Of a DNA stretch of 64,000 nucleotides, positions 1-64,000 are shown in pieces. The DNA comes from an uncultured beta proteobacterium. GTDB lineage: Bacteria > Pseudomonadota > Gammaproteobacteria > Burkholderiales > Casimicrobiaceae. Made by a program: the position numbers and the translations under genes. Location: positions 2,479 through 66,478 of the forward strand of contig CAVZLP010000013.1 in NCBI GenBank assembly GCA_963776175.1. Direction: 5' to 3'. Below the pieces are notes generated by a model, which worked only from the letters and a program-made list of their open reading frames with translations, had not been told where the DNA came from and made no database searches. The number at the start of each line of letters is the position of its first letter. Position 1 is the first letter of the stretch.

Positions 1-612
1 CTGCCCGAGATCGAGCTGATCGGGACTCAACAGCGACTGCCCTTGCCGGACCAGGTCGTCGGCGTCGGTGACGATGGCCACACCTTCGCCGGCAAAGCCG
101 AAGCGGCGTTTGAGGACCAGCGGGTAGCCCAGGGTCGCGGCGCAGGCGAGCGCCTCGTCGATGCCGTCCGCCACCGCGTACGGCGGCATGGCTACGCCCA
201 GCGCTTCGGCCGCCGGGGGCAGCAGTGTCTTGTCGATGCTGATCTGATAGAACGCCGGATCGCCGAGCGAGGTACGGATGAGCGTCTCGAGGCGCAAGCG
301 TGTGGCCGAGGGCAGGTCGGGGGGCGGCTCCAGCACCAGCGCGAACAACAGCCGGATAGCCATTTCGTCGCACGGCACCAGCAGGACGGGCGCAAGGTCG
401 TCGACGGCCGCGATCAGCGACTGCAGCCATTCCATCGGAATCGCGTTGCCGGCCAGCACGCGGCGTTTTGCGACATAGCGCGACTTGGCCGCAAGCGAAT
501 CCGCGGGCGCCAGCAACGACACTTCAAAATCGGCCTTGGCCAGCGCACGCGCCATTCGTGCCGGGCCGAGCCACTGCGAGGCCGTCGAAACCATCAGCAA
601 CGGTTCCCTCAT
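1..612 (-). CDS. ATP-grasp domain protein, N-terminal part (3' end runs off the window)
   Basis: Absent from the ORF track because it has no stop inside the window. The reverse complement from the ATG at 612-610 reads MREPLLMVSTASQWLGPARMARALAKADFEVSLLAP...AATLGYPLVLKRRFGFAGEGVAIV with high GC3. This is an ATP-grasp-like K...G-rich loop pattern. The + strand ORFs here are Arg-rich shadows. Confidence 0.6.
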   Translation of the reverse strand, partial: MREPLLMVSTASQWLGPARMARALAKADFEVSLLAPADSLAAKSRYVAKRRVLAGNAIPMEWLQSLIAAVDDLAPVLLVPCDEMAIRLLFALVLEPPPDLPSATRLRLETLIRTSLGDPAFYQISIDKTLLPPAAEALGVAMPPYAVADGIDEALACAATLGYPLVLKRRFGFAGEGVAIVTDADDLVRQGQSLLSPDQLDLGQ

Positions 613-652
613 CGAAAAGCGCTGCCCACGCGCAGGCAATGTCGTGCGCGCA

Positions 653-1672
653 TTATCGGGTCGGCAATCCGGCGTCGCGAATCACCGTTGCCCAGTGCTC
701 GCGGTCGGCCCTGATATCGGCGGCAAATCCCTCCGGCGTCCCTCCGAGCGGCTCCATGCCGAGGTTGGCAAGCTGCGCGCGTATGTCCTCCATCGCGAGA
801 ATGCGCGCCAGTTCGCCATGCAGCCGCATTACGATTTCACGCGGCGTGCCAGGGGGAACCAGCACGCCGTGCCATGTCACGACGTCGAAGCCGGGAAAGC
901 CCGATTCCGCCACCGTCGGGATTTCTGGAAACGCGGCAGCGCGCTGCAAACCGGTCACTGCCAGCGCGCGCAACTGCCCGGCGCGGATCAGCGTGGCCAC
1001 CGTCGCCAGATGCGTAAAGATCAGCGGCACCTCGCCGGCCAGCACGTCCTTGACCGCGGACGCCGTTCCGGCGTACGGAATCTGCAGCAGTCTGATCCCC
1101 GCGCGCTTGCTCAGCAGCGCCGCCGCCATGTGCGACGTCGATCCGATGCCGCTGCTGGCGTACGCGAGCGAGTCCGGCCTGCGCCGCGCGCGTTCGATCG
1201 TGTCGCTCAGCGATTTGACTTCCAGGCGCGGCGTAGCGGCAACGACGATCGCGAGGCTCGCCAGCTTGATCACCGGGACGAGCGCGGCATCGTCGACGAC
1301 GTCGCTGCCCTGTGTGCTCGGGACGATGGCGTTGGTGCCGTTGTTGCCAAGAAGGAGCGTGTAGCCGTCGGGCGCCGCCTTGGCCATATATTCGAGCGCA
1401 ATCCGTCCCGCGGCGCCGGCCTTGCTTTCGACGATGACAGGTTGCCCCAGCGCGTCGCTCAGCCGCGCTCCGATGATCCGCGCGAGAATATCGCTGGTGC
1501 CGCCGACAGTGTTGGGGATGATGAAGCGGATCGGACGCGACGGATAGTCGCCGGCGTTCTGGGCGAAGACGGTCGCGCCGTTCGCCGCCGCAAGCAGAAG
1601 CGCGAGCCGGCGGATGAACCGACGACGCGAACAAGTACGCGAGGCGGCGGATTCCGCCGGTATCGTCAGCAT
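653..1672 (-). CDS. Bug-family (TctC-like) tripartite tricarboxylate transporter substrate-binding protein
   Basis: 339-aa ORF with a Tat-like signal (SRRRFIRRLALLLAAA). Typical Bug motifs are present: YPSRPIRFIIP, GGTSDILAR, PDGYTLLL, AYASSGIGSTSH, IPYAG, PEIPTVAESGFPGF. Confidence 0.9.
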   Translation of the reverse strand: MLTIPAESAASRTCSRRRFIRRLALLLAAANGATVFAQNAGDYPSRPIRFIIPNTVGGTSDILARIIGARLSDALGQPVIVESKAGAAGRIALEYMAKAAPDGYTLLLGNNGTNAIVPSTQGSDVVDDAALVPVIKLASLAIVVAATPRLEVKSLSDTIERARRRPDSLAYASSGIGSTSHMAAALLSKRAGIRLLQIPYAGTASAVKDVLAGEVPLIFTHLATVATLIRAGQLRALAVTGLQRAAAFPEIPTVAESGFPGFDVVTWHGVLVPPGTPREIVMRLHGELARILAMEDIRAQLANLGMEPLGGTPEGFAADIRADREHWATVIRDAGLPTR

Positions 1673-1730
1673 CGGTTCAGAGTTCTGCGCCAGCGAGACG
1701 CCGAATTGCCGGCACGCGCATGTCCCTTTC

Positions 1731-3002
1731 CTAGCGCATGTTGCCCGTGTGACCCAGCGAGTAGCGGCCCGGCTGCGGCCACACGGTAAGTCCGTGCGGC
1801 TCGCGACCGACCGCTATTTTCGAGACTTCGCCGGATGCAGTGTCGATCGCGTAGACGACGTTGTCGTAACGACCGGCAAGCCACAGGCGCTTGCCGTCGG
1901 CGCTGACGTTGCCCATGTCCGGGCTGCCGCCGCCCGGGATCGGCCACGTGATCTCGACCTTGCGCGTGGCGAAGTCGATGACCGACACGCTGCCCTTGCC
2001 GTGCGGCGGTCCGTGAATCTTGTTCGATCCGCGATTGGCGACGTAGAGCTTTTTACCATCGCGGCTCGGATAGAGGCCATGCGTACCGATGCCGGTCGGA
2101 ATGAAATCGATTTGCCGGAACGCGGCGCCGTCGACCACGAATACTCCGTCGGCTTCCATGTCGGCGACGTAGAACAGCTTGCCGTCCGGCGAGACGCGGA
2201 TGTCCTGCGGCATGCTGGGGGCCATGGTGTGCGGTTTACGCTCGACACCGGTCCGGGAGTTCGATGCCATGCCTGGCGGTGCCGGCTTGCTGAGCTTCAG
2301 GTAGCCGAGCACCTTGCGCTCGACCATGTCGATCTTGACCAGGCCGCCATCGAATTCGCAAGTAAATATCGCGAAGCGGCCGTCGATGGAAAAGTCGGCG
2401 TGATTGATGCCGTCACATTGCGGCGTCGCGAGCGACGCCTGCATTTGCATCGAATGCGGATCGCGAAAGTCGAGCCGTTTACGCGACTCGGCGACGACGA
2501 TGGCGGAGCGTCCGTCCGGCGTGAAATACATGTTGTACGGATCGTCGACGACGATCGGACGCCCGGGCTTGCCTGTGACGGGGTCGATCGGCGTCAGGCT
2601 GCCGTCGGCGCGGTTCTCGGCATTATTGGCGACCCATAGGGTCTTCAGGTCCCACGACGGAACGACATGCTGCGGATTGACGCCCACCTTGAAGCGATCG
2701 ACGACTTTCATCGTCGCTGGGTCGATCACGTAGACATCGTTCGACTGAACGTTGGGCACGTAGACGCGGGGCAGCGCACCAGCGACGGCCGCGCTCAGCT
2801 TGCCGGCGCCGGCTTCGCTGTACAGGTTGTTTGGATCGGGTACCGGCGGCATGCCGGGGACAGTCACGACGGCTTCGGTAGCCGGGGAGGGCGGCACATC
2901 GCCGGCGGCGGTGAATGAGAGTACGACGGCGCCCAGGTAAAGCGTTGCGACCAGCGTGCGGGGGGTGATCGGTGCTGACATCGAGCGTCCTGTGATCGGC
3001 AA
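1731..3002 (-). CDS. YVTN-family beta-propeller repeat protein, secreted
   Basis: 423-aa ORF with an N-terminal hydrophobic signal. It has repeated ~40-residue units of the type D..VYVID...KVV..F.VG..P (NDVYVIDPATMKVVDRFKVG, KLFYVADMEADGVFVVD, KLYVANRGSN, SVSVIDFATRKV). Confidence 0.8.
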   Translation of the reverse strand: MPITGRSMSAPITPRTLVATLYLGAVVLSFTAAGDVPPSPATEAVVTVPGMPPVPDPNNLYSEAGAGKLSAAVAGALPRVYVPNVQSNDVYVIDPATMKVVDRFKVGVNPQHVVPSWDLKTLWVANNAENRADGSLTPIDPVTGKPGRPIVVDDPYNMYFTPDGRSAIVVAESRKRLDFRDPHSMQMQASLATPQCDGINHADFSIDGRFAIFTCEFDGGLVKIDMVERKVLGYLKLSKPAPPGMASNSRTGVERKPHTMAPSMPQDIRVSPDGKLFYVADMEADGVFVVDGAAFRQIDFIPTGIGTHGLYPSRDGKKLYVANRGSNKIHGPPHGKGSVSVIDFATRKVEITWPIPGGGSPDMGNVSADGKRLWLAGRYDNVVYAIDTASGEVSKIAVGREPHGLTVWPQPGRYSLGHTGNMR

Positions 3003-3038
3003 ATGGCGAATTATCGCCGAAATCGCCCGCCTCGCCGA

Positions 3039-3849
3039 TTACCGATGCCTGGTCGCCTTCCGAATCGCCTCCACGGTTTGCCTAACGACGATATCGACAC
3101 CAATCTGCCCGAGCTCCGCAGTGGCGCGACGCGGGTCGCCGTAGATGCCTTGCGCGGCGGTCGGCTTGCCGGACGAGCCAAGTCGGTCGGCCCGAACCAG
3201 ATCGGGCGCGAGCGCGAGCGTCAGCGACGTATCGGCCAATCCGGCATGCGAACCGATTTCCTCGTCGGAATAGCCGCGACGCTTCAGCTCCTGCACATAC
3301 GCCGTCTGCGTGACGCGGTAGTACTCCTCGATCGCGTGCACGCGCGTCCCCTGCGCTTGCCATTCGCGGTTGAGGCGGCTCGCGACGGCGAGCTCGTTTT
3401 TCTGGTAGCCACCGTGATCCCCGAGAAAGACGATGTCGCGAAAGCCGGCCCGACGCAGGCTCCGCGCCGCGTATTCCAGCGTTTTTTCGAACGTGGCGTC
3501 GGGAACCGTGATGGTTCCGGGAAATCGCATGTGCTGCGTCGGCGGATCGACGTTACCTTCCGGCACGTAAGCGATCACCGGCGCCACGCAGAGCATCGCC
3601 CAGGGTGCGCGCGATCTTCTCCGACAGTGCTTTTACCCGGACGTTGTGCTTGCCCAGCGCCATCAGCGGGCCGTTCTGCTCGGTCGCGCCGATCGGAACG
3701 ATGATCGTGGTCTTGCCGGCGGCTATGCCGTCGCGCAGCTCGGTCCAGGTCAGATCGTCGATGAACACGCTGGCTTGCGGCTGGGCCATCGCCACGGCGG
3801 CGGCGAGCGCCCAGGCGCAAAGCGCGCCGCGGAAGATTGCAGCAATCAT
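3039..3849 (-). CDS. creatininase-family amidohydrolase, frameshifted as assembled
   Basis: ORF 3553..3849 gives the signal peptide plus TTIIVPIGATEQNGPLMALGKH. ORF 3039..3596 continues with VAPVIAYVPEG...FPGTITV...FLGDHGGYQ...GSHAGLADTS. The two are one creatininase-type protein split by a 1-nt frame change near 3590-3600. Confidence 0.8.
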
Positions 3850-4010
3850 CGGCGAATCTTAGGCGATTGGGGGGATGAGAGCCAAGCCGAGCTCTTCGCT
3901 CTGGCACGGTTGAGCGAGGTCTTGCTACCGGGACGGCGTGCGATGGAGGAGGCGGGGCTCCGGCGTGGGGCGCTGGAGGCGCTGACGCGTCTGCTATAAT
4001 TCGTGGCCAA

Positions 4011-4088
4011 GCGCCCGTAGCTCAGTTGGATTAGAGTACCTGGCTACGAACCAGGGGGTCGTGGGTTCAAATCCTGCCGGGCGCGCCA
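4011..4088 (+). tRNA. tRNA-Arg (anticodon ACG)
   Basis: The cloverleaf can be drawn by hand: acceptor GCGCCCG/CGGGCGC, D arm GCTC..GAGT, anticodon arm CCTGG-CTACGAA-CCAGG (ACG at 4046-4048), T arm GTGGG-TTCAAAT-CCTGC, and G-CCA encoded. The T stem has two wobble pairs. Confidence 0.85.
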
Positions 4089-4096
4089 GACAATCA

Positions 4097-4128
4097 AAGG
4101 GTTGCATCGATGCAACCCTTTTTCTTTT
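4097..4128 (+). terminator. rho-independent terminator after tRNA-Arg
   Basis: Perfect 10-bp stem AAGGGTTGCA / TGCAACCCTT with a TCGA loop, followed by TTTCTTTT. Confidence 0.8.
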
Positions 4129-4176
4129 GGTCGGGCTAGCACCGGGCTAGCACGGGCTAAAGAGAGTCGTCGAACG

Positions 4177-4476
4177 ATGGGCAAACGATCCAGCGAGCCG
4201 CGAAGAGTGAGTCCCATGGCCTTCATCAATGGGGCGCGCTCGTACCAGGAAGCGGCGAATCAACTTCTTGCGATTGGAGTAGCTCGCGGTGCAGCGGCCG
4301 ACGGACCAGCGCTCACTGACCCAATTTACTTTCTGTACTTTCATGCGGTCGAGCTAGCTCTAAAAGGGTTCCTCGTCGCGCATGGACGCAGGTTCCGGCA
4401 ATCTGGACCTAAAGGCCATGACATACGAGCGCTATATGAACTGGCCTGCGATTGTGGACTGGCCGCGGCGACCTGA
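4177..4476 (+). CDS. hypothetical protein, HEPN-like helical fragment, 3'-truncated by IS insertion
   Basis: MGKRSS...SYQEAANQLL...IYFLYFHAVELALKGFLVAHG...HDIRALYEL resembles the first helices of HEPN-type domains. Its stop codon TGA (4474-4476) coincides with the TGAC... terminus of the IS element. Confidence 0.35.
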   Translation: MGKRSSEPRRVSPMAFINGARSYQEAANQLLAIGVARGAAADGPALTDPIYFLYFHAVELALKGFLVAHGRRFRQSGPKGHDIRALYELACDCGLAAAT

Positions 4477-4484
4477 CACCCGAT

Positions 4485-5360
4485 TTAGTCCGAGTTGCGG
4501 TTAGAGTCCGCGGGTAACGATACGCTTTCTTTGTCCTTCGCCAAACGGCTTTCAGCGAACTCCTGCGGTGTCAGGTTGCCGAGTGAGCTGTGTGGTCGCT
4601 CAGTGTTGTATTCGATGCGCCAGGCTTCGATGATACGACGGGCATGGGCCATGGTCAGGAACCAATGCTCGTTCAGGCACTCATCGCGGAACTTGCCGTT
4701 GAAGCTTTCGATGTACGCATTCTCATTCGGCTTCCCCGGTCGAATAAACGATAGATGTACCTTCGCGCCGTACGCCCAGGTGTCGAGTACCTGGCCTTCG
4801 AACTCCGGGCCATGATCGACGGTGATGGATTGCGGCAGCCCGCGGGTCTCGGCCAGCCTATCCAGCACGGCTTGTACGCGCGTCCCCGTGAGCGACGTAT
4901 CGGCCTCGATCGCCACGCACTCCCGCGTGCAGTCGTCCACAATGTTCAGGCAACGAAACCGTCTGCCGGCAGCCAGCCCGTCAGACACAAAGTCCATCGA
5001 CCAGCTCAGGTTCGCCGCCACCGGCTTCGGCAACGGCTTCCGCTCGACCAGCCCAATACGCTTGCGCTTGCGCCGCTGCACCGCCAATCCGGCATCACGG
5101 TAGATCCGATAGACCCGCTTGCGGTTGACCGGCCAGCCTTCACGTCGCAAGCGCAGATACACCCGGCGATACCCGTAGCGGCGCTTGAGCGCGGCAATCG
5201 CCTCGATGCGAGACCGCAAAGCCGTGCTATCGGGCCGGCGGCTGCGATAGCGATACAACGACCGAGAGATTCCTACCAGCCCGCAAGCGCGCGTCACGCC
5301 AAAGTCCCGTTCCATCAGCAGCAGAGTGACGGCTTCGCGCTTCGCCTGCGGGCTCACCAT
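4485..5360 (-). CDS. IS3-family transposase OrfB (DDE integrase core)
   Basis: 291-aa ORF with [61 protein letters not shown] and [11 protein letters not shown]. These are canonical rve-domain motifs. Confidence 0.92.
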
Positions 5361-5503
5361 TTTCGGTGTAGCAGGTCCTTCAAGGCGGCTTTATCGAGCT
5401 CCGCTTCGGCCAGCAAGCGTTTGAGCTTGGCGTTCTCCTGCTCGAGCTCCTTCAGCCGCCGGGCCTCCGACACCGTCATCCCCCCGTACTTCGCCTTCCA
5501 GTA
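5354..5503 (-). pseudogene. IS3 OrfA remnant (C-terminal leucine-zipper part only)
   Basis: The reverse complement reads [49 protein letters not shown] and ends in AAAATGGTGA, overlapping the orfB ATG. The N-terminal HTH is missing. Confidence 0.8.
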
Positions 5504-5768
5504 TAATATTATAAATATATTAAAATTATTAAATTGAAATTAAAAAAATTAAATTAATTATAAATAAAATAAATAATATATTATATAATATTATATATAT
5601 AATTAAATAAAATATTAATTTTAAAAAAAAAATAAATGATTAAATAAAATAAAATATTAAATAAAATAATAATTAATATAATTTAAAAAAAATTATTAAT
5701 TAATTAAAATTAAAATTTAATAGTTAATGTTATCTAGAATATATAGGATTTAAATTAAAAAAAAAAAA
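5504..5768. repeat. 265-nt extremely AT-rich low-complexity tract
   Basis: By my count there are only 8 G/C bases in 265 nt, in a roughly two-thirds GC context. Variations of TAAATAAAATA and poly-A runs recur, stops occur in all frames, and both borders are sharp. Confidence 0.95.
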
Positions 5769-5813
5769 CTACGAACCAGGGGGTCGTGGGTTCGAATCCT
5801 GCCGGGCGCGCCA
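5769..5813 (+). repeat. direct repeat of the tRNA-Arg 3' half (putative island att site, copy 2)
   Basis: CTACGAACCAGGGGGTCGTGGGTTCGAATCCTGCCGGGCGCGCCA matches 4044-4088 with one mismatch. There is no 5' half, so it is not a functional tRNA. Confidence 0.9.
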
Positions 5814-5822
5814 GACAATCAA

Positions 5823-5855
5823 GGGCTTGCAGAAATGCAGGCCCTTTTCATTTTT
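5823..5855 (+). terminator. terminator-like hairpin duplicated with the tRNA fragment
   Basis: GGGCTTGCA-GAAA-TGCAGGCCC followed by TTTTCATTTTT. It sits in the same position relative to CCA as the terminator at 4097. Confidence 0.6.
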
Positions 5856-5965
5856 CAATCGGTCCGCTTCCTCCCGCGTCAACCAGCGAATGTGCCGTTT
5901 GGGTTCCGGCAACATCCGCACGCGCGGGGCTTTGGCAATCAGTCCCGATCGAAAGCCGCTCGCCT
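5856..5965 (-). pseudogene. possible tyrosine-integrase remnant
   Basis: The minus-strand peptide ...GLIAKAPRVRMLPEPKRHIRWLTREEADRL resembles the linker region of phage-type integrases (V..LKEP.GR.R.LT.EE..RL). It abuts the tRNA fragment. Only about 35 residues are recognisable. Confidence 0.3.
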
Positions 5966-6232
5966 GACAACCGCCACAGTCAAATCGTTGAGAGCGGTCG
6001 TTCGACGGCGCTATCGAGCAATAATTGTCACTCGCGGCGCCGCCAGCTGTTCGTCTTGCTTGCGCTGTTGCCGGCTCCGACGGGGTATCGGGTATCCGAC
6101 TGCGCTCGGCGTCGGGTTTGCGGAGCCAAACCAACGGACAGTCTCAAATGTAGATAGGCACACTTTGTGCTTGTAGATTACAGCGCCCAATACAGGCTTG
6201 GCTCCCTCTATGCAAAGTTCCCGACTGCAGTG

Positions 6233-7628
6233 ATGTCCCCCCGCGATCCCACTACCAATATCGCGCTTCAGACGCTGCGGGCATCAGAAAGCCGCTACCG
6301 GCGACTTTTTGAGACCGCTCGATCCGGGATTCTGCTTCTTAACGGTGACACTGCCGAGATCGAAGAGGTCAACCCCTGCTTGATCGAGATGCTTGGCCTC
6401 TCGCGTGCCGAGCTACTGGGGAAAAAGACTATGGGAAGTGGGCGCGTTCGCGGACAACCCCAAGAGCAAAGAAATGTTCCGCGAGCTGCAAACCAAGGGC
6501 TGTGTCCGAGACGAAGATTTTTGGCTTCGTACGGCAGGAGGAACACAAATCGAAGTTGAATTCGTAAGCAATACTTTCGAGTGTGACGGCATCAAGCTAA
6601 TCCGGTGCGACGTTCGCGACATTACCGAGCGCAAGCGGGCCGAAGAGCAACTGCGTGCGGCCGAAGAGCAGTTCCGTGGCCTGGTCGAGCAACAGATCGC
6701 TGGCGTCTACATTATTCAGGATGGCAGGTTCATCTATGTAAATCCACGCTGTGCCGAGATTGTCGGTAGGGGCTCGACGAATGAACTGATCGGCACCGAT
6801 CCGGTGCGGTGGGTCGCCGAGGCCGACCAAGGTGTGGTCGCGGAACACATTCGCAGCCTGCTTGACGGCGAAACAAGTAGCGTCAAGTTGGAGTTTGGCG
6901 TGCAGCGTCGTGACGGAAGCGCGACCCAGGTCGGCGCACATGCCGCACGGACGACGCGCGAGGGCCGCCCCGCGATCATCGGCCTGGTGCAGGATATTTC
7001 GGAGAAGAAACGGGGCGAGGATGAGACTCGGCGTCACGTCGAGCAACTCAAGATTGCGTTCATGGGTACGGTCAAGGTCGCAACGATCATTAGCGAGATT
7101 CGCGACCCGTACACGGCCGGCCACGAGCGGCGGGTGGCGGAGCTTGCAGTCGCCATTGGCGACGAGCTTTGGCTCGACAGCACCCGGCTGGAGGGATTAC
7201 GGGTCGGCGGCCATCTGCACGATATTGGCAAGATGACCGTACCGTTAGAGATCCTTTCCAAGCCCGGCAAACTTAGCCCATTGGAGATGCAGTTAATTCG
7301 GGGACATGCCCAGGCTGGCTACGATGTGCTGAAGGACGTGGCGTTTCCTTGGCCGGTGGCGCAGATCGCGCTGCAGCACCACGAACGGGTGAACGGCAGC
7401 GGCTATCCGCAAGGGCTCAAGGGCGAGGCAATCTTGCTCGAGGCCCGGATAATGGCGGTGGCAGATGTGGTCGAGGCGATGTCCTCGCACCGACCGTACC
7501 GGCCCGGATTGGGAACCGAGACGGCTCTGGCCGAAATCGAGCGGGGCCGCGGAACGTTGTATGACGCGAATGCGGCAAATGCCTGCCTGTGTCTGTTTCG
7601 TGAGAGGCGCTACCAGTTAAACGGTTGA
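6233..7628 (+). CDS. PAS-PAS-HD-GYP domain signalling protein, frameshifted as assembled
   Basis: The N-terminal PAS (SESRYRRLFETARSGILLL...) is in ORF 6167..6559. The rest is in ORF 6393..7628: a second PAS, then HD-GYP motifs HLHDIGK, HHERVNGSGYP and ADVVEAMSSHRPYR. The frame change lies at the A5 run near 6424 (GGGGAAAAAGAC). Confidence 0.85.
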
Positions 7629-7800
7629 TACCACGGCGACCACCTCCGCGACCCATCAGTTCTGACCAATGTCCGGGAACTGGGTGAGGCTCGAACTCAT
7701 CACGTAATTTCGATTGATCTGATTTCTCGCAAGTGTCCGTTCATGGCCGTACGAAGAAGTGCGCGAAGGTCCGCTTCTCTAGGGTACGACTGGCAGCAGC

Positions 7801-8013
7801 GTCGATTGCGGCCGGTCGTCATCGGCACGAGGTTTTTCAAATCGACGATTCATGGTGAAGTAGAGTGCTGGAATTTCTGCTTCGATTCACAGCGAATCAA
7901 TGTAGCCGGACCGTAGCTTCGCCACGCTCTTGACGCTTCCCTTTGGACGTTGAGTAGCTACACCCGGAATTGGCGGACGCTGCAAGGAATTGATTTAGCT
8001 ACAGGCCAATTTC
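7801..8013 (+). repeat. 213-bp direct repeat, copy A
   Basis: Aligns without gaps to 9584-9796 with 8 mismatches by hand alignment. Confidence 0.9.
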
Positions 8014-8422
8014 ATTTTGGCCCCTACGAACCGCTGCTTCGCATTCGCACTTGCGCGTCATTCACTAGCCGTCTCAGCCGCTTAGGTCGGTTTGCATATC
8101 GGTCGACCGACGCGGTGTAGCCATAATGTATCTACGGACCGCGCGTTGGAGGGACGCGGGCGGATCCATCGCTACGCGCTTCAACGGCGCGTCTGCATTC
8201 GGCCAGTCCAGTCGCTCGCCACAGGCGGCTTCCTCGCATCTCACTAGGCCAGAGTTGCCGCGATGAAGCGCGGGGTCGGCGCATGCCCGAGAACACAAGC
8301 TCGGGGAGTTTCGTCTTGGCGGGCTGCTTTCTGGTGCGCACGGGCAAAGGCGCACCGCGCCTCAGATGCCCGCGCTTATCGCAAATGCCGGTCGGGCTTG
8401 CACAGCCTTGGCCGGGACTCCG

Positions 8423-9233
8423 CTATCCCGCCGCCACGATCACATGCGCCTGAATTTTGCCGGCCACCGGGCCTTCGCCATGGCGGCTGGCGATCGCCTC
8501 CGTCGCGCGGTCCGTAGCGAGCTGAAGCAAGCTGGCGTCGCGCGCCTCGATTTCGTTGCGCAGCGGCGTTCCCTGGCAATAGGCGGTGGCGGCGTCGCGT
8601 GCCGAGGGCGCGCGACTCACCTCCTCGCGCGCTCGATCTCGATGTCGGCGAACCCTGCGCGGCTCAATTCCTCGCGGATCAGTGCGATATCGTGATAGCC
8701 GTGCGGCGTGCGGGCGAGGAATCGCGGAGGGTCGTGCGGAAACACCGCGGCGACGGCGTTGGTGACGTCGTCGGCAAAGGCGTTCTCTTCGATGCGGTCC
8801 CAGACATTGAAGACAAAGCGCCCGCCTGGCCCAGCACGCGACGCGCCTCGGCGTAGCCGGCGACCCGGTTGGGAAAGAACATCGCGCCGAACTGGCAGCA
8901 AACGACGTCGAACGAGGCATCTTCGAACGGCAGGTCGAGCGCGTCCGCCTGCCGCCATTCGATACGGCTGTCGGACCCCTGCCGCGTGGCGGCATAGTCG
9001 AGCATGGGCTGGTTGAGGTCGGTCACCACGTAGCACGCGTCGGCGCGGAGTTCCGGCGCAAGCGCCCGCGTGACCACGCCGCTGCCGGCTGCCGTTTCAA
9101 GCACCGAGCCGGGCGAGGAGGCGGCGACAAGCTCCGCCAGGTCGGTGGCATAGGCCTCGAAGATCAGGGGGACCATCAGCGAGTCGTAGAACTTCGGGAT
9201 CGAGCCCGCGAACACCTTGTCGCTCTCAGCCAT
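8423..9233 (-). CDS. class I SAM-dependent methyltransferase, two frameshifts as assembled
   Basis: The protein is spread over three frames. Frame 1 reads MAESDKVFAGSIPKFYDSLMVPLIFE...VLETAAGSGVVT...FDVVCCQFGAMFF. Frame 2 reads GPGGRFVFNVWDRIEEN...HGYHD. Frame 3 reads ...AYCQGTPLRNEIEARD...GKIQAHVI. Confidence 0.75.
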
Positions 9234-9583
9234 GAGACCCCCTTGAAAGCTCTGAACGGCGCCCTTGACCACGCATTCCAGAGCGGGCCAGGCCTCTCCA
9301 ACGAGTCCGCCGCCTAGTTTGGGCATTGGCGACGATGCGCTATGGTGGCCGCGCATGCCAGCCTCGTCAACGTCGTCCTGCGGTCTTCTCCGTCATGCTT
9401 GCCGGCTACTTTGCCGGACATTCCCGCCCGCGTAAGGCGCGTCAGGCGCGTTCAGCCCATGGATTCAGGGCGAATGGCTGCTGACTGGCGTCGAACGAAT
9501 GCTTACGTGGCAGCGCTGTCGCGGTGATGCTGCGAATGGCGGCTGTCGGGCGAGCAATCTCAGCCGCCGTATGGCCGATATGG

Positions 9584-9796
9584 GTCGATTGCGGCCGGTC
9601 GCCATCGGCACGAGGTTTTTCAAATCGACGATTCATGGTGAAGTAGAGCGCTCGAATTTCTGCTTCGATTCGCAGCGAATCAATGTAGCCGGACCGTAGC
9701 TTCGCCACGCTCTTAACGCTTCCCTTTGCACGTTGAGTAGCTACACCCGGAATTGGCGGACGCTGCAAGGACTTGATTTAGTTACAGGCCAATTTC
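9584..9796 (+). repeat. 213-bp direct repeat, copy B
   Basis: See copy A. The pair brackets 8014-9583. Confidence 0.9.
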
Positions 9797-9903
9797 GTCC
9801 GCGACGCGGCCGAGGCCGCGGTCGGGGCGCCATGGGCGCCGACGCTGGAAATTTGCTATCGTCGCAACTTGCCGGACTCGGCCGGCTTCCGGGAGTGGCG
9901 ACG

Positions 9904-10872
9904 ATGGCAACGGTCACGAGTGGCCAACCGACCATGCCGCGGCGCAGCAACGCGCTTGGCGTGCATTCGCTGAATCGTTTCGTGTTCACGGTCCCGGACT
10001 TGGCACCCGCCGAGGCGTTTTACCGGTCATTCGGGCTCGACGCGCGGCGCGACGGCAATCGCCTCGACCTCTACACGCACGGCCATCCCCACTGCTGGGG
10101 TAGTGTTTACGCGAACGGCGAGCCGAAGCGACTCCAGTACCTGAGCTTTGCCGCCTACGCGGACGATTTCGACGCGCTGGCGGAGCGCGTGCGCAGCGCC
10201 GGCGCCGCCGACGCGCATCCGCTCTCGGACGGGCAGGGCGTGTGGACGCGCGATGCCGACGGCACCCCGATCCAGGTCGTCGTCGGACCCAAGGTGTCGC
10301 CGGCGGTCAAGGCAGAGGACACGCAAGTGCCGCCGCCTCCGCCCGGCAAGGGCGCCGCGCCGGGACGCAGCGCGGCCGCGCCGGTGCGGCCGCGACGCCT
10401 GTCGCACGTGCTGCTGTTCTCGCCGGACGTGTCGCGGCAGGCCGCGTTCTACGAGCGCGTCCTCGGCCTGCGGCTGGCAGACCGCTCCGGCGACATCATC
10501 GCGTTCATGTACGGTCCGCATGCGAGCGACCACCACATGGTCGCGTTCGCGAAATCGGAAGCGCCGGGTCTGCATCATTCGAGCTGGGACGTCGGCCGCT
10601 TCGACGATGTGGGGCTCGGCGCCGAGCTCATGAAGGCGAAGGGGTACGACCATGGGTGGGGCGTGGGCCGGCACGTGCTGGGCTCGAACTACTTCTACTA
10701 CGTGCAGGACCCGTGGGGAAGCTGGGCCGAGTACTCGTACGACATCGACTTCGTCCCCGCCGACGTCGACTGGCCGGCCGCCGATCATCCGGTGGAGGAT
10801 TCGTTCTACATCTGGGGGCCGACGGTCCCCGACGACTTCGTCGTCAATCACGAGCAACCGCGAACCGCGTGA
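9904..10872 (+). CDS. two-domain VOC-family protein (extradiol/catechol 2,3-dioxygenase-like)
   Basis: Contains two glyoxalase/VOC-like modules (LNRFVFTVPDLAPAEAFY...; LSHVLLFSPDVSRQAAFYERVLGLRL...DHHMVAF...HHSSWDV). The start is chosen at the ATG at 9904 (MATVTSGQ), downstream of repeat copy B. Confidence 0.75.
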   Translation: MATVTSGQPTMPRRSNALGVHSLNRFVFTVPDLAPAEAFYRSFGLDARRDGNRLDLYTHGHPHCWGSVYANGEPKRLQYLSFAAYADDFDALAERVRSAGAADAHPLSDGQGVWTRDADGTPIQVVVGPKVSPAVKAEDTQVPPPPPGKGAAPGRSAAAPVRPRRLSHVLLFSPDVSRQAAFYERVLGLRLADRSGDIIAFMYGPHASDHHMVAFAKSEAPGLHHSSWDVGRFDDVGLGAELMKAKGYDHGWGVGRHVLGSNYFYYVQDPWGSWAEYSYDIDFVPADVDWPAADHPVEDSFYIWGPTVPDDFVVNHEQPRTA

Positions 10873-10965
10873 GCCGGCGGCCCGCGAAAAGAACGGCACG
10901 CTGAAGGCGACGATTCGCGCCGCCGCGGCGATGCCGAGGACAACGCCCACGAGGAGGAACGCTCG

Positions 10966-12175
10966 ATGAGGATCGCACATTGCTTGACCCGTTGGCTGGG
11001 CGCTGTCGTTTGCGCCTTCGCATTCGCGGCGACGGGCGCGCTCGCGCAGGGCAGCCAGCCGCCCATCAAGATCGGCAGCACGCTCGCGCTGACCGGGCCG
11101 CTCGCCGCGACGAGCCTCGTGCACAAGGTCGTCGGCGAGATCTACGTCGAGCAGTTGAACAAGCGCGGCGGCCTGCTCGGCCGGCCCGTCGAGTGGATCG
11201 TCAAGGATGACCAGTCGAAGCCCGACCTTGCGCGCACGCTCTACGAGCAGCTCCTCACCGTCGACAAGGTGGACCTGCTGATGGGTCCGTACGCCACCGG
11301 CGCGATCCTGTCGGCGATGAGCGTCGCGCAGCGCTACGACAAGGTGCTCGTCCACCACACGTTCGGCATCCCGTCGCTCGCCAAGTACGACAAGCAGTTC
11401 CCGGCCTGGTCGCTCGGCCCCGATCCGGCGAACACGGTCCCGACCACGGTGTTCAACGCGCTGGCCGCATCGCCCAAGCCCCCGAAGACGATCGCCGTGG
11501 TCACGAGCAAGTTCCCGTCGGTCCACTTCATGTCGCTCGGCGCCCGCGAGGTCGCGAAAAAGCGCGGGCTCAACGAAGTGCTGTTCCTCGAATGGGACTT
11601 CGGCAATCTCGACTACGGTCCGATCGCCGCGCGCGTCAAGGACGCCCATCCGGACTTCCTCTGGGTCGGCGCGCTTGGACTCGAGGGCAACCAGCTGCTC
11701 GAGGCGATGAACAAGATCGGCTATACGCCCAAGGAACACTTCTACATGTACCCGGCGCCGGGGCCGATGTCCAAGTCGCCGCTCGCGAAGAACGCGCTGT
11801 CGATGACGATGTTCGAAGAGCATCCGCCTTTTACTAATGCGCCCGGCGCCGCCGAATTCATCGCTCTCTATCACGAACGCGCTGCGAAGGCGGGCATCCC
11901 CGACACCAACGTCGAGGTGCAGGCCGCGGCGTCGTACACGGCGTGGCAGATCCTCGAGGCGGCCGTCCGCGGCGACGAACAGCCTCGACGACGCGAAGAT
12001 GGCGGCGTGGCTGAAGGCCAACCGCGTCGACACGATCCAGGGCAAGCTGCGCTTCGATGGCCCGAGCAACTACGGCGACGACCTGATGCGCGTCAAGCAG
12101 GTGCAGAACGGGCGCTGGGTCACCGTCTACCCGAAGGAATACGCGGCTCCGGGCGCGACGCTGCTCGTGCAATGA
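10966..12175 (+). CDS. Liv-type (branched-chain amino acid family) ABC substrate-binding protein, frameshifted as assembled
   Basis: Has a signal peptide, then PIKIGSTLALTGPLA, LLMGPYATG and FLWVGALG. The C-terminus (SLDDAKMAAWLKANRVDTIQGKLRFDG...) is in ORF 11837..12175. The frame change is near 11960-11975. Confidence 0.8.
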
Positions 12176-13029
12176 CGTTCCCGAGCGGGACGCTGCTCGC
12201 GCAGTCGGCGCTCTCCGGCGTCTTCATCGGCAGCATGTACGGGCTGCTGGGGATGGGGCTCGGCCTCGCGTGGGGGCTGCTGCACGTCATCAACCTCGCG
12301 CACTTCGCGTTCGCGTTCCTTGCGGCTTACCTCTGCTATCAGCTCGCGAGCGTCGGCGGCATCGATCCGCTGCTGACGCTCGCGCTGATCGTCCCGCTGT
12401 TCTTCGCGCTGGGCGTGGCCGTGCAGTGGCTGCTGTCGCGCTTCGCGGTGTCGCCGCTCAACTCGCTGCTCGCGACGTTCGGCCTGACCGCGATCATCGA
12501 GGCCGCCATCCAGTACTTCTGGACCGCCGACTTCCGCAAGCTCGAGTCCGTCTATTCCGGCGCAGAAGCTGCGCGTGGGCGAGCTGTTCGTGCCGATTCC
12601 CGAACTGCTGACGCTGGTGCTGGCGCTGCTGCTCGGGTTCGGCATCTGGGCGGCGATGCGCTACACGGACCTCGGGCGCGCGCTGCGCGCGCTGGCCGAG
12701 GACGCGCCGATGGCGGCGGCCTTCGGCGTGAACCGGCGCGCACACGCGCTGCTGCTGGCGGGCGTGTGCGGCACGCTCGCCGGCATCGCCGGCGTGTGCC
12801 TCGCGCTGTCGTTCACGCTGACGCCGTCGCAGATCTACGCGTGGGTGGGCGTCGTGTTCGCCGCCGTGATGCTGGGCGGGCTGGGCTCGCCGCTGGGACC
12901 GCTCGCCGCCGGCATCGTCGTCGGCGTCAGCGAGGCGGTGACGATGGCGTTCGCCTCGCCGTCGTGGGCGCCGATCGTGTCGTTCTCGCTGCTGATCGCC
13001 TGCTGCTGCTGCGCCCGGGCCGCACCTGA
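12172..13029 (+). CDS. Liv-type ABC permease (LivH-like), two frameshifts as assembled
   Basis: ATGA overlap with the upstream stop. The sequence runs MTFPSGTLLAQSALSGVFIGSMYGLLGMGLGLAWG...INLAHFAF, then (ORF 12575 frame) GELFVPIPELL...DLGRALRALAEDAPMAAAFGVN...GGLGSPLGPLAAGIVVG. Confidence 0.75.
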   Translation: MTFPSGTLLAQSALSGVFIGSMYGLLGMGLGLAWGLLHVINLAHFAFAFLAAYLCYQLASVGGIDPLLTLALIVPLFFALGVAVQWLLSRFAVSPLNSLLATFGLTAIIEAAIQYFWTADFRKLESVYSGAEAARGRAVRADSRTADAGAGAAARVRHLGGDALHGPRARAARAGRGRADGGGLRREPARTRAAAGGRVRHARRHRRRVPRAVVHADAVADLRVGGRRVRRRDAGRAGLAAGTARRRHRRRRQRGGDDGVRLAVVGADRVVLAADRLLLLRPGRT

Positions 13030-13082
13030 AACTCGACCGGACGCTCGTCGGGATCGGCGCCGCGGGCCTCGCGCTCGCGGTC

Positions 13083-14784
13083 GTGCCGTTCTTGCACCTT
13101 CCTGCGTTCTACGAGTCGTTCCTCTACCTCGTGTTCCACTGGATCGTGCTCGCCACGTCCTGGAACATCCTGAGCGGTTACTCCGGCTATTTCTCGTTCG
13201 GGCACGGCGCGTTCTTCGGCGCCGGCGTCTACACGACGGCGGTGCTGGCCGGCAAGTACGACGTGCCGTTCCTGTGGACGCTGCCCGCCGCCGCCCTCGT
13301 CGCGGCGCTGCTGGGGCTGGGCCTGGGCGCGGTGGTCTTCCGCGTGCGCCACGTGCGCGGCGAGCTGTTCGCGCTGCTGACGCTGGCGGCCACGTTCGTG
13401 CTCGCGACGATCGTCCTCAACACGCCCATCGACGGCGGCCCCGGCGTGTACCTGTCCGCGGTTCCAGTACCGAAGCTCGCGCCGACGCCGTCCGGCGCGT
13501 TCTACATGATGGCGCTCGCACTCGCGATCGGCACGGTGGCGATCGCGTACGCGATCGCGCGCGGCGCGACTCGGGCTGGGACTCTTCGCCATCCACGACG
13601 ACGAGGACGCGGCGGAGGTCATGGGCGTGCCGACCTACGGCTACAAGCTCGTCGCGTTCGGCGTCTCCTGCGCGCTCGCCGGCGTCGCGGGCGGCATCCA
13701 GGCGTTGTTCGTGTCGTACGTCACCGCGAACGGCACCTTCAACATCACGGTGCCGCTGACGGTCGTGCTGATGAGCGTGCTCGGCGGCACGCGTTTCTGG
13801 GCCGGCCCGGCGATCGGCGCTACCGCGATCACGATCCTGCTCTACGCGACGACGGCCGCCGACCAGCCGGTGGTCGGCAAGGCGGTGGCGGGCGCGGTTC
13901 TCGTCGCGGCGATCCTGCTGATGCCGGAAGGGATCCTCGGCCGGGCCTTCGCGCGGCGCGGCCGTGGCGCGCCACCCGCGCCGGCGTCGGCACCGACGCT
14001 GGTTCACGCGGATGCCGTCGTCGGCGCCATCGAACTCCCGGCCGCAGAAGGCGACCGGCCGGTGCTGCTGGCGGTACGCGGCGTCGCCAAGTCGTTCAAG
14101 GGCGTGCGCGCGCTCGACGGCGTCGACCTCGACGTGCGCGCAGGCGAGATCCTCGGCGTGGTCGGTCCCAACGGATCGGGCAAGTCGACGCTGATCAATG
14201 TCGTGAGCGGCCATTTCCGTGCCGACGCCGGCAGCGCGCGCTTCGGCAACGTCGACCTGCTCGCGCTGCCCGCGCACCGGATCGCGCGCGCCGGTGTGGC
14301 GCGCACCTACCAGATCCCACGGCCGTTCGCGCATCTCACGGTCCGCGACAACGTTGCGCTCGCCGCGATGTTCGGCGGCACGGCGCTCGACCGGCGTCAC
14401 GCGGCAGAGGCCGCGTCGCACTGGCTGCAGTTCACCGGCCTCGCGGCGCGCGCCGACGCGTATCCGGGCGACCTCAACCTGCACCAGGCCAAGTTCCTCG
14501 AGCTGGCGCGCGGGCTCGCCGCGAAGCCGCGTCTCCTCATGCTCGACGAGGTGCTGTCGGGCCTCACGCCGGCGGAGATCGACGATGCGATCGACCTCAT
14601 CCTCCGCATTCGTGCGCAGGGCACGACCATCGTGCTGGTCGAGCACGTGATGCGGGTGGTGACGGCGCTCGCCGAACGCATCGTGGTCCTCGACCAGGGC
14701 GACGTGCTGGCCGAGGGACGCACCGCCGACGTGATGGCGCGGCCGGACGTCGTCGCGGCCTACCTGGGCGATCCTCATGCTTGA
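13083..14784 (+). CDS. Liv-type ABC permease fused in frame to an ATP-binding domain (LivM-LivG-like), one frameshift as assembled
   Basis: The permease part reads NILSGYSGYFSFGHGAFFGAGVY...LFAIHDDEDAAEVMGVPT...GGTRFWAGP. It runs without a stop into the ATPase GPNGSGKSTLINVVSG...LMLDEVLSGL...VLVEH. The frame change is near 13560-13575. Confidence 0.8.
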
Positions 14785-15494
14785 GGTCCGCGACCTCGAG
14801 GTGGACTACGGCGCGGCGCCGGCGGTCTGCGACGTGTCGCTCGACCTCGCCGCCGGCGAGCTCGTCTGCGTCCTCGGGCCGAACGGCGCCGGCAAGTCGA
14901 CGCTGATCAACGCGCTGGCCGGCCTGCATCGCGCCAGCGCCGGACGGATCGCGATGGACGGGCGCGACCTGACCTCGATGCCGGCGCATCGCTATTGCAG
15001 CGCCGGTATCGCGATCGTGCCCGAAGGCCGCCGGCTGTTCACGCGGATGAGCGTGCGCGAGAATCTCGAGGTCGGCAGCTACGCCGCCCGCGGCGCGAAA
15101 GGAGCGCGCGCGCACGCTCGAGCGGGTGTGCACGCTGTTCCCGGCCGTGCGCGACAAGCTCGACGCGCCTGCCGGCGCGCTGTCGGGCGGCCAGCAGCAG
15201 ATGGTGGCGATCGGCCGCGCGCTGATGGCGCAGCCGCGACTGCTCCTGCTCGACGAGCCGTCGCTCGGGCTGTCGCCGCTCATCGTGCAGGCCATGTTCG
15301 GCGCGATCCGGGAGGTCAATGCGGGCGGGACGTCGGTGCTGCTCGTCGAGCAGAACGTGGCCAATGCGCTCGCCATCGCCGATCGGGCGTATCTGCTCGA
15401 GGAAGGCCGGATTGTCGCCGAGGGCACGCCCGACGCGGTGTTCGGCGACCCGGCGCTGCGGCGCGCCTATCTGGGCGCGGCCACGGGTCCTTGA
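14777..15494 (+). CDS. Liv-type ABC ATP-binding protein (LivF-like), frameshifted as assembled
   Basis: Walker [17 protein letters not shown] is in ORF 14777. The signature LSGGQQQM and Walker [12 protein letters not shown] are in ORF 15126..15494. The frame change is near 15085-15100. Confidence 0.85.
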
Positions 15495-15545
15495 ACCGAT
15501 CGCGTAAATTAACGGCAGCCGTCCCACCACGAGAGGAACCGAGCC

Positions 15546-16106
15546 ATGAGCAGGACACCCGTCGGCGCCATCGTCGGCAGCAACCGCCGCGAGTCGATCA
15601 ACCGCCGCCTGGCGCTCGCGCTGACGCGGCTCGTCGAGGACCGCATCGCGTGGCGCTGGATCCGCATCGATGACCTGCCGATGTACAACCAGGACCTCGA
15701 GCCGGACCGGCCCGAGACCGTACGGCGCTTCACGGCGGAGGTCGCGAGCGTCCCGGCCGTGTTCTTCGTCACGCCGGAGCACAACCGCTCGCTCCCCGCC
15801 GTGCTCAAGAACGCGATCGACTGGGGGTCGAAGCCGACGGACAAGCAGGTGTGGCGCGGCCGCGTCGCGGCCATCACCGGCACGTCGTTCGGCGTCATCG
15901 GCACGGCCGTCGGCCAGCAGCATCTGCGGCAGATCCTGGGCATCCTCGGCATGACCGTGATGGGCGGCGAGGCGTACATCTCGTTCAAGCCGGATCCCGT
16001 CGACCACGACGGCAACTTTCTCGACGAGAGCAAGCGCGCGTTCTGCCAGGCGTACATGGACCAGTTCGTCGCGCTGGTCGCACGGTTTGCCGATCCGAGC
16101 GTTTAG
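15546..16106 (+). CDS. NADPH-dependent FMN reductase family protein
   Basis: 186-aa ORF with GSNRRESINRRLA, VFFVTPEHNRSLPAVLKNAIDW and ITGTSFG. This is a typical FMN_red/ChrR-like pattern. Confidence 0.85.
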   Translation: MSRTPVGAIVGSNRRESINRRLALALTRLVEDRIAWRWIRIDDLPMYNQDLEPDRPETVRRFTAEVASVPAVFFVTPEHNRSLPAVLKNAIDWGSKPTDKQVWRGRVAAITGTSFGVIGTAVGQQHLRQILGILGMTVMGGEAYISFKPDPVDHDGNFLDESKRAFCQAYMDQFVALVARFADPSV

Positions 16107-16119
16107 TGAACGACCTGAA

Positions 16120-16950
16120 TCACGACGCGAAGCCCAACAGCTCGCGCGGCGTGTCCCACAGCAGCTTGCGACGATCGGCGGTATCCGGAAACAGCCTGAG
16201 CGCGAGGTGCAGCAGCACGCCGTAGTCGACGCGCACCGGCGTGCGAAGGTAGGGCCAATCCGACGCCCACAGGCAATGGTCGAGCGTGAACGCTTCGACC
16301 AGCGCCGCGACGAAAGGCCATGTATCGTCGTACAGCGCGGGCTCGCGCGAGAACTTCACGAACCCAGAGAGCTTGACGAAGGCGCGCCTGGTTGTACCGA
16401 GTTCGAGCAGTGCCCGGAAGCCCGGCTGGCCGAGCCCGGCATCCACCGTGGGACGGCCGCAATGGTCGACGAGGATGCGAACGCCGGAATCGGCAAGCAT
16501 CGGCATCAGCGGCACGAGCTGGTCGTGCTCGACCTGGATATCGACGAACATGTCGAGCGCGACGAGCTTCTTCAGGAGCGGCTCCGCGTCGTGGTAGTAA
16601 TCGACGCCGTAGTGCGTGACGTTCCATGCCACGCCGACGACACCCGCGCGCTTGAGCGCCTTGAGCTCGTCCAAGGTCGCGTCGTTTGCGACCACGGCGA
16701 TGCCCTTGTAACGTCCCGCACCGACGGCAATCGTATCGAGCATGCAGGCATTGTCGAGGCCATAGCCGGAGTTCGGGCCGACCAGCAGCGCGTGGCGCGC
16801 CCCGTACGCGTCCATCACCTGGGCCAACTGCGCCGGCGTGCCGATTTCCTGGCCCGTCGGCGCGTAATGGGTGTCGGCGCGGTAGGGAAAGCGCGCGGGA
16901 TCGAGGACGTGCACGTGGCAGTCGATCTTCGGCTCTTCGAAGATGCTCAT
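16120..16950 (-). CDS. amidohydrolase-2 family protein (2-pyrone-4,6-dicarboxylate lactonase LigI-like)
   Basis: Starts MSIFEEPKIDCHVHVLD..., with LVDHCGRP, FVKLSGF and LWASDWPY. The LigI assignment is supported only by family-level motifs and lig-cluster context. Confidence 0.7.
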   Translation of the reverse strand: MSIFEEPKIDCHVHVLDPARFPYRADTHYAPTGQEIGTPAQLAQVMDAYGARHALLVGPNSGYGLDNACMLDTIAVGAGRYKGIAVVANDATLDELKALKRAGVVGVAWNVTHYGVDYYHDAEPLLKKLVALDMFVDIQVEHDQLVPLMPMLADSGVRILVDHCGRPTVDAGLGQPGFRALLELGTTRRAFVKLSGFVKFSREPALYDDTWPFVAALVEAFTLDHCLWASDWPYLRTPVRVDYGVLLHLALRLFPDTADRRKLLWDTPRELLGFAS

Positions 16951-17027
16951 TGGAGTACCTTCGCGCTCCGCGCTTCGGTGTTCGCGCTCGGGGCGGCCCT
17001 TCGCGCTCAGGTCCACGACAACAACGC

Positions 17028-17870
17028 CTAGAACGTGGCGGCGATGGCCTGGCGCAGCGCCGGCGTGATCTCCGGCATGACGCCGAACCACGCGTTGAAC
17101 GCCGGACGCGCCTGGTTGAGCAGTAAACCGAGGCCGTTGACGGTGATGTTTCCGCGCATGCGCGCCGCCGCAAGGAGCGGCGTCTCCGGCGGGATGTAAA
17201 TGAGGTCGCCCACCAGCGCGCTCTTGGGAAGGCGATCGAGCGTGATCTCGAGCGGCGGCTTGCCGGCCATGCCAAGGCTCGTCGCGTTGGCGAGGAGCGC
17301 AGCCCCGACGAGTGCGTCCTCGCGCTGGTCCCATGGCAACACCTTCACCACCGGACCGACGGCATCGGCGATTTCTTCCGCCTTGTCGAGCGTGCGGTTG
17401 GCAACGCGAATCTCCTTTGCACCTTGCGCCGCAAGGCTTGCCACCACCGCCCGCGCCGCGCCGCCCGCACCCAGCACCACGATTGGCCCGCTGTCGGGAC
17501 GCCACCGCGGATCGGCGTCACGCAGGCTCTGGATGAACCCGTTGCCGTCGTTGTTGAATCCGGTGAGCGTTCCATCCTTCTCGACGACGACCGTGTTGAC
17601 CGCGCCGATTTTGCGCGCGAGGTCGTCGACGCGGTCGAGCAGGGGAAAGACCGCCTGCTTGTGGGGTGTGGTGACATTGCAGCCGCGCAGGCCGAGCGCC
17701 CCGATGCCGCGTACGGCGGCTTCGAGCTTCTCCGGAGGCACGGCAAAGAGCACGTAGCGCCCCGGAATGCCGTGCTGCGCGAGCCAATGGTTGTGGATGA
17801 CCGGCGAGCGCGAGTGCGCCACCGGCCATCCCAGAAGGCCTGCGATGCCGAAGGTGTTTTGATCTGCCAT
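17028..17870 (-). CDS. aroE: shikimate/quinate dehydrogenase family protein
   Basis: GWPVAHSRSPVIHN, CNVTTPHK, NTVV, FNNDGNGF and VLGAGGAARAV are canonical AroE motifs. The location inside an aromatic-catabolic cluster may indicate a paralogue rather than biosynthetic AroE. Confidence 0.8.
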   Translation of the reverse strand: MADQNTFGIAGLLGWPVAHSRSPVIHNHWLAQHGIPGRYVLFAVPPEKLEAAVRGIGALGLRGCNVTTPHKQAVFPLLDRVDDLARKIGAVNTVVVEKDGTLTGFNNDGNGFIQSLRDADPRWRPDSGPIVVLGAGGAARAVVASLAAQGAKEIRVANRTLDKAEEIADAVGPVVKVLPWDQREDALVGAALLANATSLGMAGKPPLEITLDRLPKSALVGDLIYIPPETPLLAAARMRGNITVNGLGLLLNQARPAFNAWFGVMPEITPALRQAIAATF

Positions 17871-17904
17871 CGCTTAGTCTTCCATTCCGCTGACCGACCC
17901 GCCG

Positions 17905-19053
17905 TTATTTGCCGGCGGACAACGACGGCAACGTTGCGATCACTTCCTGCTTGCCGTTCACGACCTTCGTCATGAAGCTTTCGCGATCGAGATCGCCGTT
18001 CTTGTCGAAGCTCACGTCCATCAGGATGCCCGGGTACTCCTTCGCGGACAGCCTGATGCCGTGCATGGCTTCGGCGAAAGCCCTCTGATCGAACTTGCCG
18101 ACCTTCTCGGTGACCGCTTTGACAATGTATATCCCAGTGTAGCCCTTCAGGCCGTTGTGGTCGGGCTTATAGTTGTATTCCTTCTGGAATTTGGCCGCGA
18201 ACGCTCGGATGCCGGGATCGGGCGCGTCCGCGGTGAGGCCGACGTGCGCGACCGCGCCGTTCGCGCCGTCGCCCGCGAGTTCGATCACCTTCTGGCTCGT
18301 GAGCACGGTCTCGCCGACGATCGGCTTGTCGTAGCCCTGTTTGCGGAGCTCGCGCAGTGCCCGCGCGGCCTCCTCCTCGTTGGTGTAGACGAACAGCGCG
18401 TCCGCGTTGGCCTGCTTGGCCTTGAGCACGGCGCCGGAGAAGTCGAGTTGCCCCGGGTCGGTCGAGATGTCGGCGACTACCTTGATGCCGTGCGGCTCGA
18501 GGGCCTTCATGAACACGTCGCGGCCGCCCTTGCCGAAATCGTTGTTGGTATAGATGATGGCCACCGTCTTCGCCTTCAGATTGTCCTTGAGATAGCGGGC
18601 AACCTTGGGCATGGCCGTGGACTGCGTGAAAGACGTGCGGAAGATGTACGGATTGCCCTGCTGGGTGATCGCCGCCGCCTCGCCGCCCGTGAAGTTGGGG
18701 ATCTCGGCGCGCCGCGTTTCCGCCATGCTGACGATGATCGAGCCCGAGAACACCGGTCCCATCACGATGTAGGCGCCATCGTCGATCGCCTTGACCGCAA
18801 GCGCTTTCGCCGTCTGCGGCTGCGACTGCGTATCAGAGGAGCTGTACTCGATGCTGCGCCCCAGGATGCCGCCGGCGGCGTTGATCTCCTTTACCGCGAG
18901 CTTCACGCCGTCGTTGAAGTTGGTGCCCGACGTGGCGCCGGTCCCCGACAGCTCAACCAGTCCGAAGATCTTGACCGGTTGGGTCTGGGCGAGGAGTGGC
19001 TGCGCCAGTGCGAGGCTTACGAGGAAGATGCAAATACGTGCAATGGAGCGCAT
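17905..19053 (-). CDS. Liv-type periplasmic substrate-binding protein
   Basis: Signal MRSIARICIFLVSLALAQPLLAQ, then VKIFGLVELSGTGATSG, YIVMGPVFSG and FVYTNEEEAA. The start is chosen at the ATG at 19053. Confidence 0.8.
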   Translation of the reverse strand: MRSIARICIFLVSLALAQPLLAQTQPVKIFGLVELSGTGATSGTNFNDGVKLAVKEINAAGGILGRSIEYSSSDTQSQPQTAKALAVKAIDDGAYIVMGPVFSGSIIVSMAETRRAEIPNFTGGEAAAITQQGNPYIFRTSFTQSTAMPKVARYLKDNLKAKTVAIIYTNNDFGKGGRDVFMKALEPHGIKVVADISTDPGQLDFSGAVLKAKQANADALFVYTNEEEAARALRELRKQGYDKPIVGETVLTSQKVIELAGDGANGAVAHVGLTADAPDPGIRAFAAKFQKEYNYKPDHNGLKGYTGIYIVKAVTEKVGKFDQRAFAEAMHGIRLSAKEYPGILMDVSFDKNGDLDRESFMTKVVNGKQEVIATLPSLSAGK

Positions 19054-19282
19054 GGGACTGATGACCCTCCGGTATCCGAAGCGTTTATGGGGGGAACGGC
19101 AAGGAGCCAGCCCTGATTCTCTCTCAGATGCGGGCACAGAGGTGCAAGTAATCCAGTCTGAAGCTATCGAAAATGTTTATCGACGCGCAGCAAGGCGGCA
19201 TCCGTTTGGGTAGACTAGCGTCATCCCGATTTCTGTCGGCCGTTAAAGCGATGCAACCTGAGCGGTAGATGGAGCGTGCTAC

Positions 19283-20002
19283 TCACGCGCCGGCTCGTGC
19301 TGGCTCCATGCCATGGCGGCGCTTCGCCGCGTCGGCTTCCGGTGAACCGAGGAAGGCGAGCAACGCATGGGTGGCCGCGCCACGGCTGGACGCGGTGCAT
19401 ACCGCTGCGGAGAATACCGTGGCCACCTGAATTTCCGGTGGAAGCAGGCCGATGACGTCGATGCCCGGCAGGTGCATCAATTCGCTCAACTGCTGGAAGC
19501 CCAGTTCGACATCGCCCCGTGCCACGAGCGTGCCTACGGGAACGCCGGGCGGAGCTTGGATGACGCGCGGCGCAATGGCGTCGGCGATGCCCCAACGCTC
19601 GAACAAGCGGACAAGGTGGGCACCGCTCGGGCCGGTCGAATAGCCGATGCTGCGTGCGCTCAGGACGGCGTCACGAAGCGCCGCTTCGCTACCAACGTCG
19701 GGTCGTGGCGCCCCGGCGGCCACCGCTATCGCCACACCGGAACGAGCGAGATCGGTTCGACTGCCCGGATCGACCCGGCCGGCGGATGCCAACTGCTCGA
19801 TCGCTTCGGCGGCAAGCACGACGAAGTCGAACGGTTCGCCATCCTTGACCCGCCGGGCGGCGTCGACACCGCCCACCGACACGATGACCACCCGTTGTTG
19901 TGACCGCTGCTCGTAAGCATCGGCCAGCTCGGCGAGCACATGCCGCATCGCCATCGAGGAGATGCCGGTGATGACGTCGACCTTGTGTGACGGGACGCTC
20001 AT
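19283..20002 (-). CDS. PBP2-fold (ModA-like) binding-domain protein without signal peptide
   Basis: 239-aa ORF with VDVITGISSMAMRHVLAELA and GYSTGPSGAHL. I see no N-terminal signal. Function is unknown. Confidence 0.55.
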   Translation of the reverse strand: MSVPSHKVDVITGISSMAMRHVLAELADAYEQRSQQRVVIVSVGGVDAARRVKDGEPFDFVVLAAEAIEQLASAGRVDPGSRTDLARSGVAIAVAAGAPRPDVGSEAALRDAVLSARSIGYSTGPSGAHLVRLFERWGIADAIAPRVIQAPPGVPVGTLVARGDVELGFQQLSELMHLPGIDVIGLLPPEIQVATVFSAAVCTASSRGAATHALLAFLGSPEADAAKRRHGMEPARAGA

Positions 20003-20018
20003 CTCTTCGCTGCCTGAG

Positions 20019-20701
20019 TCAATCGATGTATTTCAATCCGGCCTTTTGCAGCGGCTCGCGCATGTTGTACATGTCCAGCCCCAGCACGCCGGCCGCGAGC
20101 TTCGCGCGCTTCTCGCCTTCATTCGCTTCGCGCGCTGCGGCCGCGTCGAGGGTCTTCTGCGCGAGCGCGAGCGGTACCACGACGACGCCGTCGTCGTCCG
20201 CTACGACGACGTCGCCTGGATTGACCAGCGCTCCGGCGCACACGACGGGAATGTTCACTGAGCCCAGCGTCGCCTTGACGGTCCCCTTGGCGGAGATCGC
20301 CTTGCTCCATACCGGGAAATTCATCTCGGTGAGCACGCTCACGTCGCGCACTCCGGCGTCGATGACAAGGCCTCGCGCGCCGCGCGCCTTGAAGCTCGTC
20401 GCGAGCAGGTCGCCGAAATAGCCGTCGGTGCAGTCGGCCGTGACGGCGGCGACGACGACGTCCCCCGGCCGGATCTGCTCGGCCGCGACGTGCAACATCC
20501 AGTTGTCGCCGGGATGCAGCAGGACGGTCACGGCCGTCCCGGACGCGTGTGCGCCGGATAGATGGGACGCATGTACGGTTTCAGCAGCCCGGCGCGTCCC
20601 ATGGCCTCGTGCACGGTCGCCGTGCCGAGCGCGCCAAGCTTGGCGGCGACCTCGCTGTCGGCGCGCCGGATGTTGCGATAGACGACTCCGAGCTCGTACA
20701 T
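20019..20701 (-). CDS. ligK: 4-carboxy-4-hydroxy-2-oxoadipate aldolase/oxaloacetate decarboxylase (RraA fold), frameshifted as assembled
   Basis: Reads [15 protein letters not shown]...[20 protein letters not shown], then (after the shift) [21 protein letters not shown]...[29 protein letters not shown] appears to be missing in TATCCGGCGCA near 20552. Confidence 0.85.
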
Positions 20702-20703
20702 GG

Positions 20704-21730
20704 TCAACGTCCTTTCGCTTTGAGAGCGGCATCGAGGCGCGGATAGACACGCCGCGCGTTGGCTTCGTAGATCTTGTGCCGCTGCTCCGGATCGATGTGC
20801 GCGGCCTCGATGTAGCGCCTGGTGTCATCGTAGTAGTGACCCGTCTCGGGGTCGATGCCGCGCACCGCGCCGATCATCTCGCTCGCAAACAGGATGTTGT
20901 CGACCGGAATCACGCGCGTGAGCAGGTCGATGCCGGGCTGGTGATAGACGCAGGTGTCGAAGAAGACGTTGTTGAGCAGATGATCCTTCAGCAACGGCTT
21001 CTTCATCTCCTGCGCCAGGCCGCGGAAGCGGCCCCAGTGGTACGGCACCGCGCCGCCGCCGTGCGGAATCACGAAGCGCAGCGTCGGAAAATCCTTGAAC
21101 AGGTCCGACGTGAGGCACTGCATGAAGGCCGTGGTGTCCGCGTTCAGGTAGTGCGCGCCAGTGGTGTGGAAGCACGGATTGCAGCTCGTGCTCACGTGGA
21201 TCATCGCGGGGATGTCGTACTCGACCATCTTCTCGTAGATCGGATACCAGTGGCGATCGGACAGCGGCGGCGAATTCCAGTGCCCGCCCGACGGGTCGGG
21301 GTTCAGGTTGATCGCGACGTTGCCATATTTCTCCACGCACTTCACGAGCTCCGGGAATGCAGGTCGCAGGGTCGACGCCCGGGCTCTGCGGCAGCATCGC
21401 GGCCGGGATGAAGTGGTCCGGGAATAGCCGGCTCACGCGGTAGCAAAGCTCGTTGCAGATCGCCGCCCACGTGCTCGAGACCTGGAAATCCCCGATGTGA
21501 TGCGCCATGAAGCTCGCGCGCGGGCTGAAGATCGTGAGGTCGAGGCCGCGCTCGCGCATGAGCCGCAGCTGATTGCTTTCGATCGACTCGCGCAGCTCGT
21601 CGTCGCTGATGCGGAGTTCGGATGCCTGGGGCATCTGCGACGGATTCTCGATGCCCGCAATCTGCCGGTTGCGCCACGCCTCCAGCGCCTTGGGTGCCGT
21701 GGTGTAGTGGCCGTGGATGTCGATGATCAT
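20704..21730 (-). CDS. ligJ: 4-oxalomesaconate hydratase (amidohydrolase-2), frameshifted as assembled
   Basis: [14 protein letters not shown]... is in ORF 20825..21730. ...[22 protein letters not shown]...[17 protein letters not shown] is in ORF 20704..21345. The frame change is near 21345-21365. Confidence 0.85.
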
Positions 21731-21816
21731 CGAGTCACTCCCGTTCGAACACCGTGTTTCACTTGTCGCATGCGAATCTGGGAGGCCGTGACCGCAGGTC
21801 TTGGGTTCTGCGCGGT

Positions 21817-23123
21817 TCAGCCCTGGCTTGTCGTGCCAGCTGGCTGGTCCCAGCTGAGATTGCCGGCTCCTTTGCCCGCTACCGAGTACAGCGCGCCCGG
21901 AGCGTTGCGCGTTCGTTGGAACGCCTCAAGCGTCTCGCCGCGCATCGCGGCATAGATGTGCAGGTTCGACACGCCGGTGACCGCGCCGAGCTTCTCGAGC
22001 ATGAAGAAGATGACGCCGTAGTGCATCAAGGCCGCGCCAGTCGCGTCGGCGAATCAAATCTCGCTCTTCTTCGGTCAACCCGGCAGCCTCGAAACTTGCC
22101 TCCGGATCGCGAAGGAACGCCTCGCGATGGCTCGGCTCGACCATACGGTGCAGGTAGTCGTTGATGCGGAACGACTTCACGCTGCGCTCGAGCGTGAACG
22201 GGTACGTTCCTTCGAGTCGTTCGATGCCGCTGCAGCTCGCTTGCCACGTGGCGGCGGTGGCGCTCGACGACGGCCGGGTTGGGCGCGTCTGTCCCTTCGT
22301 AGATCGCGGTCGCGATGCCGGCCATCGAGGGCAGGTAATAGCTGCGGTACTTGCATTCGACATTCGCCGAAAGCGCACCGCGCATGGTGAGCCACATGAC
22401 GACTTCCGCGCCCTCGAAGCCGCCGAGCTCCGCGTATTCGGCGATGGTCATCGCGGCGAGCTGTTCCGGATCGCGCTCGAAGAGATCGAGGAAGCGCTGG
22501 TCCCAGGCGGGATTGTTGAAACCCGCGCGCTCGCCGTGCACCTGGTGCGATAGTCCGCCGGTGGCGACGACTACGACGCGCAGATCCTCCGGATAGCTTT
22601 CGATCGCGCGTCTGAGCGCCTGTCCGAGCTTGTAGAAGCGACGGGCGCTTGGGATCGGGAACTGCAGCACGCCCATCTGGAGCGGGACGAGGCTCACCGG
22701 CCACTCCGGTTCGTGCGGGCAAAGCATCGACAGCGGCGAAAAGCAGCCATGATCCAGCGCCCGGTGCTGAAAGAACGACATGTCGAACTCGTCGGCCATC
22801 AGCGAGTGCCCGATGTGCGAGGCGAGCCGCGGATGCCCTTTGATCGGAGGCAAATCGCGCGCGCCGGCGCCTTCATCGGCGACAGGCCATTCGGGTCCCA
22901 CGCCCAGCGCGAACGCCGAGTAGTGATCGAAGAAGAACGAGGTGACGTGATCGTTGTAGATCAACAGCAGGACGTCGGGGCGCTTCTCGGCGAGCCAGGC
23001 GGCCAGCGGCGCGAAATTCTCGAAGATCGGGGCCCACACCGGGTCGTCGCGCTTGTTGCGGTCGTAAGCGAAACCGATCGTCGGGGTGTGCGAAGCGGCG
23101 ATGCCGCCGATGATGCGTGCCAC
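21817..23123 (-). CDS. galA: gallate dioxygenase-type fused LigB/LigA extradiol dioxygenase, two frameshifts as assembled
   Basis: A GTG start gives MARIIGGIAASHTPTIGFAYD...LIYNDH...GGLSHQVHGERAGF (LigB-like). The LigA-like C-terminus is spread over ORFs 21926..22378 (ERLEGTYPFTLERSVKSFRINDYLHRM) and 21817..22029 (HYGVIFFMLEKLGAVTG). Confidence 0.85.
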
Positions 23124-23371
23124 GGCTGTATTCTCCGTACAGTTGATCAAAAGATGACGCTGTTTGGGCGGCGAGCGCGGGTTGTTGTCAGCTCATCCCA
23201 GTCGATCGAGTTCGACATCTAGGCGCCCGTTGCGCTGGCGGACCGAGACCTGTTAGCAGTGTGCCCCAGGCGCCTTTCGGCCGCATTGCCTTTCACTTGA
23301 TCTGCCAAGCTGCTTGCTTATCAGACCGGGTCAAACGGGCGGCCTGCCGATCACCTTCCCCGCGCCCTGAA

Positions 23372-23406
23372 GGGGGCGTGGGTTCAAATCCTTCCGGGCG
23401 CGCCAG
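23372..23406 (+). repeat. diverged third copy of the tRNA-Arg 3' end (putative distal att site)
   Basis: GGGGGCGTGGGTTCAAATCCTTCCGGGCGCGCCA compared with GGGGGTCGTGGGTTCAAATCCTGCCGGGCGCGCCA. The flanking GACAA-CAAGGGCTTGC is also shared with copies 1 and 2. Confidence 0.8.
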
Positions 23407-23414
23407 ACAAACAA

Positions 23415-23443
23415 GGGCTTGCTGCGATGCGAGCCCTTTTTTT
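23415..23443 (+). terminator. terminator-like hairpin following tRNA-fragment copy 3
   Basis: GGGCTTGC-TGCGAT-GCGAGCCC followed by a T7 run. Confidence 0.55.
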
Positions 23444-23458
23444 CCTCGGCCGGGCGTT

Positions 23459-24310
23459 TCATACCGGCCTCGTAGTCGAAACGATCCAGGTTGAGCCGTT
23501 CAGGCTCACGCGGCCGCTCGGCGCGGCAAGGGGGGCCAGAGTGCGTTCGACAGCATCGAGAATGACGGGCAGATGCTCGACGCCCACGTCCTGAACAAGA
23601 CGAGATACCGGCCCCATCCGCACCGCATTCTCGGCTGCGGAGCGCGGCGTCTCGCCAAGAGAGAGCGCCGCGTCGAAGCGCTGTATGCGGATATCGCTGA
23701 AGCCGGCACCTGACAGAATGGTACGCAGTCTTTCCTCGTCGGCGAATGCAAACGGCCCGGGCGCGTTCGGATCGGCGGGCGCTGGTGTGATGTCCATCGC
23801 CTTGCGCGCGGCGGAGAGGGGCGTCATCGCCCAAGCGTTGTCGCGAGGCGTCCGCCAGCAGACGAACACGCAGCGGCCACCTGCTCGCAGCGATTTGCGC
23901 AAATGGCTGAAGGCCGCAGCAGGTTGGCTGAAAAACATGACGCCAAAACGCGAGAACAGCAAATCGAAGTTCGCCGGAAGCCCCATTTCGGAGGCATCGC
24001 CATTGCGGAAGGCGAGGTTTGCACAATTCGCCAGCGCGCCGTGCGAGCGAGCAACCTCAAGCATCGGCTGCGACACGTCGATACCGAGGACCTCGCCCGC
24101 CGCGCCGACCATCCGGGCAATTTCGATCGAAGTGTCGCCGCAGCCGCAACCGATGTCGATCACCCGGTCTCCGGATTGCGGCGCCGCAGCCTTCAGCGCT
24201 GCATCACCGAATGGTACGACGATACAGTCGATTTCTTTCTGCATCGCCACCCATCGTTGGCCCAATACACCGTTCCATTCTGCAATCTGTTCGGAGTTGT
24301 CAGCCGGCAT
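23459..24310 (-). CDS. class I SAM-dependent methyltransferase
   Basis: Starts MPADNSEQIAEWNG. The SAM motif VIDIGCGCGDTS is present, plus DLLFSRFGVMFF and GGRCVFVCW. It overlaps the AraC stop by 11 nt. Confidence 0.85.
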   Translation of the reverse strand: MPADNSEQIAEWNGVLGQRWVAMQKEIDCIVVPFGDAALKAAAPQSGDRVIDIGCGCGDTSIEIARMVGAAGEVLGIDVSQPMLEVARSHGALANCANLAFRNGDASEMGLPANFDLLFSRFGVMFFSQPAAAFSHLRKSLRAGGRCVFVCWRTPRDNAWAMTPLSAARKAMDITPAPADPNAPGPFAFADEERLRTILSGAGFSDIRIQRFDAALSLGETPRSAAENAVRMGPVSRLVQDVGVEHLPVILDAVERTLAPLAAPSGRVSLNGSTWIVSTTRPV

Positions 24311-25304
24311 CGCGTTCCTTATCACGAGTCGCGGGACCACCGGCGCTCCTGCGCCATGTCGCCGGGGGCACGCCGAACTCCCGCTTGAACGCACGATTGA
24401 ATGCCGCTTCGGATTCGTAACCGACGTCCTCGGCGACCGACGCGAGCGGCCGGACCCCGAGGCGAAGTTGCTGCGCGGCGAGCTGGAGACGCCACTGCGC
24501 CAGGTATTGCATCGGTGGAACCCCAAGCAGGTCCGCGAAACGCTGCGCGAGCGCGGAGCGCGACATGCCGACCTGGCGGGCAAGATCTTCCACGGTCCAC
24601 GGATGCGCCGGGCGTGCATGCATTAGAGTGAGCGCGCGGGCGACGAAGCGATCGCGCAATCCCGCCAACCACCCCTTGCGACCGTCGGGCATCGTGTCGA
24701 CGTAGCGCCGAACCGCCTCGACGAACACCAACTCCGCCAGTTTCGCCAGTATCGTGGCACGGCCGGCGTGCGTCGAGGCGGCCTCCTCGGTCGCGAACCG
24801 CAGCGACGATTCGAGCCATGACGCACTGGATCCGCGCATCCCGACCTTGAACAGCCGCGGCAGCGCGGAAAGCAAAGGGTTCCTCCAAATGTCCTGTGCC
24901 GTGAGAAAACCGCAGACCATTCGCGTGACTGTCCCGCCGCCGCCGTACGCCACCGTCATGACTTCACCCGGCGTCGTCTCCACTTGATCCGCCAATAGCG
25001 GCGCCAAGAGCTCCGGCGACAGGTCGTTGGAACTGCCCAGCAGGTGCGTTTCGCCTTGCGGCACGACGATGACATCGCCGGCTTCCACCTGCACCGCGCT
25101 GCCGCGATCGTGCGGCAACATCGCCCAGCAGCTTCCTTCAGTCACCAGATGGAACGAGACCACGCGCTCGGACGGTGGCAGATAGGCCGAGCAAAGCGCC
25201 GAATCGGCGGGAACGATAACGCACCAAGGCGCCGAAAACGCGCCGTTGAGATAGACGGCGCCGGTTAGCTGAACGACGCGCAATACGTCGGAGAGAGCAT
25301 CCAT
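24300..25304 (-). CDS. AraC-family transcriptional regulator with N-terminal cupin-like sensor domain
   Basis: The C-terminal HTH pair reads WTVEDLARQVGMSRSALAQRFADLLGVPPMQYLAQWRLQLAA..VAEDVGYESEAAFNRAFKREFG. Confidence 0.9.
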   Translation of the reverse strand: MDALSDVLRVVQLTGAVYLNGAFSAPWCVIVPADSALCSAYLPPSERVVSFHLVTEGSCWAMLPHDRGSAVQVEAGDVIVVPQGETHLLGSSNDLSPELLAPLLADQVETTPGEVMTVAYGGGGTVTRMVCGFLTAQDIWRNPLLSALPRLFKVGMRGSSASWLESSLRFATEEAASTHAGRATILAKLAELVFVEAVRRYVDTMPDGRKGWLAGLRDRFVARALTLMHARPAHPWTVEDLARQVGMSRSALAQRFADLLGVPPMQYLAQWRLQLAAQQLRLGVRPLASVAEDVGYESEAAFNRAFKREFGVPPATWRRSAGGPATRDKERDAG

Positions 25305-25546
25305 CGTAGCGGTTGTGCAATCGCGGCGTTGCGCGCAAGAAAATTGGACGCCTGGTCATTCAATGTCACTGCTGCCACGGGAATACTAGCACCGTGCCCA
25401 AGGGTCAACAAACTCGCCACATCCGAAAGACATCGGACGACGCTCTCACGGTTCAGGAGCTCGACGCATGGGCAACTCATGCGCGTGCCGCCAACGGTTT
25501 CGGGAGTGCTGCCTCGCCACCCATCCAAATCTTCAAGGAGACGTTC

Positions 25547-26509
25547 ATGCCCGCTCCGCGGCCCATTTTGCAAACCGACGTCGATTCGCGGCGTTACGCC
25601 AGGTGCGTCGAGGTGTCCAAGCGCATCCGGTGGGACATCGATCGCGACGTGATTCGCAATCGTGAATTCGACTTCGCGAAAAAATTCCTGCCTGACGGGC
25701 TGTCGTTCGTCGACCGGTTGTCGTTTCTCGGCGCAGAGGAGCGCCGGCTTCTGTCGCAAATCCAGGGACGATCGTACGCCAACATCTTTGGCCTGGTCGA
25801 GCGTTTCATCGGCGCCAAGATACTGGAGGTGAGCAGCGACCACTGGCTCGGCGACCAGACCGCGCTCGAGGCGCTGGTTCGCTTCACCGACGAAGAATTG
25901 AAGCATCAGGAGTTATTTCGCCAGATCGAGACCATGATCGGCGCCGGAATGCCGGCGGGGTATTCGTTCCTGCCACAGCCGAACGACGTCGCAGCGGCCG
26001 TACTGAGCAAGTCGACCTGGTCGGTACTCGCGCTGACCTGCCTCATCGAGCTATTCACGCAGGCGCACTACCGGGCAAGCATCGAGCCGGACAGCGAACT
26101 TTCTCCGCTGTTCAAGGATGTATTCCTGTTCCACTGGAAAGAGGAATCGCAGCACGCGATTCTGGACGAGTTGGAATGGCTGCGCGAGAACGCGAGGCTT
26201 ACGACGGAAGCGCGCGATGGGGCAGTGGACGACGTGATCGCGCTGGTAGGCGCCGTGGATGGCATCCTGCGAGCCCAGTCCGCGGCCGATGCGCACTACT
26301 TTGTCGAAATCTGCGGAAGGCCCTTGACGGCGGTCGAGGTCGAAGCCGTGAAAGCCACTGTTCTTGCCGCATATCGTTGGCAGTACATCGCATCCGGCGT
26401 TCAGATTCCGCGGTTCGGCGAATTACTGAACGGAATGATTACGCTGGCGCAACGCCAGCGGATCGGGGCCGCGCTTGCACCGATCATGGCCGGATTGACC
26501 AGTCGCTGA
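25547..26509 (+). CDS. ferritin-like diiron oxygenase family protein
   Basis: AAGGAG RBS at 25535-25540. There are two E-x-x-H motifs (DEELKHQ; WKEESQHA) plus additional conserved Glu (LVERF, LIELF). This is a four-helix diiron-carboxylate pattern; the substrate is unknown. Confidence 0.65.
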   Translation: MPAPRPILQTDVDSRRYARCVEVSKRIRWDIDRDVIRNREFDFAKKFLPDGLSFVDRLSFLGAEERRLLSQIQGRSYANIFGLVERFIGAKILEVSSDHWLGDQTALEALVRFTDEELKHQELFRQIETMIGAGMPAGYSFLPQPNDVAAAVLSKSTWSVLALTCLIELFTQAHYRASIEPDSELSPLFKDVFLFHWKEESQHAILDELEWLRENARLTTEARDGAVDDVIALVGAVDGILRAQSAADAHYFVEICGRPLTAVEVEAVKATVLAAYRWQYIASGVQIPRFGELLNGMITLAQRQRIGAALAPIMAGLTSR

Positions 26510-26525
26510 ACGAGGAGAACTGATC

Positions 26526-27311
26526 ATGGCAACAGCATGCCCCGTTGGATTCGACGTTGCCGGGTTGCGCGCGCAGGTCCTTGCAACCTACGATCGTGTC
26601 GCGCGCGACCCCAGTGGCGCTTTTCACTTTCACCGCGGCCCCCGCTACGCGGCCGACTACCTGCGCTACGACGCCGACGACCTCGCGTCGCTGCCCGACG
26701 CCTGTACGGCGCGCTTCGCCGGTGTGGGCAATCCGCTGCGCATCGGGCCGATCGTTCCGGGCGAGACGGTCCTCGACCATGCCTGCGGTGCCGGCATGGA
26801 CCTGCTGCTGGCGGCTCGCCGTGTTGGGCCCGGCGGCCGAGCGTTCGGCGTCGACATGACGCCTGCCATGCGCGACGTCGCAACCAGCGCGGCTGCGGAA
26901 GCCGGCCTGGACGCGATCGTCACGATCCGCCCCGGGTTTTTCGAACGCTTGCCAATGGACGACGAAAGCGTCGACGTCGTGATATCGAATGGCGTCGTCA
27001 ACCTCGCGCCCGACAAATCGCAGGTGTTCGCTGAAATCCATCGCGTGCTTCGTCCGGGCGGCCGACTGTATCTCGCCGACGTCGTGGTTCAGCGCGAACT
27101 GAAGGATGACGTGCGCAACAATCCCGACCTGTGGGCAGCGTGCATCGCCGGCGCGTTGCCCGAGCCTGAGCTTGCCGAAATTGCGCTCGCGTCCGGGTTA
27201 CGCGATCCACAAATCACGGAACGCTTCGACTGCTTTCGCGACACCACCGCCGGGGCCAAGGTGGCGCACGACCTGTACGTCGGGGCAGTTAATTTCTTGG
27301 CCCGCAAATAG
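26526..27311 (+). CDS. ArsM-like SAM-dependent methyltransferase
   Basis: VLDHACGAGMDLLLAA, VDVVISNGVVNLAPDK, LRPGGRLYLADVV and DLWAACIAGAL. This is the arsenite-methyltransferase-family pattern; the substrate is not established. Confidence 0.7.
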   Translation: MATACPVGFDVAGLRAQVLATYDRVARDPSGAFHFHRGPRYAADYLRYDADDLASLPDACTARFAGVGNPLRIGPIVPGETVLDHACGAGMDLLLAARRVGPGGRAFGVDMTPAMRDVATSAAAEAGLDAIVTIRPGFFERLPMDDESVDVVISNGVVNLAPDKSQVFAEIHRVLRPGGRLYLADVVVQRELKDDVRNNPDLWAACIAGALPEPELAEIALASGLRDPQITERFDCFRDTTAGAKVAHDLYVGAVNFLARK

Positions 27312-27388
27312 CAGACGAATCCGACGGCACGCCGAAACAATCGCGCAACAAATTGTGCAGGATGCGACGGATACGATGGAGGCTACCG

Positions 27389-27820
27389 ATGACCCACTCG
27401 ATGACGATTCCCCTCTGGGTAATGCTCGGATTCGCCGGCTGGACGCTCGCAGTGCTGATGGGCAGCATCGGGGTCTACCGCTGCTCTCGGGTCCTTACCG
27501 GACGTGCAACGATGGCGGAGTGGCGCGCCGATGCGACGCAGGGAAGTGAATGGTATCAGCGGGCGATGCGAGCACACCTGAATTGCGTCGAGAATCTCCC
27601 GGTCTACGGGGCGGCCGCGCTGGCCGCAGCCTTGGCCGGGGTCGGTGGCCGCGAGCTCGATGCCCTGGCTGTTACCTTTCTCGCCGCCCGCATCGGACAG
27701 TCGCTGGTCCACATCACGCGTCCGCAGACCGAACCCGTCGCCACACTTCGCTTCGGGCTGTATTGCGTACAGGTCGTGTGCGTCGTTTCGATGGGTGTCC
27801 TGGTCGCGCTCCGTGCATGA
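27389..27820 (+). CDS. MAPEG-family membrane protein
   Basis: About 143 aa with 3-4 hydrophobic helices and a conserved RAHLNCVENLPVYG motif. GGAGG RBS lies upstream. Confidence 0.7.
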   Translation: MTHSMTIPLWVMLGFAGWTLAVLMGSIGVYRCSRVLTGRATMAEWRADATQGSEWYQRAMRAHLNCVENLPVYGAAALAAALAGVGGRELDALAVTFLAARIGQSLVHITRPQTEPVATLRFGLYCVQVVCVVSMGVLVALRA

Positions 27821-28031
27821 GCGAAGGTCGGCGGGCCAGGAATCTCCGGGCGGTTCAGCTCCCTATACCGGGATGACGCCAGTGGCAAGGAAGCAGTACA
27901 TGAAGCAAGGGTCGAGGCTGAATGCGCCAGGCTGCGCGAAACAATCGAAACAAAAATGGCCTCGCGGTGAAGTTCTGCTGCCGCATCTGCCCACTAGACT
28001 GAATCGCACCCCGGCTTCATTGGAGATTCAA

Positions 28032-28292
28032 ATGGAAAAACGCAACGCGAACGCTCTCTTGCATCTTGCCAGGCCGCGCGTCGGAAGCGACGTTCGGAGC
28101 CTCATACGCGAACTGACCGCCCTCTCCGGCGTCGCACGCGTCGTGCCGGCCGCGTGGCTTCCCCGCGTCCTCCTGATCAACTACGACCCGACCGTGATTG
28201 CCGTCCGGACGCTCCTCGCCGGCGCTACGCGCGGCTGGACGGCGGCCCGGCTCGTCGGGGCTCGAGCAACCGGCCAGAGATCACCCGCATAG
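28032..28292 (+). CDS. small hypothetical protein (86 aa)
   Basis: GGAG RBS 6 nt upstream of the ATG. Codon usage is host-like. No family recognised. Confidence 0.4.
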   Translation: MEKRNANALLHLARPRVGSDVRSLIRELTALSGVARVVPAAWLPRVLLINYDPTVIAVRTLLAGATRGWTAARLVGARATGQRSPA

Positions 28293-28314
28293 ACTATAGC
28301 AATGACGGCGAACG

Positions 28315-29349
28315 TCAGCTTCCAGGCAGCGAGTGCACATTGGGGAAGAACAGGTCCTTCCACGACGCAGGCTTGTTCTTCATCGCGCCTATGCTCTGCA
28401 TGAACGAGGCGTACTTGAGGACGTTCTCCGGCGTCATGGTGAACCGATACTCGGGATTGCCAAGCATCTGGGTGAGCTCGTCGGCCGTCAGGCGCTTTTC
28501 CCCCGACATCGCGATGTAGATGGCGGCGGCTTCGCGCTTGTTGTTGTTGACGAATGTCTCGGCCTCGGCCAGCGCATCGACAAACACCTGGTATGTCTTC
28601 GGATTCGCCTGGTAGAACTTGGTCGTGGTCGACGCGATGATGAACGTCGCCCCGCCGCCCAGGACGTCGTAGGAGTTGACCACCTTGTGTATCCGCGGGT
28701 CCTTGAGCTCGAGATCCTGAAACGGCGGCGAGGTGAAATGACTGTCGATTTCGCTGATGCCGGAAAGTAGCGCCGTCATGGCGTCTGGATGGCTGAGCGA
28801 AACCGTGAGGTTGTCCAGCTTGGTCGCGTTGCCGGTACCGTAGGTCTGGGAAGCGGCCATCTGCAAAGTCATTGCCTGGATCGAAGACTTGGTCGCGGGC
28901 AGCGCAATGCGGTCCTTGTCGGTGAAGTCTTTGAGCGACTTCACACCCGGGTTGCGCGTGTTGAGGTACAGCGGCATCGAATCCATCGCGCCCAGCGACT
29001 TGATCTCGCCGTTGGTCTTGTCCCACAAGGTGAGGAGCCAGGGCACGCCGCTCGACGCAAAGTCGAGCCGTCCAGCGAGGATGGCGGCCTGAGTGAGTCC
29101 GGAGCCGCCGAACGTCTGCCAGTTCACTTTCAGCTCGCCCAGCCCGCTCGCCCTGGCGTGCTTTTCGACAAGTTTTTCGTGCTCCATGATCATGTACGGC
29201 AGATAGCCGATGCCGTATTCCTTGGACACCGTGATCTCGGCGACTTCCGCGCGGGCCGGACGCGGCAGCAGCGCGAAAACCGACGCTAGTGCGAGAACCG
29301 AAACGACGAGCAGCCGCGCATTGATCGCGGTGCGGTGACGAACGTTCAT
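28315..29349 (-). CDS. NMT1/SsuA-like ABC transporter substrate-binding protein
   Basis: 344-aa ORF with a signal peptide, GYLPYMIMEH, SGVPWLL and RIALPATKSSIQ. No cognate permease or ATPase is adjacent. Confidence 0.75.
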   Translation of the reverse strand: MNVRHRTAINARLLVVSVLALASVFALLPRPARAEVAEITVSKEYGIGYLPYMIMEHEKLVEKHARASGLGELKVNWQTFGGSGLTQAAILAGRLDFASSGVPWLLTLWDKTNGEIKSLGAMDSMPLYLNTRNPGVKSLKDFTDKDRIALPATKSSIQAMTLQMAASQTYGTGNATKLDNLTVSLSHPDAMTALLSGISEIDSHFTSPPFQDLELKDPRIHKVVNSYDVLGGGATFIIASTTTKFYQANPKTYQVFVDALAEAETFVNNNKREAAAIYIAMSGEKRLTADELTQMLGNPEYRFTMTPENVLKYASFMQSIGAMKNKPASWKDLFFPNVHSLPGS

Positions 29350-29534
29350 TGCTCCTCCGGCAGTGGCGCGAATGCGAATATCATGTTAACGCAAAAAATG
29401 CCGCGACCGGGAGCGTAGGGCCTGCAGGGGTTCGCATGACCGAGTGCGGTCGGCAACGACAGCCTTGCAATCCGAACCGAACCACCGCACGCTAACGCTC
29501 CGGTCACATCGACCTCACCTGCCACGAGGACTCC

Positions 29535-30455
29535 ATGCCCGCCGCCAGTATTCTCGAAACGATCGGCAAGACGCCGCACATCCGCATCAACCGGCTGTTC
29601 GGCCCCGGCCACAACGTCTGGATAAAGTCCGAACGGTCGAATCCGGGCGGGTCGATCAAGGATCGCATCGCCCTTTCGATGGTCGAGGACGCCGAAGCCA
29701 GCGGCAAGCTCAAACGCGGCGGGACGATCATCGAGCCGACGTCGGGCAACACCGGTATCGGTCTGGCCATGGTCGCAGCGGTCAAGGGCTACAAGATAGT
29801 TCTGGTGATGCCCGACAGCATGTCGGTCGAGCGCCGCCGCCTGATGCTGGCGTTGGGCGCGACTTTTGTGCTGACGCCGCGTGCCGAGGGCATGAAGGGT
29901 TCGATCGCCAAGGCGATGGAGCTCGTCGCTTCGACACCCGGCGCGTGGATGCCGCAGCAGTTCGAGAACCCGGCAAACACCGAAGTCCATGCGCGCACGA
30001 CGGCGCCGGAAATCGTCGCTGACTTTCCCGGCGGTCTCGACGTGCTGATCACCGGCGTAGGCACCGGCGGACACATCACCGGCTGCGCCCGGGTGCTGAA
30101 GCAGAAATGGCCGAAGCTCAAAGTGTATGCGGTCGAACCGAGCGCGTCGCCGGTGATCTCGGGCGGCAAGCACACGCCGCACCCGATCCAGGGCATCGGT
30201 GCGGGTTTCATCCCCAAGATTCTCGACACGTCGCTGCTCGACGGCACGATTCAGGTCGAGGCCGACGCCGCCAAGGAGATGGCCCGCCGCGCCGCGCGTG
30301 AGGAGGGGATGCTGATCGGCATATCCTCCGGCGCGACGCTCGCCGCCATCGCACAAAAACTGCCGGCTCTCGCGTCGGGCAGCCGCGTCCTCGGCTTCAA
30401 CTACGATACCGGCGAGCGGTATCTGTCGGTCGAAGGGTTCCTGCCCGTTGAATAG
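29535..30455 (+). CDS. cysK: cysteine synthase A (O-acetylserine sulfhydrylase)
   Basis: [25 protein letters not shown] (PLP lysine), [22 protein letters not shown] and ISSGA. Confidence 0.92.
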
Positions 30456-30526
30456 CCCGCGCCAAACGTTGGCGTCCAAAAAAGCGGCAGCCTGATCCGG
30501 GTCCACGATTGGCCGGCGGAGTTTGC

Positions 30527-32020
30527 ATGACTGGCGAATACGATGTCGTCGTGGTAGGTGCGGGGAATGCGGCACTCTGCGCCGCGCTGGCGGCGCGGGA
30601 GCACGGCGCGCGCGTGCTGGTGCTCGAACGCGCGCCCGAGGACGAGGCGGGCGGCAACTCGCGCTTCACCGCGGGCCTGATGCGCGTGGCCTACAACGGC
30701 GTCGACGACCTCAAGCGTCTGATGCCGGATCTCAACGCGGAGGAGATCGCGCGCACCGACTTCGGCACCTACCCGGAGAGCCAGTTCCTCGACGACATGG
30801 CGCAGGTGACGGAATACCGCTGCGATCCCGATCTCACCGAGATCCTGGTGAAGCGCAGCCTCGAGACGGTGGCATGGCTGCGTTCCAAAGGCGTGCGCTT
30901 CACCGCCGCCTGGGGGCGGCAGGCCTTCAAGGTCGGCGACAAGTTCAAGTTCTGGGGCGGGCTCACGGTCGAAGCCGTGGGCGGCGGCCCGGGCCTGGTC
31001 GAGGCGCTGACCGCGGCCGCGCGTGAGAAGGGGATCGACATCTGGTACGAGGCACGCGCGACGGAGCTGATCGCCGATGACGATGGAGTGAAGGGCGTGC
31101 AGGTCAGGCACAAGGGGAAGACGACCCAGGTCCGTGCGAAGTCCGTGGTTCTCGCCGCCGGCGGCTTCCAGGCCAATCCCGAGTGGCGTGCGCGTTACCT
31201 CGGCCCTGGCTGGGAGCTCGCGAAGGTGCGGGGAACGCGCTTCAACACCGGCGACGCGATTCGCATGGCGCTCGACATCGGCGCGGCACCAACCGGCAAC
31301 TGGTCGGGCTGCCACGCGGTGGCCTGGGAGCGCAACGCGCCGGAATTCGGCGACCTCGCCGTCGGCGACCAGTTCCAGAAGCACTCGTATCCGTGGGGCG
31401 TGTACATCAATGCCGCAGGCAAGCGCTTCGTGGACGAAGGCGCCGACTTCCGCAACTACACCTACGCCAAGTATGGGCGCGTGATCCTGTCGCAACCCGG
31501 CCAGTTCGCGTGGCAGATCTTCGACGCCAAGGTGAAGCCGCAACTGCGCGACGAGTACAAGATCAGGCAGGTGACCAGGCGCGTCGCAAATACGCTCGAG
31601 GATCTGGTGAAACAGCTCGATGACGTCGACGCCGACGCGGCCTTGAAGGAGCTCCGCGCCTACAACGCGGCGGTGCAAACCGGAATTCCGTTCAATCCGA
31701 CCATCAAGGACGGCCGGCGCACCGAAGGCCTGGCGATTCCCAAATCGAACTGGGCGAACGTACTCGACACGCCGCCCTTCGAAGCGTATGCGGTGACCTG
31801 CGGCATCACGTTCACTTTCGGAGGATTACGCATCAATACCGGCGCACAGGTGATCTCCACCGACGGCCCGCCGATTCCCGGCCTCTACGCCGCCGGCGAA
31901 CTGGTCGGCGGGATTTTCTACTTCAACTATCCCGGGGGTACCGGGCTTACCAACGGCGCGGTGTTCGGGAGGATCGCGGGCACGAGCGCGGCACGATTCG
32001 AGCGGAAGCTTGCAAGCTAG
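30527..32020 (+). CDS. FAD-dependent oxidoreductase, tricarballylate dehydrogenase (TcuA)-like
   Basis: YDVVVVGAGNAALCAALAAREHGARVLVLE...GGNSRFTAG and C-terminal GLYAAGE..GG. This is the fumarate-reductase/TcuA flavoprotein pattern. No tcuB is nearby. Confidence 0.75.
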   Translation: MTGEYDVVVVGAGNAALCAALAAREHGARVLVLERAPEDEAGGNSRFTAGLMRVAYNGVDDLKRLMPDLNAEEIARTDFGTYPESQFLDDMAQVTEYRCDPDLTEILVKRSLETVAWLRSKGVRFTAAWGRQAFKVGDKFKFWGGLTVEAVGGGPGLVEALTAAAREKGIDIWYEARATELIADDDGVKGVQVRHKGKTTQVRAKSVVLAAGGFQANPEWRARYLGPGWELAKVRGTRFNTGDAIRMALDIGAAPTGNWSGCHAVAWERNAPEFGDLAVGDQFQKHSYPWGVYINAAGKRFVDEGADFRNYTYAKYGRVILSQPGQFAWQIFDAKVKPQLRDEYKIRQVTRRVANTLEDLVKQLDDVDADAALKELRAYNAAVQTGIPFNPTIKDGRRTEGLAIPKSNWANVLDTPPFEAYAVTCGITFTFGGLRINTGAQVISTDGPPIPGLYAAGELVGGIFYFNYPGGTGLTNGAVFGRIAGTSAARFERKLAS

Positions 32021-32173
32021 GAAAGCTGCTGCATTGTCCGCGGGACGCGGCGGAGGTCCTATAATCCGCGTGATTTATGAGAGCCGGGACGGTGCTCGGG
32101 TGCGCCGGACTCTCGAGCTGTTTCAACACGTCGACCCGGATGCGACGCAAACGACACTTCTGGAGGATTTCGA

Positions 32174-32704
32174 ATGCGTAGAGTTGTGTTGACATCGTTG
32201 ATCGTGTGCGGGGCGGCGCTGATGGGCGCCCAGGTGCAGGCTCAAACACCGGCAGCGCCACCGTCCGCCGGCGGCACGGCGGACGGCGTCCCGGCCGATA
32301 TCCCGTACGGCACGCCGATCAACCTGGAGACCGCGAAGAAGCTGGTCGCGGCGGCTGAAGCCGAGGCGATCAAGCATCGCTGGAAGGAGGTTATCGCCGT
32401 TGTCGACGCCAACGGCGATCTCGTCCACTTCTCGCGCATGGACGGCGCACAGATTGGCTCGGTCACGGTCGCCCAAGGCAAAGCCCGCACTGCGGCGCGC
32501 TACCGCCGCGAGACGCGCGTTTTCTACAACCTCTTCGAGACCGGCCATCCTTACATCGCGACGATCGATCCGACGCTGGTCGCCTCGCCCGGTGGCTGGC
32601 CGCTCGTGGAAGGAGGCAAGCTGATCGGAGCCATCGGCTGCAGCGGCGGCACCGGCGACCAGGACGCCGCCACCTGCAAGGCCGGTGCCGACCTGGTGAA
32701 GTAA
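32174..32704 (+). CDS. GlcG/HbpS-family (DUF336) heme-binding-like protein, secreted
   Basis: Signal peptide, then AVVDANGDLVHFSRMDGA, AQGKARTAA and GAIGCSGGTGDQD. Confidence 0.85.
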   Translation: MRRVVLTSLIVCGAALMGAQVQAQTPAAPPSAGGTADGVPADIPYGTPINLETAKKLVAAAEAEAIKHRWKEVIAVVDANGDLVHFSRMDGAQIGSVTVAQGKARTAARYRRETRVFYNLFETGHPYIATIDPTLVASPGGWPLVEGGKLIGAIGCSGGTGDQDAATCKAGADLVK

Positions 32705-32814
32705 GGTTGCGACAATAAGAACGGCCCTGCGGCGCAATCGCACCGCAGGGCCAAACGTTGGTCGTTCCGGCAAGGGCTCGGGGGAAGAGCAGCCCAGCGG
32801 CTCGGCGGGATGCG

Positions 32815-33891
32815 CTACTGCTGCCGAGCGACGGTCTTCGCTGTTGCGGTAGAGGTGCTGGACAACACGGGTTGGCCGGTGCTGTCGCCCAGCGCGTGCT
32901 TCACGCCGTCGGCCGCATAAATGGCATCGCACAGTCGCTGGAGCATCGGCACGCCGCGGACCTCGGTCTCGAACAGCGGCACGATGGCGCGCACGCTGCC
33001 GTCGAACTCCTTCCAGATCGTTCGCATGTGCTCCTGCTGCATGGCCACGCGGTTCTTCACGAACTCGGCGGCGTCGGGACCGACCGACGCGGGATCGATG
33101 ACCATGTTGACGAGGACGCCGCCCACCGGGATGCCGAAGTCCTTGAACCACTGGATGAAGCGCGTGACCACCGCGATGGGCAGCGCCTCCGGCAGGGTCA
33201 CGAAGTAGAACGCCGTCAGCTTCGGGTCGGTGAGGAGCACGCGCGCGTGCTCCATCCGGTCGCGGAAGGAGACGAGGTACTCCATCAGCGGGTCAGCCTC
33301 CTTCTTCTTCGTGAAGGAGAGCAGCTCGCGGAGAGTGCGCGCCTCGTCGCGGCTCTTCATCATCTTGTTGACCCACAGCGCGTACACCTTCGACATGCCG
33401 AGCAGGCGCCGCGCGTTGGCGGTGGGCGCGGTGTCGAAGACGTAGACGTCGTACTCGTTCTCGAACATGAGGTCGATCATGTTCTCGAACATCGCCGACT
33501 CCTCGAACGCGGGGTTCATCGTCGCGGTCTCGACGAACTCGTCGGCCTTGGTCGTGATGTCGGCGAACTTGAGGAACCAGCGGATCTTCTCCCGGATCTG
33601 CACCTTGCTGCGCTCGATGGTCTGCTTGGTCTCGATCTCGTACGCCCAGAGGTTCGGCACGCCCTCGACGGGAACGTGCTTGCCCAGCACGTCCTGGCCG
33701 AACAGGTTGGTCAGGCTGTGGACCGGATTCGTCGACGCGAGCAGCGTCCGGCGTCCCTGCCGGGCGAGCCCGATGGCGGCGGCGGCGGCGAAGACGGTCT
33801 TGCCCACGCCGCCCTTGCCGCCGAAGAAGAGGTACTTCAGCGTCGGGTGCTCGGTCAGATAGCGGCCCATCGGCATCGTGATCTCTGGCAT
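32815..33891 (-). CDS. Get3/ArsA-family ATPase, paralogue 2
   Basis: Deviant Walker A FFGGKGGVGKT. Also NPVHSL, EESAMFE and FDTAPTANARRLL (DTAPT kept, GHT lost). Confidence 0.85.
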   Translation of the reverse strand: MPEITMPMGRYLTEHPTLKYLFFGGKGGVGKTVFAAAAAIGLARQGRRTLLASTNPVHSLTNLFGQDVLGKHVPVEGVPNLWAYEIETKQTIERSKVQIREKIRWFLKFADITTKADEFVETATMNPAFEESAMFENMIDLMFENEYDVYVFDTAPTANARRLLGMSKVYALWVNKMMKSRDEARTLRELLSFTKKKEADPLMEYLVSFRDRMEHARVLLTDPKLTAFYFVTLPEALPIAVVTRFIQWFKDFGIPVGGVLVNMVIDPASVGPDAAEFVKNRVAMQQEHMRTIWKEFDGSVRAIVPLFETEVRGVPMLQRLCDAIYAADGVKHALGDSTGQPVLSSTSTATAKTVARQQ

Positions 33892-33904
33892 GGCGAGTCC
33901 TTCG

Positions 33905-34876
33905 CTAGGCGAACATACCGGCGGCCAGCTTCTCGATCATCGGCAGTCCCGTGACGTCGCGCTCCATCTCCGGCACCATCGCCAGCACGTGGTCGCCGAA
34001 GGCCGTGCGCACGCCGAGCAGGTTCTGGTCCTGCATGGCGATGCGGCGGCGCAGATACTCCGGGATGTTCTGGCCCAGCAGCTCGTGCGGGATAACCCGG
34101 TTCACGACGTACCCGGCGAGCGGTACGTCGAACTGCGCGAACATCTTGGCCGCCTTTTGCGTGTCGTTGATGACCCCGGCCTCCGGGATCACCACGAAGA
34201 AAAAAGCCGTCTTCGTCTTGTCCGTGAGGATCCCGGCCGACGTGTTGATGCGGTTCTTGATGTAGAGCAGTTCCTGGAGAATCTGGTCCTGCTCGGTGAT
34301 CTTCTCGCGCCGGATGCGGCTGACCATCTCCTCGTACTCGCGCATCTCCTCGCGCAGCTTGGTGACCTTGTTGATCCACTCGTCGTAGACCTTGGCCATC
34401 GACAGGTAGTAAAGCGCGTGGCCGAGAGGTACCAGGTCGTAGATGTAATAGTCGTAGTCGCCCTTCATGACGACGTCCACCACGGCGTCGAACATCGCGC
34501 TCTCTTCCATCGCCGGCTCGGCGCTCGCCGCCTGGATGTAGTTCTCGATCTCGTCCGGCACGGCGGGCAGACCGTACATGTCGAGGATCTTCTGGCGGAT
34601 CTCCTGTTGGTAGGCCCGGATGTGGCTGTCCGCGTCGATCTCCTGGGCCCAGAGCTTATCCATGATTTGGACAGGCCCCTTGCCGAAGATGTCGCGCTTG
34701 AAGATGTCGGTGAGCGATGCTTGGGGGTCCACGGAGAACACGAGGACCTTCTTCCCGTGGCTTGCGAGCCAGTACGCCGCCGCTGCGGAGAAGGTAGTCT
34801 TGCCGACTCCGCCGCCACCGCCGAACATGATGTACCGGCGCTCGGGATGCTGCAGGAACACGTCCTTGAATCCCAC
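33905..34876 (-). CDS. Get3/ArsA-family ATPase, paralogue 1
   Basis: GTG start at 34876 with an AGGGAG RBS. FGGGGGVGKT, VDPQASL, EESAMFD and YDLVPLGHALYYL (GH kept, DTAPT lost). The 512-aa track ORF 33905..35443 is a read-through artefact. Confidence 0.85.
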   Translation of the reverse strand: MGFKDVFLQHPERRYIMFGGGGGVGKTTFSAAAAYWLASHGKKVLVFSVDPQASLTDIFKRDIFGKGPVQIMDKLWAQEIDADSHIRAYQQEIRQKILDMYGLPAVPDEIENYIQAASAEPAMEESAMFDAVVDVVMKGDYDYYIYDLVPLGHALYYLSMAKVYDEWINKVTKLREEMREYEEMVSRIRREKITEQDQILQELLYIKNRINTSAGILTDKTKTAFFFVVIPEAGVINDTQKAAKMFAQFDVPLAGYVVNRVIPHELLGQNIPEYLRRRIAMQDQNLLGVRTAFGDHVLAMVPEMERDVTGLPMIEKLAAGMFA

Positions 34877-34887
34877 GGTGTCGCTCC

Positions 34888-35167
34888 CTAGAACATCGCG
34901 TCCGCGACGTCCTTCTCGCGCAACATGCGCCGTTTCCACGTGGCGATCTGCGGCACGACGTAAGGCAGGAGCCGCAGGCTGTAGTACGGCGGCAGGATCG
35001 GGAATGCCGAGGAGGTCGCCCATCGTGATCAGGATGAACAGATGCTCCATCGATGCGCGTGTGCGCAGGGCCGCGCGGCTCATGTCGTGGGCGGCCATGC
35101 CGTACACGGTGTCGGTGATGTTGTGCCACAGCCTCTTCGCCGCCGATACTTTCTCTTGCTCTGTCAT
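34888..35167 (-). CDS. small conserved hypothetical protein B (PPYY-LRLLP-VVPQ-TWKR motif), frameshifted as assembled
   Basis: AAGGAG RBS. Reads MTEQEKVSAAKRLWHNITDTVYGMAAHDMSRAALRTRASMEHLFILITMGDLLGIP. After correcting one base in the G/C run near 35000 it continues ILPPYYSLRLLPYVVPQIATWKRRMLREKDVADAMF*. It is a paralogue of 35181..35418. Confidence 0.6.
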
Positions 35168-35180
35168 GGCCGTCTCCTTT

Positions 35181-35418
35181 TCATACACCGTGCAGGTGGT
35201 GCTCGTGATCGCTGCCGAGCTCGCGCTCGCGCAGGACGCTGCCGCTTCCAGGTCTCGACCTGCGGCACGACCCAGGGCAGCAGGCGCAGCCCGTAGTACG
35301 GCGGCAGGATCGGCACGCCGAGCATGTCGCCGAACACGCCGAGCATGAACAGCGTCTCCATCGTGGCGCGGATCTCCAGCGCCTGCTGCGCGATCTCGTA
35401 GCCGGACATCCCGTACAT
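35181..35418 (-). CDS. small conserved hypothetical protein A (PPYY-LRLLP-VVPQ-TWKR motif), frameshifted near the 3' end
   Basis: MYGMSGYEIAQQALEIRATMETLFMLGVFGDMLGVPILPPYYGLRLLPWVVPQVETWKR, then (shift near 35240) SVLRERELGSDHEHHLHGV*. The start is uncertain. Similarity to paralogue B continues upstream, so it may start at 35480 with another frameshift. Confidence 0.5.
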
Positions 35419-35478
35419 GAACTCGCGTAGCGCGCGCCTCCACCCGCCGGCGGCGGGCGTGTTATCGTCCCTTCCGCC

Positions 35479-36114
35479 ATGACCGAACTCGTCGCTGTTG
35501 TCGCGGTCGCGGTCGTCGCCTGGTTTGCCGCCGGTACGATCTGGAACGTCCGCAAAGGAAGCGCGCTCATGCGCTGGATGCAGGGCGGGCCTGCCGGCGC
35601 TCGGCGAGCGCAGCACCGTGCGCTGGCTGGGCTCGACCGCGGTCGAGATGGTGATCCGGCGACGCCAAGGTCCCGTTCGCCGGCGCGACGCTGGTCATCT
35701 TTCTCGAGGCGCGCGATCTGCCCTGGATGTGGGCTCTCGGGCGCAGCCGCGGACGGCGCGATACGCTGATCGTCCGAGGCGTGCTGCGCCAGGCCCCGAC
35801 GCTCGAGTTCGAAGCGCTCGACCCCGTCAGCTGGTCCGGTCGTGACGCGCTCCCACGGGTGCCTCGCGAGTGGCCGGTGCACGAGGCGGCGAGCCCCGGG
35901 CGCGTGGTCGTGCATTGCGCGAGCGCCGCGGCGCTTGCGCGCGCGGACGCGCTGCTGGCGCTGGCCCAGCGCGCCGGGCTGGCGGCGCGGCGGATGTCCG
36001 TCCGCCGCACCGAGCCGAACTTCCAGCTTCACGTCGCGCCTTCCCGATCGCCAGGCAGGCCGCGCGCGAGTTCTTCGAAGCGGTGCACGCCCTCGCCGAG
36101 CTCGCGCTGCCTGA
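35479..36114 (+). CDS. hypothetical membrane-anchored protein, several frameshifts; 3' end uncertain
   Basis: High-GC3 + strand reading: MTELVAVVAVAVVAWFAAGTIWNVRKGSALMRWMQGG / LPALGERSTVRWLGSTAVEMVIRR / AKVPFAGATLVIFLEARDLPWMW...VVVHCASAAALARADALLALAQRAGLAARRMSVRRTEPNFQLHV. The minus-strand ORFs here are Arg/Ser-rich shadows. Confidence 0.4.
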
Positions 36115-36128
36115 CACGATCCAGGCGC

Positions 36129-37641
36129 CTAGGCATGCGCCGCAGGCGGCACAGCCGCCGGGTGCGGGAGAGGCGCCGCGGGTGTCGCGCCATGGCGGAC
36201 GTAGGCCTTGTACCCGTCCCAGCCGATGAGGATGGCCGCCACGAAGAGCAGCACGGAGACCGCGATCATGGCCCAGGCGCCCCCGACCGGCAGCGCGCTC
36301 ATCTTCGGATTCGCCGCGATGGTCACATAGAGGTTCCTCGCCGTGACGATGGTCGCCGCCAGCGTGGTCACGTACATGAAGATCATCGGCACGACCGCGT
36401 AGGTCGGATTGCGCTTCTCCGACTTGAGCCATACCGACACGACCAGCAGGCTCAGAGCCGCCATCAGCTGGTTGGACGCGCCGAACATCTGCCAGAGGTA
36501 AACCCACGTTCCGGTCAGCACCAGCGCAGCCGTGAAGCCCATGGAGATGAAGCTCGCGACGTGCATGTTGCGCATGGGCGGGATGGCGTCGCCAACCCAC
36601 TCGGCGAGCGTCACGCGCATCACGCGGAACACGAGCTGCGTCACGGTCAGCACGATGATCACGAAGGTAGCGAAGCCGAGCGCGGTGCCGAACGTCTCGG
36701 GGATGAGCCCGAAGGTTCCGGCGTACACGAGCTTGCCAACGCCGATCGCGAACCGGCCGCCGCCACCGCCGGCTCCGGCGATGGAGACGGCAGTCAGAGA
36801 CAGCAGCGCCAGGGGGAACTCGCCAAACAACATCGCGCCTGCGCCGACCGGCAGTGCGTCGGTGTCGTACTCGAGCTGCCGCGCAGTTCCGATCGAGCCG
36901 ACGAGCGCGTGCCAGCCCGAGATGGCGCCGCAGGCGATGGTGACAAAGAGCATCGGCCACAGCGGCTGCCACGCCACGCCTTCCTTGATGCGCGAAGCCG
37001 AGGTCCGTCACCGCCGGCAGCGCGAACGCGCCAATGAGCGCGCCCGAGGCGTCCTGCGTGCCGAGGAGAGGCGCGACGACCATCCCGAACGCGCTCAGGA
37101 GAATGGTGATGGATGTGATCCAGAAGCCGATGTAGTTCACGGGCTGCGCGAAGCGCCAGATCGGCAGATTCGCCCCAAGGTAACTGAAGGCGAAGAGGAA
37201 GACCATCCACCAGACGTAATTGGGCAGCGTCTTGAGGAGGCCCGTGCTCGCGTCATACGCCGGCGTGCTCGCGCGCTTGCCGTCCTTGCCCGGCGCGGGG
37301 ATGCGCGGGTCTGCAGCGGTCGGATCCTCAACCGCGAAGAGCGGCTGGCGCTCGGTGATCGCGTCCACCGCGTTGTTAAGCTGCACCACGGCGGCGGCCA
37401 CGGGTCCTTGCACCAGCGTGCCTTTTTCGTCGCGGTGCTGGCCCCACGGTCCGGCCGCCATGCCGACGAGCGTAAGGGCGACGACGAAAACGGTGACGCC
37501 CATGATGCCCATCTTCCAGCGATACATCATCTGCCCGGCGAGCAGCCCCATCAGCGCGAGCATCACGATGCCGAACGGAACGTCGGGACGCGCGGAGAAA
37601 ATCGCCGCCAGGATGCCGACGAACGCACCGGCCAGCAGCAT
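36129..37641 (-). CDS. CstA-like (carbon starvation protein A family) permease, N-terminally short, one frameshift as assembled
   Basis: WPMLFVTIACGAISGWHALVGSIGTARQL plus many TM helices. The frame change is near 36995-37005. The canonical CstA N-terminus (the GHHFAAIAGAGP region) is absent and the 258 nt upstream look non-coding. Confidence 0.7.
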
Positions 37642-37902
37642 CAATTGTTCGCTTCACAACCAAGGCGCGTATTGATCTGCGTCAACACCGATAGTCTTAC
37701 CGCCTGATAAAGGAATTGAGGCCGCAGTTGCGTTAGAGACGCGTTGCGAAATGGGTTCCTCACTCTGCGCGATTGCGCGACCGAAGCGCGCCTCCTCCTG
37801 TCAGAGGGAGCAAAGAATGGAAGTGCTCTAGTTGATCTGCAACGTCGCTGGTGTCACGACGACGTTACCCGTGTCGACAACCGCCGAGCAGAACGGCTGC
37901 AG

Positions 37903-38895
37903 CTACGGTTGCGTCTTCGTCCAGCTAGAATCCGGATTGAAACGCGTCATCTTCGAGGCGATTGACGACGTCGCCTTGCCGAGATTCTTCTGATACACGA
38001 CGCCTTCGTGATTGACGACTAACGTCATCACGCCTGAAGTACCCCAGCGCGCCGGGTAGGCTACGAGCGCAAAACCACCGATCATCTTGCCGTCAGCAAC
38101 GTAGTCGTACGCACCGTTCGGAGCATCGCGGCCCTGTCCAGTAAGTATCTTGTAGAAATATCCGTGATAGGGTTCGTGGCTGGCGTTCTTGCTCTTACCG
38201 TAACCCTCTTCCTTCGCCTTCGCCGCGAGCGGACCGAGGGGACTTAATGGCTGCCCTTCTTTGGTCGGCCAGTAGAGGCCGTCCTTCTTGCCGGATGTGC
38301 TGACGAGTTTCTTGGCGTACTCGTGCATGCCGTCGCGATTGCCTTGCGTCATCGCGTATTCGCGCTGGGCGTCCACGTAGGCAAGGCAGACCTGGATCGC
38401 GGCCAGCTCGTTACGGCCGATACGCCGATTGAGAATTTCCTCCGCGCCGGCCCGGACGTCGAATCTCCACCCATCGGCACGCTTGACGATGGGAAACGGA
38501 AGCGGCCAATCGTTTTCGCCGATGACCAACGTCGCTTTGGCATCACCGTCGAGTTCGATCCTCGAATTTTTGTCGAAGGCGGCAACGAAACGTGCGCGCC
38601 CCTGGCGGTCGGCTACGGGATCCCCCGAGCTGATCAGCTTGTCGCTGCCAGGGCCGAGCACCGCCAGGATGCGCGCCCGGTCGTCGTCTCTCACTGCTGC
38701 GACCAGCGCCGCAGTCGCAGCCTGTGGCGTCGTGAAGTGTTGCTGCAGCCGTGCGGGCACTTTCGCCGCAGGCGTATCGGCGGCCAATGCAAGCGGCGCG
38801 AAAACAGCGCTTAGCGACGCCAGCACGACACCCGCTATCGCCGGCCAGCGGCAAAGGTAATGCGTCATCGAATCCTCAGGCGTGTGCTCAGACAT
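37903..38895 (-). CDS. DUF2950-family secreted protein
   Basis: Signal peptide. Contains WPLPFPIV..DGWRFD, NELAAIQVCLAYVDAQREYA, GLYWPT, HGYFYKIL and GGFALVAYPARWGTSGVMT. Confidence 0.8.
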   Translation of the reverse strand: MSEHTPEDSMTHYLCRWPAIAGVVLASLSAVFAPLALAADTPAAKVPARLQQHFTTPQAATAALVAAVRDDDRARILAVLGPGSDKLISSGDPVADRQGRARFVAAFDKNSRIELDGDAKATLVIGENDWPLPFPIVKRADGWRFDVRAGAEEILNRRIGRNELAAIQVCLAYVDAQREYAMTQGNRDGMHEYAKKLVSTSGKKDGLYWPTKEGQPLSPLGPLAAKAKEEGYGKSKNASHEPYHGYFYKILTGQGRDAPNGAYDYVADGKMIGGFALVAYPARWGTSGVMTLVVNHEGVVYQKNLGKATSSIASKMTRFNPDSSWTKTQP

Positions 38896-38903
38896 GTCGT
38901 GTG

Positions 38904-40130
38904 TCAGCGCCGCTGCGCGCCGCCTTGTGGAGGCGGCCCCGGCCTGGGTGCCGCCGAAGGCGCGCGACCGACGGGCGCCGGTGCCGACGGAATCGATTGG
39001 CGGCTCTGCAAGCCGCGCTGCGCATTGGTCTGCGTCTGCTGACGCGAGAGCCCTGGATCGAACGGTGCGGCACGTCCGGGCGAGGGTGCCGGCCGGACCG
39101 CAAACGGCGTGGGCACGCCGGCGGCTGGCGCCTGCCGCACAGCATTCGGCGCCTGTCGCAAGGCATTGGGAACCTGCGGCATCGCCCTCGGCGATTCGCG
39201 CGTTACGTTCGGTGCCGGCGCGCGCTGGATGCGTTCATAGCCACGGAAGTCCTGTCTCGAACGCACGGCATTCGGATCCGTCCTCGCGAACCGGTCGCGT
39301 GTCGTTGCATTGGGATAAGCAACCCCGCGCCGGTGCGGCGGCGAATGCTGCCAAGTGCCATCCTGCGGAACGCGCGGATGCCTCGGGTTATTCCAGAAGC
39401 GATTGTTGTGATCATCGATCGCGATGCGGTGGCCGTGCCAATGCGGGTGCGCCCAGCCCCAGTGGTTGTACCAGATCGGCCATGGGGCACCGAAGAAAAT
39501 TCCGATCGTGTACACCGGGCAGAACGGATAGGCATAGCTCGGCGGAGGGCACCAGAACCACGGCGGATATGCCGGCGCCCACCACGGACCGTAAATGAGC
39601 AGAGGATTGTAGACCGGCACGTACACGACGTCGGGTTGCGGCGTGTCGATGACGATGTCGTCGTCCTGCATCGTCACCGCCAATTGCGACGTCGTCTGCA
39701 AATTGCCGGCGGCCACGGCCTTCTGGCGCAACGACTGCACGGTGTCCATCACGCGCGGCTGATCGACGAGGAATGCGTCGCCCAATCGTTGCGTCCATTC
39801 GAGCTTGTCGTTCATCATCGCCAGAACCTGCGGATACGCAGCGAGCGATTGCACGCTCGGATCCCAATTCCTGTCCGTCAGCGCCTGGTCGAGCGCATCG
39901 CCGCGGAGGTCGGGATTCTGCTGAACGAATCGCGCGGCTTCCACGACTTCAAGCGGATACGTCGCAGCGATCAGGATCTGCGTCAGCAACTGGTCCGGAT
40001 AGAGAGCGATGGGCGCCAGCAACTGGTCGAGTTCATCCTGGCTGTAAGCAGGCTCGTCAGCAGTCTGTGCGCCGACCGGCGTGACGACGAATGCCAGGAG
40101 AGCCAGCGCGCCAATCAGAAAGCATCGCAT
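38904..40130 (-). CDS. DUF3300-family secreted protein with Pro-rich C-terminus
   Basis: Signal MRCFLIGALALLAFVV. Contains LLAPIALYPDQLLTQILIAATYPLEVVEAARF and WDPSVQSLAAYPQVL, with a proline/arginine-rich tail. Confidence 0.8.
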   Translation of the reverse strand: MRCFLIGALALLAFVVTPVGAQTADEPAYSQDELDQLLAPIALYPDQLLTQILIAATYPLEVVEAARFVQQNPDLRGDALDQALTDRNWDPSVQSLAAYPQVLAMMNDKLEWTQRLGDAFLVDQPRVMDTVQSLRQKAVAAGNLQTTSQLAVTMQDDDIVIDTPQPDVVYVPVYNPLLIYGPWWAPAYPPWFWCPPPSYAYPFCPVYTIGIFFGAPWPIWYNHWGWAHPHWHGHRIAIDDHNNRFWNNPRHPRVPQDGTWQHSPPHRRGVAYPNATTRDRFARTDPNAVRSRQDFRGYERIQRAPAPNVTRESPRAMPQVPNALRQAPNAVRQAPAAGVPTPFAVRPAPSPGRAAPFDPGLSRQQTQTNAQRGLQSRQSIPSAPAPVGRAPSAAPRPGPPPQGGAQRR

Positions 40131-40395
40131 ACGGAGAGTGCGTGAACGACCGGATGCTCGACGCGACGTCGACGGCGGAAGCCTGCTGAAACAAAGAGTC
40201 ATGCTGCAACTGTGCGCTGATAAAACGCATCGTGCGATCTGATTTGTAACATTCTATGGCCACGCGGCGCCGATTCGTCAGTTATTGAAACGAGCGTTGA
40301 CCCAGATCAATATACAAGCGTTGAATCTGGCCGAGCGAGAGCGAGTTCGGCATGATTCGCATGACAATCACAACCGCGCGCAGACGCGTGTATGC

Positions 40396-43233
40396 ATGGT
40401 CGCCACGAATTCGGACAGCTCCAACCAGGACGTCTCACAACGAGTCCTCGAGATCGTCGACAATCTCGCTCGCGAGTTGCGGTCCGGTCAGCCGTCCGCT
40501 TCGCGAGCACAGCTGGACTTTAGCTTCGAGCGTGATCTGGGTTTCGATAGCCTCGAACGGGCGGAGCTCCTGCTGCGAGTCGAAAATACATTCGGTGTCC
40601 GCCTGCCTCCTCGCACGCTGGCAACCGCCGAGACTCCCCGCGATCTTGCGCGTGCGGTGCAAGCGGGGAGCACCTTGTCGCACCGGGTGTCGGCCGTGGC
40701 AGCGGTGCCGGCTGTCGAGCCTGCAGCAGCGATCCCCGAACATGCCGCAACCCTGATCGATGTCCTGCGCTGGCATGCCCAGTCGCATCCGGAGCGCACG
40801 CACCTCACGCTGCTCGTGGAAACGGAGGAGGGCGCGCGCGAGGAGGCGATCACCTATCGCGCTTTGCATGATGCCGCTGTGCGTGTCGCCGACGGGCTTT
40901 CCGCCAGCGGCTTGGAGCCGGGGCAGAGCGTGGCGATCATGCTTCCGACATCGCCGGAATTCTTCGCCGCGTTTCTTGGCATCCTGCTGGCAGGCGGGGT
41001 TCCGGTCCCGATCTATCCGCCGGCAAGACGCTCGCAACTCGAGGAGCATCTGCACCGCCAGGCGGGCATCCTCGGCAACTGCCTGGCGACCACCTTGATG
41101 ACGGTACCCGAGGCGCGAATGGTCGCGCGCCTGCTGCGGGCCTCGACGCCGTCACTAAGACACATCGTCTCGGTTGCGGAACTCAGCGCGACATCGGGAC
41201 CGAAGCCCACGGTTCGATCCGAGCCGGGGCCCCGGGACACGGCACTCCTGCAATACACTTCGGGCAGCACAGGAAATCCGAAAGGGGTGATCCTCAGCCA
41301 CGCCAACTTGCTCGCCAATATCCGGTCGATGGGCCGCGCTGCGGCAGTGACGCCCGGCGATATTTTCGTGAGCTGGCTGCCCCTGTATCACGACATGGGA
41401 TTGATCGGCGCCTGGCTGAGCAGCCTCTATTTCGCGATTCCACTCATCGTCATGCCGCCGACCGATTTTCTGGCGCGCCCCGAGCGCTGGTTGTGGGCGA
41501 TCCACCGCTACCGTGCGACTCTTTCGGGCGCGCCGAACTTCGCCTACGAGATGTGTGCTACCCGCTTGGACGAAAGCCGCCTCGCCGGTCTCGATCTGTC
41601 CTCGTGGCGGGTTGCGTTCAACGGCTCGGAGCCAGTCAGTCCCACCACTATCGCGCGCTTTGCCCAGCGCTTCGCGACCTACGGGTTCGAACCTCGAGCG
41701 CAGACACCCGTATACGGTCTTGCAGAGTCCGCAGTCGGGCTGGCATTCCCGCCGTTGCAGCGAGGTCCGCTGGTCGACCGCATCGATCGCATCCGCCTTG
41801 GCGAGAGCGGGGTCGCGGTGCCGGCGGTTTCGGACGACATCCGCGCGCTGCTGGTCGTGAGCTGCGGCCAGCCTTTGCCTGGGCACGAGTTTCGCGCTGT
41901 CGATGCGGCGGGACGCGAGCTACCAGAGCGCCAGGAAGGCCGCATCCAGTTTCGCGGGCCTTCGGCCACCAGCGGTTACTTTCGCAATCCTGAGGCAACC
42001 TGCAGTCTGTTCGACGGCGACTGGCTCGACACCGGTGACGTGGGCTACGTGGCAGCGGGCGAGCTCTATGTCACAGGACGCGCCAAGGACGTAATCATCC
42101 GTGGCGGGCAGCACATTCACCCGCAGGAAGCCGAAGCGGCAATCGGCAACATCGCGGGCATCCGCAAGGGCTGTGTCGTCGTCTTTGGCGTCGCCGATCG
42201 CGAGGCCGGCACGGAAAAAGTGGTGGTGCTCGCTGAAACGCGGGAGGCCGATCCGTCCAGGCAGGAAGCGCTGCGTAAAGTAGTTGTCGGGCAGGCGGCG
42301 TCGCTGCTCGGCGCGCCCGCGGACGATGTCGTTCTGGCGCCGCCGCACACGGTGCTGAAGACATCGAGCGGCAAGCTCCGTCGCGCTGCATGCCGCGACC
42401 TTTACGAGCGAGGGGTAGGTAAAGCGAGACAGCAGGGCCTCGTGCCTCAGACCATTAGGCTGCTCTGGACCGGATTCGGCGGCTGGCTGCGACGATCGCT
42501 GACTCGCGTCGGCGAGGTGTTGTTCGCAGGCTACGCGTGGACACTCTTTGCCGCGATCGGACTGGTCGCGGTGGGCGCCGTCGCCGTGTTGCCGCGGCTA
42601 GGCTGGCGACGTCACGCCGCGGCGGTGCTGGCACGCGCGTTCGTCGCGGCATCGAGGGTCCCGCTGCAAGTGACCGGTGTCGTGAACTTTCCGCCGAAGG
42701 GACCGATCGTTGTCGTCGTCAATCACGCAAGCTATGTCGATGCGATCGTGCTGATGACAGTCCTTCCCGAGCGCTGCAATTTCGTGGCCAAGCGCGAACT
42801 GGCCTCGAATGCGCTGATGGGGCTGCTGCTCGGTCGCATGGGCACGCGCTTGGTCGAGCGCTTCGACGTCGAAGCGGGTGTGGCCGCAGCCCATGAGCTC
42901 GCGGCGCTCGCCGAGCATGGCGCGTCGTTCGTCTATTTCGCTGAGGGTACATTCACCCGCGAGCCGGGCCTGCGTCCGTTTCACATGGGTGCCTTCATCG
43001 CCTCCGCGAGCGTTGGCGCGCCCTTGGTGCCGGTGGCGATCCGCGGCACGCGCTCGGTATTGCGCGACGGCCAGTGGTTCCCAAAGCGCGCTCTTATCCA
43101 GATCATCGTCGGCACGCCACTACTGCCCGAGGGCCATGACTGGGCGGCGGCAGTGCGCCTTCGCGACCGCGCCCGCGCGTCGATACTCGCGGGTTGCGGC
43201 GAACCTGACCTTGTCGGAAGAGGGACACTGTGA
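40396..43233 (+). CDS. fusion protein: acyl carrier domain - fatty acyl-AMP ligase-like adenylation domain - TM segment - lysophospholipid (PlsC-type) acyltransferase
   Basis: The PP-binding motif LGFDSLERAEL (Ser) is near the N-terminus. AMP-binding motifs are YTSGSTGNPKGV, WLPLYHDMGL, GDVGY, GRAKDVIIRGGQHIHPQE and KTSSGK. A hydrophobic segment (LFAGYAWTLFAAIGLVAVGAV) follows, then the acyltransferase NHASYVD (HX4D) and FAEGTFT. Confidence 0.85.
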   Translation: MVATNSDSSNQDVSQRVLEIVDNLARELRSGQPSASRAQLDFSFERDLGFDSLERAELLLRVENTFGVRLPPRTLATAETPRDLARAVQAGSTLSHRVSAVAAVPAVEPAAAIPEHAATLIDVLRWHAQSHPERTHLTLLVETEEGAREEAITYRALHDAAVRVADGLSASGLEPGQSVAIMLPTSPEFFAAFLGILLAGGVPVPIYPPARRSQLEEHLHRQAGILGNCLATTLMTVPEARMVARLLRASTPSLRHIVSVAELSATSGPKPTVRSEPGPRDTALLQYTSGSTGNPKGVILSHANLLANIRSMGRAAAVTPGDIFVSWLPLYHDMGLIGAWLSSLYFAIPLIVMPPTDFLARPERWLWAIHRYRATLSGAPNFAYEMCATRLDESRLAGLDLSSWRVAFNGSEPVSPTTIARFAQRFATYGFEPRAQTPVYGLAESAVGLAFPPLQRGPLVDRIDRIRLGESGVAVPAVSDDIRALLVVSCGQPLPGHEFRAVDAAGRELPERQEGRIQFRGPSATSGYFRNPEATCSLFDGDWLDTGDVGYVAAGELYVTGRAKDVIIRGGQHIHPQEAEAAIGNIAGIRKGCVVVFGVADREAGTEKVVVLAETREADPSRQEALRKVVVGQAASLLGAPADDVVLAPPHTVLKTSSGKLRRAACRDLYERGVGKARQQGLVPQTIRLLWTGFGGWLRRSLTRVGEVLFAGYAWTLFAAIGLVAVGAVAVLPRLGWRRHAAAVLARAFVAASRVPLQVTGVVNFPPKGPIVVVVNHASYVDAIVLMTVLPERCNFVAKRELASNALMGLLLGRMGTRLVERFDVEAGVAAAHELAALAEHGASFVYFAEGTFTREPGLRPFHMGAFIASASVGAPLVPVAIRGTRSVLRDGQWFPKRALIQIIVGTPLLPEGHDWAAAVRLRDRARASILAGCGEPDLVGRGTL

Positions 43234-43288
43234 TGCTCGCACGGGGCGCCGGGGCAGGCCGCTTCCAGGGCTGGCTCGCTTGCCGCCA

Positions 43289-44545
43289 TTAACCCCAATG
43301 CAGGCGAAGGCTATTGTCGGCTTGCACTTCGGCCCGTGTGCCGAGGCTTCTGCCCTCGCGGTTCAGCGTTGCTCCGAGCCACGCAGCTTCGTCACCGGCG
43401 GCCCGGTTGATCCGCAAATGACGGGTGCGCGTCGGCGTCATCGCGAAACGCAGTAGCTTCCTGGTCGAGGCGTCGAAGGACGCGAAGTACAAAAGCGCCA
43501 GGTCGGCGCGATAAGCATCGTAGCCGCGAATGCCTTCGTAGTCGTCGAGAAGATCGCCGCAGCCATACAGTATGGGTTTGTCGTGGTGGACCTCTATGCC
43601 TTTCACGTGGTGCGAAGAGTGTCCGTGCACAAGGTCGACTTCGGCCCTGTCGATCAGGCCATGGGCAAAGCCGCGTTCCGCAGATGAGATGTCGTAGCCC
43701 CAGTTGCCTCCCCAATGAATCGACATCACGACAATGTCCCCAGGGCGCTTGTGTGTGGCTATCCGACGCGCGACGTTATCGAGGCTGCGCGATGACAAGT
43801 CGTCAAGGAGGCTCACACCGGGGCGACCCCTCTGCGCCGCCCACTCGGCGGGGACGCCGCTCGTTTCCATCCCGTAGGCGAACACGAGTATACGGCTCCC
43901 GGCGCGCGTGTCGATGATCGCCGGTAACGCGGCTTCATCCACGTTCGCGCCAGCGCCGGCTGTCCGTATGCCGGCACCATGCAAGGTCGCCAGCGTTTCC
44001 GCGAAGCCGGATCTGCCCCAGTCGAGGACGTGATTGTTGGCGAGGACACAGCAATCGAGTTTTGCCACAGTCAGGCAGCCGACGTTGGCCGGATGCATTC
44101 GATAGTGGACGCCCTTGTGCGGCCACGCTTGATCGCTGCCGGTGACCGAAGTCTCGAGATTGACGATCCTTGCATCGGGCCCGACGCGGTCCAGCTCCGC
44201 CAACGCGTCACCCCAGATGTAGCCGAAATCGACGGGCCTCGCGATCGGCCCCGAGGCCCGCTCGGCCAAGCGCACATACTCGAGCGCGGAGCGAACATAG
44301 GATTCGTACAAGTCCGGTCGGCTCGGGTGCGGCAGGATTTGATCGATGCCGCGCCCGGTCATGACATCGCCCGCCAGAAACAAGGTTATCGCGTTTACGT
44401 CCCCACCCGAGATCGCAGCGGTTTGTGACAACTTCCCTCCGCGCGCGTTACCGAGGCCAAGGCCGCGTTCCATCGCCGGCCCGGAAAGCAGTGCACCACC
44501 TACCCGCGCCAAGAATTGCCGCCGCGTCATTGCTCGTGACACCAT
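43289..44545 (-). CDS. CapA-family (PGA_cap metallophosphatase-like) protein with Tat signal
   Basis: MTRRQFLARVGG, LFLAGDVMTGRGID, NLETSVT, LANNHVLDWG, SIHWGGNWGY and GHSSHH. The start is uncertain (44530/44545/44632). Confidence 0.8.
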   Translation of the reverse strand: MVSRAMTRRQFLARVGGALLSGPAMERGLGLGNARGGKLSQTAAISGGDVNAITLFLAGDVMTGRGIDQILPHPSRPDLYESYVRSALEYVRLAERASGPIARPVDFGYIWGDALAELDRVGPDARIVNLETSVTGSDQAWPHKGVHYRMHPANVGCLTVAKLDCCVLANNHVLDWGRSGFAETLATLHGAGIRTAGAGANVDEAALPAIIDTRAGSRILVFAYGMETSGVPAEWAAQRGRPGVSLLDDLSSRSLDNVARRIATHKRPGDIVVMSIHWGGNWGYDISSAERGFAHGLIDRAEVDLVHGHSSHHVKGIEVHHDKPILYGCGDLLDDYEGIRGYDAYRADLALLYFASFDASTRKLLRFAMTPTRTRHLRINRAAGDEAAWLGATLNREGRSLGTRAEVQADNSLRLHWG

Positions 44546-44765
44546 AAGATAATGGATTGCGTCGCCATCGGTCCCCAACATTGCATCTGCCATCATCCTA
44601 TACCCTCCGTGGCCGGGCGGTTTGACGACCACATACCGAGATTTGCTGAGTTGCGCTTCTCGAGTTGCCCTAAGCGCTCCGTCTGCGGGTTTTTCCCCTT
44701 GATGCTAAGATAATATTGTGAGGGGTCAGAATCGGATCGCTGTTAATGCCGGCTGAGGCGGACCG

Positions 44766-45773
44766 ATGAAAAAGACCTCGCCCCCCCTTGGTGAGTTCGA
44801 GCTTATCGCGCGTTACTTCGCGCCGCTCGCCAAGGGCTTCCCCGGTGCCTTTGGATTGCTCGACGATGCGGCGGTGATCGCTGCGCTGCCGGGGCATGAG
44901 CTCGTTGCCAAGACCGACGCGATCGTCGGCGGCGTACATTTTCTTCTCGACGATCCGCCGGACCTCATCGCCCGCAAGGCATTGCGGGTGAATCTTTCCG
45001 ACCTTGCCGCGAAAGGCGCTGTGCCGCGCGCCTACATGCTCGCCATCATGTTGCCAAGAACGCTTACCGAGGAGTGGATCGCGACCTTCGCTCGTGGCCT
45101 CGCCCAGGATCAAGACCAATATGCAGTGCATTTGATCGGGGGCGATACGGATTCGACACCTGGTCCGGTGTCGATCGCGATCACGGCGTTCGGTGAGGTG
45201 GCGACCGGGCGCATGCTCCGCCGGAGTGGGGCGCGTGACGGAGATACAGTGTTCGTGACCGGCACCATCGGCGATGCCGCGCTTGGCCTGGAGGTGCTGT
45301 GCGGGAAATTGCCCCACCTGCACACGAACGCGGCAAACTTTCTCGTTGATCGCTACCGGTTGCCGCAACCGCGTGTCACATTGGGTCCTCGTCTTGTCGG
45401 ACTTGCGAGCGCTGCACTGGATGTCTCGGATGGCCTGCTCGCCGACCTTCGTCACATCTGCGAAGTCTCGGAACTCGCTGCGGTCATCGAGGCTCCCCGA
45501 GTGCCGGTATCAACGGCCGCGCGCACAGCCCTCGGCACGGACTCCGGGCGTATCACAGCGGTACTGACGGGCGGCGACGATTACGAGATACTCTTCACCG
45601 CACCACCGGAAGCGCTTAATGAGCTGACCGAATTGTCGCAGGCGCTCCACGTGCCGATCACTGCCATCGGCCGGATGGAATCGGCGTCATTCGGCAAGAA
45701 TGGGCGAATCCGGGTACTGGACGAATCGGGGAGGCCGCTCACGTTCGATCGCGGTGGCTGGACGCACTTCTGA
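44766..45773 (+). CDS. thiL: thiamine-monophosphate kinase
   Basis: GEFELIARYFAP, DDAAV, KTDAIVGGVHF, NLSDLAAKGA, GGDTDSTPG, DVSDGLLADL and LTGGDDYEILFT. Confidence 0.9.
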   Translation: MKKTSPPLGEFELIARYFAPLAKGFPGAFGLLDDAAVIAALPGHELVAKTDAIVGGVHFLLDDPPDLIARKALRVNLSDLAAKGAVPRAYMLAIMLPRTLTEEWIATFARGLAQDQDQYAVHLIGGDTDSTPGPVSIAITAFGEVATGRMLRRSGARDGDTVFVTGTIGDAALGLEVLCGKLPHLHTNAANFLVDRYRLPQPRVTLGPRLVGLASAALDVSDGLLADLRHICEVSELAAVIEAPRVPVSTAARTALGTDSGRITAVLTGGDDYEILFTAPPEALNELTELSQALHVPITAIGRMESASFGKNGRIRVLDESGRPLTFDRGGWTHF

Positions 45774-45863
45774 GTGCGAGGCTATTGCGCGGGATCAAGC
45801 CATGACGAGCCGTCGAGCCTATAATTGCACAGTCGCTTTTCGAATTCGGCATGAAGAACGAAT

Positions 45864-46259
45864 ATGGCTCTGACCAAGGTTGAGCTGTCGAAGCTCATCA
45901 AGGCGCTAGACCAGCGTTATGCGTCGCTACTCGAGGAAGTTCGCGATGCGCTGGAAAAAAGCGAGAACCAGCAGTACGTGGAGCTGATCGATCGCGTACC
46001 CGCGGATATCGGTGACCAGTCAGTCGCCGATGCGCTGGCCGACTTGAACCTTGCGCTCATCGACCGCCACATCCAGGAAATTCGCGACATCGAGGCGGCG
46101 CGAACACGTGTCGAGAGTGGAAAGTTCGGGATTTGCATCGACTGTGGCGAAGAGGTCGGTTTCAAACGTCTTCTTGCCTATCCAACCGCGAAACGCTGTA
46201 TTGCTTGCCAGCAGCAGCGAGAGAGAACCTACGCTCACGAAGGAACTCCGACGCTCTGA
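45864..46259 (+). CDS. DksA/TraR-family C4 zinc-finger protein
   Basis: CIDCGEEVGFKRLLAYPTAKRCIACQ is the C-x2-C-x17-C-x2-C motif. It is preceded by a coiled-coil region. Confidence 0.85.
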   Translation: MALTKVELSKLIKALDQRYASLLEEVRDALEKSENQQYVELIDRVPADIGDQSVADALADLNLALIDRHIQEIRDIEAARTRVESGKFGICIDCGEEVGFKRLLAYPTAKRCIACQQQRERTYAHEGTPTL

Positions 46260-46347
46260 CCGCGTTCGGTCTGAACGCCGAACGGGCACTCTCAAGGCGC
46301 CGCCAAGCGCCGAGCATGGCGAAGACGGGTTACCGCTGTCGGTGCCC

Positions 46348-47196
46348 TTAATGCGACATCAGCACCGGGACAGTCATCTCTGCGAGCAGCATCCGTGTTG
46401 CTCCGCCAAGGACGCGCTCGCGCCAGCGTGGATGTCCGTAAGCTCCCATGACGATAAGGTCCACGCCCAAGTCGGCGACGCGGGACAGCAGCCAGTCGCC
46501 CACGGCGATGTCCCCGTCGCCAAGGTTATCCGACTCGACACTCGCGGAAACGCCGTGACGGCGCAGATACACCAAGAGGCGGTCGCGCGCCGCCGTATCC
46601 GCGCCATGCGCCGACGCGCTCGGGTCGAGGCAGGCGACGGTCACCTTGCGCGCGCGAACGAGCATCGGCAATGCGTCCGCGATCGCGCGCGAAGCCTCGC
46701 GTCCGCCGTCCCAGGCGATCAGAACATTGGTTCCGATGATTTCCGGCGCACCGATATACGGGACGACGAGCACCGGATGTCCCCCCTCCAGCAGCACCGC
46801 AGCGGCGAGCTGGGCAGTGAAGGACCACCCGGCGCGAGCGGGATCGGGCTGGCTTATGACGGTCAGATCGGCGCAACGAACCTGCGCCACGGTCGCGTCG
46901 ATCGGCGACCCTGCCGGCGACCGCCATTCGATGTCCGTGACGCCGGCTGCAGCTGCGGCCTGACGGAACCCGTCTTCTTCCGCGCGCTGGGCTTCGAGCC
47001 CACTGCGCATATACAGTTCGACGACGTCATTCGGCAGCAGCGCCGCGACCGACGGCGCGATTTCCGGTGCGTCGTCGACGTAGAGGCCGACGAGCCGTGC
47101 GGCAAAATCGCGGGCCAGGCTGATGCCGACGTGGAGCCGGCCCCGGGATGCCCCGCTTCGGTCGATATGGACGAGGATGGTCTGGTAGGTCGTCAT
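46348..47196 (-). CDS. tandem universal stress protein (UspA family)
   Basis: Two Usp modules (ILVHIDRS...; VLIAWDGGREASRAI...). The C-terminal VMGAYGHPRWRERVLGGATR is the ATP-binding-type motif. Confidence 0.85.
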   Translation of the reverse strand: MTTYQTILVHIDRSGASRGRLHVGISLARDFAARLVGLYVDDAPEIAPSVAALLPNDVVELYMRSGLEAQRAEEDGFRQAAAAAGVTDIEWRSPAGSPIDATVAQVRCADLTVISQPDPARAGWSFTAQLAAAVLLEGGHPVLVVPYIGAPEIIGTNVLIAWDGGREASRAIADALPMLVRARKVTVACLDPSASAHGADTAARDRLLVYLRRHGVSASVESDNLGDGDIAVGDWLLSRVADLGVDLIVMGAYGHPRWRERVLGGATRMLLAEMTVPVLMSH

Positions 47197-47455
47197 GTTG
47201 TGTGTCTAGCGACGCCGGAGCGCCCGCTATCCATGCGAATTGAACGATCCGAGCATAGGGGGCGATTGCCGCGTCGTCCTTGCGCGAGATCAATATGCGG
47301 TAACATCCGCAGAACGTCCTGAATCCCCAGTGCGGCCCGCGCAGTACGGTCTCACGGTGAAAGCAAGGATGCGGATGCAAGGTGAACAATACTCGCTGTC
47401 GCCCTGCATACACGGTCCGCGGGTACGCGGCATATTTCATTGGAAAGGGCACACC

Positions 47456-48022
47456 ATGATCAAGCGACTCATTCCGATTCTCGCGCTGTTGTCACTGGCG
47501 CTCGCCGTCTCGCCGGCGTGGGCAGACGAGTACCAGGATACGATCAATGTCTTCAAGAATGCTGGCGAGAGCGGAAGCTTTTTCAAGACAGCATACGGGT
47601 ACGCCGTCTTTCCGACGATCGGGAAGGGTGGCGTCGGTGTTGGCGGGGCCTTTGGAAAAGGCCGGGTATACGAAAAAGGAAGGTACGTCGGCAATGCGTC
47701 GATGACCCAGGTGACGGTTGGCTTCCAGCTCGGCGGGCAGGCCTACAGCCAGATGATCTTTTTCGAGGACCAGCGCGCATTCAAGGAATTTACGAGCGGT
47801 AACTTTGCCTTTGGCGCGGAAGCTTCCGCAGTAGCCATTACCGCCGCTGCCGGAGCGAAGGCAAGCACGACGGGTTCGTCGGCCGGCGTAAGCGGCGGCA
47901 GGCACGACGCCAAAACCGTGGGCGCATACCAAAATGGCATGGCCACGTTCACCGTGGCCAAGGGCGGGCTGATGTATGCAGCGAATATCGGCGGCGAGAA
48001 GTTCAGTTACACACCGCGCTGA
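47456..48022 (+). CDS. SYLF (Ysc84-like, DUF500) lipid-binding domain protein, secreted
   Basis: Signal MIKRLIPILALLSLALAVSPAWA. Contains GYAVFPTIGKGGVGVGGAFGKGRVY and GFQLGGQAYSQMIFF. Confidence 0.8.
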   Translation: MIKRLIPILALLSLALAVSPAWADEYQDTINVFKNAGESGSFFKTAYGYAVFPTIGKGGVGVGGAFGKGRVYEKGRYVGNASMTQVTVGFQLGGQAYSQMIFFEDQRAFKEFTSGNFAFGAEASAVAITAAAGAKASTTGSSAGVSGGRHDAKTVGAYQNGMATFTVAKGGLMYAANIGGEKFSYTPR

Positions 48023-48064
48023 CTGCTCGATAGCAAGCCTCGCGACGCAGCCCGGGGTCGAACC

Positions 48065-48775
48065 TCACCCGGGATCGCGTGCCGCCCACAGCTCGTTGAG
48101 GCGTTCCGCAAACCGAGTGCCCAGCGCCTCGTCTTCGTGCATGAAATAGACGTAGGTCTGCGGCAGGGCCGCCGCGCCGATGCGCGCCGCCCAGGCGCCC
48201 AACTCCCGGTCGTCGTAGTGGGTCCGTCGCAAGCGCAGGTAGCCCCAGTCCGACGTGGCGACGAATGGTGTGTCGCCTTCGTCGGTGTCGGTGACGCAAA
48301 GGATGGCGCTGCGGCCCCGCAGCGTCTCGTACACTTCGTCGTCCTGCCAGGATGCGTGGCGAAATTCGAACGCTGCTCGCGTTCCGGACGGCAATAGCGC
48401 GAGGAACTCCCGCAATCGCGGAAGATCCTTCTTGAGAAATGGCGGCAACTGGAACAGCAGCACGCCCAGCTTGCTCCCCAGCGCACCGGCGCGACGCACG
48501 AACTCGGCCACGTGAGATTCGGCCTCCCGCAGACGGAGGTCATGGGTGATGCGTTTCGGCGCCTTCAAGGTGAATGTAAAGTGATCGGGCACTTGCTCCG
48601 ACCATTGCGCGAGCATCGATTCCGCCGGCATGCGGTAGAACGTATTGTTGATCTCGACGGTCGCGAAGCGCTGGGCGTAGTAGCGCAGCATCTCGCCGGC
48701 GGGCAGCTTCTCCGGATAGAAGGGACCCAGCCATTCCTTGTAGGAAAAGCCGCTCGTTCCCGCCAATAGTTTCAT
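48065..48775 (-). CDS. DUF72-family protein
   Basis: GTSGFSYKEWLGPFYP, VEINNTFY, LFQLPP, FEFRHASW and GYLRLRR. Confidence 0.85.
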   Translation of the reverse strand: MKLLAGTSGFSYKEWLGPFYPEKLPAGEMLRYYAQRFATVEINNTFYRMPAESMLAQWSEQVPDHFTFTLKAPKRITHDLRLREAESHVAEFVRRAGALGSKLGVLLFQLPPFLKKDLPRLREFLALLPSGTRAAFEFRHASWQDDEVYETLRGRSAILCVTDTDEGDTPFVATSDWGYLRLRRTHYDDRELGAWAARIGAAALPQTYVYFMHEDEALGTRFAERLNELWAARDPG

Positions 48776-48790
48776 CGAGCTGCTCCCGTT

Positions 48791-51400
48791 CTAGCCTGGC
48801 TTGAAGCCGACCTTTGCCATCGCGGCTGGGCTCAATGGGACGGCCGCCTCGCCGATGTGCTGCCACGGGTCCGCCTTGGCTCTGGCCAGCCGCTTGGGCA
48901 TGTTTCCGACGTTGAAGTGATCGAAGCGCAGGTCGCGGGACAGCTCGTCCCAGGCAACGGGCGCCGATACCGGTGCGTTCGCTCGGGCGCGGGTGGAATA
49001 GGCAGCTACCGCGGTCGCGCCCTCGCTGTTCCGCAGATAGTCGATGAAGATCTTGCCCCGGCGCGAGATCTTCAGCAGCTTGGAAGTGAAACGATCGGGA
49101 AAAGTCCTCTCGAGGAGCTCCGCGACAGCCTTCGAGAATCCCTTCACGTGTTCCCAGCCGACGCCAGGTTCGATCGGCACGACCACGTGCAGACCCTTGC
49201 CGCCGGTCGTTTTCAGGAACGGCGCGAGCCCGATATTGTCCAGCAAGGTCTTCACGATCAGCGCCGCCTGTTTCAAGTCGTCCCAGCCCACCGCATCGTC
49301 GGGATCGAGGTCGAAAATGATCCGGTCGGGAAAGCCCAGGCGTTGCGCGCGAGATCCCCATGGGTGCAGTTCGAGCACGCCCATCTGGAGCAGCGCGACG
49401 ATCGCCGGCACCGAATCGGCCATCATGTAAAGCGAGACGCCGCCATCGCTGTTGTCGATCTCGACGCGCGAGATCGCCTCGTTCACGCCGTCCTCGGCCT
49501 TCTTCTGATAGAAGCATTCCTGATTCCAGCCGTTCGGACAGCGCAGCAGCGTCAGTGGCCGATCGCGCACATGCGGCAGCATCCACTCGCCGACTGCGGC
49601 GTAGTACAAGGCTAAGTCGCGCTTGGTGATCTTGGCTTCCGGATAAAGAGGCTTTTCGGGATGGGTCAGGACGATGCCGGCGACCGCGTTCTTGTCGCCG
49701 CCGGCCCGCGCCTTGATGCGCGACGCGGGGCGCGGCAGCGGCTCGTCCGAGGGCTCGCCGCTCGCCGAAGGTCCCGTTTCTTCGCGAACGATGTCCGTTG
49801 CAGCCTTGTCGGCGCGCAGACCCTGAAAGGAGGGATGGCGCAAGGTTCCGTCATCGGTCCACTCGGTGAACGAAACTTCGGCAACCAGAACCGGTTTCAC
49901 CCAATGGGCGCGACGGCCTTCCGCGCCGAGCGGCGGATTGTGGAATGGACTTTTTTTCTGTACCAGTCCCGACAGTGCGCGGCTCAACGCGGTGAGCGAT
50001 GCGTCGCTGAATCCGGTCCCGACCTTGCCCGCGTAGGCGAGCTTGCCATCCGGCTGATAGACGCCGAGCAGCAAGGCACCGAATCCGTGGCGAGACCCTT
50101 CCGGATCGGTAAAACCGCCGATCACCATTTCCTGCCGCCGCATGCACTTGATCTTTTGCCACGCCGGTCCTCGGCCGGCCCGGTGCGGCAAGTCAGCGCG
50201 TTTGGAGACCATCCCTTCGAGGCCGAGGTCGCTGACGTTCTGAAAGAACGCCGAACCCGGAGCGGCGAAATGTTCGCTGTACTTGATCGCTGCGGGCGCT
50301 TTGGATAGAAGATCGCGCAACAAGCGCTTGCGCTCGGTCAGCACGACGCCGCGCAGATCGAAGCCGTTCAGGTAGAGCAGGTCGAACGCCAAATACTTGA
50401 GGTCCCGAGATTCCGCGGCCGAAAGCGCTTTCTGCAGCGCCTGAAAACTGGTGCGGCCCTTGGCGTCCATGGCGACAACCTCGCCGTCCAGCCACGCGTT
50501 GTCCACCGGGAGAAGAGCCAGCGCACGGGCAAGCGCGGGGAAGTCACCGGTCCAGTCCTTGGCGTTGCGCGATACCATGCGCACCCGCTGCTGCGCGATC
50601 CGGCACAGCATGCGGTAGCCGTCATACTTGATTTCGTGCACCCAGGCCGGCCCGGTCGGCGGTGATCTGGCCGACGTCGCCAATTGCGCTTCCAGCAGCT
50701 CCGGAAGCGGCGCTTTGCGCGCACCTTTGATCCTGGCGAGTCCAACGACGGCATCGCGTCCCGGCTTGCGGATGGCGCCGCCCTTGACGTTGGCGGCGAC
50801 CGACTTGTTCGAATGCCAGACCCGATCCGCATCGGCGGCAATCTGTTCCAGGCTTCGACCCGTGGCGACGCTGTCGGGACGATCTTCGGCGATCAACGCC
50901 TCGGGACCCAAACGCGCGAATTCGTCGGCCTCCTTGAACAGCAGCCAGCTGTTTTCGCCACCGTACTTGCCGCTGCGGCTGCGCACCAGATTCCAGCCGC
51001 CTTTGAGCTTCTCGCCCTCCAGCTCGAACTTCATGCGCCCCTTGGCATAGGCTTCGTCGGGATCGGTCTTCGGAAGCCACGATCCGCGATCCCACACCAT
51101 GACTGTTCCCGCACCGTATTGTTTCGGCGGAATCACACCCTCGAAATCGCCGTATTCCAACGGGTGGTCCTCGACATGCATGGCGAGCCGCTTGTCGTTG
51201 GGATCGAGGCTCGGGCCCTTGGGCACAGCCCAGCTGAGCAGCACGCCGTTCAGCTCCAGCCGGAAGTCGTAATGGAGTCGGCTGGCCGCATGCTTTTGAA
51301 TGACGAATTTGAGGCCGCGCGCGCGGCGCTGCCCGACCTTGCCCGCGGGCTCGGGTGTCACCCGGAAGTCACGTTTTTGGCGATAGCGCTCGAGGGCCAT
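48791..51400 (-). CDS. ligD: multidomain ATP-dependent DNA ligase D (phosphoesterase-ligase-polymerase order)
   Basis: The PE domain reads YRQKRDFRVTPEP...FVIQKHAASRLHYDFRLE. The ligase adenylation motif is HEIKYDGYRML. The C-terminal primase-polymerase domain reads FIDYLRN..GATAVAAYSTRAR. The 869-aa ORF is intact. Confidence 0.92.
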   Translation of the reverse strand: MALERYRQKRDFRVTPEPAGKVGQRRARGLKFVIQKHAASRLHYDFRLELNGVLLSWAVPKGPSLDPNDKRLAMHVEDHPLEYGDFEGVIPPKQYGAGTVMVWDRGSWLPKTDPDEAYAKGRMKFELEGEKLKGGWNLVRSRSGKYGGENSWLLFKEADEFARLGPEALIAEDRPDSVATGRSLEQIAADADRVWHSNKSVAANVKGGAIRKPGRDAVVGLARIKGARKAPLPELLEAQLATSARSPPTGPAWVHEIKYDGYRMLCRIAQQRVRMVSRNAKDWTGDFPALARALALLPVDNAWLDGEVVAMDAKGRTSFQALQKALSAAESRDLKYLAFDLLYLNGFDLRGVVLTERKRLLRDLLSKAPAAIKYSEHFAAPGSAFFQNVSDLGLEGMVSKRADLPHRAGRGPAWQKIKCMRRQEMVIGGFTDPEGSRHGFGALLLGVYQPDGKLAYAGKVGTGFSDASLTALSRALSGLVQKKSPFHNPPLGAEGRRAHWVKPVLVAEVSFTEWTDDGTLRHPSFQGLRADKAATDIVREETGPSASGEPSDEPLPRPASRIKARAGGDKNAVAGIVLTHPEKPLYPEAKITKRDLALYYAAVGEWMLPHVRDRPLTLLRCPNGWNQECFYQKKAEDGVNEAISRVEIDNSDGGVSLYMMADSVPAIVALLQMGVLELHPWGSRAQRLGFPDRIIFDLDPDDAVGWDDLKQAALIVKTLLDNIGLAPFLKTTGGKGLHVVVPIEPGVGWEHVKGFSKAVAELLERTFPDRFTSKLLKISRRGKIFIDYLRNSEGATAVAAYSTRARANAPVSAPVAWDELSRDLRFDHFNVGNMPKRLARAKADPWQHIGEAAVPLSPAAMAKVGFKPG

Positions 51401-51549
51401 GGAATAGGGTAAACGGTCACATCACGATGCCTTATCTACAACGTCCCGGAGGAGCCGCGCAGGAAAAGCACGCCGTTTAGTTGAAGATCGCCCGATATTT
51501 TGGCACGATGAACGGTTCCGACACCGTATCCCTATCACGGAGGCCCCTT

Positions 51550-52452
51550 ATGGCCGCTCGCGCATTGGCTTCGGTTACTGTCACCTTTGGCATGGTCTCG
51601 ATCCCGGTCAAGCTCTATACGGCGACCCAGGCCCAGGCGGGAGTGTCGTTCAACCTCCTGCATGCCGGTTGCGGTTCCAGGCTGAAGCAGCAATACCTGT
51701 GCGCCCGCGAAGGCGTCGTGGTCGAGCGGGCGGACATGGTCAAAGGGTACGAGTTCGCCAAGGATCAGTACGTGACCTTCACGCCGGAAGAGTTGAAGGA
51801 ACTGGAGGAGAAGGGCACGCAGACGATCGAAATCAGCGAGTTCGTGCCGGCGGAAAGCATCGACCCGATCTATTACGACAAGGCCTATTTCCTGGGGCCT
51901 GATAAAGGTGGCGCGAAACCGTATGCCTTGCTGGCTGAAAGCATGCGCCAGACCAAGCAGACCGCAGTCGGGCGCTACGCCGCGCGGGGCAAGCAGTACA
52001 TCGTTCAGCTGCGCGCCGTGCCCGGTGGCCTGGTCATGCAACAACTCCTCTACGCGCCGGAAGTTCGCGCCCTCGCCGACATCGGGATCGAGGAAGCGCC
52101 GGTGCGCGACAGCGAGCTCGCATTGGCGAAGCAGCTCATCGGGCAGATCTCGTCGCAGCAGTTCGATCCGAGCGCCTACGAGGACGACGTCAGGAAGCGC
52201 ATCGAGGCTGCGGTCCAGAAAAAGGTCGAGGGCGAGGAAATCGCCGTGTCGCCCAGCGCGCCGGAAGCGGGCGCACAGGTCATCGACCTGATGGAGGCTC
52301 TGCGCGCCAGCCTCGAAAAGACCGCGGGCAAACGCGCTCAGCCGAAGGCGGTGCCAGCTGCCGCATCGGCCGAAGCCAAGGGTGCGCAGCGCAAGCCGCC
52401 CAAGAAGATCGCCAGCGAACCCGAAACGCGCCGCAAGGCCGCCAAGCGCTAG
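51550..52452 (+). CDS. ku: NHEJ protein Ku
   Basis: Begins at MAARALAS with a GGAGG RBS. Contains TVTFGMVSIPVKLYTAT and YYDKAYFLGPDKGG, with a lysine-rich basic tail. It is divergent from ligD. Confidence 0.9.
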   Translation: MAARALASVTVTFGMVSIPVKLYTATQAQAGVSFNLLHAGCGSRLKQQYLCAREGVVVERADMVKGYEFAKDQYVTFTPEELKELEEKGTQTIEISEFVPAESIDPIYYDKAYFLGPDKGGAKPYALLAESMRQTKQTAVGRYAARGKQYIVQLRAVPGGLVMQQLLYAPEVRALADIGIEEAPVRDSELALAKQLIGQISSQQFDPSAYEDDVRKRIEAAVQKKVEGEEIAVSPSAPEAGAQVIDLMEALRASLEKTAGKRAQPKAVPAAASAEAKGAQRKPPKKIASEPETRRKAAKR

Positions 52453-52471
52453 GAACCGTGCTCGTGACGTC

Positions 52472-53290
52472 GTGACCGAAGGCTATTCGCTCCGCGAAGT
52501 CGGCAAGCTGCTCGGACTTTCCCGTTCCATGGTGGGTCGGCTGATCGACGCCGGCTTCGTATCACCCACTCGCGGCCAGCGCCGTGAATATCGTTTCACT
52601 TTCCGCGACCTGGTCCTTTTGCGGGCGGCGCAAGGCCTGACCGAAGCCAAGATTCCATCGGCACGAATTCTGCGTTCTCTGCGCCGCTTGCGGGCGCAAT
52701 TGCCACAGCAGGTCCCGCTCGCCGGCTTGCGGATCGAGGCGGTCGGCGACTCGGTCGTAGTGAGCGAAGGGCCAGCGCAATGGCGGCCGGACGACGGTCA
52801 ATACGTGATGCAGTTCCAGGTTGCATCCCCGGATGGGCGACTCGCCTTCTTCAGTCCCGCCGAAACGCGCCCCGCGCAGCCGGAAGAGCCATGGTTCGAA
52901 CGCGGTCTCGCGCTCGAGCGCACGAGTCCCGACGAGGCGTGCGAAGCTTATCGCCGCGCCGTCAAGGAGGACCCCGCGTATTGCGGCGCGTACGTCAACC
53001 TTGGCCGGCTCCTGCATGAGCGCGGCCGAATGCAGGAAGCGGAAACCGTGTACCGCAGGGGGCTCGTCGCCTGCGGCGCGGATGGAACCTTGCTGTTCAA
53101 TCTCGGGATCCTGCTCGAAGACCTGCAGCGGCCGGATGACGCCGCCGGCTCCTATCGAGCTGCGCTGGTTGCCGCTCCCGACATGGCGGACGCTCATTTC
53201 AATCTGGGCCGCCTGTGCGAGGCGCGAGGGCTGCAGCAGGAGGCGGTGCGGCACTTCAGCGCCTTTCGCAAGCTGACCGGGAACCGGTAA
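52472..53290 (+). CDS. MerR-type HTH protein with C-terminal TPR repeats
   Basis: YSLREVGKLLGLSRSMVGRLIDAGFVSP (HTH) is followed by at least 3 TPR-like units (AYRRAVKEDPAYCGAYVNLGRLL..., AETVYRRGL..., AGSYRAALVAAPDMADAHFNLGRL). The GTG start at 52472 is tentative. Confidence 0.65.
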   Translation: MTEGYSLREVGKLLGLSRSMVGRLIDAGFVSPTRGQRREYRFTFRDLVLLRAAQGLTEAKIPSARILRSLRRLRAQLPQQVPLAGLRIEAVGDSVVVSEGPAQWRPDDGQYVMQFQVASPDGRLAFFSPAETRPAQPEEPWFERGLALERTSPDEACEAYRRAVKEDPAYCGAYVNLGRLLHERGRMQEAETVYRRGLVACGADGTLLFNLGILLEDLQRPDDAAGSYRAALVAAPDMADAHFNLGRLCEARGLQQEAVRHFSAFRKLTGNR

Positions 53291-53499
53291 GCGCAGCGGC
53301 GGGCGCGCGGGAAGCCGCTAGGAGCTGACAATCCCTTCAGGTTCTGGCAGTCGCCACAATCGTCGAAGAGATTGCCGATCGCCTCGGGACCCGGGCTGAG
53401 AAAACCTTAAAGCGCCGCCGAGCTTGCGCGGCGCAGATGACGCCGATGTGACATGCTGCGCTGGAGGTCTCGGGAGCACACTGTCTCGCGCTACGGTGG

Positions 53500-54360
53500 T
53501 TAGCGCTGTACGTCGAACTGATCGCGCAGATCGTGCAGCAGAAAGCTCTCCAGTTCGGCGTTGTCCGCGGGGCGCGCCGACAGCGTCAAGCCATTCTCGT
53601 GGTGCGGTGATCGCCAGACGAAGTCGCCTTGCGAGTGCTCTCGAATGATGGCGATCATCCTGCGTACGACGGCGATGCGCATGTCGCTGTTGTTGCCTAA
53701 CCGCACCTCCACCATCTGGGGCGCCTTGCGGCCCATTTCGTCGTTCCAGCCGAAGAACTCGAACGCCGCATCGTCGTAGTTCAAACGCCTGATCTCGAAC
53801 ATCCCTCCGCCCCTCGGTCTGTTCTCCGTGGCGACGCCGGTTGCCGCCAAGGGAAGATTGGCAGTGAGGCGGGCATTCGGGTCGGCCGTTTCATTTCCGC
53901 TCGGGGCCGTGGGCTCCTCGCCGCGTTCGCGGCGCCGTGCCTGGATGTATGACCAAAGGTCGCCAGACGGAGCGGGGCGGCTGCTGGCCGCGGCGGCGGG
54001 CGGCGGCGTTGCAACAGGCGGCGTCGGAATGTCGGGTGTTGCTGGAATCGGCGCAGTGAGAACGGGCGGAGCCGGCGCGGGCGACGCCGGCGGAGGCCTG
54101 CGAGGTATTGCTCGGGTGACAGCTCTGCGGGGAGGTTCGAACTTCGGCAGCGGCGGTGGCTCGGAAGGAGCAGCGAGCTGCACCTGCAGTCGGTTCGCCG
54201 CCAACGACAGTCGCTCGTCACCAGGCCTCGACAAGCGCACGCGCGGCAGCAGCATCAAGGCGGCGAGGTGGATCAGCAAGGACAGCGCGATCGTCAGGCG
54301 AAGCGTGCGCATCGCCGACAGGTCGCTCCCGTAGTTCGCTGAATAAAGCCAGTAGCGCAT
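53500..54360 (-). CDS. proline-rich membrane-anchored hypothetical protein
   Basis: TM helix LRLTIALSLLIHLAALMLLP, a long P/A-rich linker, and a globular C-terminal domain of about 120 aa. The layout is TonB-like but no TonB C-terminal motif is recognised. Confidence 0.55.
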   Translation of the reverse strand: MRYWLYSANYGSDLSAMRTLRLTIALSLLIHLAALMLLPRVRLSRPGDERLSLAANRLQVQLAAPSEPPPLPKFEPPRRAVTRAIPRRPPPASPAPAPPVLTAPIPATPDIPTPPVATPPPAAAASSRPAPSGDLWSYIQARRRERGEEPTAPSGNETADPNARLTANLPLAATGVATENRPRGGGMFEIRRLNYDDAAFEFFGWNDEMGRKAPQMVEVRLGNNSDMRIAVVRRMIAIIREHSQGDFVWRSPHHENGLTLSARPADNAELESFLLHDLRDQFDVQR

Positions 54361-54560
54361 CGGTCGTCGATCTTACGCGCGCAAGGTCGGAACTCGCTTG
54401 CTCGCATTGCCCCCGCGCGGTTTGAGAACGAGCCACAGTGCAAGCGGCTGCTGCTTACCGCCGTTGCGATAGTAGGCAGACCTTCGTCCGAACGAAGGGA
54501 ACTCGAGTTCCCGCCCGGGGCGGAGGCAGGATAGCTCATGCTCTGTTACATTCTGTCGCC

Positions 54561-56297
54561 ATGAGCGCGCGGCCCCATCAGCGTCGTCATTCGGCACGCG
54601 ATCTGGAGACGATCCTCGGCGTCACCAGCGCTCTGGCGGCTCCATTCGATCTGATGACCATGCTGGCCGAGGTCGTGAGCGCCGCCAAGCAGGTCCTCAA
54701 TGCCGATCGCGGCTCGGTCTGGCTGTACGACGCCGCGGCCGACGAGCTCGTTCTCGAGGTCGCCACCGGCATCCGGCCCGTCCGCGTGCCTGCAGGGGCA
54801 GGGCTGGTGGGTGCCTGCGCGCGCAATCGCCAGATCATCAACGTCCCCGATTGCTACGCCGACTCGCGGTTCGACCCGGCGGTCGACAGGAGTTCCGGCT
54901 ACCGGACGCGCTGCATGCTCACCTTGCCGCTTGTCGATCACAAGGATGTCCTGGTCGGGGTGATGCAGGTGCTGAACAAGGCTGGCGGGGCCGTTTTCGA
55001 CGCCCACGACGAGACGCTCGCCACGGCGCTTGCGGCGCAGTGTGCCGTCGCGCTGCAGCGAGTACGGATGACCGAGGCGGTGATCGAAGGCGAGAAAATG
55101 CGCCAGGAGCTGGAAATGGCGCGCATCGTCCAGATGAGCACGCTGCCCGCCAGCATGCCCGCGCTCCCCGGTTACGATGTTTACGGCGCGTTCAAGCCGG
55201 CCGAACTTACCGGCGGAGACACCTTCGACCTTGCGCTGCTCGACCAGGGCTTGCTGGCGGTGCTGGGGGATGCCACCGGCCACGGCATCGCCCCGGCGCT
55301 ATCGGTGACGCAGATGCAGGCGATGCTGCGCATGGCATTCCGCCTGGGCGCCGACCTGGAAACCGCCTTCAAGGAGGTGAACAACCAGCTCGCCGACACG
55401 CTGGCCAGCGACCGATTCATCACGGCCTTTGTCGGCATACTGGACGCCAGTTCGCACCGCATGCGTTTCCACAGCGGCGGCCAGGGGCCGATCCTTCATT
55501 TCCAGGCTGCGCTCGGGGCCTGCGCCCGCTACAAGCCGACCAGCTTTCCCCTGGGCGCCATGCGCCTGAGTACGCTTCGGCCCGCGGTAACGCTGGAGAT
55601 GCAGCCGGGCGACATCCTGCTCCTGCTCTCGGACGGAATCTACGAGTACCAGGGCGCCGGAGGCGAACAGTTCGGGGAGGCGCGAGTCGAGGAGATCGTC
55701 GGGTCCCACCACGGCAAGTCGATGGCGGAACTTTCGACCATTCTGCTGGCGGCGGTTCAGGCGTTCGCCGACGGCGCCCCGCAGGACGACGACATAACCG
55801 TGGTACTGGTCAAGCGCGAGACTTCCTCGACCGCCGTCCACCGGTCGTTCGAGCGCAGTTTCGACTCGATCGAGGGCATCTTCGGGTTCACCTCGGAGGT
55901 ATTCGCGAGCCAACAGATCGATCCCGAGCTGCTGCCGGTCGTCGATCTGGCAGTGGAAGAGTTGTTCACGAACATGGTCAAATACAGCACCATGAGCAGC
56001 GCCGCGGTCCGCATCGATCTGGCCAAGGTCGATGATGGCGTGGAAGTGACGCTGACCGACTATGATGTCGAGCCATTCGACGTCACCCAGGCGCCGGACG
56101 TGAACATCGAGCTGCCGATCGAGCAGCGCAAGCCCGGTGGGCTGGGGCTGCATCTGATTCGACGGCTGGTGGACAGCATCGAATACGAGTATTCAAGGGA
56201 GAACCGCCAGAGCCGGACCACGTTCCGCAAGACCCGGACCGGGCGACCAGCCCGGGGAAGCGGGGCGAACACAGGGGATAAGCATGCTCGCGATTGA
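54561..56297 (+). CDS. GAF - PP2C (SpoIIE/RsbU-type) phosphatase - RsbW-type HATPase kinase fusion protein
   Basis: The GAF region reads ADRGSVWLYD...LVGACA...YRTRCMLTLPL. The PP2C region reads GGDTFDL...LGDATGHGI...LLLLSDGIYE...PQDDDITVV. The kinase region reads AVEELFTNMVKY...KPGGLGLHLIRRLVD. Confidence 0.85.
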   Translation: MSARPHQRRHSARDLETILGVTSALAAPFDLMTMLAEVVSAAKQVLNADRGSVWLYDAAADELVLEVATGIRPVRVPAGAGLVGACARNRQIINVPDCYADSRFDPAVDRSSGYRTRCMLTLPLVDHKDVLVGVMQVLNKAGGAVFDAHDETLATALAAQCAVALQRVRMTEAVIEGEKMRQELEMARIVQMSTLPASMPALPGYDVYGAFKPAELTGGDTFDLALLDQGLLAVLGDATGHGIAPALSVTQMQAMLRMAFRLGADLETAFKEVNNQLADTLASDRFITAFVGILDASSHRMRFHSGGQGPILHFQAALGACARYKPTSFPLGAMRLSTLRPAVTLEMQPGDILLLLSDGIYEYQGAGGEQFGEARVEEIVGSHHGKSMAELSTILLAAVQAFADGAPQDDDITVVLVKRETSSTAVHRSFERSFDSIEGIFGFTSEVFASQQIDPELLPVVDLAVEELFTNMVKYSTMSSAAVRIDLAKVDDGVEVTLTDYDVEPFDVTQAPDVNIELPIEQRKPGGLGLHLIRRLVDSIEYEYSRENRQSRTTFRKTRTGRPARGSGANTGDKHARD

Positions 56298-56578
56298 TTT
56301 TGGCCCGAATGACGTCGTCGTCATTGCGGGACGGCTGGACGCGGCCCAGTCCGCGGCCGCCCAGGCCTTTCTGGACCGGGTTGAGGGCAAGGTGACGCTG
56401 GACTGCAGCGGGCTCGAGTACATCTCCAGTGCCGGCCTCGGGCGTGCTTCTGAAGACCCAGAAGCGACTGCTGGCGGCGGATGGCAAGCTCCGGCTGTCC
56501 GGGGTCAACCGGCACCTGCGGGACATATTCGAGTACTCGGGCTTCGACCAGATTTTCGAGATCGAACCCGCCCGCTGA
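56284..56578 (+). CDS. STAS-domain anti-sigma-factor antagonist (RsbV/SpoIIAA-like), frameshifted as assembled
   Basis: Reads MLAIDFGPNDVVVIAGRLDAAQSAAAQAFLDRVEGKVTLDCSGLEYISSAGLG, then (extra G in CTCGGGCGTG near 56441) VLLKTQKRLLAADGKLRLSGVNRHLRDIFEYSGFDQIFEIEPAR*. The start overlaps the upstream stop. Confidence 0.8.
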
Positions 56579-56613
56579 TCGGTCCCCAACTTTTCCGGCC
56601 TCTGCGTGTAATT

Positions 56614-57156
56614 GTGGACAACGACCCAGACTTGGCGTTGGTCGAGCGGTGCCGGAACGGTGATTGGGCGGCATTCACCGAGTTGGTGATCCGGTACCAG
56701 CGGCCCATTTACAACGCTGCGTTCTGGATCCTGCGCAAGGCCGAGGATGCGAACGACATCACGCAGATCGTGTTCCTCAAGGTTGCGGAGCGGCTGGACG
56801 ACTATGATCCTCGGTTCAAGTTCTTCAGCTGGATCTACCGGATTGCGGTCAACGAGTCGCTCAATCTGCTGCGCCGAAACGGGCGGGAGGAAGCGCTCGA
56901 TGACGAGATCGACCTTCCGGGACTGGACAGCGCAAGCCCGGAGCGGATCGCCAGCGAAGCGCAGGTTTCGCGGCGAATCCAGAGCGCATTGATGAGCATG
57001 CCGACCAACGACCGGATGGTGCTGACGCTGCGGCACTTTTCGGAATGCAGCTACCAGGAGATCGGCGAGATCCTCGGCCTTGACGAAAAGACGGTGAAGT
57101 CCCGCCTGTTCGAAGCAAGGCACCGCCTCCGCGAATTGCTGAAAGACCTGCGATAA
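56614..57156 (+). CDS. ECF (sigma-70 family group 4) RNA polymerase sigma factor
   Basis: Region 2 reads FTELVIRYQRPIYNAAFWILRKAEDANDITQIVFLKV...FFSWIYRIAVNESLN. Region 4 reads LRHFSECSYQEIGEILGLDEKTVKSRLFEARHRL. The GTG start at 56614 is tentative. Confidence 0.88.
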   Translation: MDNDPDLALVERCRNGDWAAFTELVIRYQRPIYNAAFWILRKAEDANDITQIVFLKVAERLDDYDPRFKFFSWIYRIAVNESLNLLRRNGREEALDDEIDLPGLDSASPERIASEAQVSRRIQSALMSMPTNDRMVLTLRHFSECSYQEIGEILGLDEKTVKSRLFEARHRLRELLKDLR

Positions 57157-57161
57157 TCGAC

Positions 57162-57429
57162 ATGAATATTTTCGAACTCGATCTATTGATGCAAGCGGTG
57201 CTCGACGGCGAAGCCACGCCGTCGGAGGCTGGCGAGCTCGACCGCCATCTGGCGGCTGACCCGGCAGCCCGCGAGCGCTTCGAGGATCTCAAGCGGCTGT
57301 TCGAAGGACTCCGCCGCGTGCCCAAGGCGTTTCCGCCCGAAGGACTGGTCGCAGCGGTCACCGCCGCGGTGCCGCAGCGTCCGGTCGGGCGACAGGGCCT
57401 GCGCCAACTTTTTTCGCGGTCGCGTGTAA
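57162..57429 (+). CDS. putative anti-sigma factor (short, no TM), 3' end inferred
   Basis: LLMQAVLDGEATPSEAGELDRHLAADPAARERFEDLKRL is a typical N-terminal anti-sigma domain, lying 5 nt after the sigma stop. As assembled, the frame runs on to 57788 through a low-GC3 stretch. Removing one T from the T6 run (57409-57414) gives a TAA stop at 57427-57429. Confidence 0.6.
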
Positions 57430-57527
57430 TTAGGCAAGTTTCTATGGGACCCCGGGGCACGAGCCCGGGAGGTTCAGCAAGGGTCCATCAGGTATCCCAA
57501 CCGGGGCCACTACTAAGGGGCAACACA

Positions 57528-58334
57528 ATGAACGAGCAGAAAAGCGGCTTTATCGGCAAGCGTACGGTCTGGATCGGCGCCGGCATCACCGCCGTAGCCG
57601 TTGTTCTCGTCCTGCAGTATGTGGACTTCCCGCCGTGCGGCAAGGACGTGAGCGGCACGATCGTCCCGGCGCAGCGGTATCGCGCGACCCAAGTCTACCG
57701 ACGGCGTCAAGCTCGGCGATCTGTCGACGTCAGGCAATTCCGCGGCGAATTCAGCGGCTGGTGGTTCGGCTGGCAATTCCGCGGGTAATTCGGCTGGCAG
57801 CTCAGCAGGCAATCCGCTGGCCAATCGGCGGGTCAATCCGCTGGCCAATCGGCGGGTCAATCCGCTGGCCAATCGGCGCGGTCAATCCGCTGGCCAATCG
57901 GCGGGTCAATCCGCTGGCCAATCGGCGGGTCAATCGCGCTGGCCAATCGGCGGGTCAATCCGCTGGCCAATCGGCGGGTCAATCCGCTGGCCAATCGGCG
58001 GGTCAATCCGCTGGCCAATCGGCGGGTCAATCCGCTGGCCAATCGGCGGGTCAATCCGCCGGCCAATCGGCGGGTCAATCCGCTGGCCAATCGGCGGGTC
58101 AATCCGCCGGCCAATCGGCGGGTCAATCCGCTGGCCAATCGGCGGGTCAATCGCGGTCAGCGGTGGCCAATCGGCTGGCCAATCGGCGGGTCAATCGGCG
58201 GCGCCAATCGGCTGGCAATCGCCGGTCAATCGGCAGGGTCAATCGGCCGGTCAACGCCGGCAATGCGGGTCAACGCCGGCAATGCGGGCAACGCCGGACA
58301 AGCAGCAGGACAATCCGCCGGTCAACAGAACTAG
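57528..58334 (+). CDS. single-pass membrane protein with long G-[NQ]-S-A tetrapeptide repeat domain, multiple frameshifts inside the repeat
   Basis: AAGGGG RBS. MNEQKSGFIGKRTVWIGAGITAVAVVLVLQYV (TM) is followed by ...DGVKLGDLSTSGNSAANSAAGGSAGNSAGNSAGSSAGN and long runs of GQSA, ending GNAGQAAGQSAGQQN*. The frame is inferred across indels. Confidence 0.55.
57733..58325 (+). repeat. 12-nt-period tandem repeat array (GGTCAATCCGCT / GGCCAATCGGCG)
   Basis: The near-perfect core is about 57808-58150, with degenerate GGCAATTCCGCG-type units at both flanks. One frame reads at least 17 consecutive GQSA, and the other frames read VNPLANRR / SIRWPIGG. Confidence 0.95.
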
Positions 58335-58358
58335 TCCGACGCAGTCCCAGCAGCACGC

Positions 58359-58392
58359 AACCGCCGGCCTCAGTGCCGGCGGTTTGCTTTTG
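58359..58392 (+). terminator. rho-independent terminator
   Basis: AACCGCCGGC-CTCAGT-GCCGGCGGTT followed by TGCTTTTGG. Confidence 0.7.
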
Positions 58393-58446
58393 GGCACCGA
58401 GTCCGTATGCTTCGGCGATCTTCATGCGGCTCGGGGAGGAGCTTGC

Positions 58447-61398
58447 ATGCGAATGCGCGCGTTTTGTGCCTGTTGTTGACGTTGTTGCCTGCCGCAGCCT
58501 GCGCCGACGAGAGCCCAGTCGGCATGTCGTATGTCGAGACCAAGGATCTCAAGCTCATCTATTTCGATTCTCTTGAGCTATCTCGCGCCGCACGCGGTGC
58601 GAACCTTCACCAACTCGCTCGCGTGGCAACGCCGGATGTTCGGCTGGGCGCCGTCCGAGCCCACGATCGTCCTGCTGAAGGACTTCGCGGACTACGGCAG
58701 CGCGCGGCAGCGTAGCGGCGCCGCACAGCAGGCTCGTCTTCGACATCGCGCCGCTGTCCCACGCGTTCGAGACCTATCCGGCCAGCGAGCGCATGTACTC
58801 GCTGATGAACCACGAAATGGTCCACGTCGTGCAAGGCGACATTGCGTCCGAGGAGGACCGTCGCTGGCGCCGTTTCTTCCTCGGCAAGGTCGCCGCTCAG
58901 CCGCAGAATCCGGAATCGCTTCTCTACAGCTACCTCACCATCCCGCGCTTCACCGCCCCGCGCTGGTACATCGAGGGCAGTGCGGTCTTCATGGAGACCT
59001 GGATGGGCGGCGGGGTGGGCCGCGCGCAGGGCGGCTATGACGAGATGGTGTTCCGGGCGATGGTGCGGGACGACGCCCATTTCTACGATCCCTGGGTCTC
59101 GTCTCGCGCGGCGTCCAGGTCGATTTCCAGTTCGGCGCGAATGCCTACCTGTACGGCACGCGCTTTTTCACGTACCTCGCGTACATCTATTCTCCGGAGA
59201 AAGTCGTCGCCTGGATCCGGCGCGACGAAGGGAGCGAGCGCTACTACGCGCGACCAGTTTCAGCACGTGTTCGGCATTCCACTCGAGCAGGCCTGGCAGG
59301 ACTGGATCGCTTTCGAGCACGAGTTCCAGCGGCGCAATCTGGCCGAAGTGCGCAAGTACCCGATCACGCCGCACCACAAGCTGGCCGCCAGCGCGGTCGG
59401 TTCGATTTCGCGCATGTATTACGACGAGGCGACCGGCATCATCTACGGCGCCTTCCGCTACCCGGGCGTCGTCGAGCACGTCGGCGCGCTGAACACGCGC
59501 GATGGCAGCGTCCGCAGGCTCGCCGACATCAAGCGCGCGATGCTGTATCGAGTCACGTCGTTCGCCTACGACCCGAAGAGCGGAACCGCCTTTTACACCA
59601 ACGACAACCTTGTTTATTCGCGACCTGATGGCGGTGGACGTCAAGACAGGCGAAGAACGAATGCTGCTCGAGAATGCGCGGATCGGCGAGATCGTCTTCA
59701 ACCCGGTCGATCGTTCGCTGATCGGCGTGCGGCACGACGAACGGCCTGGCGACGCTGGTCCGCATTCCGTACCCTTACGCCACGTGGTATCGAAGTGCAC
59801 GACGTTTCCATACGAATTCGTCCCGTCCGATCTCGACATTTCGCCCGACGGACGCCTGCTTTCGGCGTCGATGAGCGAGGTCAACGGCGACCAGTTCCTG
59901 CGCGTCTGGGAGCTCGCAAAGCTCCTCGCCGGAGACACAAAACCGCTGACCGAGTTTCGCTTCGGGCAGTCCGTGCCGGAGAGCTTCGTGTTTTCCAAGG
60001 ACGGCCGCTATCTGTACGGCAGCAGCTATTACACCGGCGTGTCGAACATCTTCCGCTACGAGGTCGCGACCGGCGACGTCGAGGCGGTCTCCAACGCGGA
60101 ATCCGGATTCTTCCGTCCGGTGCCGCTTGCCGATGGGCGTCTGGTCGTACTGACGTACACCGGCGACGGTTTCGTTCCGGCGACCATCGAGCCAAGCCCG
60201 ATCGAGGACGTCAGCGCGATCACGTTCCTCGGCGCCGAGGTCGCCGAGAAATATCCGGTGGTCACGACATGGCAGGTGCCGCCTCCGAGCACGGTCGATG
60301 ACGAGAAGCTGATCACGGCGAAGGGCCCGTAGGATACCGCTTCGCGACATCGAGTCTGGCGAACGCGTATCCGGTGCTGCAGGGCTACAAGAACTTCGCA
60401 GGCATCGGCTATCACTTCAACATCGAAGACCCGCTTCGTTCGCCAAGCTCGGCATCACCGCCGCCTATACGCCGACCGGCAAACTGTCCGGCGACGAGCG
60501 CGGCCACGTGGACATCACGGGCCAGCTACCTGGGCTGGCGAGCCGAGCTGTCGTGGAACCGCTCCGACTTCTACGATCTGTTCGGCCCGACCAAGCGCAG
60601 CCGAAAGGGTTACGCAGCCAAGCTCGGCTACGACTGATCTGCTGATCTAGGACGAGCCACGCCGGCTCGACGCTCAGTTACGATCTCGACTACTACGACA
60701 AGATCGACACGCTGCCGGGCGCCCAGAACGTCGGCACCACGTTCAGCCGTCTCTGCCAGCGCCGAGATCGGGCTCCACTACACCGACGTGCGTCGCTCGC
60801 TCGGCGCCGTCGACGACGAAAAAGGCGTCGCCTGGGCAGTGCGGGGCTAACGGTCAACCGCGCCGGCGGCGAGACCACGCCTCAGATCCACGCGACCTTC
60901 GACTTCGGTTTCGCGCTTCCCGCTCCGAATTCGTCCCTCTGGCTTCGCAGCGCCGCCGGCGCCGCCAATGGCAACCGCGACAACCCCGTCGCGAATTTCT
61001 ATTTCGGCGGTTTCGGCAACAACTATGTCGACAGCGGGCCGGTGAAGCGGTATCGCCAGTACTATGCGCTGCCAGGATTCGGCATCGACGAGATCAGCGG
61101 GCTCAGTTTCGTGCGCGAGATGGTCGAATGGAATCTTCCGCCGATCGTCTTCGAATCGGTCGGCACGCCGGCCTTCTATCTGAACTGGCTGCGCCCAGCG
61201 ACGTTCGTCTCGGCGCTGTGGACCGATCCTGGCAACGCATCGCTGCGCAAGGACTACGCAGAGCCTCGGGGCGCAGGTCGACCTGCGATTCAGCGTGCTG
61301 CACTGGTACGACATGACGCTGTCGGCAGGATACGCGGTCGGCTTCCAGAGTCGCGGCGCGCCGGCGACGAATGGATGATCTCGCTCAAGATCCTGTAG
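58447..61398 (+). pseudogene. large secreted HExxH metallopeptidase-like / beta-propeller / C-terminal beta-barrel-like protein, at least 12 frameshifts
   Basis: Pieces are scattered over all three + frames. They include the signal MRMRAF(L)CLLLTLLPAAACA, MYSLMNHEMVHVVQGD (HExxH), RWYIEGSAVFMETWMGG, propeller-like segments (YDPKSGTAFYTNDN, ISPDGRLLSASMSE, SKDGRYLYGSSYYTGVSNIFRYEV) and the C-terminal NFYFGGFGNNYVD...MISLKIL*. Confidence 0.7.
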
Positions 61399-61416
61399 CC
61401 ACGGCCGATCCACACC

Positions 61417-62429
61417 ATGTCGGCCAAGCTCATCGTTCCAGCGCTGGTGGCCTTGCTGCCGGTGCTGAGCTTCCTCGCAGCGCTGCTGTACCTCGACAGC
61501 TACAAGCTCGTGAAGCTGCACACGGTCGTCGCTGTCGTCGCGTGCGGTGCCGTCGTGGCCGGCGTCGGCTTCTTTCTGAACGCCTGGCTGCTCGGCGTGC
61601 TCGGCATCGAGCTCACCAGCTATATGCGCTATGTCGGCCCGTCATCGAGGAGCTGCTGAAGGGCCTGATCATCGTCGTGTTGATTCGCTTCCACCGCATC
61701 GGATTCCTGGTCGACGCGGCGATTTTCGGCTTCGCCGTCGGCTCAGGCTTTGCGGTCGTCGAGAATCTCTACTACCTGGAGCAGGTGCCGGATGCCGGCA
61801 TGGGCACGTGGATCGTGCGTGGCTTCGGCACCGCGATCATGCATGGGGGCGCCACCGCGATCTTCGCCGTGATGAGTCTTGCGCGTTTGGAGCGGACGCA
61901 ACGCGCGAACCTGTGGTCGTTCCTGCCGGGCTTCGCGCTCGCCGTGGGGCTGCACGGGGCGTACAACCATCTGTTCCTGTCCCCGAAGCTGTCGACGCTC
62001 GCCATGATCGTGGTGATGCCACCGTTGTTCTACTTCGTGTTCGAGCGGAGCGCGAAGGCAGTGGGCAACTGGCTGGGGCGGGGCTTCGACGCCGATACCG
62101 AAATGCTGGAACTGATCAACTCCGGCCGCCTCTCCGATTCGCCGATAGGGGAATACCTGCACACGTTGAAGGACAAGTTCAAAGGCGCGGTGCTCGCCGA
62201 CATCCTGTGCTTTCTGCGCCTTTATACGGAGCTCGCGCTCCGCGCCAAGGGCATCCTGATGATGCGCGAAAACGGGTTCGAGGTCGGCGTCGACGACGAG
62301 ACTCGAGCCAAGTTCGACGAGATGCGATATCTGGAGCGAAGCATCGGCCGCACGGGATTGATCGCCATGCAGCCGGTGCTGCACATGAGCCACAAGGACC
62401 TGTGGCAGCTTTACATGCTCGGAAAGTGA
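61417..62429 (+). CDS. PrsW-family intramembrane metalloprotease, frameshifted as assembled
   Basis: The N-terminal TM region is in ORF 61417..61659. The remainder is in ORF 61371..62429: GPVIEELLKG, FGFAVGSGFAVVENLYY, GTAIMHGGATAIF and GLHGAYNH. The frame change is near 61640. Confidence 0.75.
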
Positions 62430-62474
62430 GACCTTTGGGGCGCCGTCTCGCTTCGCCGGCCGACGCGTTGCGAT

Positions 62475-63026
62475 TTACGCCAGCGGGTGGTTACGAAGGA
62501 CGATGCGCCAGATGCCCGTCGCGATCAGCGAAAATCCGGTCAACAGCCCGATGAACGCAAGCGAACTCTGCGGCCAGCCGATGGCGATCAAGATCGCCAC
62601 GGCGATCGACAGCAGACCGTCGAACAATATCCAGCCCCATCCGGACTGCGGTTTCAGACGGAATGCCAGCATCGTTCGAGTGACGCCGCCCGCAAACAGA
62701 AACGCGCCGACCATCAGCGCCAGCGAAGCTACTCCGGCCAGCGGAACGATCAGGATCGCAATCCCGAGCACCAGCGTCAGAATGCCGGACGCGAGCTTCC
62801 AGCCGAAGCCGTCCCTGCTTCGCGTCTGGACCGCATACACGATTTCGAATGCCCCGCCGAAAACCAGCAGCCACGCGAAGATCAGTGCGGTCGCGAGCGC
62901 CGCGATGCCGGGCATCAATACCGCGAGGACGCCAGCCAGTATCAGCAGAACGCCCCAAACCACCTGCCAGCCGGCACCGGACGTGCCGAGATGCGCGCCG
63001 GGTGCCGCGTCTTTTGCATTTGCCAT
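62475..63026 (-). CDS. hdeD: HdeD-family (DUF308) acid-resistance membrane protein
   Basis: GAGGAG RBS. Has repeated DUF308 helices (WGVLLILAGVLAVLMPG, ASGILTLVLGIAILIVP, WGWILFDGLLSIAVAILI). Confidence 0.8.
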   Translation of the reverse strand: MANAKDAAPGAHLGTSGAGWQVVWGVLLILAGVLAVLMPGIAALATALIFAWLLVFGGAFEIVYAVQTRSRDGFGWKLASGILTLVLGIAILIVPLAGVASLALMVGAFLFAGGVTRTMLAFRLKPQSGWGWILFDGLLSIAVAILIAIGWPQSSLAFIGLLTGFSLIATGIWRIVLRNHPLA

Positions 63027-63250
63027 GATGGCTCCTCGCTCCAGGAAGTCGGCACCCAGCTTCAGCATCGCTGTTGCGCGCGGCTTTCAATCATGCGCCC
63101 GCAAAACCGCGCGCGTCAAAAGGCTGACGACGGATAAGTGCGTGTCCGGACAGGGAATTCGTGCCGACGGCCTCGAGTGCGGTATCTTCTGCTTCCCGGA
63201 TGATCGATCGACTACCGCGGGCTGGCCCTTAGGGCGACCGACAGCGCACC

Positions 63251-63526
63251 ATGGATCTAATCTACGGCTTACCTCTGATTGCAGCGCTTGCGCTGGCGTG
63301 GCTCGCGGCCCGCCATGTCATCAACAAGGCGCGACGGCAGCGCGAGTTGCTGCGCCGGCAAAGACAGCGTTCCCGCAGCAAGTATCACGACACGTCGGAA
63401 ACCGTCAGTTCGCGATCGGACATGCGTTCGACGGACGCCCCGGTAACGATCGTCGAAAAAATCCAAAAGCGTGCCCGTGCTCCGAACGAGGGCAGCGCCG
63501 ACAAGCCGCCGCCACGCCGCGACTAG
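63251..63526 (+). CDS. small hypothetical membrane-anchored basic protein (91 aa)
   Basis: N-terminal TM (LIYGLPLIAALALAWLAA) followed by an Arg/Lys-rich tail. No family recognised. Confidence 0.35.
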   Translation: MDLIYGLPLIAALALAWLAARHVINKARRQRELLRRQRQRSRSKYHDTSETVSSRSDMRSTDAPVTIVEKIQKRARAPNEGSADKPPPRRD

Positions 63527-63850
63527 CGACGCCCGTCGGCCAAGTCTGACCGTGGCCGTCACACCATCGCCGCTACAGGTGCGTCGCCGCGATACCGGGC
63601 CGAGGGTCGCACGTCGGGCAAGGCCAGCGCGGCGGCGTTCGAAAATCCTGTGTGATCGCAGGCAGATGGACGTACAGGCGCCGCGGGGGAGTGCCAGAAC
63701 GGGACGGCGCCGGCGAGGAGAGATAGTCACGGAGAACGCCGCCCCGTCTGGGTGAGGACTATCAAGCAATCGACGTGCCGGCCGGATGCTGCCGTGCGAC
63801 CAGCCTTGGCCTCGGGCTGCGGAGCCGCCAAACGGGGTGCAATGAGCCTG

Positions 63851-63879
63851 TTGACAGGCTACTGCGAAGTAATCATAAT
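63851..63879 (+). promoter_or_regulatory. sigma-70-type promoter (TTGACA-N17-CATAAT)
   Basis: TTGACA at 63851-63856, a 17-nt spacer, and CATAAT at 63874-63879. It lies about 45 nt upstream of the FTR1 start. Confidence 0.55.
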
Positions 63880-63897
63880 GCGAATCATTCGCATTAT
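63875..63897 (+). promoter_or_regulatory. Fur-box-like perfect 23-bp palindrome
   Basis: ATAATGCGAAT-C-ATTCGCATTAT overlaps the -10 element. It resembles the Fur consensus GATAATGATAATCATTATC and sits before an iron permease gene. Confidence 0.6.
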
Positions 63898-63924
63898 TAT
63901 CGGCCCGATCGAAGGGCATCCCAA

Positions 63925-64000
63925 ATGTTCGCCACGGCAGTCATCGTCTTCCGCGAAACGCTCGAAGCCGCGCTCATCGTGTCGATCGTGCTGGCGGCGA
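63925..64000 (+). CDS. FTR1/EfeU-family iron permease, N-terminal 25 codons (continues beyond the window)
   Basis: MFATAVIVFRETLEAALIVSIVLAA matches the characteristic FTR1 N-terminus, including the REGLE-type motif (RETLE). Confidence 0.6.
   Translation, partial: MFATAVIVFRETLEAALIVSIVLAA

Follow-up and report, generated by a model that had tools for sequence, protein, structure and literature searches.

Extent, composition and internal structure of the tract

The stretch of DNA analysed in this study (the window, 64 kb from an uncultured beta proteobacterium) has an overall GC content of 64.3%, and between a truncated insertion sequence and a duplicated tRNA-Arg 3′ half it carries a segment composed almost exclusively of A and T. 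The locus raises the question of where such a segment comes from. A sequence-only reading had offered three answers: foreign DNA captured at an integration hotspot, an artefact of assembly, or a functional element that is curved, nucleates silencing or unwinds easily.

The count of only 8 G/C bases in the 265 nt from 5504 to 5768 was confirmed (A159, T98, G7, C1), as were the sharp borders described previously. The extent had to be corrected by one nucleotide, because homology to the intact copy of the neighbouring insertion sequence in the sister contig L095 stops at 5502. The tract therefore starts at 5503 and can be described as follows:

5503..5768, strand (.): AT-only tract, 266 nt, 3% GC, non-coding, aperiodic

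The next-lowest 265-nt segment of the window has a GC content of 51%, and the binomial log10 probability of finding 8 or fewer G/C bases in 266 nt at the composition of the window is about −102. A/T-only runs of 9 nt or longer are confined to the tract within the 64 kb, an isolation that counts in favour of an error in assembly or basecalling, which is considered below.

On its plus strand the tract is rich in A, which forms runs of 7, 8, 10 and 12 nt, and no T run exceeds 4 nt. Stop codons are present in every frame, as had been claimed, and the tract is thus non-coding. In k-mer diversity the tract matches a first-order Markov random sequence with the same dinucleotide content. Tandem Repeats Finder (TRF) reported only weak, overlapping periods and no dominant tandem unit, so that the "TAAATAAAATA-like units" noted earlier do not form a tandem array, and a tandem-repeat origin of the tract was rejected. 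No real terminal inverted repeats were found, in agreement with the earlier description, since AT-on-AT inverted matches occurred at chance level. The 30-mers at the two junctions are TTCGCCTTCCAGTATAATATTATAAATATA and AAATTAAAAAAAAAAAACTACGAACCAGGG. Stall-type sequencing junk is expected to be homopolymeric or to have a short period. The tract is aperiodic and information-rich, and this difference from stall-type, homopolymer or short-period junk speaks against an artefact and for genuine filler DNA.

Search for a function of the tract

We considered whether the tract might act as a DNA-unwinding element of an integrated replicon, as a curved segment or as a nucleation site for an H-NS-like silencer. 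Owing to its extreme A+T content it melts more easily than any other part of the window, and it is densely occupied by promoter-like hexamers: six of the seven sites between 3900 and 6300 lie within it, with 1.9 expected for the region. This enrichment, however, follows from base composition alone. Curved DNA was rejected because the A-tracts lack the 10- to 11-nt helical phasing, the autocorrelation of AAA being negative at lags 10 to 12 with no peak near 10.5. A replication origin was likewise rejected, as 4000-6500 contained no DnaA boxes (≤1 mismatch) and the tract no IHF consensus, and as iteron-like repeats and a rep gene were lacking; replication, partition and regulator genes were all absent from the 1.7-kb insert in which the tract lies. 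An Rfam search over 3500-10000 returned the tRNA as the sole match, and a structured RNA was rejected for lack of an Rfam match in the tract.

Xenogeneic silencers (H-NS, MvaT, Lsr2, Bv3F) bind AT-rich horizontally acquired DNA, and silenced islands comprise kilobases of coding DNA with a GC content typically 10-20% lower than that of the host. The tract resembles silencer-bound DNA in having a GC content far below that of the host and in lying in an integration hotspot, but differs from silenced islands in being a 266-nt non-coding segment with 3% GC. Furthermore, it is missing from all sister genomes and hence dispensable. There is no detectable sign of a function of the tract. We consider a functional element extremely improbable, this reading being largely refuted by the missing companion features, and the curved, silencer-nucleating or unwinding DNA proposed previously is left without support.

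The tract closes an insertion at a tRNA-Arg gene

The tract lies at a tRNA-Arg gene whose 3′ part is present in several copies. The features of this site are:

4011..4088, plus strand: functional tRNA-Arg(ACG) gene (ARAGORN; Rfam tRNA, 62 bits; synteny in L092, L093, L094 and L098)
4044..4128, plus strand: direct repeat 1 (attL-like), tRNA-Arg 3′ half with a diverged terminator hairpin (repeat search)
5769..5853, plus strand: direct repeat 2 (attR-like), displaced native tRNA-Arg 3′ half with the native terminator
7801..8032, plus strand: normal-GC "island-end arm" of ~230 nt, ending in CTACGAAC (self-BLAST; BLAST to L095; alignment)
9582..9796, plus strand: another copy of the island-end arm, cut off short of the tRNA fragment (self-BLAST; BLAST to L095; alignment)
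23372..23440, plus strand: degenerate third tRNA-Arg 3′ part with terminator (self-BLAST, 87% to 5780-5848; direct reading)

Direct repeats 1 and 2 are 85 nt long and 88% identical. Their tRNA parts differ at one of 45 positions, and their terminator hairpins differ by paired changes. Direct repeat 1, with its terminator at 4096-4121, forms the left end of an insertion of 1,725 nt, and the 3′ part of the functional tRNA-Arg gene from 4044 onward is contributed by the inserted DNA. Both repeats start at tRNA position 34, where the 7-nt anticodon loop (CTACGAA) begins; the anticodon itself is at position 36. The earlier statement that the right border of the tract abuts the duplicated tRNA-Arg 3′ half held to the base, position 5769 being the first base of direct repeat 2. 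In the displaced tRNA half, one T-loop position is substituted (G at 5794), a change seen neither in the functional tRNA nor in the sister sequences, which fits an old, dead remnant.

The tRNA 3′ part is thus present at the site in three direct copies (4044, 5769 and 23372), the copy at 23372..23440 marking the far end of an array of decayed islands. These copies, together with an exactly empty site in a sister genome (see below), bear out the suggested integration hotspot. Integrase domains were found neither in the ORFs of 4089-5768 nor in those just right of the repeat nor in the large ORFs between 8.7 and 32 kb. As the insert contains no integrase gene, the locus can only be called a remnant. 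The minus-strand ORF 5769-6134 ("...IRWLTREEADRL") had been considered as an integrase fragment and was rejected, since Pfam gave no match.

Islands formed at tRNA genes by tyrosine integrases, with recombination in the anticodon loop and duplication of the tRNA 3′ half, have reportedly been catalogued by Williams in 2002. The locus resembles tRNA island remnants in its direct repeat running from the first anticodon-loop base to the tRNA 3′ end, in the exactly empty site of a sister, in the several tandem remnants at one tRNA and in its strain-variable content. It differs from them in that the array contains no integrase gene, in that the insert measures only 1.7 kb, and in that its distal end lacks an ordinary attachment-site arm and consists of 266 nt with 97% A+T. 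It is solid that the surroundings of the tract are ordinary in biological terms: decayed islands arrayed at a tRNA-Arg hotspot, together with a truncated insertion sequence.

Content of the insertion

From left to right, the insertion consists of direct repeat 1, an orphan ORF fragment, an IS3-family element and the AT tract. The two central features are:

4216..4469, plus strand: orphan ORF fragment, weakly HEPN-like (Pfam HEPN, E=0.0035, under the curated cut-off)
4470..5502, minus strand: IS3-family (IS407-group) insertion sequence (Pfam rve, rve_3 and HTH_21; translation; alignment)

The 3′ end of the orphan ORF is cut by the insertion sequence. No homologues of this ORF were detected in a search of 5.8 billion proteins or in a scan of viral contigs, and comparison with PADLOC and PHROGs gave no match.

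The ends of the insertion sequence were defined by alignment to relatives from Burkholderia and Ralstonia. Its orfB (4485-5360, 291 aa) is intact, matches rve, rve_3 and HTH_21, and encodes a protein that is 67-70% identical to IS3-family transposases of Burkholderia and Ralstonia. The right inverted repeat GACCTGACACCC is intact at 4470. In contrast to orfB, orfA is reduced to its C-terminal 49 codons (about 5352-5502, minus strand). The previous observation that the tract cuts the IS3 orfA was therefore correct: the break lies at 5502, and ~180 nt of the element, representing the orfA N-terminus and the left inverted repeat, are missing. The reading frames of the insertion sequence are intact up to the left border of the tract. 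Within orfA, the left junction does not coincide with any special position of the insertion sequence, which fits illegitimate joining.

Alleles of the site in sister contigs

Close relatives of the neighbouring YncE-like and PAS/HD-GYP proteins are present in public assemblies, and the contigs encoding them, which include sisters from the same species, allowed a comparison of alleles. Contig L094 (444 kb) is 97.7% identical to positions 1-4128 of the window and 96.9% identical to 5769-9601. Both flanks overlap on one repeat copy, and L094 has a single intact tRNA-Arg gene with the right-hand type of terminator, in which the sequence of direct repeat 2 is fused directly to the tRNA 5′ half. The site in L094 is thus empty, and the size difference of ~1,725 nt equals the repeat spacing, so that 4044-5768 represents a strain-specific insertion that is bounded exactly by the repeats.

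A third allele was found in L095 (13.7 kb), where an island of at least 9.4 kb occupies the same site. It includes an intact copy of the insertion sequence that shares 93.5% identity with 4475-5502 and, as mentioned above, no homology beyond 5502. In place of the AT tract, directly left of CTACGAACC/direct repeat 2, L095 has a ~230-nt island-end arm of normal GC content. The sister-genome comparison that had been suggested for finding an empty site or an intact IS3 element hence yielded both, in L094 and L095, respectively. Of the remaining sister contigs, L097 and L099 end short of the site, and L096, the closest relative (98.7%), begins at a point 38 nt into the repeat. Downstream of the tRNA, the sequences of L092, L093 and L098 differ again from these alleles. 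The tract was present in none of the independent sister contigs, L094, L095 and L098 carrying other alleles. To the right, the tract is followed directly by 300 nt that are clean and nearly identical to L096. An AT-rich tract beside the tRNA was also absent from all nine genomes (distant MAG loci) sharing the tRNA 3′ end and flank, and a metagenome scan with the neighbouring YncE-like protein retrieved only relatives of ≤79% identity, without the tRNA.

The break point left of CTACGAACC is common to three alleles, being followed leftward by the intact tRNA in L094, by the island-end arm in L095 and by the A12 run in the window. As this shared point coincides with an anticodon-loop base, an error arising precisely there would require a coincidence, which favours genuine filler DNA. 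The foreign origin proposed by the sequence-only reading has thereby gained new support, because the right border of the tract matches the crossover boundary of two other alleles to the nucleotide.

The same exact attachment-site boundary at the right border would be expected if the tract were the native right arm of an element that recombined via the tRNA-Arg 3′ half, and from which a deletion starting in the IS3 orfA left only the last 266 nt. Such an AT-only arm might aid bending or melting of the DNA in the recombination complex. A single extra event, the deletion, would suffice, and the insertion carries its own diverged tRNA half and terminator, which indicates an element different from that in L095. 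Short AT-rich flanks beside related insertion sequences also occur in replicons of GC-rich Burkholderiales, for example on a Ralstonia plasmid (L011) with 17% GC over 100 nt. Against a native arm, all other element ends at the site have a normal GC content (~230 nt; L095 has three copies, the window two), as do the tandem ends in the MAG locus L005, and the comparison of the nine genomes sharing tRNA and flank argues in the same direction. In attachment sites an integrase core-binding site is expected beside the crossover. Here the A12 run occupies the place of this core-binding site, which should resemble the anticodon stem. Moreover, the only gene of the element has no database relatives, so that no comparison with other elements is possible. 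On balance, we regard a native arm as unlikely.

Search for a donor and comparison with the expected sequence

Three scans of viral contigs with the most complex sub-strings of the tract gave no match, nor was a donor found among 99 fetched loci. BLAST searches against plasmids and phages were also without a match, in which case the low-complexity filter probably masks most of the tract.

Resident sequence that was hypermutated, or miscalled from G to A and C to T, was rejected as an origin because R/Y-collapsed alignments remained within their shuffle nulls. The score of the tract was 83 against the missing end of the insertion sequence (null 83.9 ± 4.9) and 94 against the island arm (null 86.7 ± 5.0), and collinear agreement with these two sequences was 42-54%. 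An amino/keto-collapsed alignment was marginal (p about 0.013 before multiple testing). These results argue against an artefact in the form of a G-to-A/C-to-T miscalled copy of the expected sequence.

Quality of the assembly

The window assembly contains at least seven genes split by frameshifts in ~20 kb, namely those for a creatininase, a PAS-HD-GYP protein, livH-, livM- and livF-like proteins, an amidohydrolase and LigA. In ~8 kb we counted ~17 window-specific 1-nt indels in comparison with two or more sisters, and the 1-nt insertions at 3588 and 6429 are not present in three or four sister contigs. The overall pattern suggests a noisy long-read consensus of low coverage and not gene decay. 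The sister contigs have Flye-style names and belong to one ENA project, which, judged from the contig naming only, may be Microflora Danica. The Microflora Danica assemblies are Nanopore-only and received one round of Medaka polishing (PMC12313526).

The indel-rich assembly and the absence of the tract from any independent contig provide new support for the artefact proposed previously, and we consider it quite conceivable, though short of probable, that the tract represents a long-read metagenome assembly or basecalling error, with junk basecalls or a chimeric read segment incorporated into the consensus. Because the locus varies between strains and lies between repeats (the insertion sequence and the tRNA halves), few reads may have been available to correct such an error. 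The true sequence would then be the missing end of the insertion sequence plus the island end, or a larger island; the ~180 nt of the insertion sequence together with the island end would fit into 266 nt. In addition, the contig of L096 breaks inside the tRNA-Arg direct repeat, indicating that assemblers struggle at this locus, and the possibly Nanopore-only origin of the sister contigs, based on their naming, points in the same direction. The high indel rate of the host contig, the strain-variable, repeat-flanked locus and a sequence that has no homologue in the searched collections and no copy in other assemblies of the species are all shared with the junk segments and consensus errors of long-read metagenome assemblies at low coverage.

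Several properties of the tract nevertheless differ from those of such junk: its borders are exact and biologically meaningful, its flanks are collinear and clean, and its content is aperiodic. The clean right flank and the intact frames of the insertion sequence on the left were counted in favour of a genuine tract. No concrete error mechanism could be named that keeps the flanks collinear, stops at a boundary shared with other alleles and leaves the adjoining 300 nt error-free. A ligation chimera would need two junctions returning to one locus in the same orientation. A literature search for a nanopore artefact yielding A/T-only segments provided nothing usable.

Proposed filler DNA at a non-homologous junction

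Taking these observations together, we tentatively prefer the reading that the tract is genuine, functionless filler at a non-homologous junction made at the crossover point of an integrase, while holding that an artefact is almost as likely. Foreign DNA and artefact, as put forward in the sequence-only reading, thus both survive with roughly equal weight.

The proposed course of events is as follows. A larger integrative element would formerly have occupied the tRNA-Arg site. A break at the crossover point of its attR, located where the 7-nt overlap in the anticodon loop has its left edge and tyrosine integrases cut the top strand, would have been rejoined without homology to a second break inside the IS3 orfA. 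The remainder of the element would have been lost in this joining, and an A/T-only fragment of 266 bp, which may have come from a foreign, extremely AT-rich donor or from template-free synthesis, would have been trapped. The enzyme making the break would have to act in trans, the locus having no integrase gene, and the obvious candidate for the joining would be the Ku/LigD end joining of the same genome. The tract itself would do nothing specific and would merely be easily melted, promoter-like, silencer-attracting DNA beside a dead tRNA half.

The genes in question lie in the window outside the locus and are mentioned here as context:

48791-51400, minus strand: LigD, 869 aa (NCBIfam PRK05972, 1066 bits, above the curated cut-off)
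51481-52452, plus strand: Ku (Ku_bact, 278 bits, above the curated cut-off)

Together they constitute a complete bacterial non-homologous end-joining system (48791..52452). LigD adds only a few untemplated nucleotides, too few for it to have produced the tract by itself. Bacterial non-homologous end joining was shown by experiment, in Sinorhizobium meliloti, to capture heterologous DNA into breaks of the genome (PMC6379672). The locus resembles the Ku/LigD-dependent capture described by Dupuy et al. 2019 (PMC6379672) in its homology-free junctions, in the unrelated filler between them and in a genome encoding Ku and LigD. It differs in that the published events were obtained in the laboratory with supplied DNA and an induced break, whereas here we infer the break, the donor and the role of Ku/LigD.

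The filler reading is weakened by several points. No donor was found in the viral, plasmid and phage collections searched, the tract is present in no independent assembly, the assembly is error-prone, and the locus lacks an integrase gene for the proposed break. A GC content of 3% over 266 nt is rare in any environment, which makes a random capture unlikely a priori. We know of no similar report of a 3%-GC segment of such length in finished high-GC genomes. The more specific proposal that exogenous DNA, for example intergenic DNA of an extremely AT-rich soil eukaryote such as a social amoeba or a ciliate, or template-free DNA was captured naturally at a crossover break has in our judgement a rather small chance of being correct.

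Implications

If the tract is an artefact, public long-read MAGs can hold compositionally absurd segments at strain-variable, repeat-flanked loci, which would lead searches for foreign DNA, origins or silencer targets astray. If it is genuine, a free-living soil bacterium has preserved a rare natural trace of DNA capture without homology, located exactly at an integrase crossover in a genome encoding Ku and LigD. This would lend weight to the idea, derived from laboratory work, that end joining has a part in horizontal transfer from organisms that are not related. Should the capture reading prove true, the locus would provide field evidence that Ku/LigD joining at integrase sites imports unrelated DNA into bacterial chromosomes.

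A natural AT-rich flank beside a related insertion sequence

A related IS3-family element on a Ralstonia solanacearum MolK2 plasmid (NZ_CP115948.1; locus L011) has a stretch of about 100 nt with 17% GC (positions 480-583) immediately upstream of its left inverted repeat. Natural examples of short AT-rich flanks beside IS copies of this kind thus exist in GC-rich Burkholderiales, although the plasmid flank is far less extreme than the AT-rich tract in the window.

Frameshifted genes and other features of the window

Single frameshifts break many genes of the window into overlapping ORFs on the same strand.

Frameshift-split genes
3039-3849, overlapping same-strand ORFs
6167-7628, overlapping same-strand ORFs
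10966-15673, overlapping same-strand ORFs
20704-22378, overlapping same-strand ORFs
35181-37653, probably frameshift-split
58679-62429, probably frameshift-split

The split genes include those for a creatininase, a PAS/HD-GYP protein, livH-, livM- and livF-like proteins, an amidohydrolase and LigA. As the two compared with the sister contigs of the same species (creatininase and PAS/HD-GYP) are unbroken there, the split ORFs point to an indel-rich consensus rather than to pseudogenes.

A divergent gene pair at 48791-52452 encodes Ku and a full-length LigD (869 aa; phosphoesterase, ligase and polymerase domains) and constitutes a complete bacterial end-joining system. Two neighboring ArsA/GET3/TRC40-family ATPase genes are located at 32815-35443 (minus strand), the second of which has an N-terminal extension of ~200 aa and a 192-nt internal repeat (34915-35106 versus 35226-35417, 74% identical). 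Tandemly repeated DNA is also present at 57755-58325, with copy offsets of ~130-265 nt and 79-85% identity.

Tandem island remnants at tRNA-Arg

A repeat of ~230 nt with normal GC content, ending in ...CAGGCCAATTTCATTTTGGCCC and followed by a whole or partial tRNA-Arg 3′ half, was found in the window and in the different island of sister contig L095.

Copies of the ~230-nt repeat and further tRNA-Arg fragment
Window 7801-8032, repeat
Window 9582-9796, repeat
L095 9257-9487, repeat
L095 11509-11724, repeat
L095 13301-13534, repeat
Window 23372-23440, third tRNA-Arg 3′ part with terminator, degenerate, beginning in the T-arm region

The repeat looks like the attachment-site arm of the element family using this tRNA-Arg, and it partitions the region from 5.85 to 23.4 kb into tandem island remnants without an integrase. 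The fragment at 23372-23440 is the distal boundary of this array, which carries genes for aromatic-ring cleavage (LigAB), liv-type transport and shikimate dehydrogenase. At 5794, the T-loop of the displaced tRNA half carries G (GGTTCGAATCC), a position at which the functional tRNA, L095 and the insertion-free sister contig L094 have A, consistent with drift in a dead tRNA remnant. A distant relative, a Burkholderiales MAG (DATIWX010000152.1; locus L005, 3987-5192), also has a tandem arrangement at this tRNA: 1,121 nt separate two tRNA-Arg 3′ halves, both of which follow the same 44-nt island end of normal GC content, and no AT-rich sequence is present.

Follow-up and report, generated by a model that had tools for sequence, protein, structure and literature searches.

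Operons in which homologues of ArsA are encoded together with CstA, a protein of about 90 amino acids (CstX) and a protein of about 210 amino acids (CstY) were reported in 2010, from comparative genomics, by Castillo & Saier (PMC2963123; Int J Microbiol 2010:187373). Across 26 cases, with CstY in five archaea only, the ArsA homologue was proposed to energise CstA transport by ATP, with CstX as a linker; the trees of CstA, CstX, and the ArsA homologue were congruent, and ars genes were never found together with cst genes (PMC2963123). One of these clusters (cluster 15) held two adjacent ArsA paralogues, 25 to 31% identical, and Pyrobaculum arsenaticum had two CstX paralogues (PMC2963123). The first-pass annotation had put forward the locus analyzed here as an undescribed system, a claim that does not stand, since the association of CstA, CstX, (CstY), and an ArsA homologue and a proposal for its function were both published in that work (PMC2963123). 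Shared with the 2010 operons are single-domain ArsA homologues of about 330 amino acids beside a CstA permease with no ars genes, a CstX of about 90 amino acids with one hydrophobic segment, a single-pass protein of about 210 amino acids that is CstY-like in size, and the placement of CstX between cstA and the ATPase. In contrast to those operons, the bacterial cassettes here carry the CstY-sized gene on the opposite strand, and the Asp-to-Asn change and split switch II described below were not read as catalytic asymmetry in 2010. The putative equivalence to the CstX and CstY of 2010 rests on size, position, and a link through a cory-CC-star protein of Cytobacillus.

The window, that is, the whole stretch of 64,000 nucleotides that was analyzed, contains one damaged copy of a widespread and conserved six-gene cassette, with the following features:

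32722..32753, minus strand: strong terminator-like hairpin, with G-C at 11 pairs of its 14-bp stem and with a T-rich tail
32815..33891, minus strand: ATPase 2, 358 aa, intact, Get3/ArsA fold
33905..34876, minus strand: ATPase 1, 323 aa, GTG start, intact, Get3/ArsA fold
34888..35167, minus strand: CstX-B (DUF7990, B-type), ATG start, 92 aa once a 1-nt insertion is removed
about 35181..35460, minus strand: CstX-A (DUF7990, A-type), about 92 aa once a 1-nt insertion is removed
35479..36115, plus strand: divergent 210-aa gene "p209", CstY-like, encoding an N-terminal transmembrane helix and an alpha/beta domain
36129..37644, minus strand: remnant of a CstA-family permease, residues about 141-644 of a 644-aa orthologue

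Four of these genes form a run on the minus strand, in the order CstX-A, CstX-B, ATPase 1, and ATPase 2. With intergenic gaps of 13, 11, and 13 nt, Shine-Dalgarno-like sequences before CstX-B (AAGGAG) and ATPase 1 (GGGAG), and the terminator-like hairpin closing the operon about 60 nt past the ATPase 2 stop, the run is the operon-like unit that had been suggested at first reading. Its end was then placed at an ATG at 35480, which proved to be out of frame with CstX-A and to overlap the start of the divergent gene. No canonical in-frame start was found upstream of the conserved GWRRALREF in CstX-A; where the orthologues have their ATG, the alignment shows an ACG (35460-35458), and the first in-frame ATG lies at 35418.

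CstX-A and CstX-B are true paralogues, as first proposed. Each of the two genes contains a single-base insertion, about 35004 (35000-35005) in CstX-B and about 35239 in CstX-A; these insertions are not strictly the homopolymer errors noted in the first-pass annotation. Once corrected, CstX-B (92 aa; pI 9.5; tail KDVADAMF) shares 96 to 98% identity across its whole length with many intact proteins of 92 aa; CstX-A (about 92 to 99 aa) ends in a His-rich C-terminal tail (DHEHHLHGV). Although the small proteins had been regarded as belonging to no named family, PF25952 (DUF7990) is matched both by the proteins 96 to 98% identical to corrected CstX-B and by both small genes of four related loci (L001-L004), and the membership of the window proteins was assigned via these precomputed matches on orthologues. 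By profile scores, CstX is a distant relative, not a member, of NCBIfam cory-CC-star (NF041419), which scored 27.0 and 28.1 bits against a cut-off of 80 and whose C-terminal Cys-Cys is absent from the CstX tails (...HLHGV and ...DAMF). In that regard, the DUF7990 profile aligned with the cory-CC-star protein of Cytobacillus (hhalign probability 96.5%, E 7e-10), whose gene is flanked by cstA and by that of an ArsA-family ATPase; both family entries are names only, without assigned function. In Escherichia coli, the small protein after cstA is YbdD/YjiX; comparison of CstX with this family (PF04328) gave an hhalign probability of 0.3% and no BLASTP alignment. Each CstX protein has one hydrophobic segment (Kyte-Doolittle 1.5 to 1.6 over 19 residues) near its C terminus, followed by a short basic tail, and the hydrophobic stretch is broken by an invariant Gly, a conserved Asp, a Gly-x-Pro, and a conserved Pro-Pro. 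The AF2 model of CstX-B (pLDDT 88) predicted a helical hairpin in which this stretch forms the hairpin tip and not a 20-residue transmembrane helix; this confident model is new here.

The cassette is strictly syntenic. In 80 of the 80 loci counted, all with enough flank and drawn from six or more phyla, with Beta-, Alpha-, and Gammaproteobacteria, Acidobacteriota, Chloroflexota, and Myxococcota represented, the gene order was CstA(+), p209(-), CstX-A, CstX-B, ATPase 1, ATPase 2; the same order was found in metagenome loci, and CstA was intact in all related loci. The co-occurrence of the small proteins with paired ATPases and a CstA permease, on which the original hypothesis depended, is therefore conserved, and the cassette was present in at least 588 species-level genomes. 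Between Betaproteobacteria and Chloroflexota, identities were 73 to 80% for CstX-B, 72 to 76% for ATPase 1, 70 to 75% for ATPase 2, and 64 to 72% for CstA; the conservation of the small CstX thus equals or exceeds that of the enzymes, as would be expected of a subunit that is mostly interface.

Damage to the window copy is local and stems from either mis-assembly or recent decay. PF02554 (CstA) matched the permease remnant, in which homology begins at residue 141 and a frameshift lies near 36991; the gene lacks its first ~140 codons, and no N-terminal fragment occurs anywhere in the 64-kb window. At least 8 single-base indels are clustered at 34.9-37.0 kb, in CstA, p209 (at least 4), and both CstX genes, while the flanking genes are full length and intact open reading frames in the window reach 997 aa, so that the assembly is not error-ridden overall. 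These features would suit a decaying remnant in which a deletion took the 5' part of cstA, the indels are real mutations, and the two ATPase genes, orphaned, are being lost or have found another use. We consider such decay doubtful, however, since many indels with almost no amino acid drift are the signature of consensus errors and not of neutral decay: corrected CstX-B matches its intact counterparts as above after removal of one base, and residues 359-625 of CstA are 95.5% identical to the orthologue once the frameshift is bridged. Also against decay, the same kind of split genes occurs in related loci from long-read MAGs (L017, L022, L023, L026, and L050), the indels adjoin a structural breakpoint, a kind of site at which assemblies often have low coverage, and both ATPase genes are without lesions over 2 kb.

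Both ATPases, first assigned to the Get3/ArsA class by their motifs, matched PF02374 (217.1 and 217.9 bits; cut-off 24.3) and, over their full length, TIGR00345 (213.8 and 208.6 bits; cut-off 135), and they are 36% identical to each other. The motifs originally quoted are all present, namely, FGGGGGVGKT and DLVPLGHALYYL in ATPase 1 and FGGKGGVGKT and DTAPTANARRLL in ATPase 2. Walker A of ATPase 1 (GGGGGVGKT) is without the signature Lys, and that of ATPase 2 reads GGKGGVGKT; among the orthologues of ATPase 1, GGKGGLGKT was found in 55 of 71 and the Gly form in 15 of 71. ATPase 1 retains the catalytic Asp in switch I (SVDPQASL), whereas in ATPase 2 an Asn replaces it (STNPVHSL, in 60/61 orthologues), at the aligned position of the Asp in archaeal Get3 (STDPAHSL). 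In Get3, this Asp is the water-activating catalytic residue (PMC10248533). The complete DTAPTGH switch II is found in neither ATPase: each has half, with DLVPLGHALYY in 68/71 orthologues of ATPase 1 and DTAPTANARRL in 58/61 orthologues of ATPase 2. Given these counts, the division of the motif, observed first in the window alone, is not due to chance. The asymmetry is also kept in a distant paired system, whereas the single-ATPase CstA/cory-CC-star/ArsA-family locus of Cytobacillus keeps GGKGGVGKS, STDPAHNL, and DTAPTGHTIRLL, all canonical. Degeneracy conserved across phyla, genes that always co-occur, and an all-canonical single-ATPase relative support the earlier reading of an obligate heterodimer; we infer such dimerization from sequence, which fits an asymmetric pair with one hydrolytic site, with ATPase 2 predicted to be an ATP binder but a poor hydrolyser. 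The catalytic asymmetry of the pair is new relative to the 2010 description.

How might such a pair operate? The four genes could constitute the ATPase/adaptor half of a conserved CstA-CstX-CstY-ArsA-homologue cassette in which an ATPase dimer is coupled to CstA through CstX, an account that agrees with the functional proposal of 2010 and to which we give about an even chance. ATPase 1 and ATPase 2 would form an asymmetric heterodimer of the Get3/ArsA fold, with the halves of DTAPTGH shared out between the subunits. The one hydrolytic site would be supplied by ATPase 1, because the switch-I Asp is kept there, while ATPase 2, with its Asn and intact P-loop, would serve to bind ATP and to keep the dimer in its closed form. 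The CstX paralogues would be helical hairpins, each with charged residues (the conserved Asp of the GD motif and the near-invariant Arg of LRLLP) bracing its hydrophobic tip, and would link the dimer both to the membrane and to the CstA-family permease; the 210-aa single-pass protein may be a further membrane-anchored subunit. ATP-driven closing and opening of the dimer would then be passed on to the permease, which might be energised or gated in its transport in the way that ArsA acts on ArsB.

Several observations count against a role in energising the permease. The closest solved relatives of the ATPases are the archaeal Get3 homologues 3ug6 and 3zq6 (E 1e-50 to 1e-54), tail-anchor-binding chaperones, and not ArsA (E 1e-26 to 1e-32). 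One DUF7990 gene stands alone, with CstA and ArsA-like genes absent within 7 kb, and the window has intact ATPase genes beside a truncated CstA. The CstA-family carriers CstA and BtsT of E. coli are, moreover, proton symporters that work without an ATPase. The 210-aa partner itself points elsewhere. Proteins of 205 to 220 aa with an N-terminal transmembrane helix were encoded in nearly all loci (missing from L085), and the AF2 model of p209 had CCDC47 as its only significant Foldseek match (E 2.8e-4 and 2e-3, probability 1.0); this model, the single confident one of five from AF2, is of moderate quality and was not reproduced across the five. CCDC47 is a membrane protein biogenesis factor, a subunit of the PAT intramembrane chaperone complex in the endoplasmic reticulum multipass translocon. 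As represented by PDB 7tm3 chain 4 and 6w6l chain 7, it shares its architecture with p209, namely, a transmembrane helix at the N terminus, then an alpha/beta domain in the cytosol and a helix at the end, but differs in its larger size and in a coiled coil that binds the ribosome. By sequence and profile, p209 had no Pfam match to CCDC47 (PF07946), with an hhalign probability of 0.1%; a CCDC47-like fold is proposed here for the first time, tentatively.

Together with the Get3 homologues, the CCDC47 match raises an alternative close to the idea that the first-pass annotation had preferred: a Get3-like heterodimer would capture CstX hairpins or CstA segments and deliver or insert them at the membrane, helped by a CCDC47-like p209, so that the ATPase would be needed for assembly of the permease complex and not for its operation. 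With its position near the C terminus and the short basic tail behind it, the hydrophobic segment of CstX bears a loose resemblance to a tail anchor. We judge this alternative unlikely nonetheless, as the interruptions of that segment and its predicted place at a hairpin tip argue against such an anchor, and tail-anchor clients are usually poorly conserved, whereas CstX-B is about 75% identical across phyla. In addition, the CxxC zinc motif is absent, with AAEF in ATPase 2 at the positions of archaeal CDFC/CEFC and no Cys at all in ATPase 1, and the insert region of ATPase 1 is highly charged. Finally, a gene stoichiometry of one to one with a lone permease is seen more typically in stable complexes.

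Relatives of the two ATPases are annotated as arsenite-transporting ATPases in source records, and both gave sub-threshold matches to models of ArsA and of BagA and BagB, the latter two likewise forming a heterodimer of two Get3-like proteins. An identity of the pair as ArsA proper, the ATPase of an arsenite/antimonite pump, or as a stress-protection pair of the BagAB type, known from Mycobacterium tuberculosis, is nevertheless very improbable and effectively refuted. For ArsA proper, TIGR04291 scored 112.9 and 91.1 bits (cut-off 650), and each protein has one domain only (323 and 358 aa), in place of the fused pair of domains (~580 aa) of ArsA. No ars genes were found near the cassette in the window or related loci, and the count of cysteines (none in ATPase 1 and one, near the C terminus, in ATPase 2) means that a three-Cys metalloid site of the ArsA type is not present. 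For BagA and BagB, scores were 54.9 and 41.2 bits with NF053622 (cut-off 400) and 38.9 and 46.3 bits with NF053621 (cut-off 521). Orthology to Rv3679/Rv3680, mentioned in the first-pass annotation, is thereby rejected: BagA/BagB are also adjacent, diverged Get3-like ATPase genes with heterodimeric products, but only the P-loop region aligns with the structure (6bs3; E about 1e-7), and the gene neighborhood differs.

The ArsA-ArsB pump serves as a working analogy for the possible operation of the cassette. Both pair a permease of the secondary-carrier type with an ATPase of the Get3/ArsA fold, in which a pseudo-dimer interface holds two nucleotide sites in ArsA and would do so here. In ArsA, however, the two domains are fused in one polypeptide, which has complete DTAPTGH motifs and three cysteines that bind metalloid, whereas the cassette has separate diverged subunits, extra hairpin subunits, and a permease of an unrelated family. 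Get3/TRC40 and its archaeal homologues share the fold and the deviant Walker A, of which, in the window, the signature Lys is kept in ATPase 2 alone, and are the best solved-structure matches; they differ from the window pair in being homodimers, where the diverged paralogues here would form a heterodimer, with no CxxC and one subunit without the catalytic Asp. Get3 serves many tail-anchored clients, whereas the window ATPases are linked at the operon level to a permease and to small proteins of their own.

The four minus-strand genes picked out by the first-pass annotation are arranged head to tail, with spacings of 13, 11, and 13 nt from small protein A to ATPase 2, and all of the motifs it quoted were found. 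Shine-Dalgarno-like sequences lie 5' of small protein B and ATPase 1. Together with a divergent gene for a 210-aa protein and a CstA-family gene, the features of the cassette are as follows.

Features of the cassette in the window
~35460..35181, minus strand: small protein A (CstX-A), ~92 aa once corrected
35167..34888, minus strand: small protein B (CstX-B), ATG start, 92 aa once corrected
34876..33905, minus strand: ATPase 1, GTG start, 323 aa
33891..32815, minus strand: ATPase 2, ATG start, 358 aa
32753-32722, 3' of ATPase 2: hairpin with a 14-bp G+C-rich stem and a T-rich tail
35479-36115, plus strand: divergent gene for the 210-aa protein
36129-37644, minus strand: CstA-family gene, truncated

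Directly upstream of the truncated cstA is an intact DUF2950 and DUF3300 pair (37903-40202, minus strand) that is unrelated to the cassette; the flanks of the cassette differ in every relative.

Using SEED neighbourhoods and tree congruence, Castillo and Saier (2010) described 26 cases of single-domain, ~330-aa ArsA homologues in CstA operons, accompanied in 24 of the 26 by CstX, a ~90-aa "single-TMS" protein, and in five archaea by CstY, a ~210-aa single-TMS protein (PMC2963123). Their cluster 15 held a pair of neighbouring ArsA paralogues in both Pyrobaculum arsenaticum and Symbiobacterium thermophilum, with two CstX paralogues in P. arsenaticum, and they proposed that CstA is energised by the ArsA homologue, with CstX as the linker (PMC2963123). 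Orthologues of our small proteins carry Pfam PF25952 (DUF7990). A replicon of Cytobacillus spongiae provides the bridge between the two: it encodes, in order, carbon starvation protein A, a hypothetical protein, a "cory-CC-star protein" (85 aa), and an ArsA family ATPase, and its cory-CC-star protein matches the DUF7990 profile (hhalign, 96.5% probability, E = 7e-10). DUF7990 thus appears to be the CstX of 2010, an identification made through this one annotated example. The window cassette is the paired-ATPase, two-CstX form of the kind described then. Of the first-pass interpretation, in which a heterodimeric Get3-like ATPase works with small helix proteins, the operon-like set and the heterodimer-type motif split stand, while the descriptions of the small proteins as belonging to no recognisable family and of the system as undescribed are superseded by PF25952 and by the 2010 comparative genomics (PMC2963123). 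Our search of later literature on CstX, DUF7990/PF25952, or cory-CC-star found nothing beyond that paper. A Pfam scan of the small proteins and 69 family members gave no family and no recurrent weak match to PF04328 or any other model, because the scanned model set lacked PF25952; matches to NCBIfam NF041419 ("cory-CC-star protein") were weak (27 to 37 bits against a cut-off of 80).

With 10 closer sequences as the query, and each species represented by one genome, a scan gave at least 588 matches to the cassette. When the six products were compared by tblastn with 80 fetched loci, order and orientation were the same wherever the flank was long enough: CstA(+), 210-aa gene(-), CstX-A, CstX-B, ATPase 1, and ATPase 2. 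The co-occurrence of the small proteins with paired ArsA-like genes, on which the first-pass hypothesis depended, was thus kept in all of these loci, which span Beta-, Alpha-, and Gammaproteobacteria, Acidobacteriota, Chloroflexota, and Myxococcota. Between Betaproteobacteria and Chloroflexota, identity was 73-80% for CstX-B, 72-76% for ATPase 1, 70-75% for ATPase 2, 64-72% for CstA, 51-64% for CstX-A, and 29-47% for the 210-aa protein; between phyla we put it at 65-80% overall, lower for CstX-A and the 210-aa protein. Variants include a third DUF7990 gene directly 3' of ATPase 2 in Anaerolineales (L045:8294-8533, L052:8359-8613, L057, L060, and other loci) and a 210-aa gene shifted downstream in two Dehalococcoidia loci, and a distant DUF7990 member again occurs with CstA, two DUF7990 genes, and two ArsA genes. 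An orphan DUF7990 gene (L087:7001-7324) lacks both CstA and ArsA-like genes within 7 kb; therefore, the 2010 claim that CstX never occurs without CstA is not universal. Some intact cassettes have a small ORF directly upstream of cstA (L092:3646-3855, 69 aa with a 4-nt overlap with cstA; L001:4894-5058, 54 aa). Among family members, P0155 reads as a CstA C terminus fused to DUF7990, and the P0230, P0189, and P0125 group has a homologous N-terminal extension of ~125 aa that falls in no known family (P0230 and P0189, 39% identical).

The copy in the window is damaged. Relative to orthologues, single-base insertions lie near 35239 in small protein A and near 35004 in small protein B; once the extra base is removed, the latter shares 96-98% identity along its whole length with many intact proteins in the databases. 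These are the two frameshifts flagged in the first pass, and the damage extends further: the 210-aa gene has at least four indels, and the CstA-family gene has a frameshift near 36991. The CstA alignment starts abruptly at 37644, at residue 141 of a 644-aa orthologue, so that the first ~140 codons are missing; no CstA N-terminal fragment was found anywhere in the 64-kb window, and the 258 bp between 37644 and the preceding DUF2950 gene are unrelated sequence of lower G+C content. The lesions are local, since the genes flanking the cassette are full length against their Pfam models and the rest of the window has unbroken ORFs, the longest of 997 aa. No single-base indel of the region lies more than 2.7 kb from the cstA breakpoint. 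We favour consensus errors beside a breakpoint, because there are many indels with almost no amino-acid drift and related long-read MAG loci have the same kind of split genes. The entire cassette is intact in the nearest relative, which was assembled from Illumina reads at 57x coverage. The indels and the breakpoint may instead reflect recent decay, given that the closest relatives are only ~89% identical at the DNA level; a look-up of the ATPase 2 sequence of the window gave no exact record, the nearest relatives being 91-93% identical.

The start of CstX-A is a separate matter. In many proteobacterial orthologues, short-read assemblies included, the sequence upstream of the conserved GW(R/K)RALREF motif lacks ATG, GTG, and TTG in frame (window 35416-35480; loci L010, L013, L018-L020, L024, L026, L031, and L034), and gene callers cut the protein to 78 aa. 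An ACG following GGAGG/GGAAGG aligns exactly with the CstX-A ATG of loci L001-L004, L014, and L015, and in other lineages the ATG used and the start of the divergent 210-aa gene overlap within a CATG palindrome. Initiation may therefore be non-canonical, at ACG. Programmed frameshifting behind the out-of-frame CstX-A ATG was rejected in favour of such a start, as no slippery heptamer was seen.

Both ATPases belong to the Get3/ArsA fold family (PF02374, 217-218 bits; TIGR00345, 209-214 bits against a cut-off of 135) and are 36% identical to each other. Their motifs are divided between them as follows.

Motif conservation among orthologues of the two ATPases
Switch I: ATPase 1, SVDPQASL (71/71); ATPase 2, STNPVHSL (60/61)
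Switch II: ATPase 1, DLVPLGHALYY (68/71); ATPase 2, DTAPTANARRL (58/61)
Walker A: ATPase 1, GGKGGLGKT (55/71) or GGGGGVGKT (15/71, window included); ATPase 2, GGKGGVGKT (60/61)

In the window, the P-loop of ATPase 1 (34810-34840) has Gly in place of the signature lysine of the deviant Walker A; because the remaining orthologues keep GGKGGLGKT, this loss is, from the alignment, specific to a clade and does not define the pair. At the position aligned with the ATPase 2 switch-I Asn, archaeal Get3 has Asp (STDPAHSL), a residue that in yeast Get3 (D57) positions the attacking water (PMC10248533) and that the 2010 paper remarked in passing, for its "SXD" motif, to be replaceable only by Asn (PMC2963123). 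The CxxC zinc motif is absent from both proteins. The lone ATPase in the Cytobacillus locus retains every canonical motif, and the identical split recurs in a distant paired system. Most simply, these sequences are read as the product of a duplication after which the copies subfunctionalised to form an obligate heterodimer, one of its sites hydrolytic and the other degenerate. ArsA proper was rejected (TIGR04291, 91-113 bits against 650; ATPase 1 has no Cys at all, and the architecture differs), as was orthology to mycobacterial BagAB (Rv3679/Rv3680), a link raised in the first pass, with 39-55 bits against cut-offs of 400 and 521.

Among 1.84 billion representative proteins searched, 386 clusters matched the DUF7990 family at E <= 1e-3. 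Their conserved core, YGM...R...E.LF.L..fGDl.G.PiLPPYYsLRLLPYvvP.i..WKRR.LRErD.TD, includes three invariant Gly and two invariant Pro. There are two types, one per gene slot: the A type has a His-rich tail, [DES]H[ED][HY]HL[HED]G[VLIM], in 53 of 66 orthologues, and the B type ends in KD[VLI][SA]DAMF. The AlphaFold2 model, from a 69-sequence alignment, is confident (pLDDT 88): residues 3-53 form a long helix, joined through a GIPILP turn to another helix at residues 60-82. CstX is thus predicted to be a helical hairpin whose hydrophobic tip bears a conserved Asp and a near-invariant Arg. Foldseek found no solved relative of the model in the PDB, and tblastn of CstX-B against plasmids gave no match. 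Escherichia coli YbdD, considered because it too follows cstA and shares an RCC ending with cory-CC-star, showed no homology to CstX by hhalign or BLASTP. The endings in question are "...GIRCC" in cory-CC-star (L089:4661-4918, C. spongiae) and "...GARCC" in YbdD (L091:3183-3380, E. coli ybdD), each after cstA. These two proteins look unrelated, and hhalign and BLASTP detected no homology; the CstX proteins of the window lack the Arg-Cys-Cys ending.

The CstY-like 210-aa protein matched no Pfam or NCBIfam family. It has a conserved length and an N-terminal transmembrane helix, with a single pass; an intact orthologue is, for example, L002:7041-7673 (minus strand). One of five AlphaFold2 models was confident (pLDDT 79, pTM 0.76; the other four, 45-55), probably because the input alignment was shallow (70-85% identity). 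In Foldseek against the PDB, the only two significant matches of that model were 7tm3 chain 4 (E = 2.8e-4, TM 0.63) and 6w6l chain 7 (E = 2e-3), both identified by sequence search as CCDC47, the PAT-complex subunit of the ER multipass translocon. No sequence or profile similarity to CCDC47 was detected, and we take the predicted CCDC47-like fold as a lead, not as a result.

How the six products work together can be read in three ways. The best supported of these, whose chances we consider evenly balanced, is that they form a membrane complex in which the ATPase heterodimer is coupled to the CstA permease. The synteny, the conservation pattern, the motif asymmetry, and the hairpin prediction are established for this model. 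An asymmetric heterodimer would be tethered to CstA by the two CstX hairpins, and perhaps also by the 210-aa protein, and ATP-driven closure of the dimer would be passed on to the permease, by analogy with ArsA-ArsB; all contacts between the products and any consequence for transport are here inferred. The main rival, a dedicated Get3-like insertion or assembly machine, is in our judgment rather unlikely: the ATPases are nearest to archaeal Get3 and the CCDC47-like lead would suit such a role, but the hydrophobic stretch of CstX is interrupted by Gly, Asp, and Pro, and its conservation is far above that usual for tail-anchor clients. We attach a still smaller, though real, probability to the cassette being a self-contained prokaryotic module for membrane-protein biogenesis or quality control and not a pump, in which the asymmetric Get3-like ATPase, the 210-aa protein as a membrane-anchored relative of eukaryotic CCDC47, and the two hairpin adaptors would chaperone the multipass CstA.

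Hundreds of bacterial species of soil and sediment, from at least six phyla, harbour the cassette, whose parts carry the database labels "arsenite-transporting ATPase" (a mis-annotation), "hypothetical protein," or DUF. If the role of the cassette is biogenesis, no bacterial counterpart of a GET-like pathway would be clearer, and on the quality-control reading CCDC47 would have prokaryotic ancestors genetically linked to Get3-like ATPases. The conserved design of one active and one degenerate site, familiar from heterodimeric ABC transporters, offers a mechanism open to mutagenesis. If the ATPase pair drives or gates CstA, the view of carbon and pyruvate uptake by the CstA family in oligotrophic bacteria would be revised, and the cassette would join ArsAB as a second and independent example in which a Get3/ArsA-fold ATPase makes a secondary carrier ATP-coupled.
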